DNA of 43,600 bases from Candidatus Peribacteria bacterium RIFCSPHIGHO2_02_FULL_53_20. GTDB taxonomy: Bacteria; Patescibacteriota; Gracilibacteria; Peribacterales; Peribacteraceae. The number at the start of each line of letters is the position of its first letter. The stretch's first letter is position 1. The notes beneath the pieces were generated by a model, which made no database searches, was not told where the DNA came from, and was given only the letters and a program-made list of their open reading frames with translations. Positions 1-43,600 of the stretch are shown one piece after another. Both the position numbers and the translations under genes were made by a program. The stretch covers positions 1 to 43,600 of the forward strand of contig MFXW01000005.1 of the NCBI GenBank assembly GCA_001787585.1, read 5' to 3'.

Positions 1-65
1 TCATTAACCTCAGTTTTTTCAACACTCTTAACGATATCTTCGCTGGTCATTGCATTACTCGACAT
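1..65 (-). CDS. Partial ORF (N-terminus only) running off the left edge; product unknown
   Basis: Minus-strand ATG at 65 (in-frame ATG at 50) stays open to base 1 (MSSNAMTSEDIVKSVEKTEVN...). Too short to classify. Confidence 0.2.
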   Translation of the reverse strand, partial: MSSNAMTSEDIVKSVEKTEVN

Positions 66-85
66 GTGAATAGAATAGCGCAAAG

Positions 86-481
86 ATGGCTATATTCATT
101 ATGAAAGCTTGGCTTATTACATGGGAGTGGATTGGAGATCATGCCGCGATGCCTGAAAAGGTGGTCGCCATACTCAGTCCCCATTGGTCAGACGAAAAGG
201 TCCGGGAATATGTAGAAGTTCTGTACTCGAATTTGACGTATTCATTCTCCGAAAGAATGTCCTACGCGAAGCGCAAAAAAGATAACCCCTATCCCGCAAA
301 ATTCGATATGTATGGCGGAAGAATTCACTGTGGACATAATCCCAGCCTTTACGCTCGCAAAGTTGAGAATTTGCGAGTCAGTTCGAATGAGGATGGTAGT
401 GAATCTTTGTCTTGGGATGAGATTCCCATTCCTGAAAGAGTTCTTGAACACTACAGAAAGAAACGCGAGGAACAGGCCTAG
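86..481 (+). CDS. Hypothetical protein (131 aa)
   Basis: ATG-initiated ORF with protein-like composition and no motif I recognise. Its stop TAG (479-481) overlaps the stop of a convergent small ORF. Confidence 0.45.
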   Translation: MAIFIMKAWLITWEWIGDHAAMPEKVVAILSPHWSDEKVREYVEVLYSNLTYSFSERMSYAKRKKDNPYPAKFDMYGGRIHCGHNPSLYARKVENLRVSSNEDGSESLSWDEIPIPERVLEHYRKKREEQA

Positions 482-639
482 TACAGTCGGGTGCCATCCT
501 CATCCACCTTCAGCACGTTTGGGTCATCCAGTGGTTCCTGTTCTTGGATCTCTTTCATGAGTAGCAGCAATCCAATTGCATTGGTGAAATCGTAGTTTCT
601 CCATCTCTCAGGCAGCTTATCTCTGAAGTCGGCAGGCAT
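478..639 (-). CDS. Small hypothetical protein (53 aa), below the ORF-track cutoff
   Basis: Hand translation of the minus strand from ATG at 639: MPADFRDKLPERWRNYDFTNAIGLLLLMKEIQEQEPLDDPNVLKVDEDGTRLY, stop at 480-478. No motif recognised. Confidence 0.25.
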   Translation of the reverse strand: MPADFRDKLPERWRNYDFTNAIGLLLLMKEIQEQEPLDDPNVLKVDEDGTRLY

Positions 640-747
640 AGTGGGCAAACCGTTGCTCTCTTGTGCAGAGATTGCAACTCAGTGGACTGGACTTAAGTTC
701 GAATCCCTTCAGCTCGAGCTGTTTCTGTTTGAACCGACTTTTGCTCT

Positions 748-984
748 TCAGATAAGTCTTTTATTGCGAAAGGCAAACCCCGATGAGCTCTTCAGATATT
801 TTTCAAATGCATATGCCTTTCCCTTTGAATTGAATGCAGCATAAAAGGCAAGTTCATCAGGACGTATGCGGCTCGTTGTCGGTACGGCATGGTGATTATG
901 TTTTCCCAATCGCTTCTTCAAGTCTTCGGTGCATCCGATATAGTGCTGGCCATTCTCTAGATGGAGGATATAGACATAGTGCAT
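748..984 (-). CDS. GIY-YIG (URI-domain) small nuclease-like protein (~78 aa)
   Basis: From the internal ATG at 984: MHYVYILHLENGQHYIGCTEDLKKRLGKHN..., the GIY-YIG signature (YVYIL...YIGxT...R...H/N). The longer track ORF (to 1122) adds a non-protein-like N-extension. Confidence 0.75.
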   Translation of the reverse strand: MHYVYILHLENGQHYIGCTEDLKKRLGKHNHHAVPTTSRIRPDELAFYAAFNSKGKAYAFEKYLKSSSGFAFRNKRLI

Positions 985-1291
985 AGCGGATGAATATAGC
1001 TGAAAAAGCCCCACTTCGCTCTGCGATTTGTTACAGGCGAAACGAAACTGGCGAACATTATTTCTTAGTGTCTGGGCAGAGCTACGCGGGGCACACTTCG
1101 CATGCAAGAAATGGCTCGCCACGCGAAGCTCTCGTGAACGAAGTGAACGAGAGCGAAGTGTGGTGGAGCATTCCAGTCTCGCAAGGGGCAGTCTAGCGTT
1201 CTTTGGGGTCCTTAGGGTAGTCCTTTATAAGGTTGGCCCAACCACTCGGATCAGGGCTGTAAATGGAACATTCGGAACACTATAAAAAGGG

Positions 1292-2473
1292 ATGTTCCAT
1301 TCACAAAAACCATTCGGGTCTCCGCCCTTTCGCGCGTCTTGGTCGACCAGCCAGCAAAATATTTCGGAAGGGTATAATGACAACATGAGGAAGAAACCCA
1401 TCCCAAAATCAAAGATCAATCCACTAAAGCCTCCCTTCCGGCAGCAGAATTTGCGGCCAGTGGACATGTTTATCAGCTACTGCGAGGAAAATGGGGTTCG
1501 GGTGACGCGTAAGGAGCTTGAGGCGCTACACAAGGAAGGCTTGCTCTATCCGGCGGTTCGATTGGAAGTGGGATATGGAGTGATGCAGTTTGGCGATAAG
1601 ACGGAGTACGTTGAGGGATCTGTCTTCATTAGAGGCAACGACTGGTTGGATCGTGGATATGAAAAGTCGGCAGTGACCTACCCCGTAGACCTTCCAATTT
1701 CGGCATGGAAGGAGCGACATCGTTTTAGCGAAACTCCAGCAACACTAGAAGACGTGAAAGATGCCTACGAATACCTGTACGACGAGCATCAATTTCTAGC
1801 CATAGCGGTAATTCGGCGATGGAAAGACCATTGGATCAAGGGTGAAGATCCCAAGGAATTCGACGGAAAAATGCGGGCACAACTCGCTGAATTTTATCGA
1901 TTCATCAGTCTTTTCTTTGAGATGGAGGAACAGTGGGAGGAATATAAAAAATGGAGACGAAAGTCATTTGCGAAACTACTCAAGGAATACGATGGAGACG
2001 AAAAGGAAGCAGAGCAAGAGTGGCTGGCACAACATGAAGTGCTGAAACAGCCCAAACAAAAACAATGGGCGGAAAAGTTACTAAAAAAGTACGGATTTAC
2101 GGTCGGCGATATAGACCGATGGCGTTTCATCCTCACACAGCAGAGTTTTTTCAATACACATCGTTCTTCGCATCGAGCGCGAAGCAAATATATCCTCGCT
2201 CTCGAGGACTCCATATTGATGAAAGCTGAGTACGTGAACTATATGATTTTCATCCTCAACCAATTGATCTGCATCCTCACGGGAGAATTACGCAAAGTGA
2301 AGGATGTCATCGGGCATTTTCTGGAACTGCGTTGTGAAATTTGCCATATGCCGATGGAGCCAGATCCTAGGATCAAGGTGCAGTACACCTGTGGAAAGCA
2401 GAAGTGCGAAGACAAACATCGCAACGCAAAGAAGCGCGAGAAATATGCAATGAGAAAACAGAGAATGAAGTAA
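1292..2473 (+). CDS. Hypothetical protein with C-terminal Cys-rich (CxxC...CxxxxC) element and basic tail
   Basis: 393-aa ORF (alternative ATGs at 1385 and 1466). C-terminus reads ...LRCEICHMPMEPDPRIKVQYTCGKQKCEDKHRNAKKREKYAMRKQRMK. First gene of the co-directional methylase/terminase block. Confidence 0.55.
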   Translation: MFHSQKPFGSPPFRASWSTSQQNISEGYNDNMRKKPIPKSKINPLKPPFRQQNLRPVDMFISYCEENGVRVTRKELEALHKEGLLYPAVRLEVGYGVMQFGDKTEYVEGSVFIRGNDWLDRGYEKSAVTYPVDLPISAWKERHRFSETPATLEDVKDAYEYLYDEHQFLAIAVIRRWKDHWIKGEDPKEFDGKMRAQLAEFYRFISLFFEMEEQWEEYKKWRRKSFAKLLKEYDGDEKEAEQEWLAQHEVLKQPKQKQWAEKLLKKYGFTVGDIDRWRFILTQQSFFNTHRSSHRARSKYILALEDSILMKAEYVNYMIFILNQLICILTGELRKVKDVIGHFLELRCEICHMPMEPDPRIKVQYTCGKQKCEDKHRNAKKREKYAMRKQRMK

Positions 2474-2555
2474 ATCTATAGCACACAAAAACCAATCTCA
2501 TGTGCCAAAAGCATTCGGATTTAGGCTATTCCTAGATTTTTTCCCCTACGGATAT

Positions 2556-3854
2556 ATGCCAGCAAAAAATTCCACATCATTGGCAGGACAACTCCGCATT
2601 CTGCATGTACCCATTGATCAGCTTAATCCTGCTCTGTATAACCCCAGAAAATGGAGCGACAAGCAGCAGCGCGATCTTAAAGAAAGCATCAAACGGTTCG
2701 GACTCGTGGATCCGATCCTTATCAACGGTGCGCCGAAGCGCAGGAACGTTGTGATCGGCGGGCATTTCCGATTGGCGATGGCGAAGGAGCTGGGATATGA
2801 AACCGTGCCGGTTGTCGCCCTCAACATTCCTGATCTTCGGAAGGAGAAGGAACTTAATCTCCGATTAAATCGTGACCAGGGAGAGTGGGACATGGATCTG
2901 CTTAAGTCCTTCGACATAGGTGTCCTGCTCGATGTCGGTTTTGACGATCATGACCTCGCTGCGGTGTGGGATGACGCTCTTGCCACTGAAGAGGACGCAT
3001 TCGATGTCGAAAAAGAGCTGGAGCAGATCAAGAAACCAAAAACCAAGCTTGGAGATCTCTACAAGCTCGGCTCGCACAGATTAATCTGCGGAGATTCGAC
3101 GGATCGAGTCGTGGTAGACCGTCTTGTCGGCAAGGAGCGCATGGACATGATTTACATCGATACTCCGTACAATATTTCGCTCGACTACAACAAGGGAGTC
3201 GGCCAGAAGAAGCAGTACGGAGGGAAAACGAACGACAAGAAATCCCCCGAAGAGTACGAAAAATTTCTCCAGGCGATCTACGCCAATGCAATTGCCGTAG
3301 GGAAAAGTGATCTCCACATCTTCGGATGGAACGATGAGACAAATGTAGGGTTGATGCAGAGGATCTTCGCCGATCTTGGTCTCAGGAATCGAAGAACGTG
3401 TCTCTGGATAAAAGGCCCGGCAAATACGGTTCCGGGTGTCGCGTTCGGCAAATGCTACGAGGCATGCGTCTATGCCACCAAGGGAAAGCCGTACCTTTCG
3501 GAAAAGCATCAGAACTTCGACGAAATTCTGAATCGTGAGGTGAGTTCAGGGAACAGAGCGTTGGATGACATCCTCGATCTCCTGAATATCTGGCTGGAGC
3601 GCAGAATCCCGGGCAGCGAGTATGAACATGCAACTCAGAAGCCAATTACCTTAGCGGACAAGCCGCTTCGACGATGCACAAAAATCGGTGACTGCGTGCT
3701 TGATACCACGGGAGGCAGTGGCAGCTCTTTAATGAGCTGTGAGCAATTAAAACGACGTTGTTTCATGGCAGAGATTGAACCCGTGTTTTGCGATCTTATT
3801 ATTCGACGCTTTGAGGCCATGACAGGTCAGAAAGCTTCCCTCATCAAATCATGA
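2556..3854 (+). CDS. ParB-like nuclease domain fused to a beta-class N4/N6 DNA methyltransferase
   Basis: ParB-type N-terminus (LHVPIDQLNPALYNPRKW...IGGHFRLAMAKELGYETVPVV). MTase motif IV-like DMIYIDTPYNI, TQKP, and motif I VLDTTGGSGSS, in the order IV->I. The track start at 2502 is GTG; the first ATG is 2556. Confidence 0.85.
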   Translation: MPAKNSTSLAGQLRILHVPIDQLNPALYNPRKWSDKQQRDLKESIKRFGLVDPILINGAPKRRNVVIGGHFRLAMAKELGYETVPVVALNIPDLRKEKELNLRLNRDQGEWDMDLLKSFDIGVLLDVGFDDHDLAAVWDDALATEEDAFDVEKELEQIKKPKTKLGDLYKLGSHRLICGDSTDRVVVDRLVGKERMDMIYIDTPYNISLDYNKGVGQKKQYGGKTNDKKSPEEYEKFLQAIYANAIAVGKSDLHIFGWNDETNVGLMQRIFADLGLRNRRTCLWIKGPANTVPGVAFGKCYEACVYATKGKPYLSEKHQNFDEILNREVSSGNRALDDILDLLNIWLERRIPGSEYEHATQKPITLADKPLRRCTKIGDCVLDTTGGSGSSLMSCEQLKRRCFMAEIEPVFCDLIIRRFEAMTGQKASLIKS

Positions 3855-4624
3855 AAAAACAAACCATGAGCATTGGCGATATCTTTCAAATCGGAGAGCA
3901 CCGAGTGGCATGCGGAGATAGCCGCGATAAGACACTCGTTGCGAAATTACTCGGCAAAAACCGTGTCTCACTTATTCTGACCGATATTCCGTACGGCGTC
4001 GCATACGTGGAAAGCAAAGCTGGATTCATAAAAACCAAGACAACCCATGTCCCGATTGCCAATGACCATCTCCAGAGCGACAGCGAATTTGCACTTTTCA
4101 CGCACACATGGCTTGCCGCTGTCCACCCGCATATGAATCGAAAAAATGCCGGATATACATTCTGTTCGGACAAGATGCTTTTCGCCTTCCATGACGGGAT
4201 GACCGCAGCGGGGTGGAGATTCGGGCAGATGCTGCATTGGATCAAGACCGCTGCCGTCATGGCCAGACTCGACTACGCCCCACAACACGAATCCATCCTC
4301 TACTTCTGGCTTGGAACGCATGAATTCATGAAATCGAAGGATAGGAGTGTGATCATCCATCCAAAGCCGTCGAAAAATGTTTTCCATCCCACAGAAAAGC
4401 CCATTCCAATCTTGCGACGACTCATTCTGAATTCCTCACGCATCGGGGACTTGGTCTATGACCCGTTCGCGGGTTCAGGCACGACAGGAATCGCTTCTGA
4501 ACATACCAAGCGCCGCTGCGCCATGGTTGAGCTGAATCCTGCCTACTGCCAAATCATTCTTGATCGTCTGGAGAAAATTACGGGAACGAAGCCGAAGAAA
4601 ATTTCCACCACAAGCCATGAGTAA
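3851..4624 (+). CDS. Beta-class N4/N6 DNA methyltransferase (second, stand-alone)
   Basis: Motifs LILTDIPYGV (DPPY-like), HPTEKP and VYDPFAGSGTTG. ATGA start/stop overlap with the upstream methylase at 3851-3854. Confidence 0.85.
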   Translation: MKKQTMSIGDIFQIGEHRVACGDSRDKTLVAKLLGKNRVSLILTDIPYGVAYVESKAGFIKTKTTHVPIANDHLQSDSEFALFTHTWLAAVHPHMNRKNAGYTFCSDKMLFAFHDGMTAAGWRFGQMLHWIKTAAVMARLDYAPQHESILYFWLGTHEFMKSKDRSVIIHPKPSKNVFHPTEKPIPILRRLILNSSRIGDLVYDPFAGSGTTGIASEHTKRRCAMVELNPAYCQIILDRLEKITGTKPKKISTTSHE

Positions 4625-5066
4625 AGAACTCGCGATACAACAGCGGCAAGAGCAGGAAAAATCCATTCTCATCGAGCAACTGAAAAAGACCCCGATTGTG
4701 CAGGTCGCTTGTGAGAAAACCGGAACGGGCAGGACAACCTACTACCGTTGGCGCAAAGAAGATGAGGCGTTCGAGAAAGAAGCTGATACCGCCCTGAAGG
4801 AGGGCAAGTCGCTAGTCAACGATGTCGCGGAGTCACAGCTCCTCGGTGCGATTCGGGAAGGCAATATGACGGCCATCATCTTCTGGCTCAAAAATCATCA
4901 TAACGAGTACGCGAACCGCGTAGAGGTAACGGCGAAGCTTGCCGAACAAGATCCGTTGAACCCCGAACAAGAATCCATTATCCGCGAGGCAATTCGCCTC
5001 GCGGCTTTACCCATTTCCCCCTCTTCCCATGGAGACATCTCCACACTCCCAGAAAGCTCTGATTGA
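4617..5066 (+). CDS. terS: Terminase small-subunit-like HTH protein
   Basis: From ATG 4617: ...ACEKTGTGRTTYYRWRKEDEAFEKEADTAL...GNMTAIIFWLKNHHNEY. This is the HTH plus IIFWLKN pattern typical of phage small terminase (phBC6A51-type HTH) proteins. It overlaps the methylase stop by 8 nt and lies directly upstream of terL. Confidence 0.7.
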   Translation: MSKELAIQQRQEQEKSILIEQLKKTPIVQVACEKTGTGRTTYYRWRKEDEAFEKEADTALKEGKSLVNDVAESQLLGAIREGNMTAIIFWLKNHHNEYANRVEVTAKLAEQDPLNPEQESIIREAIRLAALPISPSSHGDISTLPESSD

Positions 5067-6555
5067 GCAAATGTTCAAAGATCCGGCAGTACGCCGTGCC
5101 GTCATTCGTGAGAGCCATCTCTGGTTCTTTCTCTTCTATCTCTCCCATTACATGAAGTATGCGATGGCGTCCCTGCACCGGGAGATTTTCGCCATCACCG
5201 AGAACAAAGACATTCTCCGTGTGACGATCGTGGCGTTTCGTGGATCAGGGAAATCGACACTCATCACACTTTCCTATGTCCTGTGGTCAATCATGGGTAG
5301 TGAACAACGGAAGTTTATCCTGATCGTCGGAAGAACTCAGGAACAGGCTCGACAGATGCTAAAGAACATCCGAACGGAACTTGAGAACAACCGACTGTTG
5401 CGCCACGACCTTGGACCGTTCCGCGAGGAAGAGGATGAATGGCGTAATGCCTCTCTCGTTATCAGCAACTACGGCGTACGAATCATGGCTGTCTCCGTCG
5501 ATCAGAGCGTTCGCGGGCTTCGACATAAAGAGCACAGACCCGATTTGATCATCTGCGACGACATAGAAGACCTTGAATCCGTCCAGACGCGCGAGAGCCG
5601 CAATAAGACGCGCAATTGGGTAGTGAGTGAATTGGTGCCCGCAGGCGACATCGGCACGCGCTTCTTCCTCGTCGGAAATTACCTCCATGATGATTCCATG
5701 ACGCAACGTACGAAGGAGCAAATTGAGGAACAGAAAGATCGACATTCAGTCTATCGCAGCTATCCGCTCATCGATGATGCGGGCATCTGCCTCTGGCGCG
5801 AGAAGTATCCAGACGAAGCATCAATTCTCGCCGAATATGCGCGCGTGGGTGATGAATCGGCATGGCATCGCGAATACCTCCTCCATATTCTTTCCAATGC
5901 CGAGCGTGTCATTCATCCCGAGTGGATTCAGTACTACGATCAGCTTCCGAAAGAAGATCACGATGTTCGCACGGGTACGCGCGTACGGTTGGTTTGCATC
6001 GCGGTTGGGATCGACCTTGCGATTTCCCAGAGCGACAGTGCGGACTTCACGGCAATGGTCGGTGCGCGAATCTATTACGTTCGTGGCGAATACCACATCT
6101 ACATCCTGCCGAATCCGGTGAATGAACGCCTCACGGCGCTCGAAACGCTGCAGCGGTCTATGCAATTGGCTGATTGCACAAAAGAGGCTGGTAACCCAAC
6201 AAAGATCTATGTGGAGGATGTGGGTTACCAGGCTTCACTCGTCGAACACCTCAAGGAGAAGGGATATGAGGCAGAAGCCGTCAAAGTGAAAGGACAGGAC
6301 AAGCGTGGGCGGTTGGCACTTGCATCACACCCCGTACAGTCGGGACGGGTATTTTTCCCTCGTGAAGGAGCCGAAGAATTGATCGAGCAAATTGTGAATT
6401 TCGGCATCGAGAAACATGACGACCTCGCAGATGCTTTTTCCATGCTGATCATCAAGTCTTTAGAGGAGAAAATTGCCAGCTTTGGTTTCTGTTTTATTGG
6501 AGATGATGGGATTACGGGTTGGGACACAATTCATGGGGATATAGGGCATTCCTAA
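5029..6555 (+). CDS. terL: Terminase large subunit (ATPase + RNase-H-like nuclease)
   Basis: Walker A VAFRGSGKST and Walker B PDLIICDDIED. C-terminal nuclease-type acidic motifs GIDLAISQSDSADFTAMV and DDLADAF. The alternative ATG at 5071 starts 4 nt after the terS stop. Confidence 0.8.
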   Translation: METSPHSQKALIEQMFKDPAVRRAVIRESHLWFFLFYLSHYMKYAMASLHREIFAITENKDILRVTIVAFRGSGKSTLITLSYVLWSIMGSEQRKFILIVGRTQEQARQMLKNIRTELENNRLLRHDLGPFREEEDEWRNASLVISNYGVRIMAVSVDQSVRGLRHKEHRPDLIICDDIEDLESVQTRESRNKTRNWVVSELVPAGDIGTRFFLVGNYLHDDSMTQRTKEQIEEQKDRHSVYRSYPLIDDAGICLWREKYPDEASILAEYARVGDESAWHREYLLHILSNAERVIHPEWIQYYDQLPKEDHDVRTGTRVRLVCIAVGIDLAISQSDSADFTAMVGARIYYVRGEYHIYILPNPVNERLTALETLQRSMQLADCTKEAGNPTKIYVEDVGYQASLVEHLKEKGYEAEAVKVKGQDKRGRLALASHPVQSGRVFFPREGAEELIEQIVNFGIEKHDDLADAFSMLIIKSLEEKIASFGFCFIGDDGITGWDTIHGDIGHS

Positions 6556-6642
6556 GCGGAATTTAGGGGGAGTATCTCCTAGCCTTTCGGGTCGGGTCGC
6601 GGTCTTGTGTGGGGAGAATCTTACTTATTTCTCCCTCTACAA

Positions 6643-8010
6643 ATGGCGACTGCCACGACCAAATCACCGGCTCGAAACATGCTTATATCCATTCCTCAAG
6701 GAGACACACCGAAGCCAAAAATAGGGCTTCGGTACTGTCTCTATGCCCGTAAGTCATCCGAGGATGACGAACGCCAAGCCCTTTCTATTGAATCGCAGAT
6801 CAATGAGATGACCGCGATGGGGAAGCGTGATGGAATCGAGATCGTCGAAATCCGACGGGAAAGTCATTCAGCCAAGGCATCGAGTGCTCGGCCCGTGTAC
6901 AATCAGCTGCTCAAAGACATTCGTGAAGGTGAATTCAATGCCATTCTCACATGGGCACCGGATCGCTTGAGCCGCAATGCTGGCGACCTTGGAACGCTCG
7001 TCGATCTCATGGATCAGGGGCTGCTTCATGAGATCCGCACACACGGTCAGACGTTTACGAATAACCCCAACGAGAAGTTTCTGCTGATGATTCTCTGTTC
7101 TCAGGCAAAACTGGAAAACGATCATCGAGGCATCAATATCAAACGCGGAATGAAGACGCGAGCGGAGATGGGCTACCGACCGACGATGTCGCCGCTGGGA
7201 TATCTTACGACACGCGACATCGGAACCCAGTGGAGCCGCGTGGTGATGGATCCCATGCGAGGGCCGAGGATCAAGGAGATGTACGAACTCGTCGCTTACA
7301 AGGGATTCAGCGGACGCAAGCTCTACGCATGGATGAAAGAGGTAGGATTCGCGACCCGCAAAGGGAACACCGTAACGCTGAGCATGATTTACAGGATGCT
7401 CCGTAACCCCTTCTATCTGGGGACGTACGAGTTTCCGGCGGGAAGCGGCAAGTGGATCAAAGGCGACTACGAACCGTTGATAGAGAAGCAACTCTTCGAT
7501 GAGGTACAGCGACTGCTCGATGCAACACCAAAGAAACCATGGGGTACCAAGGACTTCGCCTTCACGCGGCTCATGACATGCGGAGCATGCGGAGCTGGAG
7601 TGACAGCCGAGGAGAAGAATAAAATACTCAAGGACGGTTCCATCAAGCGCTACGTCTACTACCGATGCACTCACACAAAGGATATTGATTGCCCTGAGCC
7701 GTCCATCCGAGAGGATCGCCTGATCGAACAAATGCTCAATATGATCGAGGATCTAACTCTTGAGACTGAGGCCATCAAGAAGAAGCTCGCAGAGGAATTT
7801 GAAAGACATTGGAAGTTTATGAACGGTGTCCTTGGGCATGCAGAGGGAGAGAAGGAATTGCCAAGGGTCGATAAGCGTAAGTACGCACGCTACCTCCTAA
7901 CGGAAGGCACCACCGAAGAGAAGCGTGCGCTGCTGGCGTGTCTCAAGAGCAAGATCATCCTGAAGGACGGGACACTGAAGATAGAGGATCAGAAGCCGCC
8001 AAAGAAGTAA
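6643..8010 (+). CDS. Large serine recombinase (resolvase/invertase catalytic domain + recombinase domain + Zn ribbon)
   Basis: YCLYARKSSEDDERQALSIESQ (catalytic Ser region), WAPDRLSRN, and the Zn ribbon CGACGAGV...YYRCTH. The track start at 6607 is GTG; the first ATG is 6643. Confidence 0.85.
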   Translation: MATATTKSPARNMLISIPQGDTPKPKIGLRYCLYARKSSEDDERQALSIESQINEMTAMGKRDGIEIVEIRRESHSAKASSARPVYNQLLKDIREGEFNAILTWAPDRLSRNAGDLGTLVDLMDQGLLHEIRTHGQTFTNNPNEKFLLMILCSQAKLENDHRGINIKRGMKTRAEMGYRPTMSPLGYLTTRDIGTQWSRVVMDPMRGPRIKEMYELVAYKGFSGRKLYAWMKEVGFATRKGNTVTLSMIYRMLRNPFYLGTYEFPAGSGKWIKGDYEPLIEKQLFDEVQRLLDATPKKPWGTKDFAFTRLMTCGACGAGVTAEEKNKILKDGSIKRYVYYRCTHTKDIDCPEPSIREDRLIEQMLNMIEDLTLETEAIKKKLAEEFERHWKFMNGVLGHAEGEKELPRVDKRKYARYLLTEGTTEEKRALLACLKSKIILKDGTLKIEDQKPPKK

Positions 8011-8093
8011 CATACTTGGAGAGTAATCATCATGAATTCTCATGTAGAATTACCTATGTGGATCCATTACAACCAACAATCGGGGCGCCGCGG

Positions 8094-9299
8094 ATGAGCA
8101 TAGGGATTGGATGTCCACCCGGTGCTGAACGATGCAATATCTCTGGAAAACCCGATCCACACAGCGGAACGATTGACGCAAAAGCGCAGCTATTGGACTC
8201 ACATGGCAAACTCCGAGGTGAAGCTCGTTACCGCATTACAGAAGATTTTATAGACTACGCTCAATCCCAAATGCCAGAGGGTCTGTATCTGGATTGGCTG
8301 CCGCGAAATTTAGGAGGCACACAACCGACTCAAGCAATGAAGCAGCAATCCCAAGTGAATTTTCAACACCATATCCAGACTTTTTTCTGCAATCATGCTT
8401 TTGCATATCTCGTGCTCGGCAAACTGGCAACTGGTCAAGATGTGGATCGTACCTTCGACACCAATGCGTTAGAAACTGCGTTTGCGTTTTCGGATGATCC
8501 ACCTAACCACGATGATTTTATCGCTCGACTACAAAAACTCAGTGCGACCGCTCACGGTACGGAATTGCTAAAGGAATTGGCATCGCTTCATATCGCCCTG
8601 TTCTATGGAGTCACCCTCCCGTCAGCAGAAGCATTTCTTGCCCGTTTGATGAAGCAAGGCTTGATCGAGAAGTGCTGCAAGAAAACGGGTTACAAGGTTC
8701 CGTATGGGGATAGGAATGCCGATACAGTCCTCTCATGTATCGAGCTGACGAAGGAAGGTCTAAGTTACAAAACAAGTGCGCCACAAACTGTTCGATGCTT
8801 TGTAGTTATGCCATTCGCAGGATTAGATTCTACTTATAAAGTAATCGAATCTGCTTGGCGCACAGTTTTTGGCGAAGCACCAATCATTCGGCAGGACAAA
8901 GATCCAGACGGAGGTGGTAGCCGTCTGATCGATGAAAAAATTCTCGTGAACATTGATTCTGCGTCTGTCGTCATAGCTGACCTTTCCCTCGGGGAGAGGG
9001 AACAGGAAGCTTATACTGCTTTGTCCACTGATTTGAGAGCTCGATTCGCACCGCTCAACCCTAATGTCATGTTTGAAGTGGGATACGCAATACGTTGTGC
9101 CCAGGACGATGATCAACGAGAGATTTTCCTGATCGCACAAAATCCTGCATGCCAGTTTCTCCAATCGCGGGTATTCGATTTGAGGAACAGAGCCATCCAT
9201 AGTTACGAGTCATCTGATGACGGGTTGCGGGCGTTGCACGCCACCCTCGTCGATTTCCTAGCCCACAAAAAAGGAAATGCATCAAAGCTGGAAAAATAG
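8094..9299 (+). CDS. Unknown N-terminal region + winged-helix-like segment + C-terminal TIR-like / nucleoside 2-deoxyribosyltransferase-like domain
   Basis: C-terminus: CFVVMPF...SASVVIADLS...NPNVMFEVGYA...IFLIA, the MPF / ADxS / NVxFExGY pattern of the NDT and CAP12/PycTIR-type TIR-like fold (recalled consensus). Middle segment LARLMKQGLIEKCCKKTGYKVPYGDRNADTVLSCIELTKEGL resembles a MarR-type wHTH. Start is uncertain (GTG 7938 overlaps the recombinase; ATG 8094). Confidence 0.6.
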   Translation: MSIGIGCPPGAERCNISGKPDPHSGTIDAKAQLLDSHGKLRGEARYRITEDFIDYAQSQMPEGLYLDWLPRNLGGTQPTQAMKQQSQVNFQHHIQTFFCNHAFAYLVLGKLATGQDVDRTFDTNALETAFAFSDDPPNHDDFIARLQKLSATAHGTELLKELASLHIALFYGVTLPSAEAFLARLMKQGLIEKCCKKTGYKVPYGDRNADTVLSCIELTKEGLSYKTSAPQTVRCFVVMPFAGLDSTYKVIESAWRTVFGEAPIIRQDKDPDGGGSRLIDEKILVNIDSASVVIADLSLGEREQEAYTALSTDLRARFAPLNPNVMFEVGYAIRCAQDDDQREIFLIAQNPACQFLQSRVFDLRNRAIHSYESSDDGLRALHATLVDFLAHKKGNASKLEK

Positions 9300-9320
9300 C
9301 CCTAAATCAACTAACATTCT

Positions 9321-9345
9321 GATAATAAGGTCTTACCTTATTATC
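9321..9345. repeat. Perfect 11-bp inverted repeat with 3-nt spacer (GATAATAAGGT-CTT-ACCTTATTATC)
   Basis: Read directly. It ends 8 nt before the ATG of the PLD-SNF2 gene and lies 22 nt after the stop of the wHTH/TIR-like gene. No downstream T-run. Confidence 0.9.
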
Positions 9346-9352
9346 TTAAGCT

Positions 9353-12300
9353 ATGCCTATTATCGACAACAATTCACAGACAATGCACGATGCGCTAATC
9401 AATGCACTCACAAGTGTAGATAGGGTAGATATTGAAGTAGGTTATTTTTATTTCTCAGGCTGGAAACTTCTTGCTGAACAACTCAGGGACAAAAAGATTC
9501 GCCTTCTGGTCGGTAAATATATTGACCCGGAGGCTATACCTGAACTTCTTTCAAAGATGAAACAGGAAGGAACGGATGTTGATCTCGATGCCTTCCAGTC
9601 GAGAAAGCCCATCCTATCTCGTGTGGCAAAGAAGCAAACCTACGTAAAGAGTTTTGTGAAGTTGTCTAATGAGTCTTCTCTGCTTGATGAAAGTGACAAT
9701 CAAGACGCCTATGGAATATTAGAGAGCAAAATCGCAGACGGCTCTCTTGAGATTAAAATCACCGCAAAACAGGAGCATGGAAAGATGTATATCTTGCACA
9801 ATAAGCCAAATTTCAGCCAGAACGGAGATTATCCCGGAACGGTATTTATGGGATCGAGTAATTTTACATTCCAGGGGCTACTCAATCAGGGGGAGTTAAA
9901 TGACCGCTATAGCGATAAGGAAAAATATACGAGTTATGTACAGAAATTTGAGTCCATGTGGTCTAACGCCGAGAATATTGATATCGCCACTTTGGATAAT
10001 AAGGATGAATTGCTCGATCAATTTAAAAAAGAGTTATGGGTTCATGCCTGTCCTACCCCCTATTCGGTGTACGTAAGAGTGCTGCATGAAATTTTTGGAA
10101 AAGAGGTCGATCAGAAAATCAAAACACCTGCGAAGATCACTCATGAAAAGTACGTGGATTTGGAATATCAAATTGATGCCATAAAATCTGTGATGGATAA
10201 GCTCCGGAAGTATGACGGTGTGATCGTGGCGGATGTTGTCGGTCTTGGGAAAAGCATTATTGCTTCTGCTGCCGCACATAACTTGGATTTGAATGCCATC
10301 ATTATCGCTCCTCCTCATTTGCGAGAGCAATGGGATGATTATCAAGCTGATTTTAAATTACCCGGTGCAAGATTCTACAGCTCCGGAGCGATTGCCGATG
10401 TCTATGAGAAGTTCAAAAACAATAATCAACCGCTGCTCATTATTCTTGATGAGGCACATAGATACAGGAACGAAGACACTGACGATTACCGAATGTTGCA
10501 CCACATTTGCAACAGCCACTCTGAAAATAAGGTTATTCTGTTAACGGCTACACCATTTAACAATGATCCAAAAGATGTATTTGCTCTCGTGAAGTTATTC
10601 CAAATACCGGGACAGTCCACCATTCGCTCAGTGGATAATCTCAGTTTACGTTTTAGAGAACTAATCGACAGGTACAAAAAGTTAAATCGTGACAGAAGAA
10701 CCGGAAAGATAGATCAAGCTGGCATTGATAAGGAGGCGGATGAGATATCCCTTGAATTACGTCGTTTAATCGAGAATATCGTCATACGGAGATCTCGTTT
10801 GGATTTGAAAGAGATCACGAGATATAGAGAAGACTTGGAAAGGCAGCACATAGATTTTGCAGATGTAGAAGGACCGGAGCTTCTGCAATATGACCTTGGG
10901 GATCTTTTGGATTTGTATTTGAGTACATTACTCAAAATTACCTCAGAAGATGAAGAAAACAGATTTGTGGGCGCTCGTTATAAGCCAGCCACATACATCA
11001 AAAACAGAGATGAGTTCATCAAATTGTATGGGAAGGATTTGGATGAGAGTGATCTGCAAACCGCTCAGACCAACTTGTCGAAGTTTATGAAGCGGCTTCT
11101 CGTGATGCGCTTTGAAAGCTCAAAGGATGCGTTTCGATCAACTTTGAAAAACATTATCGCTTCTCACCAGCTTATCGAGGACTGGTGGCATAAAGTGAAG
11201 AAGGTTCCGATCATGAAGAAGGGCAAAATACCTGATCCAGAATCAGTTTTGCTTACATCGGATGATAATCTGGACGAGGAAATAAAAGAACAGACGGACG
11301 ATACAGAACTTGAAAATCTAAAAGTCACGAAGGGACTTATCGCAGTTGATCGATCACTTATTGACCCGAAATTTATTGAGGACGTTTCTAATGATAAGAA
11401 GTTGCTCGAGGAAATACATGACAATTGGTTTGGGAAAGAGGCTGAAAAGCACAGGGAATTTGATCCTAAGCTTGATGAAGTGAAAAGTAGAATCGAGGAT
11501 CTTCTAAAAGATAATCCGTTGAGGAAGATCGTAATATTCTCTTCGTATGCCGATACCGTGAATTATTTGTTCAATGAATTGATTAAGCGCGGCATGCAAC
11601 GAGTGATCAAATACACTGCTGCGGATAGCAGTAAGGAGACAAAAAAAATCCTTCGAAAGAATTTTGATGCAGGCATCAAGGAAGAGGAGAAGGCTGATGA
11701 CTATGACGTTTTAATTGCAACAGATGCCCTCAGCGAGGGATACAACCTTCATCGGGCAGGCATCGTCATCAACTATGATATTCCGTACAATCCGACAAGG
11801 GTTATACAAAGAGTCGGTCGCATCAATCGTATTAACAAAAGAGTGTTCGACAAGCTCGGTGTCTATAACTGCTTCCCGACGGAGACAGGTGAATCAGAGA
11901 TTCGGGTGAAGCAGATTTCTACCTTAAAAATGCGTCTGATCAATGCCGTTGTTGGAAGTGATACAAAAACACTGACTGATGATGAAAAACTGCAAAGCTT
12001 CTTCAAGGATGAGTACCAGAAAGCTGAATCGGAAAACGAAATTATTTCATGGGACACGCCCCATAGAGAGGCATATGAGCAAGCGAAGAAAGACAAGCAT
12101 TCATTCGAGGAAGCCTTAGGCATTAAGCCACGCAGCCGTGTCATTCGTACTGGGCAGAAGAAGGAAGCCGTCGTTGCATTCGGCAAGAAAGGCGAACATG
12201 CCGTCTTTGCCCTTAAGGAAGAGTTGGCGCCGGCGATAGTTGCTGCGGAATTGGCATTGAATTATTTTGTTGCCAAAAAGGAAGAGGAGGGAAAGGAAGC

Positions 12301-12661
12301 AGATAAACAGTATGATGCAGTTTTTAAGATCGTACGAGACACGTTATTTGAAAAGCATCCATTGCCTGTTATTCGAGGAAGAAGATCTGATGCACTGAAT
12401 GTCGTAAAATTGATTGAAGAGAAAATGCCGAAAGCCAGAGATTACTGTCGTGATCTGGCTCAGATTATAAAAAAGTATGATGGCATTAGTGACGGTGATC
12501 TGAAATTGATTGCGAAGCTTAAACTGGAAGATGTACCTAGGGCGTATGAGGAACTGAGGATCGCTGTGCCAGAGCACCATATTGCTGCAATCAATGAGCG
12601 TGTTGCCCGCCTAGAAGGCGAATATGAAACAATTGTTCTTAGTGAAGAACTTCGCACATGA
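9353..12661 (+). CDS. PLD-family nuclease domain fused to SNF2/DEAH-type helicase (1102 aa)
   Basis: N-terminal PLD: ...EHGKMYILHNK...VFMGSSNFTFQGL (HxK...GSxN). Helicase motifs ADVVGLGKS (I), ILDEAHRYRN (II), LLTATPFNN (III), ATDALSEGYNLH, YNPTRVIQRVGRINR (VI). Confidence 0.9.
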   Translation: MPIIDNNSQTMHDALINALTSVDRVDIEVGYFYFSGWKLLAEQLRDKKIRLLVGKYIDPEAIPELLSKMKQEGTDVDLDAFQSRKPILSRVAKKQTYVKSFVKLSNESSLLDESDNQDAYGILESKIADGSLEIKITAKQEHGKMYILHNKPNFSQNGDYPGTVFMGSSNFTFQGLLNQGELNDRYSDKEKYTSYVQKFESMWSNAENIDIATLDNKDELLDQFKKELWVHACPTPYSVYVRVLHEIFGKEVDQKIKTPAKITHEKYVDLEYQIDAIKSVMDKLRKYDGVIVADVVGLGKSIIASAAAHNLDLNAIIIAPPHLREQWDDYQADFKLPGARFYSSGAIADVYEKFKNNNQPLLIILDEAHRYRNEDTDDYRMLHHICNSHSENKVILLTATPFNNDPKDVFALVKLFQIPGQSTIRSVDNLSLRFRELIDRYKKLNRDRRTGKIDQAGIDKEADEISLELRRLIENIVIRRSRLDLKEITRYREDLERQHIDFADVEGPELLQYDLGDLLDLYLSTLLKITSEDEENRFVGARYKPATYIKNRDEFIKLYGKDLDESDLQTAQTNLSKFMKRLLVMRFESSKDAFRSTLKNIIASHQLIEDWWHKVKKVPIMKKGKIPDPESVLLTSDDNLDEEIKEQTDDTELENLKVTKGLIAVDRSLIDPKFIEDVSNDKKLLEEIHDNWFGKEAEKHREFDPKLDEVKSRIEDLLKDNPLRKIVIFSSYADTVNYLFNELIKRGMQRVIKYTAADSSKETKKILRKNFDAGIKEEEKADDYDVLIATDALSEGYNLHRAGIVINYDIPYNPTRVIQRVGRINRINKRVFDKLGVYNCFPTETGESEIRVKQISTLKMRLINAVVGSDTKTLTDDEKLQSFFKDEYQKAESENEIISWDTPHREAYEQAKKDKHSFEEALGIKPRSRVIRTGQKKEAVVAFGKKGEHAVFALKEELAPAIVAAELALNYFVAKKEEEGKEADKQYDAVFKIVRDTLFEKHPLPVIRGRRSDALNVVKLIEEKMPKARDYCRDLAQIIKKYDGISDGDLKLIAKLKLEDVPRAYEELRIAVPEHHIAAINERVARLEGEYETIVLSEELRT

Positions 12662-15600
12662 ATCTGCAAACCGCTTATGATCGGGATACATACCTCGAAT
12701 TCCTCCGAACGTTTGTTCCGGGCTTCAAAGAGGACATCCGCAGTGCGGTGGCTGATAAGCTACAAGTGACGTCGAAAGCTTATTTTCTCGGGGAATCGGA
12801 AGACTTAGATTTATCTGTGTTTGAAATTACGCATTCATCGAGCACTGACGCTCGTGTATCGCTTTCAATGGACGGTTTCAAGCTAATGAAAACCAGCGCA
12901 ACATATCGAGCACTGATCGTCTATCGTTCTGAAAATAGCGAAGACTGGCGCTTTTCTCTCATGACAGCAACGCCGGATCTCGATGAGAAGGGAAAGGTGG
13001 TACGCAAACTTTCTAATCCGCGTAGATTCTCGTTTTTCCTAGGACCGAATGCCAAAATCAACACTCCGAAACGATTTTTGATCAAAGAAGGACCGGTAAG
13101 TGACTTTGCAGATTTACAGAATCGGTTCTCGCTGGAGGTGGTCAACAAGGAGTTCTATAAACAAATATCTGAAAAGTTCACACAGTTAGTTGGCGGTACA
13201 TTGGGAACCGGTAAGAAACAGAAAACCTACGAACCACTCATCAAATTACCTTCTCAATCTTCAAAAAGTCAGGAAAATATGGAGTTTGGCGTCCGACTGA
13301 TAGGACGCATTATTTTCTGCTGGTTCCTGCGTGAGAAGAAAAGCAAAAACAATCTTTCGTTGATGCCAGCGGAGTTACTTTCAAGCGGAGCAGTGTCAAA
13401 AAATTCTCATTATTACCATTCGATCCTCGAACCGATATTTTTTGAAGTACTCAATAAAGAACAGCGATCACGCCGGGAGGAATTTTCCGGCGAATCGTAC
13501 TCACTTATTCCGTATCTAAACGGAGGGCTATTCTCGCCACATAAAGATGACTACTACCAACGTCCGAATGGCGAGCAGTCGATTTTCCACAACACGCTTG
13601 TTATCCCTGATGCTTGGCTGAAGGAACTCTTTGAAATTCTGGAGACGTACAACTTCACTATTGACGAAAACACGAGTTTTGACGAAGAACTTTCCATTGA
13701 CCCGGAAATGCTTGGGCGCATCTTTGAAAACCTCCTTGCAGAGATCAATCCGGAAACCGGAGAATCGGCCCGTAAAAGCACAGGAAGCTACTACACGCCG
13801 CGTGTGATTGTTGATTATATGGTAGACGAAAGCCTCCTGCTCTATTTGCAGGAACACACGAAAATCCCCGAAGAAAAACTCCGAGCCGTTGTCAGTTACG
13901 ATTTAAGTGATGATGCGGAGTACAAGCTGACTGAGGAAGAAAAAAAGCTGGTTGTTCAAAGTTTAGGCAAGCTAAAACTACTCGACCCTGCTTGTGGCTC
14001 TGGCGCATTTCCTATCGGCGCACTGCAGAAGATTGTATTCATCCTTCAGCAGGTAGACCCAGATGGTAAGCACTGGTTGCAGAAACAACTGGAGAATGCA
14101 CATCCAGAATTCCGAAGGGATATTGAAAAGAAATTCTCCAATAGGGAACTGGATTTTCTTAGAAAGCTAGGAATTATTCGTGAGTGCATCTTCGGTGTAG
14201 ATATACAACCGATAGCGACTGAGATTGCACGGTTGCGCTGTTTCCTTACGCTTATCGTCGATGAACGCATTGATGATAAGGCAGAGAATCGAGGAATAAA
14301 GCCATTACCAAACCTCGACTTCAAATTTGTAACAGCAAATAGTCTCATTAATCTGCCTAAATTGGAGGAATCAATCCAATCAGCCATGTTTGATGATCAG
14401 CAAGGGATCAGCGATCTGAAAACAATTCGCGATCAATACTTCAATGCGTATGGTTTAGAAAGGGAACAGTTAAAAACTGAATTTATAACGGCACAGAAGC
14501 GGCTTGTAGATAAACTTGTGGAAGAGCATGGATATATGGGTGTTGCAAAGGCAGAATTAACCCAGAAACTCACAAGCTGGGAACCGTTTAGTCATAGTTC
14601 ATCTGGGTGGTTTGATCCTGAATGGATGTTCGGAATAAGTGATGGATTTAATATTGTGATTGCGAATCCTCCGTATGTTGATTCTGAATCCATGGCAAAA
14701 AATTATTCAGAACAACGCGAAAAATATAAAGACATTTTTGAAACTACAAAAGGAAACTGGGACCTATTTGTTCCTTTTATTGAAAGAGGATTCAATCTAA
14801 TAAATAAGGTCGGGTATTTATCGTATATAATCCCCAATAAACTGATTGCGGCAAAATATGCTATTGTCCTTAGAGAGTTCATATCTACAAAGATGGTTAG
14901 TGAAATTAGGGACTATTCAAGGTTACCTGTATTTGTGGAGGCTGATGTCTATCCCGTAACTCTCACAGCTGGGAATTCATCACCAAACAATGATGACAAA
15001 ACAAATTTCGCAACTATGGGGGCATTGGATCGGGTAAAATTTGCCAACACTTGTAATAGCACGCTCTTAAAAGATCATTCATATTGGGACATCTTTTTTT
15101 ATGAAGAAAAGATTTTTAAACTTCTCATAAAGTTACTGAGCCATACCAAATTGAAAAAGAATGGAGTTTCATTACTTGGTGCAGCGACAGTCGATGAAGC
15201 CTACAAAATAAAGAATTTAATTTGTGATTCTGAAGATACTAATCTAGCAATGAAGATGGTTAATACGGGTACTATTGATAAGTATCAATCTTTGTGGGGC
15301 GTTCGAGAAATGCAATACTTAAAGCAGAAATACAAGAACCCCATTGTTAAAAAAGAAGATATTCAGAAACTGAGCTCGACTCGTCTATCTCAGGCTGAAT
15401 CAAGAAAAATAATTATTGCTGGCATGAGCAATAAGATTGAAGCATATTATGACGATGGAGAATATTTAGCTGGTAAGTCTACAAGCATAATATTGGGTGA
15501 GCGAGAAATTTTATTGACACTTATAGGAATTCTGAATTCCAAGCTGGTCGATTTTTTTGTAAATCAATATTTCAAATCACTTAAAATGAGCGGTGGCTAT

Positions 15601-15792
15601 ATCAATATAAATAAAGATGTTCTTGAGAACATTCCAATTGCCACAAGGAAAAACGTTCCACTATTAAATTTAGTCAGCAAAATGAATCAATCACCTGACA
15701 ATAACACTAAACAGAGGATTGATCAGATGGTGTATGAACTTTATAAATTGACCCCAGAAGAGATTGAAATTGTTGAAAGTTCCAGCAAGTAG
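12658..15792 (+). CDS. Eco57I/PglX-like gamma-class N6-adenine DNA methyltransferase with C-terminal target-recognition domain (1044 aa)
   Basis: GSYYTPRVIVDYMV, motif I LLDPACGSGAFPIGA, motif IV VIANPPYV, and a TRD-like LIGILNSKLVDFFV. ATGA overlap with the helicase stop at 12658-12661. No PD-ExK motif seen in the N-terminal 200 aa. Confidence 0.9.
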   Translation: MNLQTAYDRDTYLEFLRTFVPGFKEDIRSAVADKLQVTSKAYFLGESEDLDLSVFEITHSSSTDARVSLSMDGFKLMKTSATYRALIVYRSENSEDWRFSLMTATPDLDEKGKVVRKLSNPRRFSFFLGPNAKINTPKRFLIKEGPVSDFADLQNRFSLEVVNKEFYKQISEKFTQLVGGTLGTGKKQKTYEPLIKLPSQSSKSQENMEFGVRLIGRIIFCWFLREKKSKNNLSLMPAELLSSGAVSKNSHYYHSILEPIFFEVLNKEQRSRREEFSGESYSLIPYLNGGLFSPHKDDYYQRPNGEQSIFHNTLVIPDAWLKELFEILETYNFTIDENTSFDEELSIDPEMLGRIFENLLAEINPETGESARKSTGSYYTPRVIVDYMVDESLLLYLQEHTKIPEEKLRAVVSYDLSDDAEYKLTEEEKKLVVQSLGKLKLLDPACGSGAFPIGALQKIVFILQQVDPDGKHWLQKQLENAHPEFRRDIEKKFSNRELDFLRKLGIIRECIFGVDIQPIATEIARLRCFLTLIVDERIDDKAENRGIKPLPNLDFKFVTANSLINLPKLEESIQSAMFDDQQGISDLKTIRDQYFNAYGLEREQLKTEFITAQKRLVDKLVEEHGYMGVAKAELTQKLTSWEPFSHSSSGWFDPEWMFGISDGFNIVIANPPYVDSESMAKNYSEQREKYKDIFETTKGNWDLFVPFIERGFNLINKVGYLSYIIPNKLIAAKYAIVLREFISTKMVSEIRDYSRLPVFVEADVYPVTLTAGNSSPNNDDKTNFATMGALDRVKFANTCNSTLLKDHSYWDIFFYEEKIFKLLIKLLSHTKLKKNGVSLLGAATVDEAYKIKNLICDSEDTNLAMKMVNTGTIDKYQSLWGVREMQYLKQKYKNPIVKKEDIQKLSSTRLSQAESRKIIIAGMSNKIEAYYDDGEYLAGKSTSIILGEREILLTLIGILNSKLVDFFVNQYFKSLKMSGGYININKDVLENIPIATRKNVPLLNLVSKMNQSPDNNTKQRIDQMVYELYKLTPEEIEIVESSSK

Positions 15793-15793
15793 C

Positions 15794-16717
15794 ATGGCAA
15801 GTCCTAATCCAACAAAACATCAGCACTTTGTGCCTCTCTTTTATCTTAAGAATTTTGCTGACAATGACGGGTATCTTGATGTGCTCAATATCAAAGAAAA
15901 AAGGATGGCAAAACGACGACCATATCAGGGACTGGGTTATGAATATTACTACTACGCAGTCAATACCGGCATGCCCGATGATACGTCGCAACAGGTTGAG
16001 GAATGGTTGAAGCCAACTGAAGATTATCTTGCCAAGCAACTACCGAGAATCATTGATGTAATACTTCAAAATCAGCAGATAGAAGACAATGACCGATATA
16101 TTCTTGCTGTATTAATGAGCATGCTCTGGTTGAGAACCCCGAGTATGAGAAACGATATACAACAAACGGAAGACCAGATGGTCGAGCAGATAAAGAGATT
16201 GCACGGAACAGAATATGCCAATCAATTGAGAAGTACGGACAACATCACGCATCTCAAATTCATGGTCGAAACATTGGGCTTTGGTGGCCCAGGCTTCACA
16301 AATCTCTTTTTCTCCATGAAATGGAAAGCGTACATCGCACGGGGAAAAGAAGTTTTTATTACATCGGACTCACCTGTTGTTGAAAAATTTCCGCCACCAA
16401 CCAGTTTCTGGGGAGCACATTCCTTTTTAGAAAGGAATAAGTATTTTGCTCTTACTCCAGATATTCTTTTTGAGTTAACTGAGCCAGTTGGATCTACCAA
16501 AGTTAGGCGTAAGACTATCTATGAAGAAGACGATGACATTGTCAAAACTCTAAACATGATTCTTATAAGTGGTGCTCAAGATTATGCATATTCAGGAAGT
16601 AGAATATGTCTTGATCAGATTTTGGCTGGCAGAAACAATCCTGGATATCTTGAAAAGAAGTATTTGGAACAGTATGAAAAGCCGTGGGCTGAATATCATG
16701 CAAAAATGAGAACATAA
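15794..16717 (+). CDS. DUF4238-like protein
   Basis: N-terminus MASPNPTKHQHFVPLFYLKNF matches the recalled DUF4238 opening (HyvPqfYLrnF). ATG 15794 lies 1 nt after the methylase stop; the track start at 15764 is TTG. Confidence 0.65.
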   Translation: MASPNPTKHQHFVPLFYLKNFADNDGYLDVLNIKEKRMAKRRPYQGLGYEYYYYAVNTGMPDDTSQQVEEWLKPTEDYLAKQLPRIIDVILQNQQIEDNDRYILAVLMSMLWLRTPSMRNDIQQTEDQMVEQIKRLHGTEYANQLRSTDNITHLKFMVETLGFGGPGFTNLFFSMKWKAYIARGKEVFITSDSPVVEKFPPPTSFWGAHSFLERNKYFALTPDILFELTEPVGSTKVRRKTIYEEDDDIVKTLNMILISGAQDYAYSGSRICLDQILAGRNNPGYLEKKYLEQYEKPWAEYHAKMRT

Positions 16718-16847
16718 TAACCAAAAAAGTGGGACAGAGATGGATTGAAAAAATAGCGAAAAATGGAGCGTTCTTCACTCAAAATAACCATGTCGCGCAC
16801 CCGCAACCTCTTCCCGCCTTCGCCCTGCAGAGCTACGATAATCCTGT

Positions 16848-17588
16848 ATGCGAAAGAAAAATATCTTTAATCCGGCGTCTACAGAGCCATACAAGCTCAG
16901 CCGCTCTCGACTGGACCGGTTTCTTAAGTGTCCCTGCTGCTTCTACATGGATCGCAGACTAGGAGTGGATCAAGTATCGGGTCCGGCATTCACGCTCAAT
17001 AGCGCAACGGATACACTTCTGAAGAAAGAATTTGATGTTTGCAGGGCAAAAGGAATACCACACCCTCTCATGAAGAAACATAAAGTGAATGCCATTCCCT
17101 TCAAGCATCCTGATATCGACATATGGAGGGAAAACTTCAAAGGAGTGCAGCATCTTCATAAACCCACTAATCTGCTCATTACGGGGGCAGTGGATGATGT
17201 ATGGGTGGATCCAAAGGGCAACTTGAGCGTTGTGGACTACAAATCGACCAGCACCACCAAAGAAATAGACCTGAATGACGGAACTCCGTGGAAAGACGGC
17301 TACAAGCGTCAGATGGAGATTTACCAGTGGCTACTGCGTCAAAATGGATTCAAGGTGAATGACATTGGATATTTCGTCTATGTGAATGCCGATACGGATC
17401 AAGATGCATTCGACGGAAAATTAGTCTTCGATGAAGAAATCATTGTGCATAAAGGGGACGACAGCTGGGTAGAGCAGGCCATCATCGACGCTCACAAGTG
17501 TCTACGGAGGAAGAAGATACCGAAGGGTTCGGAGGGTTGTGAGTGGTGCGTGTATCGTGCGGATGCTTCAAAAGTTCTCGGCGCTTGA
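16848..17588 (+). CDS. Cas4/RecB-like PD-(D/E)XK nuclease with flanking Cys cluster
   Basis: GAVDDVWV...VVDYKS...QMEIYQWLL (D...DxK...QxxxY). Cysteines at KCPCCFY (N-terminal) and CLRRK...GCEWC (C-terminal), as in Fe-S Cas4-type nucleases. Confidence 0.75.
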   Translation: MRKKNIFNPASTEPYKLSRSRLDRFLKCPCCFYMDRRLGVDQVSGPAFTLNSATDTLLKKEFDVCRAKGIPHPLMKKHKVNAIPFKHPDIDIWRENFKGVQHLHKPTNLLITGAVDDVWVDPKGNLSVVDYKSTSTTKEIDLNDGTPWKDGYKRQMEIYQWLLRQNGFKVNDIGYFVYVNADTDQDAFDGKLVFDEEIIVHKGDDSWVEQAIIDAHKCLRRKKIPKGSEGCEWCVYRADASKVLGA

Positions 17589-17635
17589 TATTGCCGAGAA
17601 TGGTAAAAAATTCCACGTAGTCTTCGATCTGGGAT

Positions 17636-17665
17636 TTGGAGCTCAGTATATTCGGAGTGTATAAT
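17636..17665 (+). promoter_or_regulatory. Candidate sigma70-type promoter for tRNA-Arg (TTGGAG-18 nt-TATAAT)
   Basis: TTGGAG at 17636-17641 and TATAAT at 17660-17665, embedded in the palindrome GTGTATAATACAC, about 80 nt upstream of the tRNA. Confidence 0.3.
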
Positions 17666-17745
17666 ACACACATGTCCACTCTGAGGTTTATGCATCGGCC
17701 CGTTGCCGCCCATAGTGGCTATCAAAGAAGACGGAGGTAAATCAT

Positions 17746-17820
17746 GCCTCCGTAGTTCAACGGAAAGAATGCCCTGGTTCTAACTGGGAGATGTGGGTTC
17801 GATTCCTGCCGGGGGCACCA
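17746..17820 (+). tRNA. tRNA-Arg(UCU): tRNA-Arg, anticodon UCU, genomically encoded CCA
   Basis: Hand-folded cloverleaf. Acceptor GCCTCCG/CGGGGGC (one G.U), D-loop with GG, anticodon loop GTTCTAA, T-arm GTGGG-TTCGATT-CCTGC, then A-CCA. One U.U mismatch in the anticodon stem lowers confidence in the isotype. Confidence 0.72.
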
Positions 17821-17917
17821 AATTCACAGAACAGCAAATCTCTTTGTATTTGAGCTCAATGCCTACTTGTATCAACATCTACTCTAAAAGTAAGGTACTA
17901 TTACCGTTCTAGTAAGT

Positions 17918-18679
17918 ATGACAACATCAGATTCCACAGCACTGGAGAAAATGGAACGACTTCAAACCATTTTATCTAGTGAAAAGAAAGAAAAAGAAAA
18001 GTTTGGAGAAGCACAAAATCTGTATGCTGAGCTTGAAGATTTGATAATTGAAATTGATCCTATAACTCCATACAAAGTTGAATTTATTCGAGGAAGTCCG
18101 ATTCTGTGCAAGACAGACATTTATGCTGGTTATTTCACAGGCATGCTGGATTACAGAGGAAAAGGAGAAATGCAACTAAGGAAAGTAATTGCAAAGCTCA
18201 AGAACAGGGAGTCTTCTTTAGAAAAGAAGACACCAGCCCAGCACTCACCAATGGAAATGGTGATAAGAATTATGAAAAATTTTCGCGCATGTTGTCAATT
18301 TTCTAAGCACCCTACTTCTGAAAAAGAGGTGCAGGATATTTTGTGGATAATGCTTAGAGGTGCTTTCAGCTTAATCAGAGAAGAAACACTTCCAAAGTTT
18401 GCGGCCAAAAGTTATATACCAGACTTTGCAATCCCAGAAGTCAGGGCTTTAGTAGAAGTAAAATTTATTGGAGAAAAGACCCAACCAAAACATATCCAAG
18501 AAGAGATACTTGCTGATATTCAGCCATACCTTAAAAATACTGGGGACTATGAATCCGTGATCGTATTTATTTATGATCATGCGAATAAGATAAAGGATGA
18601 ATCAAAATTTGTATCTGATTTGGAGGCTGTGGAAGGTATTCACTGCGTAATTATCATGCACAGCATAGCATCAACATAA
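17918..18679 (+). CDS. Hypothetical protein with C-terminal PD-(D/E)XK-like nuclease motif
   Basis: EKEVQDILWIML...SYIPDFAIPEVRALVEVKFIG fits E...PD...(E)xK. N-terminal half is coiled-coil-like/unknown. Motif-level call only. Confidence 0.5.
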   Translation: MTTSDSTALEKMERLQTILSSEKKEKEKFGEAQNLYAELEDLIIEIDPITPYKVEFIRGSPILCKTDIYAGYFTGMLDYRGKGEMQLRKVIAKLKNRESSLEKKTPAQHSPMEMVIRIMKNFRACCQFSKHPTSEKEVQDILWIMLRGAFSLIREETLPKFAAKSYIPDFAIPEVRALVEVKFIGEKTQPKHIQEEILADIQPYLKNTGDYESVIVFIYDHANKIKDESKFVSDLEAVEGIHCVIIMHSIAST

Positions 18680-18765
18680 AAAAGAAGTGATTTAATCATT
18701 TCCTGATAAGCTCCCATAGGGCGCACCAATCTTTATAATCGGATAGTCTATACTACTTTTAAAAT

Positions 18766-20115
18766 ATGACAGCCTTCCTAACACCACGACTCGAACAAGC
18801 AATGGAACTCGCAATACGGGTCCATGGACCTATGAAGCGGAAGGGTGATGATCAGCCTTATCTAGTCCATCCAATGAGCGTTTTGGCCTTGCTTGTCCAA
18901 TGGGGTTCAGATGAGGACACCTGCATCGCAGGGCTCCTCCATGATGTGATCGAGGATGCCGAAGATGATTCCAAGCGAGCGAAATACCGGAAAGAGATCG
19001 AAGAGAAATTCGGCAGGGAGGTACTGGAAATCGTGGAGGGCGTGACCGAGCAGGATAAATCATTGCCGTGGAAGGAGCGGAAAATGCTCTATTTGAAGCA
19101 TCTGAAAGAAGCATCCGAAGCATCACTGCTCGTGAGCTGCGCGGATCGGACACATAACATGTCGTCCCTGGTCGAGAGCTACAGGAATGAAGGGGAAGAA
19201 GTGTGGAAGCGATTCAATGCCGGAAAGGAGCAGCAAATTTGGTTTGTCAGGAGTGTCTTTGAGATCCTTCATAAGCGACTTGGGTCGCCCTACACAGAGG
19301 ATCTGGAGCAAACAATGATGAAGCTGGAGAATGTTTCTGCGGAGTCGTCTGTCGCGGTTGGAGATGATGCTCAACAAAAATTGGTGAAGTTCACCGCTAA
19401 AGAATTTCTGAAGATTGCGGAGATTGCTAAGTCGTTCGTTGAGAAGGGAACAGCCGACAATCCTCCCAAGTTCGTCATTATGACGGGTGGCCCCGGTGCA
19501 GGGAAATCAACGATACGCAAGCGGGACTACAGTCAGGGGTATGTGCATTTTGATCCCGGCGACATCTTTGCAGAGATGAGAAAAATTAAGGACGAAAGCA
19601 ATGTGAAATTTAACGCCTCTATTTCGTTTACCTGCGAATTACTTTTGAGACAAGCGATAGAGGAAAGGAAGAACATCGTCACGGAGGTCATCGGAGATAC
19701 GTACGAACCCCTCAAGTCTATTATGGATAAAATGCTTGAGATTGGTTATACGATTGATGTCCGGGCCGTTACAGCCGATGTTGCAGAATCATATCAACGG
19801 CATCTCAAGGCAGTAAAAGAAGATCCTGGCTATCTTTCAGCAGCCTTAACACAAGGCACCACTCTATCTACTTTTTCACATGTTCTCGAAATAGAAGTTA
19901 CGGGTAAAAAGGATAGAACCTTTCAAAAAACAACACCGGAGAAATATCTTGAATCCTACAATACAGCCGTAGAAGCTGCTCGCGGGAAAATCAGAACTGG
20001 TAAAGACGATCTGGAGAAGCAAAAAACTTGTCCTCATGACTTTGATAGTCTAATCGGAGATCTACTCCATGGCCCGTGTGTTTGTAGCGATTGCGGAAAG
20101 GCAATTGCCAACTGA
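18766..20115 (+). CDS. Fusion: SpoT/Mesh1-type HD (small-alarmone-hydrolase-like) domain + zeta-toxin/AAA_33-like P-loop kinase + C-terminal Zn ribbon
   Basis: HD domain: YLVHPMSVLALL...IAGLLHDVIEDAEDD...VSCADRTHNM. P-loop: FVIMTGGPGAGKSTIRKRDY... with a kinase-like core. C-terminus CPHDFDSLIGDLLHGPCVCSDCG. Confidence 0.8.
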   Translation: MTAFLTPRLEQAMELAIRVHGPMKRKGDDQPYLVHPMSVLALLVQWGSDEDTCIAGLLHDVIEDAEDDSKRAKYRKEIEEKFGREVLEIVEGVTEQDKSLPWKERKMLYLKHLKEASEASLLVSCADRTHNMSSLVESYRNEGEEVWKRFNAGKEQQIWFVRSVFEILHKRLGSPYTEDLEQTMMKLENVSAESSVAVGDDAQQKLVKFTAKEFLKIAEIAKSFVEKGTADNPPKFVIMTGGPGAGKSTIRKRDYSQGYVHFDPGDIFAEMRKIKDESNVKFNASISFTCELLLRQAIEERKNIVTEVIGDTYEPLKSIMDKMLEIGYTIDVRAVTADVAESYQRHLKAVKEDPGYLSAALTQGTTLSTFSHVLEIEVTGKKDRTFQKTTPEKYLESYNTAVEAARGKIRTGKDDLEKQKTCPHDFDSLIGDLLHGPCVCSDCGKAIAN

Positions 20116-20212
20116 CGATACGGATGATCTTTCTGGCTACCTTACTTTCAAGAACAACGCGCGTAAAAACCTTTGAAGTCAGCCAAGGAAACATCGTCTG
20201 CCGAAAGGGATC

Positions 20213-20842
20213 TTATTTCGTTACCAGATGTTCTGCTACAAATTTGGCATACCAAGAGAATACTGGTTGCAGCAACGGAAGCAATTTTACAGCTATAAAG
20301 AGAAGTGCCAAAAGAGCACAAAGGGAAGCAAAACGCCGAAAAGCCTCTTTGCTTACTTTCATAAAGAACAAATTGATACGCGTGGGCGGAGCGGCAATTT
20401 CCTCATACCATTTTCTTGTATCGCCCCAAAGCAAGATCAAGAACCATTTACAGATAAAGTATGTCATCCAATTGCGGAGGTAGACGTGGATGTCGCGCCT
20501 TGCCCGGACCATGCTATCGGATCGGCGAACGAGGCCATAGTCTTCAAGTATCAGATCAATATTTTTCCTTGGGAATGTCCTTTCATGAATAGTGCCTGCA
20601 AAGCCAATTGGTGATGCAAATTCGTAGGCTCTATCAGATGAATCAAGTGGCTTCGATGACAGCCATATCTGAATGTATCTATCAGCCAGCCACATTTTCC
20701 AGCCAGTCCCTCGTGCTGGTCTGTTATTCCGTAGCAATACCCATACATGAAACGGGGCAATAAAAAGAACAAACACGGCTACGATCGCAATCCATGCAAG
20801 ATTGTCCAGAGCGATGCGAAATAAATAGGCAATGAGTTCCAT
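20213..20842 (-). CDS. Multi-pass membrane protein (2-3 predicted TM helices), unknown family
   Basis: From ATG 20842: MELIAYLFRIALDNLAWIAIVAVFVLFIAPFHVWVLL..., WMTYFICKWFLILLWG, FASLCALLALLFIAVKLLPLL. Starts 24 nt after the DUF4062 gene stop on the same strand. The track start at 20860 is TTG. Confidence 0.6.
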   Translation of the reverse strand: MELIAYLFRIALDNLAWIAIVAVFVLFIAPFHVWVLLRNNRPARGTGWKMWLADRYIQIWLSSKPLDSSDRAYEFASPIGFAGTIHERTFPRKNIDLILEDYGLVRRSDSMVRARRDIHVYLRNWMTYFICKWFLILLWGDTRKWYEEIAAPPTRINLFFMKVSKEAFRRFASLCALLALLFIAVKLLPLLQPVFSWYAKFVAEHLVTK

Positions 20843-20866
20843 GTAATGAGAATTATACAAGATTGG

Positions 20867-22009
20867 TTATACAACATCTTTATTAACCTGACGCCTTAGC
20901 ATTGCCAATACCCTCTGTATTTCACTGCTAGGGTTATCGAAATCAGCGTAATCAATGTGTCGAGGCTGATCAAAAGCAACGACCATATCACTGCCGCCCA
21001 TGTTCATTGGATATGATTGCTTTTTTTCAGAGCTCCTGCCCATGCGCTTATAACCGATACCTGCAAGTGCCACTGCATAGTAGAAGTCATGATATTTTCT
21101 GTGAGGATCACGTTGCTTATAGAATTCCGCCGCGAAACTGAATACAGATAGCAGAGTTTTCTCTATCATTTGTTCATCGATCTCGAAGGCACTCTGAATA
21201 TTTAGAGGGTTTTTGTTTTGCTCAACGACATTCGTTATCACTTGAAGTACACCTTTTTCACTAACAATCAGCGTGATGAAATTTCCAGATCGATGATCGT
21301 TACGTTGGTACACAATGATATGACCGTTCTCAAAAGAAACCTCTGTACTTCTATCGTACGGAAAAAGTTTAATGCGGCGATTGTGCACCAGATCAATCAA
21401 CGAGTCCTTGAAGTCACTATCTTCCATAGTGACCGGATCAATTACCTCGTTATCCCGTACTGGGGCGATGACAACGTTTAGTCTGGTTTCATCGCTTCGT
21501 TGCCGAAACTCCTGTACTGCAGCCTGTATTTTGCTCGTATTAGTTGTGGGAATACTCATGACTTTAAGGCTCTGGGAAAGGGAATCCACTATAACACTGC
21601 GAAGTTCTTCCTTACTGGAAAATGTTTTTCGAAACTTTCCTTCTACGTAACTGCTGACGTTCTTTGCCAATGATGCAGCAGGTTCGTCACGCTCTGTTCC
21701 TTCTAGGAATGCAAAAACGGGTATTTTTCTCCTACGTGCTTCCTCATACTCTTCTTCAATAACCAGCTTCCCCGATGGGGTTACTGATCCTCCTGATGAT
21801 CCCAAAATAAGAATGAAGGCATCCGAAGATGCTACCGCATCCAAACAGGTATTTCTCGGTGATGCATCAAGCGCGGGGAAATCTTCATTAACAAGAATGG
21901 GGTCGCCACCAGCTTCTTCCACGGCAGTCCTAGCAATCTCTCGGTAAATCTGAAAATTATTCAGCACAGAGCTGATGAAAACCCGTGGCTTCTGGTGTCC
22001 ATCAACCAT
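20867..22009 (-). CDS. DUF4062 (TIR/NDT-like fold) N-terminal domain protein with ~250-aa unknown C-terminal region
   Basis: From ATG 22009: MVDGHQKPRVFISSVLNNFQIYREIARTAVEEAGGDPILVNEDFPALDASPRNTCLDAVASSDAFILILGSSGG...EEEYEEARRRKIPVFAFL matches the recalled DUF4062 consensus (vFiSS...R...mE.f.a....cl..i..cD.fi.i.g..YG...E...A...gkP.l.Fl). The track start at 22075 is TTG. Confidence 0.75.
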   Translation of the reverse strand: MVDGHQKPRVFISSVLNNFQIYREIARTAVEEAGGDPILVNEDFPALDASPRNTCLDAVASSDAFILILGSSGGSVTPSGKLVIEEEYEEARRRKIPVFAFLEGTERDEPAASLAKNVSSYVEGKFRKTFSSKEELRSVIVDSLSQSLKVMSIPTTNTSKIQAAVQEFRQRSDETRLNVVIAPVRDNEVIDPVTMEDSDFKDSLIDLVHNRRIKLFPYDRSTEVSFENGHIIVYQRNDHRSGNFITLIVSEKGVLQVITNVVEQNKNPLNIQSAFEIDEQMIEKTLLSVFSFAAEFYKQRDPHRKYHDFYYAVALAGIGYKRMGRSSEKKQSYPMNMGGSDMVVAFDQPRHIDYADFDNPSSEIQRVLAMLRRQVNKDVV

Positions 22010-22148
22010 GGAATTGAATGTTGGGACTGCCACATTTATGGCAGCGAACACGCTGAGGCTGTTGACCCCTTGCAACGATCACATGGGTGGGTTCAACATC
22101 TGCCTCATACTCATGTCCGCAATCCTGGCATTGATATATCTTTCTCAT
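22002..22148 (-). CDS. Small Zn-ribbon protein (48 aa, FmdB-like CxxC...CxxC); not in the ORF track
   Basis: Hand translation: MRKIYQCQDCGHEYEADVEPTHVIVARGQQPQRVRCHKCGSPNIQFHG*. Its stop (22004-22002) overlaps the ATG (22009-22007) of the DUF4062 gene within ATGGTTGA. Confidence 0.55.
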   Translation of the reverse strand: MRKIYQCQDCGHEYEADVEPTHVIVARGQQPQRVRCHKCGSPNIQFHG

Positions 22149-22178
22149 CGCAGAAACGGAAAAATGTAGTGAATGCCT

Positions 22179-22208
22179 AATATAGGGTAATTAGCACTCG
22201 TTGGTCAA
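22179..22208 (-). promoter_or_regulatory. Candidate promoter for the Zn-ribbon/DUF4062/TM operon (TTGACC-18 nt-TATATT on the minus strand)
   Basis: Plus-strand ggtcaa at 22203-22208 and aatata at 22179-22184. The -35 sits in the loop of a 6-bp inverted repeat GCACTC...GAGTGC (22194-22214). Confidence 0.3.
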
Positions 22209-22319
22209 GAGTGCCATCTTCTATAATCGATGTGTTGTGTTCCATAAAAACCAATCGGGTCGCACCACACCGGTGCAACTGATGGTCAAGATTGCGGGTC
22301 GCTTAAGACGCGCAAGTAG

Positions 22320-22396
22320 TGGTGGAGCTGAAGGGAGTCGAACCCTTGACCCCCTGCTTGCAAAGCAGGTGCTCTGACCAACTGAGCTACAGCCCC
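22320..22396 (-). tRNA. tRNA-Ala(UGC): tRNA-Ala, anticodon UGC, encoded CCA
   Basis: Reverse complement GGGGCTGTAGCTCAGTTGGTCAGAGCACCTGCTTTGCAAGCAGGGGGTCAAGGGTTCGACTCCCTTCAGCTCCACCA. Clean cloverleaf, G3.U70 Ala identity pair, anticodon loop TTTGCAA. Confidence 0.95.
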
Positions 22397-22438
22397 ACGA
22401 AAGAAATTCTACAAGTGATCTGCTTCCTGCTACAAGCA

Positions 22439-23599
22439 TCACGTAACAACTTCCTCCAGCCTCCCCTCTCCCACCGCAGCTTTAATCTCCATCCCGATCC
22501 TCTCTCCTACACTCATAGCTTCGCCGTAGAGATACCGCGTATAGGGAGTGGCAAACGTCCCAGGAGAACCCGGAATCCGAAACGATACATCAAAGATCAC
22601 GATATCCTCCTTTCCATCTTCCGTAACAACGGCTCCCTGCAGCGCAAACGGCCCGATGATGCCTTTGCCTGTGGGATCGAATTTCTTCGGAAGTTTTTTG
22701 CACTGAGCGACAAATTTTTCGCCGAGCTCGAACGCTTTTTCGAGAAGGGATTCTTTCACCGTGACCGCGATGTGCCCGGTCTCCACCATCTTCACGGAGG
22801 TGAATTGCTTCGCCCAAATCTGATCTTCGGCAGTCATCCGGAGAAATCCGTCGAGATTGGTCTGCCGGCGGGTATCTGTCCCGAGCAATTCCAGTTCCCC
22901 AGTGAGCGGCGAATAGAAGAAGTTGAAATTCACAGGAGCGCCGACGACAAATTCCTCGATCGTCGCATCGTCCATGGCATCAGAAGAGATCATTCCGGAA
23001 GCGATGTGGGCAGAGACGCGCTCGTCAAAATCCGTTGCGGTAGCCATGAAAAACCCGCGCTCGTAACGGCGCTGTGCCTCGCGCGCCTTCACAATCACCA
23101 TCCGACCGAGATCGATATCCTTTGCGCCCTTATATAGTTTGGGAGTGCGTATGCCGGCATCCCGCAAAAGATGATACTGATTGTACGGCTGATCGCGTTC
23201 CTCGAGCATCATCAGATGCCGCGAACCGAAGATCGGAACCCTAAACTCCTCTTCCACTTTCTTGTAGTCCGGGAAATACACCCAGAAGTACCTATTATGA
23301 ACAAAAATTGTGTTCATCTTTTGGAGCTTCTCTTGAATCTTTTGCTGCAATACATCTTCGAATTTATCCACAACGATCGTGTCATCGATGCAACCTGTTT
23401 GCGCCCTTGCGCCCTTGCGCCCTTTCTTCACCTGAAAATACTTCTCATACGTCTTCTCCCTCCCCTTCCGTGCTATGCACACCGTCCCAAATCCATATTT
23501 CTTCGCTCCGTGGGCGACATCGAGCGCGCTGTGACCGCCGAGCACACCGACCGTCAGGTGTTTTTGATCGTAGCCTGCAAGGAGAGAGGATATGTCCAT
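22439..23599 (-). CDS. PurP-like ATP-grasp protein (divergent paralogue of FAICAR synthetase)
   Basis: VGVLGGHSALDVAHGAKKYGF..., FFYSPLTGELELLGTDTRRQTNLDG, IIGPFALQ..., SVGERIGMEIK parallel the PurP pattern of the neighbouring gene. ATG at 23599; the track start at 23635 is GTG. Confidence 0.8.
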   Translation of the reverse strand: MDISSLLAGYDQKHLTVGVLGGHSALDVAHGAKKYGFGTVCIARKGREKTYEKYFQVKKGRKGARAQTGCIDDTIVVDKFEDVLQQKIQEKLQKMNTIFVHNRYFWVYFPDYKKVEEEFRVPIFGSRHLMMLEERDQPYNQYHLLRDAGIRTPKLYKGAKDIDLGRMVIVKAREAQRRYERGFFMATATDFDERVSAHIASGMISSDAMDDATIEEFVVGAPVNFNFFYSPLTGELELLGTDTRRQTNLDGFLRMTAEDQIWAKQFTSVKMVETGHIAVTVKESLLEKAFELGEKFVAQCKKLPKKFDPTGKGIIGPFALQGAVVTEDGKEDIVIFDVSFRIPGSPGTFATPYTRYLYGEAMSVGERIGMEIKAAVGEGRLEEVVT

Positions 23600-23618
23600 G
23601 ATTTTTAGTGTAACTCTT

Positions 23619-24671
23619 TTACCCCAATACCTCACGTAATCTCCCCTGCTTAATCGCCGTTTTAATATCGCGAGCGATGCGCCGACCTGTACTCATAGGC
23701 TCTTTATACCGAAGCGCCGTATACGGTGATCCTTCCACGAAGGGATTGGTGCCAGCAACGATCCTTGCGCTGATTTCAAAGACGAAGATCTCGAGTTTCC
23801 GCGTGACGATGCACTCAAGACAGAACGGGCCGAAGAGACCTTTTCCCCCGCACATCTTCTTGCTTGTTTTCACCACTCTATCCCCCATTGCGAAGAATTC
23901 CGGAAGCATCGACTCGCGGATGACGACCGGGATATTACCGACAATCGTGTAGCTTGTGTAAATATTGGCCGAGAGCTGATCTTCCGCCCGGATACGACCG
24001 ATACTGTCGGCATTGGATTCATAACGCTTGTCGAAACTCATGATCTCCAATTCTTGCGTGAGTGGTGAGAAGAAGTAATGCGCGTAAATCGGCACGCCGA
24101 CGATGTACTCCTGGAGCGCGAAATCATTCTGCTCGGGATACTTGCGGTTCTTCACTTCGTAAAACTGCTCCGCACTTTTGGCGATGAAGTACCCGAATCC
24201 CCCACCCGCTCCGTGGAATTTCACAATCACGGGCTTCTTGATCTCCTCGGGAGTCGCAAAGACCCTAGGCATTTTGATATCAGCCGCCTCGAGCCATTGT
24301 CGCTCCATCGTGCGGTTGCTCTCCCACTCGAGAATCTCCTTCGTGCCGAAGTACATCGCTTTCATCGCTTTCACACGATCATGACCCATGTACGCAATGA
24401 AGGAACCATGCGGAATGATGATCGCATTACGTTTGACGAGTTCCTTCTCCACCTTCTCCCATTCGGACCAGTCATCCACATAGAGGATTTCATCAGCGAC
24501 TCCGTAACTCTTATATGCCCTCTCTGCTCCTTTCTTGCAGACGACAACATTACGCATACCCTCTTGCCGCGCTCCATGCAGAATCTGCAGCGCGGAGTGA
24601 CTGCCCATCGTGGCAATGACGTAGTCACTGGGATTTTTTGAAGCCGGTAGGGATGCTTTCTTCGAAACCAT
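23619..24671 (-). CDS. purP: Archaeal-type 5-formaminoimidazole-4-carboxamide ribonucleotide (FAICAR) synthetase PurP
   Basis: IATMGSHSALQILHGAR, IIPHGSFIAY, FDKRYESNADS, VGNIPVVIRESMLPEFFAMGDRVV, GPFCLE, STGRRIARDIK closely track my recollection of Methanocaldococcus PurP (MJ0136). Confidence 0.88.
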   Translation of the reverse strand: MVSKKASLPASKNPSDYVIATMGSHSALQILHGARQEGMRNVVVCKKGAERAYKSYGVADEILYVDDWSEWEKVEKELVKRNAIIIPHGSFIAYMGHDRVKAMKAMYFGTKEILEWESNRTMERQWLEAADIKMPRVFATPEEIKKPVIVKFHGAGGGFGYFIAKSAEQFYEVKNRKYPEQNDFALQEYIVGVPIYAHYFFSPLTQELEIMSFDKRYESNADSIGRIRAEDQLSANIYTSYTIVGNIPVVIRESMLPEFFAMGDRVVKTSKKMCGGKGLFGPFCLECIVTRKLEIFVFEISARIVAGTNPFVEGSPYTALRYKEPMSTGRRIARDIKTAIKQGRLREVLG

Positions 24672-24759
24672 AGATATTTTGAAGAGAGTAGCAGAAAAGA
24701 GGGTGAAGATTCAAGAACCCCCCTCACCTGCTCCTCACTCCTTCATCCCCCTCACCCAA

Positions 24760-24780
24760 CCCTCTCCCACGAGGAGAGGG
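24760..24780. repeat. CCCTCTCC-N5-GGAGAGGG hairpin (member of the CCCTCTCC(C)/(G)GGAGAGGG hairpin family)
   Basis: 8-bp perfect stem read directly, followed by CTATTTT. Lies in the purP / Trx-DsbD intergenic region. Confidence 0.85.
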
Positions 24781-25187
24781 CTATTTTAGATTGGATGCCT
24801 CTGAAATTGATCTTGATCTCTTGCTTCATTTTGAGAAAAAAGTCATCGGTCGCGTCCGGGAAAGTGCCGTCATGCATCCCGAGAGCAGTGCGTAGGAAAT
24901 GCACTGTTTGAGTGACGAGCCGCAGCGAGGAGCGAGTTTGCATTTCCAGCACTGCGAGCGGTGATGCATAGGCACTTTCCCGATAGCGACTACGTGTTTC
25001 TTTCTGCCATTTCTTTGCACGAGCAAAGAAATGGCAAACCAATAAGAGGCAACCGATGTCATTCTCGGGAAGCAGCGCGCAGGAAGAATCCTGCGCTGGG
25101 AAAATGGTATGAGCGTACAAACCCTCCAACCCTTGCCATCGGGGGAACTCCAACCGCATGCTTTCTATGTTATAATAAAAGGAACAT

Positions 25188-26438
25188 ATGAAACGCCTCG
25201 CCATCTTCTGGCTCCTCGCTCTCGTTCCCGTTGCGATCCTCGGAACGCTCTATCCCGAGCGCCTCAGCAAGGCGCCTGCTCTGGAAACGCGTTACGCTTC
25301 TGTCACCGGAGCGGATGTCGTCGTTTTTGTCCGTGACGGTTGTCCGCACTGCGCGGATTTCGAGGCATTCGCCGAGAAGGAAGGCTGGTCCGTGGAATAC
25401 CGGGAAATCACGGAAATCGGTACACCGGAATTGTTTGCAAGACTCCAGGATCACGCGCCGGCGCTCCAGCAGGGAGTTCCCACGATCATCGTGGACGGAA
25501 AAATTCTCCAGGGATACGACACGGACGAAACAACAGGAATCCGTTTGAAGGAAATCTATGACACGTGTCGGACTTCCTCCGAAGGTTGTCTCCCCTTCCG
25601 TGATTTCCTTGAAAGCAACGTAAGCGACGTGGAGGTCTTGAGTGCGGCAGGCGGAACCTGCACAGACAAATGTGAAACAGATCAGAGCAAGTACACCTTG
25701 AACCTGTGGTTCATCGGACCGGTCGACCTCTCGATCATGTCGCTCCCTGCTCTTTCCATCCTCCTCGGATTTCTCGACGGGTTCAATCCTTGTGCTATGT
25801 GGGTGCTGATCACGCTGCTTACGCTGCTCATCAATACCCACGACATGAAGAAGGTGTGGGTCATCGGCGGCACGTTCCTCTTCGTGAGTGGTGCGGTCTA
25901 TTACCTCTTTATTGCGGCGTGGCTGAATGTGTTCCTGCTGATTGGCTACAACATGTGGGTCCAGAAAGTCATCGGTCTCGTGGCGATTGCTGGAGGCGGT
26001 TTTTATCTGTACGAAGCCTTCGGCAAAGACCCGAACCAGTGCAACATCAGTAATCTCAGCAGGCGCCAAAAGACCATCGCAAGAATGCGAGAGATCATGA
26101 ATTACTCCGCCTGGCCAGCAATGATTCTCGGTGTTGCCGTTCTCGCGGTCTCGGTCAATATGATTGAACTTGTCTGCACAGCCGGTCTCCCCGCGATCTT
26201 CACACAGATCCTTGCCTTTAATAACGTCACCGATCTCGCGCGCTACGGCTACATCGGTCTCTACATCCTGCTCTACATGATCGATGATTTCGTGATCTTC
26301 GCGATCGCCGTCTTCACGCTGCAAGCGACGGGTCTCACGACGAAGTATCGGAGGTTTACGCTGATCTTCGGGGGAGTGTTAATGTATATACTCGGAATAT
26401 TATTGATTTTCTATCCTGAGGCACTGACGTTTTCTTAA
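25188..26438 (+). CDS. Glutaredoxin/thioredoxin-like domain (CPHC) fused to a DsbD/CcdA-like polytopic membrane domain
   Basis: Signal/TM segment, then VVFVRDGCPHCADFEAF. Membrane core has Cys in TM segments (GFLDGFNPCAMWVL; IELVCTAGLPAIF), the paired-Cys arrangement of DsbD-family electron transporters. Confidence 0.7.
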   Translation: MKRLAIFWLLALVPVAILGTLYPERLSKAPALETRYASVTGADVVVFVRDGCPHCADFEAFAEKEGWSVEYREITEIGTPELFARLQDHAPALQQGVPTIIVDGKILQGYDTDETTGIRLKEIYDTCRTSSEGCLPFRDFLESNVSDVEVLSAAGGTCTDKCETDQSKYTLNLWFIGPVDLSIMSLPALSILLGFLDGFNPCAMWVLITLLTLLINTHDMKKVWVIGGTFLFVSGAVYYLFIAAWLNVFLLIGYNMWVQKVIGLVAIAGGGFYLYEAFGKDPNQCNISNLSRRQKTIARMREIMNYSAWPAMILGVAVLAVSVNMIELVCTAGLPAIFTQILAFNNVTDLARYGYIGLYILLYMIDDFVIFAIAVFTLQATGLTTKYRRFTLIFGGVLMYILGILLIFYPEALTFS

Positions 26439-26579
26439 GAAAGAAACAATAGATCTGGGGCTCTTAAATGGCCATCCTTCGCTTTTGCTGGCCTGCCAAC
26501 CGTAGCCGCAGCGACTTTGCTGCTCAAGAAAATGGCACCAGCAAAAGGCTACGGATGGCAACCTTCGCTGCGCGAAGGT

Positions 26580-26654
26580 TGGAGGTGCCGGTGGGAATCG
26601 CACCCACGCATGGGGGTTTTGCAGACCCCTGCCTTACTACTTGGCTACGGCACC
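26580..26654 (-). tRNA. tRNA-Cys(GCA): tRNA-Cys, anticodon GCA, encoded CCA, non-canonical elbow
   Basis: Reverse complement GGTGCCGTAGCCAAGTAGTAAGGCAGGGGTCTGCAAAACCCCCATGCGTGGGTGCGATTCCCACCGGCACCTCCA. Perfect acceptor, anticodon and T stems, U73 discriminator, and an A13.A22 mismatch (as I recall for E. coli tRNA-Cys). The T-loop reads TGCGATT (G at position 55) and the D-loop lacks GG. Confidence 0.75.
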
Positions 26655-26733
26655 AGAAAACGAGAAGTGAGGAACGAGCAGTGAGCAATACGATACAAGA
26701 AACAATCTTTTCTCACTACTCCCTGCTCTCTGC

Positions 26734-27300
26734 TCACTCTTCTTTGACCGGTTCCTCCAGCGTAAACCCTTCCAAGATCGCCAGCACTTGCTGCTCCAGT
26801 GCATCCTCAATCGCCACAGGAGTCGTCGCGGTCATCGTGTATCCCTTCTGACCCTTGGGAAGACTGACCTGGTAATACTTCCGTCGCGGTTCTCCGTCAT
26901 CCGGCTGCGCGGTGAAGATGTGTACGGATACTTTTGCTTCATCGATCCGGATATCGCGGGCATCGACCTGTTCGTACCCGGGCAATACCGAGACCGACCG
27001 GATGCTCGCGGAACTGTAGTCCTCCGCGCTCACTTCCTGGTTCAGCGCTTCGCGGGTAACGGCAACCGTCGGAAACTGCCCCGAGACTGCTTGCTCCGCC
27101 TGAAACGCGACAAGAGTTTCGGGGGGGACTCCGCGCTGCAGCAGCGTCTCGCTATCCACGACAATCCATCCATCGGGAAGACAGGTACCTACCTCGCCAT
27201 CCCAGTAATCCTCCACGCACGTACTTGCTACACTTCCTCCTCCCGAACATGCCGTGAGGAAGAGAGAACCCGCAGTGAGAAAAAGGACACTCTTGCGCAT
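26734..27300 (-). CDS. Lipoprotein, unknown function
   Basis: MRKSVLFLTAGSLFLTAC|SGGG gives a signal peptide plus lipobox (LTAC). Alternative ATG at 27312. Confidence 0.65.
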   Translation of the reverse strand: MRKSVLFLTAGSLFLTACSGGGSVASTCVEDYWDGEVGTCLPDGWIVVDSETLLQRGVPPETLVAFQAEQAVSGQFPTVAVTREALNQEVSAEDYSSASIRSVSVLPGYEQVDARDIRIDEAKVSVHIFTAQPDDGEPRRKYYQVSLPKGQKGYTMTATTPVAIEDALEQQVLAILEGFTLEEPVKEE

Positions 27301-27393
27301 GGCGCAGATCATACGCTGCAGAGGTTAGGCGCAGCATCCTGAGTTGTCTGGAGCGATCTTCCATCTCCAATACTCGAATAGCAGAGCCCTAGT

Positions 27394-27426
27394 GCAGCTA
27401 ATGCAGCTTTTGCAGCTCCTGCAGCT
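27394..27426. repeat. Four GCAGCT motifs at an exact 9-bp period
   Basis: GCAGCT starts at 27394, 27403, 27412 and 27421 (gtGCAGCTaatGCAGCTtttGCAGCTcctGCAGCTc). Lies in the divergent region between the lipoprotein and surface-protein genes. Confidence 0.9.
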
Positions 27427-27531
27427 CAAGGAATGATCTTGCGATCCATAATGACAACTGAGGCCTTTTATTGCTCTATACATCTCCACGGATTGAAGAA
27501 AACACGCGTTATTGGTAGAATGATTGGATGT

Positions 27532-30051
27532 ATGCATAAACACCTCTTCTCACTAACAGCTCTCTTCCTGATCCCCCAGATCGCCCTCTCAGCGGGTGTT
27601 TTAGACATCGCCGATACGATTGCCGGTCTCGGGACAACGGTGACTGTGCGCAGCGCAGAACCGAATACAGCCGTGGATATCACGGTGGAGCCTCCCTACG
27701 GACCGGAGATCACCCGAAAGACAATCACGGATACCGCGGGAGGCGCTAGCGTTCGCATCGACGGAGCGGATACGGAAGTTGCAGGCACATACGCCGTAAC
27801 CGTAGACGCGGGAAGCGCTGCTACAAACATGCAGGGAAGTTTTGACGTGAACCCCGATTCCATCGACAGCATGGGAAGCACCCTCGAGACGAGCGACGTT
27901 TCACTGCAAGCCGATGGAACGGATGAGATCACGGTACGCGCGGTGATCCGGGACACGTACGGCAATCCTGTCCCGAACCGCAGGATCGAATTGATTAGCA
28001 ATCGCCCAAGTGACACTGTCGGCATCCTCACGGGAGAAACAGATACCAAAGGCGAGCAGCTCTTTACCGTGCGCACCACAGAACCGGGTGTCATTGATCT
28101 CCGCGCGATGGATCTCCTGAGTGGAAAACTCCTGGGATCCTCCGTGCAGCTCAGTGCAGAATTCGGGTACGCAGTCGGGGGCAATGCCTTCACTGCCGGC
28201 GGACGTGCCTTCGCGGCCTCAGCCTACAATCCTTCCGCGGCGTACGGATACAACACCTATGCCCCAAGCACGCTTTCGGGGCGCCAGTTCTTCGGACAAC
28301 TCGGCTCTACATTCGACGTCGTCCATCATTTTGAAATCATTCTCGACAGGGGCGTGAAGGAGGTCAAAGTCTACGATCCGCTCTCGCTCGAGATCCATGC
28401 AGTCGACCGTAACGGCAGCGTCGTCGAGGACTACACCGGAACCGTACAGATGTACACGACCGATCCCGAGGCGTTGCTTCCGAGCGAAGTACGCTTCACC
28501 CCGGGCGACTTCGGCATCAAGCGACTGAGTCTTTCCCTCCGGTTCCAGACGCCCGGCGAACCCAATGCTATCGGCGAACCCACGCACGTCATCCGCGTGG
28601 AAGAAGTGGGCACATGCGCATCACCCGCCGCTGCAGGATGTGTCTTCGGAGAACTGGAAGCCATCGTCGGCGGAGGTGATACTACTGAAGACCCCGGACG
28701 CCAGATCACGGTGACAACGCCCGCGCAAGACAGCACCGTCGGCGGCGAGAACATCACCATGGAAGGAAGGGGTCCTCCATTTGTAAACGTGGAGATCACC
28801 GGTGGTATAGAGGATGTCTTTGGAGAAACCGATAGCGACGGAAAATTCGCGATCGCGGTGACTCTGGACAAGAGACAAACTGATCACACGCTGCGCATCC
28901 GCGATGCCTCCGGACGCTTCGACTCGGGAAACATCCGCATTCGTCTGGATGCAGAGGGTCCGGAGATCGGCGAAGTGCGTTTTGATCCGGCTGTTCCGGA
29001 AGAGGAAAACCCCGTGACGGTGGTTGTGCAATCCGAACCGGGTCTTGCTGCGGTGACCATCGTCATCGGTGAAATCGAAACGGAACTTTCTGCAAGCAAA
29101 TCTGCTTCTGGCACCTACGCAGGCATCATGACGGCGCCAGCCGCGGGAACAGTCATGGCGGTGGTACAGGGGATCGATAACGCCGGCAACACCGGCGAAG
29201 CGCGCGTGCAGCTCACCATCGAGCCCAAGGCGCTGCCCACAGTGACAGGCGTACGGGCGGCACCGAAGATCGAACAGGTGGATCTCACATGGACACCGTT
29301 GGAAGAGTCCGTGGACGGCTACCGCATCTACGTGGGAACGGAGTCGAAAAACTACAGCAGCTACCTCGACAGCCCCGATCCCCGCGGCGGAGCAACGATC
29401 GGCGGACTGAAGCCCGGCAGCACCTACTACTTCGCGGTGACAGGCCTGAAGGGAGACCGTGAAAGCAGAGACAAGAGCATCGAGATCTCGACAACCGTCC
29501 TCGGCCTCACGCTCGATGTCACGCCGCAAGACGGCGGACTGCTGCTGGAATGGTCCTCGCTCGATACCGATATTCCCCTCTCCTCCTTTAAAATCAAATA
29601 CGGCGTGGAGAAGGGAAACCTCACAGAGGAACGCATCCTGAACGGCGACCTTCGCGCATATGCACTCCGCGATCTCCTCAATGACGTCACGTATTTTCTG
29701 GAGCTGATACCCATAACGACGACCGGCGATTTTCTCGAAGATCTCGCTACGGAAGGAACTGGAACACCTTCGACAACAGGTCGTGGCTTCAAGCCGACTC
29801 CGGTAGACCCCGTCCCCTTCCCGACAACGGTCGGACGTCCAGGATCTACGGGTGGCAGCCGCTCGATCCCTTCTTCTGGAACAGTGCATAGCGGCGCGCC
29901 TTCGACTCCCGGCGTAGGTCTTCCACCGATCGCCTGGTGGATCGCCGGATCGCTCGCGGCTGTTGCCTTCTTTGTCCACTGGCAGCGCAGAAAGACGATG
30001 CAGATGACATTACAATTCCTGCAAAGCATGGAGACACGCTATAGGGAATAG
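27532..30051 (+). CDS. Large secreted surface protein with Big_1-like Ig and fibronectin-III-like domains and a C-terminal TM anchor
   Basis: Signal peptide MHKHLFSLTALFLIPQIALSAG. Big-like segment VSLQADGTDEITVRAVIRDTYGNPVPNRRIEL. FN3-like segment DLTWTPLEESVDGYRIYVG...LKPGSTYYFAVTGL. C-terminal anchor IAWWIAGSLAAVAFFVHWQRRK. ATG at 27532 chosen over 27433. Confidence 0.8.
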   Translation: MHKHLFSLTALFLIPQIALSAGVLDIADTIAGLGTTVTVRSAEPNTAVDITVEPPYGPEITRKTITDTAGGASVRIDGADTEVAGTYAVTVDAGSAATNMQGSFDVNPDSIDSMGSTLETSDVSLQADGTDEITVRAVIRDTYGNPVPNRRIELISNRPSDTVGILTGETDTKGEQLFTVRTTEPGVIDLRAMDLLSGKLLGSSVQLSAEFGYAVGGNAFTAGGRAFAASAYNPSAAYGYNTYAPSTLSGRQFFGQLGSTFDVVHHFEIILDRGVKEVKVYDPLSLEIHAVDRNGSVVEDYTGTVQMYTTDPEALLPSEVRFTPGDFGIKRLSLSLRFQTPGEPNAIGEPTHVIRVEEVGTCASPAAAGCVFGELEAIVGGGDTTEDPGRQITVTTPAQDSTVGGENITMEGRGPPFVNVEITGGIEDVFGETDSDGKFAIAVTLDKRQTDHTLRIRDASGRFDSGNIRIRLDAEGPEIGEVRFDPAVPEEENPVTVVVQSEPGLAAVTIVIGEIETELSASKSASGTYAGIMTAPAAGTVMAVVQGIDNAGNTGEARVQLTIEPKALPTVTGVRAAPKIEQVDLTWTPLEESVDGYRIYVGTESKNYSSYLDSPDPRGGATIGGLKPGSTYYFAVTGLKGDRESRDKSIEISTTVLGLTLDVTPQDGGLLLEWSSLDTDIPLSSFKIKYGVEKGNLTEERILNGDLRAYALRDLLNDVTYFLELIPITTTGDFLEDLATEGTGTPSTTGRGFKPTPVDPVPFPTTVGRPGSTGGSRSIPSSGTVHSGAPSTPGVGLPPIAWWIAGSLAAVAFFVHWQRRKTMQMTLQFLQSMETRYRE

Positions 30052-30067
30052 AATGTGATATCATTTT

Positions 30068-30133
30068 TTCGTTTGTTCGTTTGTTCGAAAACATCTGCCA
30101 AACTGACGAACAAACGAAGAAACGAACAAACGA
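30068..30133. repeat. Hairpin built from tandem 8-mers (TTTGTTCG x2 facing CGAACAAA-type x3)
   Basis: TTCGTTTGTTCGTTTGTTCG (30068-30087) is complementary to CGAACAAACGAAGAAACGAACAAACGA (30107-30133). Sits between the surface-protein stop and the pfkB-family start; probable terminator or structured spacer. Confidence 0.8.
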
Positions 30134-30141
30134 TCCATTGC

Positions 30142-31155
30142 ATGTCACCTAACCCTACAACCAAAGGCCAAAAAATATTCCGTACGATGTCCATTGGTGG
30201 TGCCACCTACGACCTCTTTGTCCGCATCCCTCATGAAAAAATCCATGGTGACGAGAAGTCGCCGTTCTTCACGCTGCCGCTTGGGGAAAAGATCCGCGTG
30301 ACCGACGTGATCGAAACCTGCGGCGGCGGCGCGAGCAATACCTCCGTAGGTCTTGCGCGGCTCGGATGCTCTGCCTCGATCTCTTCGGTCATCGGAGCGG
30401 ACCAATGGGGGGACAAACTGCTGCAGAATTTCCGGAATGAAGACGTGGATGTCCAAAGCCTCACCATTGTCGAGAATGAAATGACGAGTTTTTCGATCAT
30501 CCTGAGCGGCAGCGGCGGCGAGCGGGTGATCCTGTATGAACCGGGAACGAATGAGCATCTGCATGACGCACTCTTTGACCGCGCGGCAGCGGCGGATGTC
30601 GACTGGATCATCCTCAATCACATTCAGGAACAGGCGTGCATCATCGAAGACGACCTCATCGATATTCTCGCGAAGAAGAATGTTCGTCTCACGTGGAATC
30701 CCGGCGGCTGCCAGATTGACGAAGGAATTCGTGCAAAAAATAACCGGCTGCTGCTCTCCCACACGACAGTCCTCATGCTTAATAAGGAGGAAGCCCTGAA
30801 ATTTACCGGAGAAACGGAGATCATTCCTGCGATACACGCCTTGCGCTCCTGCAACGTGCGCTACATCTGCGTGACCGATGGAAGCCGCGGAACTGTCGCA
30901 ACCGACGGAGAAAAGCTCTATCGGTGCCCCGTCGATCCCGACGCCAAAGTGATCGACACCACGGGTGCCGGAGACGCTTTTACAACAGGCGTCACCTGGG
31001 CCCTGCTCAATGGCATGAACTTGCCCGAAGCGCTGAGAGCAGGTACAATCAATGGCAGCAGTGTCGTTGGAGCGATCGGCGCCGAGGCAGGACTGCTCAC
31101 AGACACCGAGATGCGTACAAGAATGAAATCGACAACCCTCTCTGTGTCATCGTAA
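30142..31155 (+). CDS. PfkB/ribokinase-family carbohydrate or nucleoside kinase
   Basis: GGGASNTSVGLARLG near the N-terminus and DTTGAGDAFTTG near the C-terminus (PfkB signatures). ATG 30142; the track start at 30055 is GTG. Confidence 0.85.
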   Translation: MSPNPTTKGQKIFRTMSIGGATYDLFVRIPHEKIHGDEKSPFFTLPLGEKIRVTDVIETCGGGASNTSVGLARLGCSASISSVIGADQWGDKLLQNFRNEDVDVQSLTIVENEMTSFSIILSGSGGERVILYEPGTNEHLHDALFDRAAAADVDWIILNHIQEQACIIEDDLIDILAKKNVRLTWNPGGCQIDEGIRAKNNRLLLSHTTVLMLNKEEALKFTGETEIIPAIHALRSCNVRYICVTDGSRGTVATDGEKLYRCPVDPDAKVIDTTGAGDAFTTGVTWALLNGMNLPEALRAGTINGSSVVGAIGAEAGLLTDTEMRTRMKSTTLSVSS

Positions 31156-31196
31156 AGACGTGCGGCCGCACGTCTCTACGCACACCACCCACACTC

Positions 31197-31232
31197 CGCA
31201 ACCCTCGCAAACTTCGCAACCTCCGCAACCCC
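31197..31232. repeat. Four CGCAA(C) motifs at an exact 9-bp period immediately upstream of a start codon
   Basis: CGCAA starts at 31197, 31206, 31215 and 31224 (cCGCAACccTCGCAAActTCGCAACctCCGCAACcc). The ATG is at 31236. Confidence 0.9.
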
Positions 31233-31235
31233 TCT

Positions 31236-31850
31236 ATGTCCGACGACGTCATTCTCCAGGTTCAGGAACTCATCGAAAGCGCTAATGCTTCTCTGAAGAC
31301 CGCGCACGCGCTGCTTCGGCAGGTGACAGGCGTTACCGATACGGATCGCGAGAGAATTGTTTCGCGCGCAAGCTCCATGAGCGGATCGACCTCTCCGGTT
31401 TCCGGCAAAGTCGTCGAGGGCATTTTCGACGGACAGAACATGGTGGACGCCTCGGGTCAGACCTATCCGGTGCCGGCAAACTATGCAAGCAAGAGCAAGC
31501 TCGTCGAAGGCGACGGAATGAAACTCACGATTACCGACGAAGGCAAATTCATCTACAAACAGATCGCTCCCGTAAAGCGCCGCACGGCTGTAGGGGTCCT
31601 CATTCAGGAAGACGGACAGTACAAAATCCTCGCCGAGGGAAAGGCCTACCGGCTGCTCCTCGCATCGGTGACCTTCTACCGTGCCGAAGTCGGCGACCAA
31701 GTAACCATCCTCCTCCCCGAAGACATGGAGGCGAAATGGGGTGCTGTCGAAAATGTCCTTCCCAAGCATATTGCTCAAGCTGCCGCCCGCGCAGATGTGG
31801 CTGCGGAGAGTACGGAGGACGGGGAGTTGAGTCCGAGGGTGGAAAAATAA
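31236..31850 (+). CDS. Hypothetical protein (204 aa)
   Basis: From the internal ATG: MSDDVILQVQELIESANASLKTAHALL... has protein-like composition. The track ORF's upstream part (30924-31235) is Arg-rich nonsense overlapping the kinase gene. Confidence 0.55.
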   Translation: MSDDVILQVQELIESANASLKTAHALLRQVTGVTDTDRERIVSRASSMSGSTSPVSGKVVEGIFDGQNMVDASGQTYPVPANYASKSKLVEGDGMKLTITDEGKFIYKQIAPVKRRTAVGVLIQEDGQYKILAEGKAYRLLLASVTFYRAEVGDQVTILLPEDMEAKWGAVENVLPKHIAQAAARADVAAESTEDGELSPRVEK

Positions 31851-31965
31851 AAGGATTCAGAAGAGTCAGAAGATGCAGAGGATGCAAAAGAATATACTCC
31901 TCTGAATCCTTTGCATCTTCTGCATCCTCTGAATCTTTCTGATCGAGCTCAGAGCATGCTACCCT

Positions 31966-33282
31966 TTGCCGGTGAAAATCCCCCCCCGCATCGCCCTCCC
32001 CATCGCTTTCGCCATTGCCTGCGCTGCCGGAGTCTTGCTTCTTGTCTGGTGGCAGCTACGGGAATCTGCACAGATCCTCAGAGCACCTGCAAGCGGCAGC
32101 GGTATGACGCTCTCCGATCTTGCGCCGAGTTTCGTGCCAACTGCCGCGGTGGATCCCCGCGATCGCGCACTCCTGCATCTCAGGCAAGGCGATCTCTTTG
32201 CGCTCAAGGGCGATTGGGCGGGAGCGGAAAAGGAATACCGGGCATCCGTCGATAACGATGGCGGACTTCCGGCGCTCCGCAAGCTTGCTCAGGCGCAATT
32301 GCAACGACGCGACATCGAAGGAGTACAGAGGACGCTGAAAGCCCTCCGCGCAGCCGGAGCCCGCAGCGAAGATCTGCTCCTGCTCGAAAGCATCGTCGCG
32401 CTGCGCATCGGGGAACTGGTGCAAGCGCGTGACATTCTCATGAATGCCAGTGACTCTCCGCAGAAGCATTACGGTATTGCATTGCTTTCGATCGTCGAAG
32501 GCAATCATCCCCAGGCGCAGCAAGAACTGCAGACGGTAGCGGCGGGATGGGAACCGATCCTGCGATCGTATGCGCGGAGTCTGCAGGCGGCATACGACGA
32601 ATTCGCACTCTTCCCCGAGAGTACGGAGATTCACTTAACCACACTACTTTCGCGCGCACTTGCCCAGGTCCACGAATGCGAACTGGCTCTGCCTCTTCTC
32701 ATCGCCGTCATCCAGACTCAGGGCGATTATCGCGATGCGTGGATTGTGCAAGGCTACTGCGAACTCACCACCGAACGTACCGATGCCGCAGTCGCATCAC
32801 TCGAAAACGCCTACAATCTCGATCCGAGCAAACCCGAGATCCAGTACTTCCTCGCCCGCGCCTACAGCGCACGTGGGGAACGGGAGAACGCAATCACGTT
32901 CCTCGAGTACAGCCTGCAAAACGGTTTCGAACCGCAGGCGGAGATCCACCGGGCAATTGCCGTAGAGGCAAATCTCTCCGGAAAAACCATGCTCGCGCTC
33001 GAGCACTTTGCCACCCTCCTCACTGCGCCTGATGCGCCCATTGAGGATTATAACGGCTACGTAAAAACCGCGATCGCTGCCGGTCAAAAGGATGATGCGT
33101 ACGCCAAAGCACAGGAAGCCGTGACCAAGTTCCCGGATGAAGCACTCGCGTTTGAATTGCACGGTCTCGCAGCGATGGAGTTAGAGAAGAATGAAGAAGC
33201 ACGAATCAGTTTTGAGAAAGCATTGGAAATGGATCCGTATAGAGAGGGGGTGAAGGAGAGGTTGAAGGTGATGGGGAATTGA
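31966..33282 (+). CDS. Membrane-anchored TPR-repeat protein
   Basis: N-terminal TM IALPIAFAIACAAGVLLLVWW, then repeated TPR-like helices (e.g. AYNLDPSKPEIQYFLARAYSARGERENAITFLEYSL). The start is TTG (31966) and therefore uncertain. Confidence 0.72.
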   Translation: MPVKIPPRIALPIAFAIACAAGVLLLVWWQLRESAQILRAPASGSGMTLSDLAPSFVPTAAVDPRDRALLHLRQGDLFALKGDWAGAEKEYRASVDNDGGLPALRKLAQAQLQRRDIEGVQRTLKALRAAGARSEDLLLLESIVALRIGELVQARDILMNASDSPQKHYGIALLSIVEGNHPQAQQELQTVAAGWEPILRSYARSLQAAYDEFALFPESTEIHLTTLLSRALAQVHECELALPLLIAVIQTQGDYRDAWIVQGYCELTTERTDAAVASLENAYNLDPSKPEIQYFLARAYSARGERENAITFLEYSLQNGFEPQAEIHRAIAVEANLSGKTMLALEHFATLLTAPDAPIEDYNGYVKTAIAAGQKDDAYAKAQEAVTKFPDEALAFELHGLAAMELEKNEEARISFEKALEMDPYREGVKERLKVMGN

Positions 33283-33376
33283 AAAGAAACCGCACTAGGG
33301 GAGGATGCTCTGGAGGTGGAATTTTCACGCTAATGTAATTGACAGTTATACTGCAATATATGATTAGATATTTATC

Positions 33377-33655
33377 ATGAATCCTCCTGAATTTCCTGAG
33401 ATTGAAGATCCAGAAAGTGAAGCCTTGGAACAATTTGAAAAAAAGTTTCCTGATTTTAAAGAAAGACTGTTTAGCAAAATCGATGAAATGCATTACGCAG
33501 ACTGTTGGTTTGAAGAAGGAGTATGGATTGCGAAATCATCACAAAATCTTGATGCGAAAGGACGACCAGCCCGTGTACAAATGTACGATCTTCTTGAGCC
33601 TACTCTCATTAGAATTAGCAAACTGGAAGGTGAAGCAATTATCGATGTTGGATAG
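33377..33655 (+). CDS. Hypothetical small protein (92 aa)
   Basis: ATG ORF in an A+T-rich patch. Acidic N-terminus, no motif recognised. Confidence 0.35.
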   Translation: MNPPEFPEIEDPESEALEQFEKKFPDFKERLFSKIDEMHYADCWFEEGVWIAKSSQNLDAKGRPARVQMYDLLEPTLIRISKLEGEAIIDVG

Positions 33656-33706
33656 AACAAAAACGTTCTCAAAGCACTCACTATTCCATACGCGTGCAAC
33701 GTCTTC

Positions 33707-33727
33707 CCCTCTCCCATTGGGAGAGGG
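33707..33727. repeat. CCCTCTCCC-ATT-GGGAGAGGG hairpin at the 3' flank of the DUF559 gene
   Basis: 9-bp perfect stem read directly, followed by a second GGGAGAGGGGG run. Confidence 0.9.
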
Positions 33728-33741
33728 ACAGGGAGAGGGGG

Positions 33742-34119
33742 TCAAACATTTGCTAACCCCAGTTCACGCTCAATCTTTTCTATGATAGCATCGAGATCAC
33801 AAACCAATTCCGAATTCAGAACGCGAAGCACCTCGAACCCTTGTCTCCGTAAATATCCCTCTCGTTTTCTGTCTCTTGCAGATGCTCCCGGTTCAAAGTG
33901 CGCATCACCATCAACTTCGATGATCAGCATATGTCCAACGCATAAAAAATCTACAATGAACGGTCCGATCGGAACTTGCCTGCGAAACTTCAATCCATGG
34001 AATCGGTGTGCGCGCAGACGACTCCAAAGTTTTATTTCTCCGGGTGTCATGTCCGTACGGAGCTTCTTCGCGAAATCTGTTTTAGGCTCATGCGTGGTGA
34101 AAACGGAATTGCGGAGCAT
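33742..34119 (-). CDS. DUF559 (Vsr-like endonuclease fold) protein
   Basis: FAKKLRTDMTPGEIKLWSRLRAHRFHGLKFRRQVPIGPFIVDFLCVGHMLIIEVDGDAHF...RDRKREGYLRRQGFEVLRVLNSEL is the canonical DUF559 pattern. ATG at 34119; the track start is GTG. Confidence 0.85.
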   Translation of the reverse strand: MLRNSVFTTHEPKTDFAKKLRTDMTPGEIKLWSRLRAHRFHGLKFRRQVPIGPFIVDFLCVGHMLIIEVDGDAHFEPGASARDRKREGYLRRQGFEVLRVLNSELVCDLDAIIEKIERELGLANV

Positions 34120-34156
34120 AGCGGGGGATGATAGCACACAGACCCCCTCCCCCTAA

Positions 34157-34177
34157 CCCCCTCCCGTCGGGAGGGGG
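34157..34177. repeat. CCCCCTCCC-GTC-GGGAGGGGG hairpin at the 5' flank of DUF559, followed by a degenerate second copy (~34225-34246)
   Basis: 9-bp perfect stem. Both copies are followed by AAAGACGC. CTTGTGCA (34201-34208) and TGCACAAG (34255-34262) bracket the second copy. Confidence 0.85.
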
Positions 34178-34358
34178 AAAGACGCGACACGCATAGGACG
34201 CTTGTGCATGATCCCCTAAAAAATCTCCTCTCCAGCCGGGAGGAGGAAAGACGCTGCACAAGTATGATATCTGTAAAAGTTTTCTGTAAAAATTTCCCCA
34301 TCTCCAATATTATTCAGAAATTTTTCGATCGCACAAAAAAAACATCCCATAAAATAAT

Positions 34359-34444
34359 CGCGAAGCCTGGCTTTGCCAGGCTGGAGCGCACAACTTAGGG
34401 AAAGGAGAGTCCGTGAGAGGAAAACCGTAGGTTTTCCTTTCACG
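34359..34444 (+). repeat. ~86-nt two-hairpin intergenic repeat, copy A
   Basis: CGCGAAGCCTGGCTTTGCCAGGCTGGAGCGC-acaa-CTTAGGGAAAGGAGAGTCCGTGAGAGGAAAACCGTAGGTTTTCCTTTCACG. A near-identical inverted copy lies at 39383-39469. Confidence 0.9.
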
Positions 34445-34450
34445 AAAAAA

Positions 34451-34478
34451 CAAAAAGACCAGCGAACTGGCCTTTTTG
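34451..34478 (-). terminator. Rho-independent terminator, better formed on the minus strand
   Basis: Minus strand: AAAAAGGCCAG-TTCG-CTGGTCTTTTTGTTTTTT. The stem has a G.U on the minus-strand RNA where the plus-strand RNA would have an A.C mismatch. A long U-run follows on the minus strand. Confidence 0.55.
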
Positions 34479-34489
34479 TGTTTGTTTGG

Positions 34490-34940
34490 GTCTCAGGGAC
34501 TATCAGTTGCATGTTGACGCAGCTGAGTCCAGTAAGACCGGTGAGGAGAGGTGTCCTCGGTTCCGTGCCCTCCTTTGGCCTCTTGTTTATCCTCGTAGCC
34601 GTACGAGTTCCCCGTACCGGCGAGCGACAGGTGCGCAGGGCTCCTGGCTGCACTGGGGAGTGGTGGATGCATGGCGCGAAGACCCTCTCATTCGCGGCAC
34701 GATCATCGGAGAGCAAGGAGGGAAAAGGTATTAAGTATTCGGTATTACGTATTAGGTATCGCAAGCGTCATCTTGGGTACGGATACTTAATACCTAATAC
34801 CGAATACTTAATACCTTTTCCCTCCCTACTTGGGCGACCGGTGATGTGAAGGATCTCTTTTGTGTTTGTGTCCGGGGCCCCGGAGTGTTGGTGTTGGATT
34901 TACCAACTTGGGTAAATCACATCATCCTACACCGGGATTT
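34490..34940 (-). ncRNA. Candidate large structured non-coding RNA, class unresolved
   Basis: GC-rich block between A+T-rich flanks. Both long ORFs across it translate to non-protein-like sequence. It holds many local helices, a 109-nt hairpin, and a downstream minus-strand terminator. Ends and strand are tentative. Confidence 0.4.
34717..34825. repeat. 109-nt near-perfect hairpin (31-bp perfect stem + 11-bp extension) built from GGTATTA-like periodic units
   Basis: GGAGGGAAAAGGTATTAAGTATTCGGTATTA...TAATACCGAATACTTAATACCTTTTCCCTCC. The arms were compared base by base. Confidence 0.9.
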
Positions 34941-35166
34941 TGGATCGGCAAATTTCAGGTATTGCGGAGAGAGATAGATTATTTTATGAATACATTTTTT
35001 GTTCGATAGATGGCTTAGGGATTGGTTCATATTCTTAAAATCCAACTCTTGCTTAAATTTTATTAAGTTTTTTAATGCTAAAATACCGGCTCAATGAGGG
35101 TACTTTTCTCAGTAAAATACGAGAAAACTCCTTGAATCTGGCAATGGAGATAATGAAGATACAAAC

Positions 35167-35553
35167 ATGACTGATGACTCTGATGCCAATGATTTTCTCC
35201 TTTCAGATCTTCCTTATGAAAAGGTAGGCGAACCCAATCGTCTTTGTGGGCTCTTCGCTGCTGCAGTACAACGGATGCTCAAGAAAATCGAAGATCAGGG
35301 GCATGAACCCGACCCCATATCATTTCGGTTCTTGCGAACCCAATTTCTCTTTTTGTTCAATACGACAGCGACAGATATGTTTCCTCCGTCTGATCAAATA
35401 CGAGAACTCATTCCTGAATTGACAGAGATTGGTCACAAACTGGAATTGGGAGATGGAGATCCACGAAACCAATCTGACAATACAATCGATAAAACGATTT
35501 TAGGGGAACTGGGAGAATTTCTGGATCGGTACGAAGCTGCATTGCTGGATTAA
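35167..35553 (+). CDS. Hypothetical protein (128 aa)
   Basis: ATG ORF with acidic, protein-like composition and no motif recognised. Confidence 0.45.
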   Translation: MTDDSDANDFLLSDLPYEKVGEPNRLCGLFAAAVQRMLKKIEDQGHEPDPISFRFLRTQFLFLFNTTATDMFPPSDQIRELIPELTEIGHKLELGDGDPRNQSDNTIDKTILGELGEFLDRYEAALLD

Positions 35554-35577
35554 CTTTCTCCCATAAAAACCAAACGA

Positions 35578-36981
35578 GTGGAGACGTGTACAATCGCGCC
35601 CGTGACCAAGCTCACCACACTTCTCGCTGGCAGCATCCTGATCCTGATCGCCGTCGTGTTTGCCTGTGCAGTAGCGCTTCTGGTGATTCCCGGCGTGCAA
35701 ATGCTCCCGCGATACCGGATAGGAGCTGAAGATATCCTGCCGGCGAAAGAGACTGTTCTTCTTCTCCACGATCCTTCGGCAAAAGAATTGCAGCAATGGA
35801 AAACCATCTTCCCCGCGCTCGATGATGTCATCAGCGACGCGGTGCTCGATGCGGTTGCCGTTGTGAAATCCCCAGAGGGGGAAATGCAGAGCGTGGGATT
35901 CATCAAAAAATCCGGAGCATGGGACGGAAAAAGTTGTGACATCGGACCGTATCAAGTGGTCTTTGCTGTCCCCGGCAGATTTCCCTGCAGAGCGATTGAT
36001 ACCTTCCTTGCTCCCGGATCCAGGCTCGCACAGGACCGCGGCTGGAAATCTCTGGGAAGACTGCCGAAGGAATCCTGGGCGTTCCTCCGCCGGGAAGAAG
36101 TGCCTGTTGGGAAAACGCTGCCCGAGCGCGCTCTGCAGGCATCCCTTTTGGGCGGCGCCACGCATCTCCTCTTCCCAGAAGAAAAAGATGTCATCGTGAT
36201 ACGGGCATGGCCCACAAGTCCCCTCTCCCCTTTGGCAGAACCATCGATCATTTCCCCTCTGCGGGATCCCGCGATGGTCCTGACGGTGGGAAATCTGGAA
36301 GAAATGTTGGGCGGACTGGATCACGTCCTTTCTCCTGAAGACCACATCATCTTCGAAGGATCGCTTCTGCAAATGCTTGAAGAGCTCGCCGGACCGCAGG
36401 TGAGTTTGCGCTATGAAATCCTGCCGCTCATTGCGCGAGGATCACAGATCCACACAGGCAAGACAGCTTCCGGCACGCAGTCGATACTTCTCTCGGGAAA
36501 TGCGGACCACACAAAAGATATTGTTACCCGCATCGATGCGTTGCATCGTTCGTTTGCGCTCCGGCACCCCGATGTTGAACTTCTGGAATATGCCTTTGAT
36601 GACGGTCGTTTCCCATTTCAAACGCTGCGCCTCTCCGAAGAGGTATCGAGCGAAGCATCTGATCAAATCCGTGGATGGGCGGTCGTAATCAGCCGGGATG
36701 GAATCGATAATGCCATGCTGATCACGGCCGTCAACGGACGGAAGACTGCCATCAGCAATGATCCGGAACTTCTGCGGAAGTTTCTGATGGAAGAAGGAAA
36801 AATCATTTCCCTTTCCCAGACCAAGCGCCCTCTGGTCAGCCGCATGGTGGCGGGGATGCTGATACCGAATAAATGGCTTGGAAGCGCACCGCTCTGGATC
36901 CCGGAAGCGGGGGAAAGCGTGGTTTCGATGGAACAGACGGGGGACGTGAGGACGGTGCGGGTGGTGGGAATGCATAAATGA
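35578..36981 (+). CDS. Hypothetical N-terminally membrane-anchored protein (467 aa)
   Basis: TM segment LTTLLAGSILILIAVVFACAVALLVIPGV followed by a long soluble, protein-like region. GTG start. Preferred over the antisense 290-aa ORF, which is Arg/Gly/Cys-rich. Confidence 0.6.
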   Translation: METCTIAPVTKLTTLLAGSILILIAVVFACAVALLVIPGVQMLPRYRIGAEDILPAKETVLLLHDPSAKELQQWKTIFPALDDVISDAVLDAVAVVKSPEGEMQSVGFIKKSGAWDGKSCDIGPYQVVFAVPGRFPCRAIDTFLAPGSRLAQDRGWKSLGRLPKESWAFLRREEVPVGKTLPERALQASLLGGATHLLFPEEKDVIVIRAWPTSPLSPLAEPSIISPLRDPAMVLTVGNLEEMLGGLDHVLSPEDHIIFEGSLLQMLEELAGPQVSLRYEILPLIARGSQIHTGKTASGTQSILLSGNADHTKDIVTRIDALHRSFALRHPDVELLEYAFDDGRFPFQTLRLSEEVSSEASDQIRGWAVVISRDGIDNAMLITAVNGRKTAISNDPELLRKFLMEEGKIISLSQTKRPLVSRMVAGMLIPNKWLGSAPLWIPEAGESVVSMEQTGDVRTVRVVGMHK

Positions 36982-36991
36982 GGGAACGCGT

Positions 36992-37087
36992 GTCGTGCTT
37001 CGATACGCGCCGCCATGTCATGCTGAGTAGCCCGAGCGATAGCGAGGGCGTATCGAAGCACGACTGGCGGCGCTACTCAGCATGACA
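36992..37087. repeat. Interleaved inverted repeats A-B-A'-B' (17-bp and 16-bp perfect complements)
   Basis: A is GTCGTGCTTCGATACGC (36992-37008) and A' is GCGTATCGAAGCACGAC (37048-37064). B is TGTCATGCTGAGTAGC (37016-37031) and B' is GCTACTCAGCATGACA (37072-37087). Confidence 0.9.
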
Positions 37088-37094
37088 CGCTGAT

Positions 37095-37138
37095 TTTTCA
37101 ATTTTCCCATTTTCAATTTTCCATTTTCAATTCTTCCC
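37095..37138. repeat. Three tandem 14-15-nt units (TTTTCAATTTTCC(C)A) upstream of secF
   Basis: Units at 37095-37109, 37110-37123 and 37124-37138 (the last is degenerate). The array ends 15 nt before the secF ATG. Confidence 0.85.
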
Positions 37139-37153
37139 GCTACCCTTTCCCCG

Positions 37154-38065
37154 ATGTCCTTCCTCCACCTCTCCAAATTCTTCATCCCCCTCTCGCTCCT
37201 GCTCGTTGCCGGAAGTATCTTTCTTATGATCCAGCCGGGACCAGAGTTCAGCATCGAATTCACCGGCGGGACGCTCGTGGAACTCAAACTTCCGGAGGGA
37301 GAAACGAAAGATGATCTCGTCTCGGCAGTGCAGGCATTCACACCCTCAACCGGAATCGCCTTCGGCAACATCGCTTCCGCATCGACGAAAGACGGCACGG
37401 TGATGCTCCGGATGCGCAACCTTTCCAATGAAGAACACGTCGAACTCCTCGGACATCTCCAAACCGGATCACAGGAAATCCGAGAGCTCCAGTACACAAC
37501 TATCGGTCCGACGGTCGGGGCATCCCTCAAGAAGCGTGCCGGCTGGGCACTCATTGTCGCATCGCTAGCAATCATCATCTACCTCGCTGCGGCCTTTCGG
37601 AAAATTCCGGGTCGCATGTCCCCGTGGAGCTTCGGCATCGCAGCGGTTGTCGCGCTCCTCCACGACATCATCATCACCGTCGGCGTCTTCATCATCATCG
37701 GATGGTATACGACCTTCGAAGTGGACACCCTCTATGTCTCCGCGCTCCTTTCGATCATGGGATATTCGGTGAATGACACGATCGTCATCTTCGACCGTAT
37801 CCGCAGTAATCTCATAACGGACGGCAAGCGTGAGTCCCTGGAATCCATCGTGGACAGAAGCCTCCTCGAAACCCTGACACGGACGATGAACACCGGTATC
37901 GGCGCACTCATCATGCTCCTCGTGCTCTTTTTCTTCGCCGCGGAAAGCATTCGCTGGTTCATCCTCACGCTGATCGTCGGAACGATCATCGGAACGTACT
38001 CCTCCTTCTTTGTAGCCAGCCCCATGCTTGTTTGGTGGCAGAAGAGGCGTGGAAGGAAAACCTGA
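37154..38065 (+). CDS. secF: Protein-export membrane protein SecF
   Basis: IEFTGGTLVELK, TIGPTVGASLKKRA, LLHDIIITVGVF and GYSVNDTIVIFDRIR are the canonical SecF motifs, with six hydrophobic segments. Confidence 0.9.
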   Translation: MSFLHLSKFFIPLSLLLVAGSIFLMIQPGPEFSIEFTGGTLVELKLPEGETKDDLVSAVQAFTPSTGIAFGNIASASTKDGTVMLRMRNLSNEEHVELLGHLQTGSQEIRELQYTTIGPTVGASLKKRAGWALIVASLAIIIYLAAAFRKIPGRMSPWSFGIAAVVALLHDIIITVGVFIIIGWYTTFEVDTLYVSALLSIMGYSVNDTIVIFDRIRSNLITDGKRESLESIVDRSLLETLTRTMNTGIGALIMLLVLFFFAAESIRWFILTLIVGTIIGTYSSFFVASPMLVWWQKRRGRKT

Positions 38066-38080
38066 CGGTTTCCCTTCCAC
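38049..38080 (+). terminator. 14-bp hairpin (GTGGAAGGAAAACC-TGAC-GGTTTCCCTTCCAC) with the secF stop codon in its loop
   Basis: One A.C mismatch. TGA at 38063-38065 lies in the tetraloop. The stem sequence is related to hairpin 2 of the 34359/39383 repeat family. No clear T-run. Confidence 0.45.
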
Positions 38081-38112
38081 GAACCATCCCATCCCTTTAC
38101 TCTCCCTCGGCA

Positions 38113-39387
38113 ATGACTCCCCAGATCACGATCAAGCGTTTACCGAAGGCAAAAATTGAATGCCGCGCGGTCTTTACTGCAGAAGAAACTGCGGGGGCCG
38201 AGAAGCGCGCATTGGAAGCCATCGGCACACAAACAAATCTGCCGGGATTCCGTCCGGGAAAAGCACCCGCAGAGCTTGTACGGGAGAAAGCAGACCCAGA
38301 AAAACTCCTGGAGGAAACCGTGCGCGTGCTCCTGCCGGATGTGATGCAGTCAGCGATCAAAGAACACCAGATCGCGCCGATTATTCCGCCAAATGCAGCA
38401 ATCGAGAAGACCTCTCCCCTGTCCATTGTTCTTACATTCATTGAGCGCCCGAAGGTTTCTGTAAAAGCGGGAAAGATCAAGGTCGAGAAGAAAGAGATGA
38501 AGATCGAAGACAAGGACATTGATCGCATGATCGAGTCGCTGATGGTGGAACATCAGATCAGCACTGCCGTTGAGCGCGCGGCCGCGTCCGGCGATCGTCT
38601 CATGCTCGACGTCCGCGGAGAGGACGATAAGGGGACACTCATTCCCGGAAGCGAAATGAAAGGACGGCCGGTCGTGATCGGGAGCAAAGCGCTGATCCCG
38701 GGATTCGAAGATCAGCTCGTGGGACTTAAGACCGGCGACAAGAAGAGCTTCCCGCTGAAGTTTCCGGAGAAATACCACGCCGAGCATCTCGCAGGGACGC
38801 CCGTGACATTTCACGTCGAAGTGAAGTCCGTGGAAGAAGTGAAAAGCCCCGAACTCAGTGATGCCTTTGTGAAAGAGAAATTCCAGATGGAAAATGCCGC
38901 AGCTCTCAAGGATCGCATTCATTCAGGGATGAAAGAGCAGGAAGACCGCATCGAGAAGCAGCGCCGCGAGGGCTCGCTTTTTGAGGCAATCCTCAAGGCA
39001 ACAAGCGTGGATCTCGCCGATGAACTGATCGAAGACGAATTTAGAAATCTCATCGAGGATTTCGCGGGCTCGCTCAAGGAACAAGGCATGACACTCGAGC
39101 AATGGATGGAGAAATCCAAGAAAACCGCAAAAGACCTAGAAGCGGATATGCGCAAGCGTGCGACAGAACGACTGACTCTGCGCATGGGCATTCAACAGTT
39201 GATTCAGGACAAAGAGATCACGGTTTCCGACGATGATATGCACAAGGCGATCCAGGAGCTGGTCTCGCAATTAGATACGGAAAAACGGCTGGAGATCGCA
39301 CCGCTGTATGCCAAAGGCGCAAAGAATTACGAGCAATTAAAATGGCAGAAGATGGTGGAGAAGTTGATGGAGGAGTTGCTTTCATGA
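38113..39387 (+). CDS. tig: Trigger factor
   Basis: N-terminal ribosome-binding region NLPGFRPGKAPAELV, FKBP-type PPIase IPGFEDQLVGLKTGDKKSF, and a long helical C-terminal domain. ATG 38113; the track start is TTG. Confidence 0.9.
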   Translation: MTPQITIKRLPKAKIECRAVFTAEETAGAEKRALEAIGTQTNLPGFRPGKAPAELVREKADPEKLLEETVRVLLPDVMQSAIKEHQIAPIIPPNAAIEKTSPLSIVLTFIERPKVSVKAGKIKVEKKEMKIEDKDIDRMIESLMVEHQISTAVERAAASGDRLMLDVRGEDDKGTLIPGSEMKGRPVVIGSKALIPGFEDQLVGLKTGDKKSFPLKFPEKYHAEHLAGTPVTFHVEVKSVEEVKSPELSDAFVKEKFQMENAAALKDRIHSGMKEQEDRIEKQRREGSLFEAILKATSVDLADELIEDEFRNLIEDFAGSLKEQGMTLEQWMEKSKKTAKDLEADMRKRATERLTLRMGIQQLIQDKEITVSDDDMHKAIQELVSQLDTEKRLEIAPLYAKGAKNYEQLKWQKMVEKLMEELLS

Positions 39388-39469
39388 AAGGAAAACCTAC
39401 GGTTTTCCTCTCATGGGCTCTCCTTTCCCTAAGAAGAGGCGCTCCAGTCGGGCAAAGCCCGACTTCGCG
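39383..39469 (-). repeat. ~87-nt two-hairpin intergenic repeat, copy B (inverted relative to copy A)
   Basis: Its reverse complement aligns to 34359-34444, with paired substitutions in hairpin 1 (GCCTGG/CCAGGC versus GTCGGG/CCCGAC). The tig stop (39385-39387) lies inside it. Confidence 0.9.
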
Positions 39470-39518
39470 CATTTTTTCATACGGATGCCTTTGAACAAGA
39501 TACTATGCATTCATCCTG

Positions 39519-40280
39519 ATGAAACAACCTCCCAAAACCATCGTCGCCATCGGCGGAGGCATTATCCGCAAGGCTTCCACACTGGCAATCGACCAAGAGA
39601 TCATTCGACTTTCTAGAAAGAAACATCCGAAGCTTCTTTTCCTTCCTACGGCAATGTCCGACAGCAGGCTGTACTGGAAATACGTCGATCTCTATTTCGG
39701 AAAACGCTTGGGATGCCGCACCGATGTCCTGTATCTGCTGAATAATGCATCCTCTCCTTCCGAGATCCGCAAAAAAATCCTGGGTGCCGATATCATCTAC
39801 GTCGGCGGGGGTAATACCTTGAAGATGATGAAGCTCTGGCGGCAACTCGGCATTGATCGTCTGCTGCGCGTCGCATGGAATCAGGGCATCGTGCTCTGCG
39901 GTGTGAGTGCCGGATCCATCTGCTGGTTTGAGTCAGGTCACAGCGATTCCCTCTCCTTTTATAATCCTAAGCGATGGAAATATATCAATGTCCGGGGACT
40001 TGGGTTTCTTAAGGGAATCCACTGCCCGCATTTCGATGGTCACACCCTCCATCTACCGAGAAAAAAATATTTTGAACGGATGATCGGGAAGATCGGTGGG
40101 ATGGGGATTGCCATAGAAAACAACTGCGCCATTGCATTTATAGACGATGGCTATCGCGTCATTCCTGCGAAAAAGAATGCGGGTGCGTACCGGGTGTTTA
40201 AGCGGAAAGGAAAAGTGGTGACGGAGCGAATACCAAAAGAAAGCGGTCTAAAGCCAATTGCCTCGTTATTCATGAAATAG
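39519..40280 (+). CDS. Peptidase S51 family (dipeptidase E / cyanophycinase-like)
   Basis: IVAIGGG, ADIIYVGGGNTLKMMKLW, and the nucleophile-elbow GVSAGSICWFESGHSDS. Confidence 0.8.
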   Translation: MKQPPKTIVAIGGGIIRKASTLAIDQEIIRLSRKKHPKLLFLPTAMSDSRLYWKYVDLYFGKRLGCRTDVLYLLNNASSPSEIRKKILGADIIYVGGGNTLKMMKLWRQLGIDRLLRVAWNQGIVLCGVSAGSICWFESGHSDSLSFYNPKRWKYINVRGLGFLKGIHCPHFDGHTLHLPRKKYFERMIGKIGGMGIAIENNCAIAFIDDGYRVIPAKKNAGAYRVFKRKGKVVTERIPKESGLKPIASLFMK

Positions 40281-40357
40281 CATTCTCCCAGCAGCACCCC
40301 TACTGGGGTGCGGAAATATGTAATACATCCATCGCCGCACGCCAGCAGGCGGTGCGG

Positions 40358-42244
40358 CTATTTCCACCATATTTTGACCCTCCTCCCTTTGCTCGCATTT
40401 TTGAACATTTTGCATTCGCCGCGATGCACCATCACCGCTCCGGTGCGACCGATGACACCGGCGATATCGCCGTGGGGCCACTCCTGCGGCTCGCAGCATT
40501 TGGCATAGCGCACGGGCATGGGGACATTGCCCTCAATGCCAACAACGGTTTCCCGGCGGGAACTGCGGACGACGCGACCCGGAAGATCATGAATCAATTT
40601 CCCTTGGAGAGCATCGAAATGCGTGAGTGCGGTTGCTACCTTTTCCGCCCCCTGACCGATCTTCATGAGCATATCTTCGCGCCGTTCTTTGGAAAGTTTT
40701 TCCCCGTCATACAATTTGAGAACACTCAAATCCGTATCGAGTACGGGTAGATGGAATCGGAGTAGTTCGGCATTCAGGAGTTCCCTCCCCCGACCGATGA
40801 GTTGCGGTCGCTGCTGTGCATAGAGGTAACGCTTGAGTTTGCTTTTCGATGACGCAGTCTTCAGCAGCTGCAGCCACTGCGAGGAAGGCTCCGGGATTTT
40901 CCTCTTCATGATCTCCACCACATCGCCGTTTTGCAGCGCATAGTTGAGTGGAACGATCGTGCCGTTCACGCGCGCGGCACGGAAGGCAAGACCGAGATCC
41001 GTGTGTACCTGAAAAGCGAAGTCGAGTGGTGTTGCCCCCTCCGGAAGTTCCACGATGTCCCCGCGCGGCGTGAGGATGAAGATGTGATCGACAAGTACAT
41101 CCTTCCCCGTACCTTGCTCGACAGATTGCTGCGACGAAAGTAAACGCTGAAGCTGCGCCTGTGCGAGCGCGTGCGCCGTGCGCGATCCCTTCTCTTTGTA
41201 ACTCCAGTGTGCGGCCACACCGTACTGGGCTTCTCGGTGCATCGCGGCAGTGCGAATCTGCACCTCGACGAAGACCCCTTCGGGGACATGGGGAATCTGC
41301 GCGAGTGTGGTGTGGAGACTCTGGTAGCCGTTGGGCTTGGGAAATGCGATGTAGTCCTTGAACCGGTTGGCGATGGGACGACCGAGACGGTGGAGCAGCC
41401 CCAGCGCTTGGTAGCACTCGGCCTCGGAAGAGACGATCACCCGGAGCGCGAAGAGATCATAGACATCGCCGACGTGCGTGACGCTCCTGCTGCGCATCTT
41501 CGAGAAAATGCTATAGAGCTGCTTCTGGCGCGCGTCGACCGTGGTATCAATAGCGTTCTCGGCAAGATAGCCGCGCACAAACGCCGCAGACTGCTCCAGA
41601 AATTTACCCTTCTCCTCCATGACACGGGAAAGCTGATCCTGAATGCGCTCCGCTTCCCCGGGATACACCATCGGGAACGCGCGCTCCTCGAGCTCACGCT
41701 TCAGCGCATAGATACCGAGACGCGATGCGACGGGCGCAAAGAGCTGGAGGACATCCTGGGAGAGTTTTTTTCCTACGGGGCGCGGGAGATCTGCGACGTG
41801 GCGAAGCAGCGCGCAGCGATCGCAAAGCGCGATGAGTACGGTGCGCACATCGTCGGAAACGGTGAGGAGAATGAGCCGGAGATCATCGATGGAATGGCGA
41901 CGATCATGCACCGTCACGTACCCGAGCAGATGCACCCCACCAATAAGTGAGCGGACACGGGTTCCGAAGCGATCTTCGAGTTCTCCGAACGTCATGCCCT
42001 TCAGCGCAAGGACATGGTGCAGAAGCGTCGCAATCACGGCATCTTCATCGGGCTCGAAGGGAAGCAGCGTCTCGAGGACTTCAAGAACGTGCGTGAGGAC
42101 AGGAACACCGGACCAATGCATCTCATTCCGATACAGATTCTCCGCAATGGCATACGCCTTTTCCACACGCTCGCCCTGAAGCTCCTTACCGGAAGCCCGG
42201 ATCCTCTCCAGAAGCGCCTGGGGATCGGTGACACGCGAGTCCAT
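40358..42244 (-). CDS. relA: Long RelA/SpoT homologue: degenerate hydrolase domain, intact synthetase, TGS and ACT-like C-terminus
   Basis: Synthetase: KDYIAFPKPNGYQSLHTTL and VEVQIRTAAMHREAQYGVAAHWSYKE. TGS: IFILTPRGDIVELPEGATPLDFAFQVHTDLG. HD region reads TLLHHVLALKG and CDRCALLRHV instead of LLHDVxEDT and ADRLHNM. ATG at 42244. Confidence 0.9.
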   Translation of the reverse strand: MDSRVTDPQALLERIRASGKELQGERVEKAYAIAENLYRNEMHWSGVPVLTHVLEVLETLLPFEPDEDAVIATLLHHVLALKGMTFGELEDRFGTRVRSLIGGVHLLGYVTVHDRRHSIDDLRLILLTVSDDVRTVLIALCDRCALLRHVADLPRPVGKKLSQDVLQLFAPVASRLGIYALKRELEERAFPMVYPGEAERIQDQLSRVMEEKGKFLEQSAAFVRGYLAENAIDTTVDARQKQLYSIFSKMRSRSVTHVGDVYDLFALRVIVSSEAECYQALGLLHRLGRPIANRFKDYIAFPKPNGYQSLHTTLAQIPHVPEGVFVEVQIRTAAMHREAQYGVAAHWSYKEKGSRTAHALAQAQLQRLLSSQQSVEQGTGKDVLVDHIFILTPRGDIVELPEGATPLDFAFQVHTDLGLAFRAARVNGTIVPLNYALQNGDVVEIMKRKIPEPSSQWLQLLKTASSKSKLKRYLYAQQRPQLIGRGRELLNAELLRFHLPVLDTDLSVLKLYDGEKLSKERREDMLMKIGQGAEKVATALTHFDALQGKLIHDLPGRVVRSSRRETVVGIEGNVPMPVRYAKCCEPQEWPHGDIAGVIGRTGAVMVHRGECKMFKNASKGRRVKIWWK

Positions 42245-42399
42245 AGAGATAGGACTATAGAATTTGGGAGGGGTGTGGGCAATGTATAGAGGGCAGGAAA
42301 AGACAGAAAAACTATCGCACCACACTCTTTTTTCTCAAGAATTTCTTGACCGCTCGATGAATCTGAGTACACTCTCTTCGTCCGAAGACCGAGGGCATT

Positions 42400-42532
42400 A
42401 GGCTGATGGCCGAAGGTAAGTCCCTCCGAGGCATACAGCATCGATCACCCGGCTCCGGCTTGTTGAACCGTGCCGTGTGCCTCGCTGGTCTCCCGGACGT
42501 ACTAGGGAGACCTTTTTTATAACCCCATTATT
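42400..42532 (+). promoter_or_regulatory. Putative rplJ (L10) leader
   Basis: A structured GC-rich untranslated segment directly upstream of rplJ that ends in an intrinsic-terminator-like hairpin. The position matches L10-leader attenuators known from other bacteria. No sequence-level match verified. Confidence 0.35.
42487..42518 (+). terminator. Terminator/attenuator hairpin GGTCTCCC-N10-GGGAGACC + TTTTTT, 14 nt upstream of the rplJ ATG
   Basis: 8-bp perfect stem (42487-42494 / 42505-42512) followed by T6 (42513-42518). Confidence 0.55.
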
Positions 42533-43060
42533 ATGGCCCTCACTAAAGTACAGAAGCAGGCACAGCTCACCGAGCTTAAAGACAAGATGAAAAAGGCGCA
42601 GTCGGTGATCTTCGCCCATTACATCGGTCTCACCGTGGGTGATGTCACAGCACTCCGTGGCAAACTTAAGGAAGGAAAGGCAGAGATGAAAGTCGCGAAG
42701 AAAACCTTGATGCGCATTGCCGCAAAAGAAGTCGGACTTCCCGAAATCGGAGATAGCGCGCTCGACGGTCCCGTCGCCTGCATCTTCAGTTTCGAAGATC
42801 CGCTCACAGGCGCCCAGATCGCCTTCAAGTTCGCCAAAGACCACAACCAAATCGCTCTCATCGGCGGCATCTACGATGGCAAAGCGCTCAGCAAGGATGA
42901 AGCCGTCGCGATGGCGAAGATGCCGGGGCGCTTAGAGCTCCTGGGAATCTTCGCCGGCATGATCCAGTCACCACTCCGATCCTTTGCCAGTATCTGCAAC
43001 TCACCGCTTACTGGATTTGCCCGTGCATTGAGTGAAGTCGCCAAGAAAAAGTCGACGTAA
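42533..43060 (+). CDS. rplJ: 50S ribosomal protein L10
   Basis: MALTKVQKQAQLTELKDKMKKAQSVIFAHYIGLTVGDVTALRGKLKEGKAEMKVAKKTL is the typical L10 N-terminus. Followed by rplL. Confidence 0.92.
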   Translation: MALTKVQKQAQLTELKDKMKKAQSVIFAHYIGLTVGDVTALRGKLKEGKAEMKVAKKTLMRIAAKEVGLPEIGDSALDGPVACIFSFEDPLTGAQIAFKFAKDHNQIALIGGIYDGKALSKDEAVAMAKMPGRLELLGIFAGMIQSPLRSFASICNSPLTGFARALSEVAKKKST

Positions 43061-43066
43061 CCCATT

Positions 43067-43109
43067 CCTACGCCCTACGCCCTACCCCCTACTTCCCTAC
43101 CCCCTATTC
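43067..43109. repeat. Six tandem CCTAC/CCTAT heptamer-like units in the rplJ-rplL spacer
   Basis: CCTAC starts at 43067, 43074, 43081, 43088 and 43096, and CCTAT at 43103. The tract has only two G residues and runs up to the rplL ATG. Confidence 0.85.
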
Positions 43110-43111
43110 CC

Positions 43112-43513
43112 ATGGCAGACGCCGCAGCAACGCTCACAAAAGAAGAGCAAGCAGTGATCGACGCACTGGAAAAACTGAATGTCGTTTCTCTCAATAACGT
43201 CGTGAAATTCATGGAGACGACGTACGGAATTTCCGCAGCCGCTCCTGTCGCTGCCGCAGCCGCTCCCGCCGCAGGCGCCGGTGCAGCCGCAGAAGACGAG
43301 AAGAGCTCCTACAATGTGGAGCTTGCCGATAGTGGCGCGCAGAAGATCGCCGTTATCAAAGTCGTCCGTGAAATCACGGGCTGGCCTCTTGGCGATGCCA
43401 AGGCAGCAACCGATGCTCCGCCAAAGGTACTGAAGGAGAACGTTCCCAAAGCCGAGGCCGAGGTGATGAAGAAGAAGCTCGAAGCTGCGGGGGCGAAGGT
43501 GAATTTGAAATAA
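43112..43513 (+). CDS. rplL: 50S ribosomal protein L7/L12
   Basis: Ala/Pro hinge AAAPVAAAAAPAAGAGAAAE followed by KIAVIKVVREITGWPLGDAKAATD...EAEVMKKKLEAAGAKVNLK. Confidence 0.95.
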   Translation: MADAAATLTKEEQAVIDALEKLNVVSLNNVVKFMETTYGISAAAPVAAAAAPAAGAGAAAEDEKSSYNVELADSGAQKIAVIKVVREITGWPLGDAKAATDAPPKVLKENVPKAEAEVMKKKLEAAGAKVNLK

Positions 43514-43536
43514 GGGCACAAGAACCAAGGGTGCAA

Positions 43537-43583
43537 GGGCACAAGATTGCGCCCTTGCGCCCTTTTGATTTGTGCCCTTTTTC
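43537..43583 (+). terminator. Rho-independent terminator after rplL
   Basis: GGGCACAA (43537-43544; another copy at 43514-43521) pairs with TTGTGCCC (43570-43577), followed by TTTTT. An inner GCAAGGGC/GCCCTTGC helix is also possible. Confidence 0.6.
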
Positions 43584-43600
43584 TAATACACTGATTTTCA

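Follow-up and report, generated by a model that had tools for sequence, protein, structure and literature searches.

The window, that is, the whole stretch of 43,600 nucleotides of DNA analysed here, carries five co-directional genes (named genes 1 to 5) behind a large serine recombinase. The features of this region are listed below.

6607-8010, + strand: large serine recombinase, context (Pfam Resolvase, Recombinase and Zn_ribbon_recom)
8094-9299, + strand: gene 1, NDT/TIR-like rare accessory (fold and motif; no Pfam match)
9353-12661, + strand: gene 2, PLD(HKD)-SNF2 protein, putative core R-like subunit (Pfam PLDc_2, SNF2-rel_dom and Helicase_C)
12658-15792, + strand: gene 3, Eco57I/PglX-like N6-adenine methyltransferase, putative core M/S-like subunit (Pfam Eco57I and TaqI_C)
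15794-16717, + strand: gene 4, DUF4238 protein in a variable slot (Pfam DUF4238, 7.6e-30)
16790-16813, + strand: relic duplicate of the Cas4-like gene's 5' end (alignment to locus L001)
16848-17588, + strand: gene 5, Cas4/RecB-like PD-(D/E)XK nuclease (Pfam PDDEXK_1, 1.8e-12)
17746-17820, + strand: tRNA-Arg(TCT), within the island, context (ARAGORN and Rfam)
17918-18679, + strand: DpnII/MboI-like REase-domain protein (Pfam and PADLOC)
18766-20115, + strand: HD_4 and Zeta-toxin fusion (Pfam and PADLOC)
20213-20860, - strand: ORF without an assigned family (Pfam and PADLOC)
20867-22075, - strand: DUF4062 protein (Pfam and PADLOC)

We re-checked the ORFs and exactly reproduced the five + strand genes and the four junctions of the first-pass annotation: a 53-nt gap between genes 1 and 2, a 4-nt ATGA stop/start overlap between genes 2 and 3, a 1-nt gap ('tagcATG') between genes 3 and 4, and a 130-nt gap between genes 4 and 5. 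Past the recombinase stop at 8010, the ATG of gene 1 at 8094 is the first in frame; a GTG at 7938 begins the mechanical ORF. An alternative TTG start of gene 4, at 15764, falls inside gene 3. On near-identical metagenome contigs, genes 1-4 were independently called with identical coordinates and gene 5 with a later start, resulting in 213 aa; the 246-aa form is backed by N-terminal conservation, including C28 and C31, in five homologues. The position of the cluster between the recombinase and tRNA-Arg(TCT) also holds, as does its location in A+T-richer DNA, the block having a GC content of 0.424 and its left and right flanks 0.497 and 0.537, respectively. The GC profile indicates that the low-GC island extends beyond the end coordinate originally assigned, up to a tRNA-Ala at ~22320. 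A search for matching direct repeats around tRNA-Arg(TCT) found none. Homologues of the recombinase, 49-53% identical, adjoin PLD-SNF2/methylase pairs in six other loci (L038, L039, L106, L107, L108 and L116), and the serine recombinase is the likely mobiliser of the cassette. The window also holds terminase and ParB-methylase genes near the pair.

Gene 2 begins with a PLD nuclease domain that has a single HKD motif, continues with an SF2 ATPase/translocase of the SNF2 type, and ends in a conserved region without an assigned function. Among 16 homologues, the residues H142, K144, G167-S-S-N170, the GLGKS Walker A motif (K300), DEAH (366-369), TATP (398-401), and Q819/R820/G822/R823 are invariant, and the window protein keeps its HKD, Walker A, DEAH, and motif VI residues intact. 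Its top PADLOC model is C3a139 'HKD+Snf2' (1.8e-34), followed by DrmD. Gene 3 encodes an N6-adenine methyltransferase of the gamma class (Eco57I/PglX/type IIG-like) with an N-terminal nuclease-like domain and a C-terminal TaqI_C specificity domain; it matches Pfam Eco57I (1.8e-32) and TaqI_C, weakly DUF7814/MmeI, and the PADLOC model REase_MTase_IIG (1.7e-70). Motif I (DPACGSGAF, 443-451) and motif IV (NPPY, 670-673) are both intact. The Lys of the N-terminal motif D51..E56-x-K58 is unconserved: 11 of 61 sequences have K, and the window has T. The nuclease-like domain without its catalytic Lys is probably structural.

The swappable specificity domain (TRD) of gene 3 spans about 14680-15716 and has a GC content of 0.34, compared with 0.44 in the core. 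Relative to loci L001 and L087, the core of gene 3 is 74-80% identical, whereas the TRD is unalignable. At the DNA level, the window and L001 are 84% identical over 9351-14679 and 89% identical over 16885-17548, but the stretch between 14679 and 16885, comprising the TRD and the DUF4238 gene, gives no alignment. Such replacement of the TRD between close relatives whose cores remain 74-90% identical is characteristic of R-M systems on which diversifying selection acts.

We compared the block with ~100 related loci, 86 of them helicase-seeded; the census comprises 80 genome loci, drawn from at least 579 confirmed matches, together with 14 viral loci of full length and a few from metagenomes, with ORFs called mechanically, while more than 4,600 homologues of gene 2 exist. 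The PLD-SNF2 and methylase genes are adjacent in 83 of 84 loci, with the methylase downstream of the helicase and an overlap that is usually 4 nt. The pair occurs across many bacterial phyla, in Methanothrix, and on 14-16 IMG/VR contigs. Thus, the helicase-coupled R-M-like core proposed in the first-pass annotation is borne out by a conserved, usually overlapping gene pair, and PLD(HKD)-SNF2 plus Eco57I/PglX-like methylase is a conserved, widespread, and still unnamed two-gene restriction-like unit. The association of all five genes proved only partly recurrent: genes 2 and 3 recur together, the Cas4-like gene does so in a sub-clade only, and genes 1 and 4 do not.

Directly 3' of the methylase lies a slot whose gene content is interchangeable among lineages. 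In 41 of 65 loci, a co-directional gene sits tightly behind the methylase, whereas 9 of 80 have one directly ahead of the helicase (Fisher p = 5e-11), and 35 of 39 slot genes have no BLASTP match to one another or to the window genes. Their Pfam families include ApeA-HEPN, TIR_2/SEFIR, KAP NTPase, UvrD, AAA_13, AAA_15/21, SMC_N, DUF2971, and Band_7; OLD-like ATPases are also present, and many slot genes have no annotation. The order methylase-X-Cas4-like is retained with different occupants, X being DUF4238 in the window, a UvrD-like protein in L012, a 948-aa protein in L104, and a 293-aa protein in L010, while L001 has no X.

The occupant in the window, gene 4, matches Pfam DUF4238 over its full length (profile positions 2-279 of 281) and the PADLOC DUF4238-Pers model at 6.2e-4 only. 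Its AF2 model has a pLDDT of 91 and finds no fold match in the PDB (best E 0.46). We found DUF4238 in the slot only in the window's lineage and in L087 (72% identical), where the methylase-DUF4238 junction has the same 1-nt gap and is homologous at the DNA level; helicase, methylase, and DUF4238 have co-diverged between the two (71%, 74%, and 72% identity). Because the junction is conserved in a lineage that has diverged to ~72%, co-transcription of the two genes in this lineage is likely. Real functional coupling would also yield a 1-nt junction kept over ~28% protein divergence. Outside the window's lineage, DUF4238 is near the pair only in L087 and in L043, upstream of the helicase in the latter, and it is absent from 84 of the 86 helicase-seeded loci. 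It is also absent from the nearest relative, L001 (helicase 90% identical), where the Cas4-like gene overlaps the methylase stop. Four of six DUF4238 lineages examined (48-67% identical) stand alone (L090, L092, L141, and the P0147 locus). Single-gene DUF4238 defence, 'Rst_DUF4238' in DefenseFinder naming, stands alone in a P2 prophage hotspot, whereas gene 4 sits 1 nt past the methylase. Gene 4 resembles this P2-hotspot system (Rousset et al. 2022) in its full-length Pfam DUF4238 match, and a DUF4238 protein on its own protects E. coli against T7 (PMC9122126).

Gene 5 matches Pfam PDDEXK_1, with Cas_Cas4 under its threshold, and carries CxxC...CxxC cysteines; C28, C31, D116/D117, D130-Y-K132, Q155..Y159, C231, and C234 are invariant. 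Its identity to homologues follows that of the helicase: 90%/90% (gene 5/helicase) in L001, 74%/71% in L087, 55%/54% in L012, 57%/54% in L104, and 47%/56% in L010; only a fragment is left in L039. Judged by these identities, from 90% down to 47%, the Cas4-like gene is a lineage-conserved accessory co-diverging with the core in the sub-clade, and the strongest candidate for a genuine third component.

Gene 1 has no Pfam, PADLOC, or NCBIfam match, and eight homologues were found in 5.8 billion proteins. In its AF2 model, the C-terminal domain (about aa 232-395) has a pLDDT of 76-92 and resembles, by Foldseek, the SARM1 TIR (5e-4), DNPH1 (TM about 0.7), NDT (nucleoside 2-deoxyribosyltransferase), and plant TIRs; the motif NPNVMFEVGYA includes the invariant E328. 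Of the wHTH/TIR-like assignment made earlier, the TIR-like part stands at the level of fold and motif, and the wHTH part found no confirmation. In L094, a homologue comes fourth in a type I hsdR-M-S operon; another stands alone in L093, and one is beside an HATPase_c_3 gene in L096. Gene 1 neighbours the pair in the window's own lineage only, in 0 of 86 helicase-seeded loci; it is a rare independent NDT/TIR-like accessory outside the conserved core, which also joins type I R-M operons.

None of the defining genes of DISARM, BREX, or Hma/BR is at the locus, and comparison with PADLOC, NCBIfam, and the literature agrees with the initial impression that the block matches no named system gene for gene. 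Class 1 DISARM (DrmD, DrmMI, DrmA, DrmB, and DrmC) likewise brings together a helicase of the SNF2 type (DrmD), an N6-adenine methylase resembling Eco57I/PglX (DrmMI), and a PLD nuclease (DrmC), and the best PADLOC and NCBIfam matches of the window genes include DrmD and DrmMI. However, the window pair is without DrmA (YprA-type helicase) and DrmB (DUF1998), and its PLD domain is fused to the SNF2 protein instead of forming the separate DrmC. Hma/Type-2 BR (BREX-Related) has the same N-terminal HKD endonuclease-Swi2/Snf2 fusion, an N6-adenine methylase, and the same proposed R-M-like logic, but it is defined by a DUF499 AAA+ ATPase and a DUF3780 gene, both missing from the window (PMC12839542). 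Moreover, the HmaA HMM matches only the C-domain of the window helicase (74.5 bits), and the window methylase differs in being Eco57I/type IIG-like by Pfam and PADLOC. BREX type 3 (BrxHII and PglXI) and ARMADA type II (ArmA and ArmB) also place an SNF2/RapA-like helicase beside a PglX-like methylase; unlike the window pair, BREX also needs PglZ and BrxC, and ARMADA a YprA helicase-nuclease and a UvrD-RelE protein, and the N-terminus of their SNF2 protein is TUDOR instead of PLD. The type IIG/IIL enzymes (MmeI, Eco57I, and Cj0031) share the domain order of gene 3, with a nuclease-like N-terminus, helical spacer, gamma-class methylase, and TaqI_C TRD, and Cj0031-like genes with an adjacent PLD+SNF gene have been listed (Milman et al. 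2023). Nevertheless, type IIG enzymes need no motor-nuclease, whereas the window-type methylase is almost always paired with one; in the family of gene 3, the catalytic Lys of the N-terminal D...ExK is also unconserved.

Mechanistic models are offered by ATP-dependent restriction enzymes that have a PLD nuclease or a motor, namely CglI/NgoAVII (R-PLD and H-helicase), SauUSI, Type ISP, and Type III. In these, recognition sets an SF2 motor translocating, and two nuclease domains must meet for cleavage (PMC5861437, PMC7049714). Their helicases belong to other families (DEAD-Z1 and Rad25-like) than the SNF2 of the window. CglI has its PLD domain on the recognition subunit, and SauUSI is modification-dependent and without a methylase, both unlike the window.

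We consider it fairly probable that the 9.5-kb block represents a defence operon or island of mosaic make-up on a serine-recombinase element, with a two-gene ATP-dependent R-M-like core, and not a five-subunit system. From synteny and by analogy with DrmD/DrmMI, BrxHII/PglXI, and ArmA/ArmB, we infer that the products of genes 2 and 3 form a complex with a defence phenotype. The methylase would read a specific sequence via its TaqI_C-type TRD and N6-methylate host adenines; on unmodified DNA, it would recruit or license the PLD-SNF2 protein, which may then translocate on dsDNA. Single-HKD PLD nucleases act as dimers, and with one HKD motif per PLD-SNF2 chain, two chains would be needed for an active nuclease site. 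Dimerisation or collision might then lead to cleavage, as in Type ISP, Type III, CglI, or SauUSI. The slot would be insertion-tolerant and co-transcribed, taking up different, mostly self-sufficient defence genes in each lineage, although 'mostly defence genes' extrapolates from the annotatable ones, many slot genes being unannotated. The Cas4/RecB-like nuclease bounding the far side of the slot in the window's sub-clade perhaps end-processes or degrades the cleaved DNA.

A different role for the slot genes, DUF4238 included, is as back-up effectors wired to the R-M pair: the methylase/helicase complex would hold the effector inactive, and a phage anti-restriction protein disabling the complex would free it. 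We regard this as unlikely, although several observations fit it, namely the tight or translational coupling specifically 3' of the methylase, the junction kept in L087, an AAA_13 (RloC/PrrC-type) ATPase in the L062 slot, and the gene 1 homologue that trails a type I R-M operon in a similar way. A precedent is the EcoprrI type I R-M locus, which houses the anticodon nuclease PrrC. However, ApeA-type genes work as single genes, as does DUF4238 elsewhere, and close DUF4238 homologues have no R-M pair nearby. Auxiliary or back-up effectors beside BREX and BR systems have been proposed by comparative analysis (PMC12839542), which favours such wiring, but tight packing is also typical of unrelated defence-island genes. 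The first-pass annotation took the near-zero spacing to suggest that DUF4238 is a co-translated third subunit of the pair; in its full form, this model makes the subunit obligate and the five genes one system. The 1-nt gap and the co-diverging L087 junction agree with this, yet ~40 mutually unrelated genes sit equally tightly in the same position elsewhere, and the 90%-identical L001 and nearly all helicase-seeded loci do without DUF4238, whose homologues stand alone, one being active singly; gene 1 is missing from all 86 of those loci. The neighbourhood census thus largely refutes the obligate third subunit, and we judge this model improbable.

Alternatively, the pair may serve a mobile element instead of host defence: a methylase borne by a provirus or island may shield element DNA from host restriction, with PLD-SNF2 serving element replication, exclusion, or addiction. 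The serine recombinase, terminase, and ParB-methylase genes near the pair would suit such a role, as would its recurrence beside homologous recombinases and on viral contigs, but the surroundings of most loci are ordinary chromosome with no phage genes, and TRD swapping with a motor-fused nuclease suits restriction better than self-protection. We give this role a slim chance, and because prophages commonly carry defence systems, it and the mosaic defence island are not mutually exclusive. That the block is what decay has left of some larger system with a name, be it class 1 DISARM, BREX-3, ARMADA, or Hma/BR type 2, after loss of the remaining genes, is barely plausible: the SNF2 and PglX-like methylase pair is a module common to those systems, and weak HMM matches to DrmD, DrmMI, BrxHII, PglX, and HmaA exist, but the scores fall far under curated cut-offs (e.g., DrmD 125.7 bits vs 610), and the two-gene layout, with motifs intact and without DrmA/B, PglZ/BrxC, YprA, or DUF499/DUF3780, holds in 83 of 84 loci across phyla.

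Between genes 4 and 5, the stretch 16790-16813 (ATGTCGCGCACCCGCAACCTCTTC) can be aligned to the beginning of the Cas4-like gene in L001 (ATGATACGTACCCGCAACCTCTTC) and is out of frame relative to the live gene 5 start at 16848; by this alignment, the relic reads as a recombination scar. L087 also has an HD_4 gene, which is 62% identical to the N-terminus of the HD_4/Zeta-toxin fusion in the window.

The five + strand open reading frames called in the first-pass annotation were recovered at the same coordinates with all junctions exact, and its domain calls for genes 2–5 were mostly upheld by Pfam.

Genes of the block at 8094–17588.
8094–9299, +, gene 1, NDT/TIR-like; its ATG is the first in frame after the recombinase stop at 8010
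9353–12661, +, gene 2, PLD-SNF2 helicase; 53-nt gap after gene 1; Pfam PLDc_2, SNF2-rel_dom, and Helicase_C
12658–15792, +, gene 3, Eco57I/PglX-like methylase; ATGA stop/start overlap with gene 2; Pfam Eco57I and TaqI_C, weak MmeI/DUF7814
15794–16717, +, gene 4, DUF4238 protein; 1 nt after gene 3 (tagcATG); Pfam DUF4238
16848–17588, +, gene 5, Cas4-like nuclease; 130 nt after gene 4; Pfam PDDEXK_1, Cas_Cas4 below threshold

Genes 1–4 were called identically and independently on near-identical metagenome contigs. On those contigs, the start of gene 5 is placed later (213 aa); five homologues share a conserved N-terminus with C28 and C31, in support of the predicted 246-aa form. The most apt description of the block is a minimal SNF2/PglX-like restriction pair (genes 2 and 3) with a variable accessory slot directly 3′ of the methylase gene and a clade-specific Cas4-like partner. 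The restriction-modification (R-M)-like core proposed in the first-pass annotation stands, as does its failure to recognise a named system, but its reading of DUF4238 as a co-translated third subunit and of the five genes as one unit does not. The latter fails since a gene 1 homologue lies beside the PLD-SNF2 pair in none of the 86 helicase-seeded loci and DUF4238 accompanies the pair in few lineages.

More than 4,600 homologues of gene 2 were found, and the loci compared comprised 80 species-level genome loci, 14 full-length IMG/VR loci, and several metagenome loci. An Eco57I-like methylase gene homologous to gene 3 lies downstream of the helicase gene on the same strand in 83 of the 84 non-redundant loci with enough downstream DNA, and the two genes overlap by 4–17 nt in most of these. 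The hosts of the pair belong to Patescibacteria, Bacillota, Bacteroidota, Planctomycetota, Cloacimonadota, Elusimicrobia, and Methanothrix. In gene 2, a PLDc_2 domain spans residues 17–203 and is followed by the SNF2-rel_dom and Helicase_C domains (Pfam). Its catalytic residues in the GLGKS Walker A motif, DEAH, TATP, and motif VI are invariant in 16 homologues, as is the one single HxK...GSSN PLD motif (H142, K144, and G167–N170). Gene 3 retains the DPACGSGAF (443–451) and NPPY (670–673) motifs and carries a TaqI_C domain at 889–994. The N-terminal domain of gene 3 keeps D51 and E56 of a D...ExK-like motif, reading D51...E56-I-T58 in the window; the Lys position is Lys in 11 of 61 methylase family members and Thr in the window. 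Because this position is poorly kept, the PLD domain is the likely nuclease of the pair. Among close relatives, the methylase core is 74–80% identical and the specificity segment (TRD, ~14680–15716 in the window) is unalignable, a swapping that is expected of a working specificity subunit. PDB sequence searches with genes 2 and 3 returned only generic SF2 helicases (Hef, RapA, and Chd1) and M.TaqI.

Some loci show local departures from this layout. L099, a 99.5%-identical population variant with 14 gap positions over 10.5 kb, has a methylase gene (5566–8700, corresponding to 12658–15792 in the window) that is split by small indels into 694-aa and 258-aa ORFs; this is either a natural frameshift or phase variant, or else an assembly error. 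In the clade of L049, L058 (both titled Phocaeicola sp.), L060 (Phocaeicola paurosaccharolyticus), and L062 (an unclassified bacterium MAG), the PLD-SNF2 and methylase genes are separated by a conserved gene of ~330–340 aa (e.g., 13221–14240 in L049), and a different gene of ~279 aa occupies this position in L067 and L070.

We defined a slot gene as a co-directional ORF of at least 90 aa that starts between −30 and +100 nt from the methylase stop. Such a gene is present in 41 of 65 loci, compared with 9 of 80 loci that have one upstream of the helicase (Fisher p = 5e-11). In BLASTP, 35 of 39 slot genes have no match (E <= 1e-4) to one another or to the window genes; the other four are two split-off methylase pieces, a Cas4-like gene resembling gene 5 in the nearest relative (L001), and a DUF4238 gene resembling gene 4 in L087. 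The Pfam families in the slot include AAA_15/AAA_21 (OLD/Gabija-like) ATPases, SMC_N, UvrD, ApeA-HEPN, KAP NTPase, AAA_13, DUF2971, TIR_2/SEFIR, and Band_7, and about two thirds of the slot genes have no Pfam match. Little was gained from a PADLOC scan of 35 slot genes, in which mostly generic ABC/OLD-type ATPase models matched. Since the slot is tightly filled by unrelated genes, the 1-nt spacing between genes 3 and 4 belongs to the position and is not a signature of DUF4238.

Gene 4 is a clear family member, matching PF14022 over residues 20–279 at 7.6e-30 (104.7 bits against a gathering score of 27). Using BLASTP and a purpose-built HMM, we found DUF4238 near the pair only in the window lineage, in L087, and in L043, where it lies upstream of the helicase. 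The HMM was built from 59 homologues and run on all ORFs of 140 loci; it added L043 only, outside the slot, and divergence was therefore rejected as the reason for missing copies. In L087, the helicase, methylase, and DUF4238 proteins are 71%, 74%, and 72% identical to those of the window, respectively, and the stop-1 nt-ATG junction between methylase and DUF4238 is homologous to that of the window at the DNA level. This junction, together with the divergence, indicates that the linkage is old and that the genes are probably co-transcribed in that lineage. L001, with a helicase 90% identical to that of the window, is without DUF4238, and its Cas4-like gene overlaps the methylase stop. The window DNA aligns with L001 at 84% over 9351–14679 and at 89% over 16885–17548; the stretch between, containing the TRD and DUF4238, gives no alignment, and the TRD-DUF4238 segment has the lowest GC of the block (0.34–0.40). 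Homologues of DUF4238 with 48–67% identity are stand-alone; their settings are the vicinity of serine recombinases, a contig resembling a conjugative element, and a different defence island. The tight spacing, which had been taken as a sign of a subunit, is thus overruled by the equally tight unrelated occupants of the slot, by L001, and by the stand-alone homologues.

A single DUF4238 protein from a P2 hotspot guards E. coli against T7 (PMC9122126). Such single-gene defence (Rousset et al. 2022) has been demonstrated for the E. coli P2-hotspot protein only (PMC9122126), and the stand-alone contexts of the 48–67% identical homologues are consistent with solo anti-phage action of DUF4238. The AF2 model of gene 4 has a pLDDT of 91 and a pTM of 0.89, and a fold search against the PDB returned no significant neighbour (best Foldseek E 0.46); DUF4238 is therefore a confidently predicted fold without a solved relative. 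The invariant residues include H11, P14, Y17, R114, D192, E197, and R214.

The Cas4-like gene behaves as a partner of the pair. Its homologues go with the pair in a sub-clade, and their identity to gene 5 tracks that of the helicase: 90% versus 90% in L001, 74% versus 71% in L087, 57% versus 54% in L104, 55% versus 54% in L012, and 47% versus 56% in L010; in L039, the gene is present only as a fragment. The recurring order is methylase, a variable gene, and Cas4-like, where the variable gene encodes DUF4238 in the window, a UvrD-like protein in L012, a 948-aa protein in L104, and a 293-aa protein in L010, and is lacking in L001. In L087, the Cas4-like gene is shifted upstream and inverted. Within its clade, the Cas4-like nuclease is the strongest candidate for a true third component. 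Its invariant residues include D116/D117, D130-x-K132, QxxxY, and CxxC...CxxC. Assignment as a CRISPR Cas4 was rejected, since the scores are below the cut-offs (TIGR00372, 26.9 bits against 65; Pfam Cas_Cas4, 18.1 against 22.7) and the search of the island ORFs yielded no cas genes; we class gene 5 as a Cas4/RecB-like PD-(D/E)XK nuclease. In addition, the start of the Cas4-like gene is duplicated out of frame over 24 nt at 16790–16813 (ATGTCGCGCACCCGCAACCTCTTC); this copy resembles the L001 gene start more closely than the live start at 16848 does. From its sequence, this relic is likely a recombination scar bordering the variable segment, marking a rearrangement.

Gene 1 has no match in Pfam, PADLOC, or NCBIfam, including no TIR model in Pfam or PADLOC, and its family is rare, with 8 proteins found. 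The C-terminal domain, the one part that is well modelled, resembles DNPH1 and nucleoside 2-deoxyribosyltransferases (NDT) with a TM of about 0.7 and the SARM1 TIR with an E of 5e-4; DNPH1 and NDT superimpose better than the SARM1 TIR in the fold search. The glutamate in NVMFEVGYA is invariant, and this stretch resembles the NDT-type catalytic Glu motif. Residues 1–231 have a pLDDT of 33–59 and no profile match; no confirmation was obtained for the wHTH of the first-pass annotation. Elsewhere, gene 1 homologues are found alone (L093) or beside an HATPase_c_3 gene (L096). In L094 (3767–10387), a type I hsdR-hsdM-hsdS operon has a 48% identical homologue as its translationally coupled fourth gene, which shares 4 nt with hsdS; Mrr and a serine recombinase are encoded close by. 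The slot genes show this pattern of a gene appended to an R-M operon as well.

No named multi-gene system matched gene for gene, in agreement with the first-pass annotation, which recognised none; the PADLOC, NCBIfam, and Pfam matches to DrmD, DrmMI, BrxH, PglX, HmaA, DpdE, and PbeA are sub-threshold or partial. Membership of DISARM, BREX, Hma/BR, or ARMADA was rejected against their definitions, with the defining partners absent from the window. For class 1 DISARM, neither DUF1998 (DrmB) nor a full-length above-threshold DrmA was found among the ORFs at 6.6–22 kb, where only gene 2 matches DrmA, and does so weakly and in part (3.3e-14); with NCBIfam DISARM_DrmD, the score of 125.7 bits lies below the cut-off of 610, and PADLOC DrmMI gives a partial match of 65.9 bits. 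For BREX, the island has no PglZ or BrxC match, and the PglX models score 51–66 bits against cut-offs of 400–500. Gene 2 is like Hma/Type-2 BR in that an HKD nuclease precedes, and is fused to, a Swi2/Snf2 motor, but the DUF499 AAA+ ATPase and the stand-alone DUF3780 are absent among the window ORFs scanned, and neither is among the Pfam matches of the examined slot or flanking genes. For ARMADA II, the YprA helicase is absent from the window. Like type IIG enzymes, gene 3 combines the motifs of a gamma-class N6-adenine methylase with a C-terminal TRD in one chain, but its N-terminal D...ExK is without the catalytic Lys. The best PADLOC match of the pair's methylase suggests that annotation tools will label it a solitary type IIG enzyme.

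The pairing of an SNF2 protein with a PglX-like methylase is common to class 1 DISARM (DrmD/DrmMI), BREX-3 (BrxHII/PglXI), and ARMADA II (ArmA/ArmB), and genes 2 and 3 appear as a minimal self-contained relative of the SNF2 and PglX-like modules of DISARM-1, BREX-3, ARMADA, and Hma/BR. Cj0031-like type II R-M genes next to a PLD+SNF gene were listed by Milman et al. 2023, where they were neither named nor studied, and PADLOC contains a candidate 'HKD+Snf2' model. No paper naming or testing the pair was found in the literature searched, an incomplete library. The pair, whose members number in the thousands and come from bacterial phyla, archaea, and proviruses, receives only brief mention in the literature and libraries searched. 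Recognising it as a minimal relative of the SNF2 and PglX-like modules would give a simple two-protein model of how these sense unmethylated DNA.

From gene anatomy, we infer all steps of a possible mechanism. The methylase would read and methylate a specific site and, on unmodified DNA, would license the PLD-SNF2 motor. With a single HKD motif per chain, cutting would require two motors to meet, and the ATP-dependent CglI/NgoAVII, SauUSI, Type ISP, and Type III enzymes may serve as models for this PLD/collision cutting step. A possible role for the Cas4-like nuclease is to process the ends so formed, and DUF4238 and gene 1 are probably separate defence layers. A bolder and rather improbable proposal is that the pair is a chassis with a dedicated plug-in slot, bounded in one clade by the methylase and the co-evolving Cas4-like nuclease, into which unrelated effectors (DUF4238, ApeA-HEPN, TIR, KAP, UvrD, and OLD-like ATPases) would be swapped, held by the R-M complex, and fired on its inhibition. 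If true, this would be a general modular architecture of restriction plus guard effector, with DUF4238 as one such guard. The asymmetric hypervariable slot is also a practical discovery tool, and its unannotated occupants sit where known stand-alone defence genes sit.

The A+T-richer block between the recombinase and a tRNA was confirmed, with a GC of 0.424 against 0.497 on the left and 0.537 on the right, but the low-GC island runs past the end first assigned to it, as far as tRNA-Ala at about 22320.

Features flanking the block.
2502–3854, ParB_N and N6_N4 methylase fusion
3851–4624, second N6_N4 methylase
4560–5066, HTH_Tnp_1_2 protein, possibly a small terminase
5029–6555, large terminase
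6607–8010, large serine recombinase, left flank of the block
17746–17820, tRNA-Arg(TCT) with encoded CCA end, between the Cas4-like and DpnII-like genes, inside the low-GC island
within 17918–22075, DpnII/MboI REase-like C-terminal domain protein (PADLOC Aga_Helical-REase, 3.8e-30)
within 17918–22075, HD_4 and Zeta-toxin kinase fusion
within 17918–22075, −, DUF4062 protein
~22320, −, tRNA-Ala(TGC), right end of the island
from 22439, within 22320–24671, two tandem PurP paralogues (DUF1246/DUF1297, FAICAR synthetase)

A cluster look-up confirmed PurP; PurP genes are typical of archaea, and the two here would point to an archaeal host. Scanning with bacterial models, which tell nothing in the case of an archaeal host, gave fewer promoter-like sites than in shuffled controls and no + strand terminator in the four junctions. 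By eye only, an AT-rich TATA-like element, gataataagg, is seen at ~9321–9330, 25–30 nt upstream of the gene 2 ATG. It sits where the archaeal TATA box of a leaderless transcript would, and such a box would separate a promoter of genes 2–4 or 2–5 from gene 1.

The Rfam scan of 6–23 kb found the two tRNAs only, and the search for direct repeats matching the tRNA ends in 1–27000 gave only short chance repeats. As the 3′ end of tRNA-Arg has no direct repeat, this tRNA may be element-borne rather than an attachment site. A megablast of 8000–20200 gave no match in the phage collection and a 37-nt chance match only in the plasmid collection. The island is assembled at 99.5–100% identity from several metagenomes, and an HD_4 gene in L087 is 62% identical to the N-terminus of the HD_4/Zeta-toxin fusion. 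Upstream of the recombinase, the block at 1292–6555 is provirus-like; beyond it, the window showed no further structural phage genes. Serine recombinases 49–53% identical to that of the window lie directly beside the pair in six loci (L038, L039, L106, L107, L108, and L116), and more distant ones lie near the pair in several further loci, which indicates that the pair moves on elements of this kind, predicted proviruses among them.

Follow-up and report, generated by a model that had tools for sequence, protein, structure and literature searches.

Small alarmone hydrolases (SAHs) cleave the pyrophosphate from the 3' position of (p)ppGpp and (p)ppApp. In the long RelA/SpoT (Rel) enzymes an HD domain comes first and the synthetase second. 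SAHs also work as type IV antitoxins (PMC7229694), and they remove the modification that toxSAS enzymes install on the tRNA 3'-CCA (PMC11245113). In toxSAS/SAH modules such as FaRel/ATfaRel, which reside on prophages and mobile elements, the gene for the SAH-type HD enzyme lies beside that of an enzyme which phosphorylates a nucleotide or tRNA on the 3' position of ribose, and the antitoxin erases the product of the toxin (PMC7229694, PMC11782079). Phosphate esters of other nucleotides are also relevant here: MESH1 takes the phosphate off the 2' position of NADPH and off the 3' position of CoA (10.1101/325266, PMC13221220), and AvrRxo1, a Zeta homologue, produces 3'-NADP (PMC5087710, PMC5491322). 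A further comparison is with HD-Pnk of Runella slithyformis, in which an N-terminal HD phosphoesterase and a C-terminal P-loop kinase share one polypeptide (PMC6097658, citing Munir and Shuman 2017).

What, then, might be the role of a protein that joins an SAH-type HD domain to a Zeta-like kinase? Such a protein is encoded in the window analysed here, a stretch of 43,600 nucleotides from Candidatus Peribacteria bacterium RIFCSPHIGHO2_02_FULL_53_20 (contig MFXW01000005.1). It is probably part of a module, undescribed so far, that writes and erases a phosphate and has a toxin-antitoxin or phage-defence role. As in toxSAS/SAH modules, an SAH-type HD domain would be paired with an enzyme predicted to phosphorylate ribose, the setting is mobile, and the proposed antitoxin activity is removal of the toxin's product. 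The writer, in contrast, is a P-loop Zeta-like kinase rather than a RelA/SpoT synthetase, it would transfer a monophosphate where toxSAS enzymes transfer a pyrophosphate, and writer and eraser are often found in one chain. The RelA_SpoT synthetase family PF04607 was not found by Pfam among the genes near the HD-kinase gene, and tblastn with a small alarmone synthetase gave no match in the window.

Architecture of the HD-kinase protein

The HD-kinase gene (18766-20115, plus strand) is a 449-aa ATG open reading frame in which an SAH-type HD domain is followed by a linker, then by a Zeta-like kinase and finally by a Cys/His tail. The original prediction, made from the letters of the DNA, had placed an HD domain and a P-loop kinase within this one frame, and Pfam bears out both calls (HD_4 and Zeta_toxin). 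Identical copies of the protein occur on 7 contigs from several samples. The fusion architecture is rare and without functional annotation, rather than already common and annotated, and no mention of it was found in the literature searched. Neither is the protein a known defence component, as PADLOC returns only a sub-threshold match to VakA (E 0.0085). The full-length AlphaFold2 model has a mean pLDDT of 89.8 and a pTM of 0.60, with confident domains and inter-domain packing that is not confident. The linker (aa 191-210; 19336-19395, plus strand) falls below a pLDDT of 50 at aa 198-203 and is 40% identical to that of a related protein, P0002. A scan for promoters and terminators around the gene gave the same counts as shuffled sequence.

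The N-terminal part (aa 1-190; 18766-19335, plus strand) is a RelH-type SAH domain. Pfam HD_4 matches aa 12-153 with 70.6 bits (1.6e-19), far above its cut-off of 27.2, while the NCBIfam model spoT_relA is matched over its N-terminal 122 positions only. The best solved structure is 7qoc, a 'guanosine polyphosphate pyrophosphohydrolase' (E 1e-35, aa 5-174), followed by 7qoe (6e-32), 4yf1 (5e-20) and MESH1 (5vxa, 8e-12). The resemblance to RelH (7qoc, 7qoe), Lmo0812 (4yf1) and MESH1 extends over the complete SAH fold, with the FNAGKEQQIW helix at its C-terminal end. All the motifs of an intact alarmone-hydrolase HD domain that had been picked out from the sequence are present, namely RKG..HP (aa 25-36), LLHDVIEDA (aa 57-65) and CADRTHNM (aa 125-132). 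Their catalytic and metal-binding residues, which we take from Rel and MESH1 to be the R-K pair, the His of HP, the HD and ED pairs and the Asp and Asn of ADxxHN, are all kept, just as in stand-alone SAHs. Unlike these, the HD domain is joined to a kinase and a Cys/His tail, and it lies in a mobile defence island and not in a housekeeping stringent-response gene. Judged by its matches it is thus an SAH-type domain, lacking a synthetase, rather than a stand-alone SAH.

The kinase core (aa 211-375; 19396-19890, plus strand), modelled with a pLDDT of 95-98 over most of its length, carries the predicted Walker A sequence GGPGAGKST (aa 241-249; 19486-19512), an acidic motif VHFDPGDIF (19543-19569) and the motifs NIVTEVIGD (19672-19698) and YQRHLKAV (19792-19815), all on the plus strand. 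The Pfam model Zeta_toxin passes its threshold (47.1 bits, 2.6e-12, cut-off 22.3), whereas AAA_33, AAA_17, adenylate kinase and PNK models stay far under theirs, with PNK models reaching E 0.023 in NCBIfam and 0.8 in another search. Within the kinase family Zeta_toxin is matched by 55 of 69 members, and GGPGAGKST, FDPGD, NIVTEVIGD and YQRHL are conserved across it. A profile of the family searched against PDB sequences gives PezT at 0.005, zeta at 0.024 and Pnkp1 at 0.23. In Foldseek the best PDB structures for the core are PezT (2p5t, 5.5e-6) and zeta (1gvn, 6.5e-6), with TM-scores of 0.45-0.48, and next come Pnkp1 (4xrp, 1.3e-4) and T4 Pnk (1ly1, 3.9e-4). The fold similarity to PNK is just some 20- to 70-fold weaker in E-value than that to Zeta/PezT, which weighs against a Zeta-based reading of function. 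A housekeeping kinase, be it adenylate, UMP/CMP, CoaE or shikimate kinase, was considered and rejected: these match over the P-loop only (E 0.01-1), the context is not that of a core genome, and Zeta/PezT is closest by Pfam, profile and fold alike.

The likeness to the kinases of epsilon/zeta, PezAT and AvrRxo1-Arc1 may extend beyond that threshold and fold to the Walker A, acidic and ExxG motifs and a lid arginine, but the catalytic Asp of PezT lies, in the HMM alignment, 1-2 residues off the conserved acidic residues of the family. There are differences, however. Sequence identity to Zeta/PezT is only 16-20%, the C-terminal part of the Zeta profile is missing (positions 12-142 of 199 are matched), and a conserved motif, RHLKAV...Y-SA-FTQ, is specific to this family. 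The partner also differs, being an enzyme, either HD or the nucleotidase NT5C, with no protein inhibitor nearby: searches with Pfam, NCBIfam and PADLOC gave no match to an epsilon-, PezA- or Arc1-type inhibitor or to another antitoxin family near the HD-kinase gene. On the strength of their motifs, both catalytic domains of the protein appear competent.

The protein ends in a helix and a Cys/His tail (aa 391-449; 19936-20112, plus strand) whose Cys/His cluster lies at 20029-20097 and has the pattern C422-x-H424 ... H435-x2-C438-x-C440-x2-C443. Of the terminal CxxxxC...CxCxxC that had been anticipated, the second half is there as C438-x-C440-x2-C443 and the CxxxxC is absent. Zinc binding by the tail is probable. 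In comparison with P0002 the tail is 96.6% identical, above the HD domain (77%) and the kinase (73%). The tail has no match to a Pfam family, and the module is found elsewhere alone or on other proteins (P0124, P0180, P0187, P0198, P0225 and P0239).

A mobile island with variable cassettes

The gene lies in an island of about 6.6-22.25 kb that is common to contig L001 and has a GC content of 0.36-0.47, as against mostly 0.5-0.6 downstream. Near its left end is a large serine recombinase (6607-8010, plus strand; Pfam Resolvase, Recombinase and Zn_ribbon_recom) that is 98% identical to the recombinase of L001. There follow, upstream of the HD-kinase gene and co-oriented with it on the plus strand, a SNF2-helicase/PLD gene (9353-12661) and a type IIG restriction-methylase (12658-15792), both identified by Pfam and PADLOC and both syntenic in L001. 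The next gene, encoding a DUF4238 protein (15764-16717, plus strand; Pfam 7.6e-30, with a weak PADLOC match to DUF4238-Pers), is a strain-specific cassette not found in L001. The conserved upstream neighbour is a Cas4-like PDDEXK_1 nuclease (16848-17588, plus strand; Pfam 1.8e-12), for which the NCBIfam cas4 model remains below its cut-off (3.7e-6, 26.9 bits against 65). It is 93% identical in L001 and in a further related contig, L002, and a homologue in locus L018 lies upstream of a kinase-only gene.

Between this nuclease and the HD-kinase gene the stretch 17640-18762 is without counterpart in L001, where a short unrelated open reading frame lies upstream of the HD-kinase gene. In the window it holds a tRNA-Arg(TCT) (17746-17820, plus strand; ARAGORN) and, in the same variable cassette, the preceding 253-aa frame (17918-18679, plus strand). 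The suspicion that the latter is PD-(D/E)XK-like was well placed, as it combines a helical N-domain with a REase_DpnII-MboI nuclease domain (Pfam 1.5e-25; PADLOC Aga_Helical-REase, 3.8e-30). The other contigs with the identical HD-kinase protein have it too, and it is missing from L001 and L002, although the HD-kinase gene is kept there, and no homologue occurs at any other kinase locus. It was on these grounds rejected as a partner, and the idea that nuclease and HD-kinase form a meaningful unit does not survive.

The original prediction had also drawn attention to a 4.5-kb segment bracketed by two tRNA 3' ends. Both tRNA 3' ends do face the segment, but it is not a meaningful unit: the island is larger, the tRNA-Arg is cargo of a variable cassette, no tRNA is found in L001 or L002, and a search found no att-like direct repeats, so that it was set aside as an integration unit. 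The other tRNA, a tRNA-Ala(TGC) (22320-22396, minus strand; ARAGORN), sits just past the right boundary of the island, where the GC content begins to climb, and the sequence at 22249-22348 matches the end of L001 with 96% identity. On the minus strand ahead of this boundary are a 402-aa DUF4062-domain protein (20867-22075; Pfam 2.4e-16), another strain-specific cassette with no counterpart in L001, and, convergent with the HD-kinase gene, a 215-aa protein to which no function is assigned (20213-20860). The latter is 83% identical in L001 and L002 and is possibly membrane-associated because of one sub-threshold match to a transmembrane domain (Pfam TMD0_ABC, E 0.045). Among the genes that the islands share, the HD-kinase gene is the most diverged, with 75.6% nucleotide identity against 82-89% in its neighbours.

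Coupling of kinase and hydrolase across genomes

The kinase family, which is found chiefly in CPR (Patescibacteria) genomes, comprises 273 clusters at 50% identity, and proteins consisting of the kinase only form its majority. HD domain and kinase are nonetheless genetically coupled across many lineages. The fused HD-kinase order, which several lineages of the kinase show, is found in the window, L001/L002, L006, L038, L026, L052 and P0005, and the reversed kinase-HD fusion once, in P0244. Separate, adjacent genes occur as kinase then HD, 2-36 bp apart (L004, L016, L019, L020, L023, L055 and L056) or as HD then kinase (L022), and in L028/L058 and L048 a single gene intervenes; for the unknown genes between or beside the two, Pfam gave nothing useful. 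Across fused and adjacent HD domains the alignment keeps the RKG, HP, HDxxED and ADxxHN motifs. In a rough neighbour-joining tree built from the kinase, the partnered loci are dispersed, and when their HD domains are aligned, distinct sequence groups can be told apart by eye. Together the two patterns suggest that kinase and HD domain were united independently several times. This repeated fusion and adjacency strongly supports the earlier view of the two halves of the protein as one unit.

Other partners are also seen. In L003 and L060 an NT5C 5'(3')-nucleotidase adjoins the kinase, on opposite sides, and because it there replaces HD as the neighbour it points to a kinase product that is a mononucleotide-type phosphate ester. 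In L058 and L059 the gene immediately upstream of the kinase is MazE-like. A survey of flanking genes found 17 partnered loci and 11 without a recognisable hydrolase or antitoxin, a count that tilts towards the partnered class, for which loci with short flanks were included while unpartnered loci needed good flanks. About a third or more of the well-flanked kinase loci are thus unpartnered, which speaks against a toxin-antitoxin function. HD-kinase modules reside in defence islands and mobile elements, with at least 13 loci in which they are directly downstream of type III, I or IIG restriction, GmrSD or OLD genes and have serine recombinases or transposases nearby.

Function of the module

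The best explanation of these features, though a tentative one, is a conflict module that pairs a toxic kinase, acting on a ribose hydroxyl of an essential nucleotide, with an HD domain that takes the added phosphate off again, the whole serving toxin-antitoxin or abortive-infection purposes. The module would travel on a mobile element that is mobilised by the serine recombinase. With ATP, the Zeta/AvrRxo1-like kinase would place a phosphate on the ribose 3' (or 2') hydroxyl of an adenine or guanine nucleotide, for which conceivable candidates are NAD+, an NTP or dNTP, dephospho-CoA or a tRNA CCA end. The phosphorylated nucleotide would be toxic or would block replication, and the SAH-type HD domain would strip off the added phosphate. 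A constitutively fused pair of antagonists requires a regulatory switch, which is a difficulty for such a scheme. In the fused form a trigger probably sets the balance between kinase and HD activity. The highly conserved Cys/His tail may be its sensor, or the signal may come by way of the neighbouring restriction enzymes, much as PrrC provides a second line of defence.

A more specific and doubtful version of this scheme holds that in CPR bacteria the Zeta-like kinase replaces the RelA/SpoT synthetase as writer, that a new 3'-phosphorylated nucleotide is the poison through which a second line of defence, linked to restriction-modification, takes effect, and that the tail is the switch. The nucleotide could be, for instance, 3'-NADP, or an NTP or dNTP whose added 3'-phosphate prevents chain extension.

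If a write-and-erase module of this kind is confirmed, the principle of an antitoxin enzyme that erases the toxin's product would reach beyond alarmone synthetases to the Zeta-type kinases, and there would be a testable handle on SAH-type hydrolases in lineages and elements without a synthetase. A new nucleotide, either toxic or used in signalling, could come to light. A sizeable and mainly CPR kinase family (about 270 clusters at 50% identity) that sits beside restriction systems would also gain a role, in a group of organisms where defence has hardly been studied. With the NT5C partner and the independent fusions, the hypothesis is easily tested with a few recombinant proteins.

The original prediction had set three roles side by side without preferring one: a self-neutralising toxin-antitoxin, an enzyme of defence or counter-defence that degrades and phosphorylates nucleotide signals, and an RNA end-healing enzyme. 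The evidence favours a toxin-antitoxin or defence function over RNA or DNA end-healing, which is an unlikely alternative. Here the kinase would act on 5'-OH ends and the HD domain on 2',3'-cyclic or 3'-phosphates, as in HD-Pnk or Pnkp, mending the breaks that ribotoxins or nucleases make in tRNA or other nucleic acids during conflicts between element and host. The domain order is identical to that of HD-Pnk (PMC6097658). The HD domain found here differs from that of HD-Pnk in being of the RelA/SpoT (HD_4, SAH) type. The specificity of the SAH match to 7qoc, with all alarmone-hydrolase motifs, is difficult to square with end-healing. Foldseek does detect Pnkp1 and T4 Pnk (E 1e-4 to 4e-4), together with phage polynucleotide kinases, but Pfam, profile and fold all place the kinase nearer Zeta/PezT than Pnk. 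The NT5C partner can be argued either way: the HAD superfamily includes NT5C along with the phosphatase domains found in T4 Pnk and in mammalian PNKP, but NT5C enzymes use mononucleotides as substrates. Cas4-like or other PD-(D/E)XK nucleases lie upstream at several loci, as end-healing might lead one to expect. Against it, no ligase, Hen1 or Tpt1 was seen among the neighbours examined, the ligase-family search having covered by Pfam the island frames of the window (6.6 to 22.1 kb) and, in part, the relatives (L001, L002 and 10 more loci, with selected neighbours of 12 further).

Counter-defence by a phage-like element is less probable still. The SAH domain would break down alarmones of the host or what its toxSAS enzymes make, and the kinase would inactivate, by phosphorylation, an immune signal or metabolite of the host. 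TerS/TerL and ParB-methylase genes precede the island, phage SAHs neutralise every toxSAS toxin tested (PMC7229694), the HD domain matches the phage phosphohydrolase family phrog_990 (2.6e-22), and Zeta-like domains are frequent in phage proteins, one of them annotated with Acb1. A scan of 2.9 million viral contigs, however, gave just 3 weak relatives (26-37% identity), and the modules close, in matching orientation, operons of defence genes (restriction, GmrSD or OLD) at their 3' end; the MazE-like gene upstream of the kinase likewise suggests control of a toxin. Finally, a signalling or metabolic cycle outside conflict, in which one protein would both make and hydrolyse a 3'-phosphorylated nucleotide messenger, would agree with the order of long RelA/SpoT enzymes, a P-loop kinase replacing the synthetase, and with the apparent competence of both domains, but it is improbable given the patchy distribution on mobile islands only, the variable flanking cassettes, the divergence of the gene within its island and the kinase-only majority of the family.

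A point against the toxin-antitoxin or abortive-infection reading is that the HD domain may have a role independent of the kinase, since the Peregrinibacteria HD clade nearest this protein also occurs without any kinase, likewise positioned after restriction genes.

Domain architecture of the HD-kinase protein

The 449-aa open reading frame at 18766-20115 (+), here termed HD-kinase, begins with an HD domain of the small alarmone hydrolase (SAH) type. That this domain is intact, as the original prediction proposed, is borne out by the presence of all the RKG..HP, HDxxED and ADxxHN motifs, and Pfam assigns aa 12-153 to HD_4 (70.6 bits, cut-off 27.2). Solved SAHs match aa 5-175 strongly (7qoc, 1e-35; 7qoe, 6e-32; Lmo0812, 4yf1, 5e-20), MESH1 and the long Rel enzymes match the HD half more weakly (1e-12 to 1e-9), and in the RelA/SpoT NCBIfam model the HD part aligns with positions 1 to ~122 only.

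The predicted P-loop kinase core is likewise present, with its Walker A motif, GGPGAGKST, at aa 241-249. What type of kinase is this? Pfam places Zeta_toxin at aa 230-348 (47.1 bits, cut-off 22.3). When aa 195-449 were modelled in AlphaFold2 using 69 sequences of the family, most of the core reached a pLDDT of 95-98, and the top PDB folds found with Foldseek are PezT (2p5t, 5.5e-6) and zeta (1gvn and 3q8x, ~1e-5), followed by Pnkp1 kinase (4xrp, 1.3e-4), T4 Pnk (1ly1, 3.9e-4) and then NMP kinases. A family profile run against PDB sequences gives a similar ranking (PezT 0.005, zeta 0.024, Pnkp1 0.23, CoaE 1.1), and the named matches among viral predicted structures are mostly 'Zeta toxin domain' proteins. 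On these grounds the C-terminal half is a small P-loop kinase of the Zeta-like type rather than a housekeeping kinase.

An exhaustive HMMER search (E <= 1e-3) placed this kinase in a family of 273 clusters at 50% identity, whose members are mostly stand-alone proteins of ~185 aa or ~268 aa. The few that are named are Patescibacteria entries labelled 'zeta toxin family protein' or 'hypothetical', and the genome matches are mostly to CPR, alongside a handful of assemblies that bear DPANN, Omnitrophota or other labels. Motifs particular to the family are GG-G-GKTT-R, (D/E)-x-G(D/E)I, NIV-EIIGD and RHLKAV..D..Y-SA-FTQ. One domain of a 1134-aa phage protein annotated 'Anti-CBASS protein Acb1' (BFVD A0A6J5LTH6) structurally resembles the kinase, a hint that Zeta-like kinases may also occur within multi-domain anti-defence proteins.

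The protein ends in a Cys/His tail (19936-20112, aa 391-449) that has no Pfam match. The CxxxxC element originally ascribed to it is absent, the actual arrangement being C422-x-H424...H435-x2-C438-x-C440-x2-C443. Between HD-kinase and its homologue P0002 the tail is 96.6% identical, the corresponding figures for HD domain and kinase being 77% and 73%. It is a portable module, present in P0124, P0180, P0187, P0198, P0225 and P0239, and its other settings include small proteins of 59-74 aa consisting of the tail alone, proteins with an unrelated 'MERPGHPG' N-domain, and an HD protein without a kinase.

Pairing of HD and kinase across genomes

Among matches in a collection of 5.8 billion proteins, PF13328 and PF06414 occur together only in the window protein, P0002 (76% identical) and P0005 (39%). 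Further arrangements were found by retrieving loci, searching their called ORFs with phmmer and running tblastn against all of them. The two domains are fused with HD first in the window, L001/L002, L006 (Taylorbacteria), L038, L026, L052 and P0005, and with the kinase first in P0244 (Pfam Zeta_toxin aa 129-252, HD_4 aa 278-404). Separate genes run kinase then HD, with a gap of 2-36 bp, in L004, L016, L019, L020, L023, L055 and L056, and HD then kinase in L022; one gene intervenes in L028/L058/L059 and L048. Thus, the fusion is rare and the pairing recurrent. A phosphohydrolase partner is present in 17 of 28 loci, a set that required either a partner or 1.5 kb or more of flanking sequence and is hence biased towards partnered cases.

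By eye, an alignment divides the partnered HD domains into at least three sequence groups, with motifs intact in all. In a rough neighbour-joining tree built for the kinase, the loci with a partner occur at scattered positions. Peregrinibacteria HD proteins that have no kinase share 72-74% identity with the window HD domain, the HD domains of P0005, L006 and L038 only ~39%. Taken together, these relationships suggest that HD and kinase were united several times independently.

The partner is not always an HD protein. An NT5C-type 5'(3')-nucleotidase adjoins the kinase instead in L003 (1702-2208) and L060 (3494-3988); these genes are 67% identical, and one lies before the kinase and the other after it. 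L032 (1797-1856) and L033 (7553-7612) retain, after the kinase, a 20-aa remnant of an NT5C N-terminus. In L058/L059 a 56-aa MazE/AbrB-type antitoxin-like gene (4781-4951) lies immediately upstream of the stand-alone kinase, the order being OLD-family nuclease, MazE-like gene, kinase, a 174-aa gene of unknown function and HD gene.

Genomic setting

Whether or not an HD gene accompanies it, the kinase directly follows type III Res genes (L020, L023, L025), HsdR (L060), GmrSD (L033, L048, L056, L062), an OLD nuclease and then a MazE-like gene (L058), or a KAP NTPase with DUF2779 (L057), and serine recombinases or transposases are often nearby. The kinase-less Peregrinibacteria SAH-type HD proteins, one of which has Sel1 repeats, occupy the same place: type III restriction-modification genes immediately precede them, and a serine recombinase or an IS1595 transposase adjoins (L063 4502-5783; L064 5001-6512). 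This HD clade is therefore linked to restriction systems in its own right.

In the window, a ParB-N plus DNA methylase gene, a second methylase, TerS/TerL (4560-6555, +; TerL matches phrog_38 at 3e-75) and a large serine recombinase (6607-8010, +) occupy 2502-8010. There follow a 453-aa protein without a Pfam or PHROG match (7938-9299, +), an SNF2-helicase/PLD protein (9353-12661, +), a type IIG restriction-methylase (12658-15792, +), DUF4238 (15764-16717, +), a Cas4-like PDDEXK_1 protein (16848-17588, +), tRNA-Arg(TCT) (17746-17820, +) and a 253-aa DpnII-like nuclease (17918-18679, +). GC content is 0.36-0.47 over ~9-22.3 kb, whereas downstream of the island it is mostly 0.5-0.6. The defence island looks like the cargo end of a phage-like element extending to tRNA-Ala(TGC) (22320-22396, -).

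Contig L001, which carries P0002, shares the tRNA-Ala flank (96% nt), and window 7119-14676 corresponds to L001 1-7558 at 83.6% nt, a stretch spanning the 453-aa ORF region, where L001 has an unannotated 401-aa gene. Amino-acid identities are 98% for the recombinase, 92% for SNF2-PLD, 93% for the Cas4-like protein, 83% for a 215-aa protein and 76% for HD-kinase, which is conserved cargo and the most diverged shared gene (75.6% nt; neighbours, 82-89%). The SNF2-helicase/PLD and IIG genes form a conserved pair (window 9353-15792; L001 2235-8737), yet the IIG enzymes are only 60-77% identical against 92-93% for neighbours, which suggests that the specificity domain has been swapped. L001 lacks DUF4238, tRNA-Arg with the nuclease, and DUF4062, and has a second recombinase.

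The original prediction had drawn attention to the nuclease neighbour and the tRNA bracket. The 253-aa ORF does precede HD-kinase in the same orientation and carries a PD-(D/E)XK domain (REase_DpnII-MboI, Pfam 1.5e-25; PADLOC 'Aga_Helical-REase' 4e-30), and both ORFs lie between the two tRNAs. Nuclease and tRNA-Arg are missing from L001, where HD-kinase is kept, and the association is therefore incidental.

Proposed function

What emerges is two catalytic domains, both predicted to be competent, repeatedly united on mobile defence islands. An SAH is able to act as a type IV antitoxin by degrading toxSAS products (PMC7229694), and the modification that FaRel2 places on tRNA is likewise taken off by an SAH (PMC11245113). 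MESH1 removes phosphate from NADPH and from the 3' position of CoA (10.1101/325266, PMC13221220). In NAD, the 3'-OH is the site phosphorylated by AvrRxo1, a homologue of Zeta (PMC5087710, PMC5491322). Tentatively, and at just short of an even chance, an essential nucleotide would receive a phosphate from the kinase on a ribose hydroxyl and lose it again through the HD domain or NT5C, with the pair serving in toxin-antitoxin or abortive infection and perhaps backing up the adjoining restriction system as a second line. If true, this would add a new writer to the enzyme-antitoxin type of toxin-antitoxin module.

End-healing in the manner of HD-Pnk (PMC6097658), with which HD-kinase has its architecture in common, is unlikely given that HD type and kinase affinity both differ and that no ligase was seen among the island ORFs from 6.6 to 22.1 kb or the related-locus neighbours examined. 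Counter-defence by the phage-like element is a slightly less likely role still, and a signalling cycle outside conflict can be given little credence. In the literature searched, 'small alarmone hydrolase' never appears with 'zeta toxin', nor 'alarmone hydrolase' with 'P-loop kinase', and among the papers listed, the one that names both 'zeta toxin' and Patescibacteria deals with a different superfamily; PADLOC offers no model of the HD-kinase protein.

Flanking genes

Downstream of HD-kinase, the 215-aa protein of unknown function, possibly a membrane protein (20213-20860, -), and a 402-aa DUF4062-domain protein (20867-22075, -) look like a separate two-gene cassette (20213-22075, -). The L001 counterpart of the 215-aa protein is paired with an unrelated 325-aa protein in place of the DUF4062 protein. 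Just beyond the island, two slightly overlapping tandem genes occupy 22439-24671 (-); the first matches DUF1246 and DUF1297, domains characteristic of the archaeal-type purine biosynthesis enzyme PurP, and the second, by eye, resembles the first.

Follow-up and report, generated by a model that had tools for sequence, protein, structure and literature searches.

A zinc-ribbon microprotein gene coupled to a DUF4062 gene in a probable defence island of Candidatus Peribacteria

We analysed a locus within a 43,600-nucleotide stretch of DNA from Candidatus Peribacteria bacterium RIFCSPHIGHO2_02_FULL_53_20 (hereafter the window). All its features lie on the minus strand. Its upstream boundary is a tRNA-Ala(TGC) gene (22396..22320; ARAGORN and Rfam), followed by the terminator hairpin of that tRNA with a T5 run (22287..22244; hairpin fold). 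Further downstream are an inverted repeat, GCACTC-N9-GAGTGC (22214..22194), which is a candidate operator, and a sigma-70-type promoter, TTGACC-18-TATATT (22208..22179), whose -35 hexamer lies between the arms of the repeat and which would serve a transcript of the two genes that follow. The first of these (22148..22002) encodes a 48-aa protein, MRKIYQCQDCGHEYEADVEPTHVIVARGQQPQRVRCHKCGSPNIQFHG, with two pairs of zinc-ribbon cysteines (C7/C10 and C36/C39). The second (22009..20867) encodes a 380-aa protein that consists of a TIR-like DUF4062 domain, the putative NADase effector (22009..21569, residues 1-147), and a family-specific C-terminal auxiliary domain, AUX, a putative trigger sensor and regulator (21568..20867, residues 148-380 and the stop codon). 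The TGA of the zinc-ribbon gene (22004..22002) overlaps the ATG of the DUF4062 gene (22009..22007) within ATGGTTGA, and 24 nt past the TAA of the latter the ATG at 20842 opens a co-directional gene for a 209-aa membrane protein (20842..20213), which is not a conserved member of the unit. A sequence-only reading had pointed out the small hidden ORF, the overlap, the 24-nt spacing, the promoter, the inverted repeat and the tRNA-Ala upstream; all of these are present, and every coordinate checked out.

A 48-aa ORF does not by itself exceed what chance would give (6 kb contain 62 ORFs of 30 aa or more), nor are promoter-like matches enriched (3 found versus 4.5 expected); both are lifted above chance because they are conserved in relatives. 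We compared the small ORF with close relatives (loci at 78% and 87% identity), and substitutions at codon positions 1/2/3 of the zinc-ribbon frame numbered 6/5/18, 5/5/15 and 1/2/12. Synonymous to nonsynonymous codon changes stood at 12-13:3-9 in this frame versus about 3:20 in other frames, and no other frame showed a synonymous excess among the close relatives. This excess, together with homologous ORFs in related loci, bears out the two-CxxC ORF as a real conserved gene under selection, translationally coupled to the DUF4062 gene. The promoter matches 10 of 12 consensus positions, and both hexamers are invariant in three close loci (78-87% protein identity); the host is a bacterium, and the window accordingly contains genes for trigger factor and RelA/SpoT. 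The zinc-ribbon gene is uncalled on the window's own contigs, having been missed by automatic gene callers, and annotation pipelines place the start of the DUF4062 gene wrongly (394-aa models) and leave out the small ORF; defence-finder models that rely on single genes would therefore overlook the partner.

A profile search returned 43 members of the zinc-ribbon family (E = 3e-20 to 2e-7), with the next match only at 0.04. The family consensus is MKxxxxVCxxCGHE…YxxEEA…PPRCxKCGSxNV, in which the spacer and flanks are family-specific. The best-scoring Pfam family for the 48-aa protein is Zn_ribbon_8 (PF09723; E = 3.6e-6), at 27.3 bits below the gathering threshold of 34.4. Among 19 aligned members, Zn_ribbon_8 matches seven (E <= 0.01) and HypA matches 11, and all matches of these members to Pfam zinc-ribbon families stay below the gathering scores. 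FmdB-type small zinc ribbons are likewise small proteins with two CxxC knuckles; we know of no established mechanism for FmdB.

In 18 of 67 genome loci a homologous ORF of 47-56 aa immediately precedes the DUF4062 gene, the CxxC…CxxC ORF ending between -24 and +7 nt from the DUF4062 match. The genes overlap by 8 nt in nine loci, by 4 nt in six and by 1 nt in two, and are separated by a gap of 2-22 nt in seven; overlaps of 1, 4 or 8 nt, a layout like that of type II toxin-antitoxin genes, are thus present in 17 loci. The 48-aa frame and its overlap, pointed out from the single sequence, held up in related loci, the frame being kept and the overlap usually 1-8 nt. Each of the five zinc-ribbon members that were looked up (from the family of about 43) directly precedes a DUF4062 gene; three of these DUF4062 genes are intact, an IS element interrupts another, and the remaining one is degraded. 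Pairwise identities of the two partners are significantly correlated (Mantel r = 0.59, P = 4e-4), and the loci with a zinc-ribbon gene all belong to a single major clade of the DUF4062 tree. About three-quarters of the family loci have no zinc-ribbon gene, most other family members being single genes, so the core mechanism cannot depend on the zinc ribbon, which may play only a small part.

DUF4062 was shown to be a TIR-like NADase only in 2026, in bacterial immunity, and is also present in the eukaryotic vault protein TEP1. Swarozyc (KpSwz) is a single-gene abortive-infection defence with a DUF4062 TIR-like NADase that is autoinhibited without a partner; NAD+ hydrolysis and phage protection were shown for KpSwz, the AUX of which has an HTH/winged-helix core and binds the phage portal (bioRxiv 10.64898/2026.05.01.722283, an unreviewed preprint; PDB 10wc, 11cq, 11cv). 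Evangelion (Eva01-Eva04) is a single-gene DUF4062 defence family with a tree of roughly 6,000 proteins; its member Eva01, plasmid-borne in Staphylococcus, lowers NAD+ (a depletion rather than a direct enzyme activity) and needs both its core and a short AUX that is lost in the L177* truncation, with F11 and E87 being essential (bioRxiv 10.64898/2026.06.25.731849, an unreviewed preprint).

The 380-aa protein matches Pfam DUF4062 (PF13271) over the full profile (E = 2e-16, 60.4 bits versus a gathering score of 24.7; residues 9-91 on profile positions 1-82 of 82), and no Pfam TIR match was found in it, only DUF4062. Profile comparison with the solved DUF4062 domain of KpSwz (PDB 10wc) covers residues 5-149 (E = 3e-13) and aligns the catalytic glutamate of KpSwz, E97 (chain position 82), to E85 of the run E85-E86-E87, an alignment compatible with any of the three as the catalytic residue. 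Across 44 homologues, E86 and E87 do not vary, with E85 and F11 conserved in at least 90%. The AF2 model of the domain (pLDDT 85) has a TIR-like α/β fold, and Foldseek matches this model to the SARM1 TIR domain (TM 0.70, rmsd 4.0), DNPH1 (TM 0.69) and AbTir (TM 0.66), with TIR-STING and TIR-APAZ also among the top matches. The proposal that the DUF4062 protein is a conflict-system enzyme is plausible; the acidic motif is kept, and the locus appears to lie within a defence island. Homology to Swarozyc and Evangelion makes an autoinhibited NAD+ glycohydrolase the most likely identity of the 380-aa protein, and both NADase activity and an anti-phage function would be expected of it.

Searched with phmmer, 1.84 billion cluster representatives (50% identity clusters) yielded AUX in 243 clusters (E <= 1e-3), nearly all of them proteins some 365-410 aa long in which AUX spans about residues 150-380. 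The AF2 model (pLDDT 87.5) gives a mixed α/β domain of 233 aa that may be a duplicated TBP/AdoMetDC-like fold, a weak similarity: AdoMetDC, the N-terminal domain of spermine synthase, the RnlA NRD and TBP match at TM <= 0.34. AUX has no sequence similarity to the AUX of KpSwz, and the KpSwz profile match ends at residue 149. AUX would be the sensor of the trigger, a putative role that, the fold matches being so weak, is drawn from analogy with characterised relatives. In one protein, P0274, the same AUX stands behind a canonical TIR_2 domain, which suggests, again by analogy, that AUX could be an exchangeable sensor partner of the NADase head; its occurrence on a canonical TIR is a natural domain-swap test of sensor activation of TIR-type heads.

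The locus appears to sit in a defence island, an association judged qualitatively. Its neighbours in the window are an HKD and Snf2 helicase, a type IIG-like methyltransferase, a Cas4-like nuclease, an REase-like protein and an HD and Zeta-toxin protein, and related loci adjoin MmeI, HsdM, an REase_MTES_1575 helicase, Fic, DUF499 and transposases.

The locus is a two-gene version of the DUF4062 defence family first reported in 2026. It shares with Swarozyc a homologous N-terminal DUF4062 domain, the acidic residue aligned with E97, the order DUF4062 then AUX, and an apparent residence in defence islands, and by analogy the expected output would likewise be NAD+ hydrolysis and abortive infection. 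The AUX domains, however, are unrelated (about 230 aa and α/β here, HTH/winged-helix and portal-binding in KpSwz), so the window protein lacks the KpSwz-like AUX of Swarozyc sensu stricto; and whereas Swarozyc is a single gene, the window lineage has a dedicated zinc-ribbon partner, which likewise sets it apart from the single genes of Evangelion. With Evangelion it has in common a conserved DUF4062 core with a diversified AUX and an association with mobile elements or islands, and the essential F11 and E87 of Eva01 (the 'E-Y' region) correspond to F11 and E87-Y88 here; the short AUX of Eva01, as described, differs from the 233-aa AUX of the window protein. TIR-STING, SPARTA TIR-APAZ and the TIR effectors of Thoeris-type and other bacterial systems share the TIR-like fold and the logic of a sensor joined to an NADase head, but the window protein has no STING, APAZ/Argonaute or ThsA-like partner; its partner is a 48-aa zinc ribbon. 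The system had been put forward as undescribed. That no longer fully holds, DUF4062 having been reported in 2026 as a single-gene TIR-like NADase defence. The zinc-ribbon partner is mentioned in neither DUF4062 preprint, the words 'zinc' and 'ribbon' being absent from the main text of the Evangelion preprint (bioRxiv 10.64898/2026.06.25.731849).

We favour, with moderate confidence in the account as a whole, a two-gene NADase defence with a zinc-ribbon regulator, in which the zinc-ribbon gene and the DUF4062 gene, two genes rather than three, form the functional unit. One promoter would drive both genes, and coupling through the 8-nt overlap would yield the zinc-ribbon protein in fixed proportion to the enzyme, to which it would most likely bind as a regulatory subunit. 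AUX would recognise a phage-derived trigger, and the activated enzyme would deplete NAD+ and so abort the infection. The zinc-ribbon protein might keep the enzyme off until infection, in the manner of an antitoxin, or contribute to trigger recognition; we infer both its physical binding and its regulatory role. The membrane gene would be an independently mobile defence-island gene that by chance lies behind the pair in this genome.

A more specific form of this account, possible but put forward only tentatively, makes the zinc ribbon an obligate regulatory subunit, a guard or antitoxin-like switch that would bind the TIR-like head or AUX and keep the NADase off, until phage removes, titrates or modifies it, or that would itself bind the trigger. 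If so, this would be the first two-component DUF4062 system, with an unannotated microprotein as its control element, and AUX would be a new TBP/AdoMetDC-like sensor fold able to drive a canonical TIR as well. The DUF4062 systems described so far are all single genes. The lineage with this AUX is sizeable (the 243 clusters above), and a subclade of it has a strictly linked, co-varying 48-aa partner that is often missed; should the partner regulate the enzyme, DUF4062 immunity would gain a second layer of control, and the pair would be a further example of a microprotein that decides when a lethal NADase is set off.

Among toxin-antitoxin modules, RES-Xre and MbcT-MbcA combine an NAD+-degrading toxin with its cognate antitoxin, and the pair could by analogy resemble them in having a small upstream gene that overlaps the larger gene of a potentially lethal NAD+-consuming enzyme, linked to it and co-varying with it. 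It might accordingly be read as an addiction module, in which a labile zinc-ribbon antitoxin restrains a constitutively active NADase and the pair stabilises the island rather than senses phage. The small gene does come first, with the 4- or 8-nt overlap of the classic type II layout, the pair co-varies and is exclusively linked, and its contexts are mobile or island-like, with toxin-antitoxin genes near one locus (L076). We nevertheless regard this reading as unlikely: the majority of the family lacks a zinc-ribbon gene and is presumably not self-toxic, KpSwz needs no partner to be autoinhibited, and the large conserved AUX (about 230 aa) speaks for a sensor under regulation and against a simple toxin. 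RES-Xre and MbcT-MbcA differ further in having no known sequence or fold relation to the pair, whose larger protein has a large sensor-like domain and in most of the family does without the partner.

The inverted repeat bears on whether the zinc ribbon is instead a transcriptional autoregulator (Ogr/Delta- or FmdB-type) that binds the repeat over the -35 hexamer and not the enzyme. Both repeat arms are invariant in the window and in two other loci (L072 and L075) while the loop varies, and in those two loci the homologous intergenic region likewise begins right after the tRNA 3' end. The repeat could function as an operator, and its invariance across the three loci and its position around the -35 hexamer are in line with autoregulation, as are weak, sub-threshold matches of the zinc ribbon to Zn_ribbon_8/FmdB and Ogr_Delta. 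No equivalent inverted repeat was found upstream of the zinc-ribbon genes in 16 distant loci, however, and the repeat is therefore lineage-specific. Furthermore, the zinc-ribbon protein is near neutral with no recognisable DNA-binding motif, its matches to zinc-ribbon families all fall below the gathering scores, and a regulator that binds DNA alone would not be expected to co-vary with the enzyme. We consider autoregulation improbable as its role.

A housekeeping or otherwise nonimmune role, such as nucleoside or nucleotide salvage (NDT, DNPH1-like) with the zinc ribbon as a structural cofactor, is compatible with the fold, which is as close to the NDT-like enzyme DNPH1 as to TIR domains, and with the spread of the family across many phyla; Eva02, one tested DUF4062 lineage, also gave no protection (bioRxiv 10.64898/2026.06.25.731849). 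Salvage fits poorly, however, with the patchy distribution and variable flanking genes of the family, with its IS-disrupted or degraded copies, with its restriction-modification, transposase and toxin-antitoxin neighbours, with the fusion of the same AUX to a canonical TIR, and with immune NADases as the closest characterised homologues, and we think it quite improbable.

The sequence-only reading had proposed a system of three genes, with the zinc ribbon as sensor or regulator, the DUF4062 protein as enzyme or signal generator and the membrane protein as abortive-infection effector. In the window, the genes share a strand, with the 8-nt overlap between the first two and no terminator-like site found in the 24-nt gap before the third, so the membrane gene may be co-transcribed with the pair, and a local functional link in the window may exist. 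Its product has, as had been read from the sequence, two to three potential transmembrane segments: hydropathy is strong at about residues 13-37 and 170-195 and weak at about 124-140. The membrane protein has only nine homologues (the best 83% identical, from Candidatus Peribacteraceae), some in defence-like cassettes. Their contexts include the membrane gene followed by a serine recombinase and then a type ISP methyltransferase; AIPR, 237-aa and 176-aa proteins and then the membrane gene; and a type IIG methyltransferase, 230-aa and 185-aa proteins and then the membrane gene. In the contexts examined, these homologues never adjoin a DUF4062 gene, and tblastn found no homologue of the membrane protein in 70 related DUF4062 loci. 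The relatives at 87% and 78% keep the tRNA, the promoter and the zinc-ribbon and DUF4062 genes, but the place of the membrane gene is taken by a sulfotransferase-like gene or by a convergent P-type ATPase gene. The three families are thus not syntenic elsewhere, the very finding that the sequence-only reading had named as telling against its proposal, and the membrane protein is a neighbour only and not part of the unit. Nor is a separate membrane effector needed, because in characterised relatives the DUF4062 domain is itself the effector through NAD+ depletion. A three-gene system is thus very improbable.

That the small ORF is untranslated and translation of the DUF4062 protein begins further upstream (at TTG 22075, or at a GTG giving 394 aa) is hardly credible: in three close loci 23-28 codons upstream of the DUF4062 gene are open in its frame, and 394-aa gene models exist in public data, but the extended frame shows about 3 synonymous versus 20 nonsynonymous changes and so is not the frame under selection, N-terminal extensions occur in a few of the 44 aligned homologues and are not conserved, and most of the 44 begin no more than about 10 residues from the conserved PRVF motif. 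In several distant loci (including L002, L008, L040 and L053), a stop lies in the DUF4062 frame 1-3 codons upstream of the ATG, which makes a long N-terminal extension impossible there, yet with the frame closed so near the ATG the zinc-ribbon ORF of distant loci keeps all four cysteines.

The unit lies on the minus strand behind tRNA-Ala(TGC) (22396..22320), which is followed by a hairpin and T5 run (22287..22244) that reads as the intrinsic terminator of the tRNA itself. A sigma-70-type promoter, TTGACC-18-TATATT (22208..22179), matches 10 of 12 consensus positions, and its -35 hexamer is enclosed by an inverted repeat, GCACTC-N9-GAGTGC (22214..22194). The 48-aa ORF, MRKIYQCQDCGHEYEADVEPTHVIVARGQQPQRVRCHKCGSPNIQFHG, carries two CxxC pairs and starts with ATG at 22148; its TGA overlaps the start of the DUF4062 gene (380 aa; ATG 22009, end 20867) within ATGGTTGA, and a membrane-protein ORF (209 aa; ATG 20842, end 20213) begins after a 24-nt gap. 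An Rfam scan of 19900-22600 returned the tRNA as the only match. The sequence-only reading had described this ORF, overlap, gap, promoter with inverted repeat, and tRNA, and every element proved correct. Its interpretation survives in part: the zinc-ribbon and DUF4062 genes form a conserved two-gene cassette with one promoter and translational coupling in what is, qualitatively, a defence island; the proposed trio does not hold.

The 380-aa protein has its two closest relatives at loci L075 (87% identical) and L072 (78%); both share the window's layout of tRNA 3′ end, hairpin, 48-aa ORF and 8-nt ATGGCTAA overlap, and the -35, inverted repeat and -10 are invariant in both. When the window, L072 and L075 were compared, substitutions by codon position in the small-ORF frame (6/5/18, 5/5/15, and 1/2/12) fell mostly at the third position, and synonymous to nonsynonymous codon changes were 13:9, 12:9, and 12:3 in this frame, compared with roughly 3:20 in either alternative frame. 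This third-position bias implies that the alternative long frame is not the selected one, and a long DUF4062 frame starting from TTG 22075 or from a GTG, as in 394-aa public models, was rejected on the same pattern. Furthermore, in several distant zinc-ribbon loci a stop shuts the DUF4062 frame 1–3 codons ahead of its ATG and leaves no room for an N-terminal extension. The substitutions and the closed frames bear out the earlier claim that the small ORF is a real gene distinct from the TTG-initiated frame, and the view that it is noncoding carries lower weight. Public gene calls omit the 48-aa ORF (22002-22148, minus strand; L073 2862-3008) on the window's own contigs, and some gene models (cluster of protein P0001) place the DUF4062 start at a GTG inside the small ORF, giving 394 aa. 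The missed small ORF and the mis-started DUF4062 gene are a systematic annotation artefact for the family.

We scanned GTDB species genomes and obtained 70 related DUF4062 loci from many bacterial phyla, with upstream sequence for 67. A 47–56-aa ORF with the same four Cys ends -24 to +7 nt from the DUF4062 match in 18 of the 67, and the junctions in the zinc-ribbon loci examined comprise overlaps of 8 nt (n = 9), 4 nt (n = 6), and 1 nt (n = 2) and gaps of 2–22 nt (n = 7). The small frame and its overlap thus recur in homologous loci (17 with an overlap), a check that the sequence-only reading had proposed. A profile of the small proteins gathered 43 members (E = 3e-20 to 2e-7), the next match appearing only at E = 0.04, and the five members whose contigs were inspected each sit immediately before a DUF4062 gene, which an IS element interrupts in one case and which is degraded in another. 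Pairwise identities of the small protein and of its partner are correlated (Mantel r = 0.59, P = 4e-4), and in the DUF4062 tree the zinc-ribbon-bearing loci all fall within one major clade, where the small gene is patchily missing. The small protein is a generic zinc ribbon: its best Pfam match, Zn_ribbon_8/FmdB, reaches 27.3 bits where the gathering score is 34.4, and the family profile met only generic, subthreshold zinc-ribbon matches in PDB and Pfam. Among PADLOC models the protein itself drew only chance-level Cas12f zinc-finger matches. Among the longest proteins containing AUX, the C-terminal auxiliary domain (residues 148-380 of the 380-aa protein), none had the zinc ribbon and the enzyme fused in one chain.

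Four pairs are decaying (L077 3164-5426, L084 2660-3017, L056 4001-4495, and L063 3998-5035), with the zinc-ribbon ORF intact in each; the forms of decay among them are a split by a DDE transposase insertion, frameshifted fragments, truncation next to an IS630-like transposase, and a gene run into a RelE/HigB-like module. The locus last listed, L063, was considered as a pairing of the zinc ribbon with a different C-terminus, and was set aside as uninformative because the gene is degraded and run into the RelE/HigB-like toxin-antitoxin module. In the clade that lacks the zinc ribbon (L038, L041, L028, and L029; about 4001-5190 and flanks), DUF4062-AUX genes stand in multigene contexts that look different from the zinc-ribbon pair. 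Some are wedged between a gene for a ~1,235-aa protein and a DNA methyltransferase (DPPY motif), and others overlap by 12 nt a following gene for a 616-aa protein, the N-terminus of which looks, by eye, similar to DNA-binding proteins of the AlbA_2 type; in locus L024, a second DUF4062-like protein (617 aa) is encoded downstream.

The membrane protein had been described as having two to three transmembrane segments, which agrees with the two strong hydrophobic segments and one weak segment of the 209-aa product. Its membership in a three-gene operon acting as one system, in contrast, fails on comparison: the three families are not found together elsewhere, an outcome that the sequence-only reading had named as refuting the trio. 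By tblastn it has no homologue in any of the 70 related loci; the genes downstream there are heterogeneous, and hydropathy filtering of those ORFs showed no conserved membrane gene. A sulfotransferase-like gene stands downstream in the 87% relative and a convergent P-type ATPase gene in the 78% relative. The only nine homologues detected occur in three other contexts, all without a DUF4062 gene. We therefore give the three-gene model lower weight; cotranscription of the membrane gene in this genome is possible, since the 24-nt gap has no terminator-like site. This gap holds a perfect TATAAT preceded by TG (20852-20857, minus strand), 9 nt upstream of the membrane-gene ATG and with no recognizable -35 hexamer, and on this sequence the gene might be transcribed from a weak promoter of its own or give a near-leaderless transcript.

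In the first of the three contexts (Peribacteraceae contig L071, 5001-7000), the membrane-protein homologue precedes a serine recombinase that adjoins a type ISP methyltransferase and is 53% identical to the serine recombinase of the window. In the other two (loci L085 955-4657 and L088 1-4651), the membrane gene is the last of a cassette of AIPR, 237-aa and 176-aa proteins or of type IIG methyltransferase, 230-aa and 185-aa proteins, the recurring order being a ~230–237-aa protein, a ~176–185-aa protein and the membrane protein downstream of AIPR or type IIG methyltransferase. Between L088 and L085, identity is 57% for the first cassette protein and 31% for the second, and serine recombinases are near. 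This cassette may be a separate, undescribed conflict module, whose 230-aa and 185-aa partners are absent from the window.

The assignment of DUF4062 to a TIR/NDT-like fold was confirmed. Pfam DUF4062 covers residues 9-91 (E = 2e-16), and a profile built from 44 full-length homologues aligns with the DUF4062 domain of KpSwz (PDB 10wc; E = 3e-13) over residues 5-149 only. The KpSwz catalytic E97 (chain position 82) aligns to the run E85-E86-E87; among the 44 homologues E86 and E87 never vary, and E85, like F11, is conserved in at least 90%. In the AF2 model of the 380-aa protein (pLDDT 85, pTM 0.83), the N-terminal domain resembles SARM1 (TM 0.70), AbTir (TM 0.66), and DNPH1 (TM 0.69), with TIR-STING and SPARTA TIR-APAZ also among the top matches; superfamily membership is thus backed by Pfam threshold, catalytic motif, and fold. 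A phmmer search with AUX against 1.84 billion cluster representatives retrieved 243 clusters, nearly all of ~365–410 aa with AUX in the same position. The AUX-only model (pLDDT 87.5) is a duplicated sandwich of β-α-β4-α type, and its fold family is not confidently assignable because its matches are weak, both in PDB (AdoMetDC, the spermine synthase N-terminal domain, RnlA NRD, and TBP; TM ≤ 0.34) and among viral structures (nothing convincing, TM ≤ 0.40). In protein P0274 (locus L090, 2501-3739), a canonical TIR_2 domain (E = 4e-34) precedes the same AUX, a place otherwise taken by DUF4062; no zinc-ribbon ORF was found upstream. This swap on a common AUX supports the N-terminal domain as an exchangeable, putative NADase head and AUX as the probable sensor or regulatory body. 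The PADLOC 2023 models gave no match to either the DUF4062 or the membrane protein.

Two preprints of 2026 describe DUF4062 defence systems. Osinski et al. (10.64898/2026.05.01.722283) identify DUF4062 as a TIR-like NADase, their KpSwz (Swarozyc) being autoinhibited, switched on by the phage portal via AUX, depleting NAD+ and aborting infection. Ibarra-Chavez et al. (10.64898/2026.06.25.731849) define Evangelion as a single-gene DUF4062+AUX family, in which Eva01 requires F11, E87, and the AUX region and lowers NAD+. The window's protein shares with both the DUF4062 superfamily, by Pfam threshold, catalytic motif, and fold. The AUX of KpSwz, however, is an HTH/winged helix, whereas that of the window is the duplicated sandwich, not homologous when tested, so that the system is not Swarozyc in the strict sense; moreover, Swarozyc and Evangelion are defined as single-gene systems, whereas the window's lineage has a coupled zinc-ribbon gene, a partner not mentioned in the text of either preprint. 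Of the earlier suggestion of an undescribed system, the novelty of the enzyme class and its defence role is therefore gone, the DUF4062 lineage being already known, and the new elements are the AUX fold and the dedicated zinc-ribbon microprotein, which gene callers overlooked on the window's own contigs. The strict linkage of this microprotein and the exchange of TIR and DUF4062 heads on one shared AUX are concrete, testable additions.

By analogy, we infer an autoinhibited NADase in the 380-aa protein (by homology, with the acidic motif kept): AUX would sense a phage component and, once activated, the enzyme would deplete NAD+ so that the infection aborts. Its zinc-ribbon partner, produced in a fixed ratio, would act as a regulatory subunit bound to the enzyme, either an antitoxin-like brake or a cosensor. 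We give lower weight to the pair being a pure toxin-antitoxin module; about three quarters of the family loci have no zinc-ribbon gene, which marks it as an accessory layer of one clade and not the core mechanism. The zinc ribbon could alternatively regulate its own transcription through the inverted repeat. This reading also ranks below that of a regulatory subunit, and the operator idea is confined to the window's clade because no inverted repeat common to distant zinc-ribbon genes was found in the upstream regions inspected. A nonimmune metabolic role of the DUF4062 protein is likewise less favoured.

The region is, qualitatively, a defence or mobile island. On the plus strand, a ParB-methyltransferase fusion, a terminase large subunit, and a serine recombinase are encoded at 2502-8010, and phage or mobile-element genes extend over 2502-9299, including the large serine recombinase and a 453-aa protein without assigned function. 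At 9353-15792 (plus strand), an HKD/PLD+Snf2 helicase (PADLOC 'C3a139 HKD+Snf2', DrmD-like) is followed by an overlapping type IIG-like Eco57I/MmeI methyltransferase, and DUF4238 and then a Cas4-like PD-(D/E)XK nuclease complete the stretch 9353-17588, a candidate multigene defence cassette ending at tRNA-Arg (17746-17820). Between two convergent tRNAs (17918-20115, plus strand) lie genes for a 253-aa DpnII/MboI-type REase-like protein (PADLOC Aga_Helical-REase, E = 4e-30) and a 449-aa HD_4 + Zeta-toxin-kinase fusion with a Cys-rich C-terminus (…KTCPHDFDS…HGPCVCSDCGK…); each resembles a stand-alone conflict gene.

Two tandem PurP-type genes (DUF1246/DUF1297, FAICAR synthetase; 22439-24671, minus strand) share the contig with trigger factor and RelA/SpoT (38032-39387, plus; 40358-42325, minus). 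PurP-type genes are typical of archaea, and trigger factor and RelA/SpoT are bacterial markers. TATATT was considered as an archaeal TATA box, an archaeal host being supposed from the PurP genes, and this was ruled out by trigger factor (296 bits; cut-off 180) and by RelA/SpoT, which make the host bacterial and the sigma-70 reading of the promoter appropriate. The combination suggests a bacterium that has acquired genes of archaeal type for purine biosynthesis. It is possibly CPR/Peribacteraceae-like, a hint given only by two neighbouring genes whose nearest homologues belong to Candidatus Peribacteraceae.
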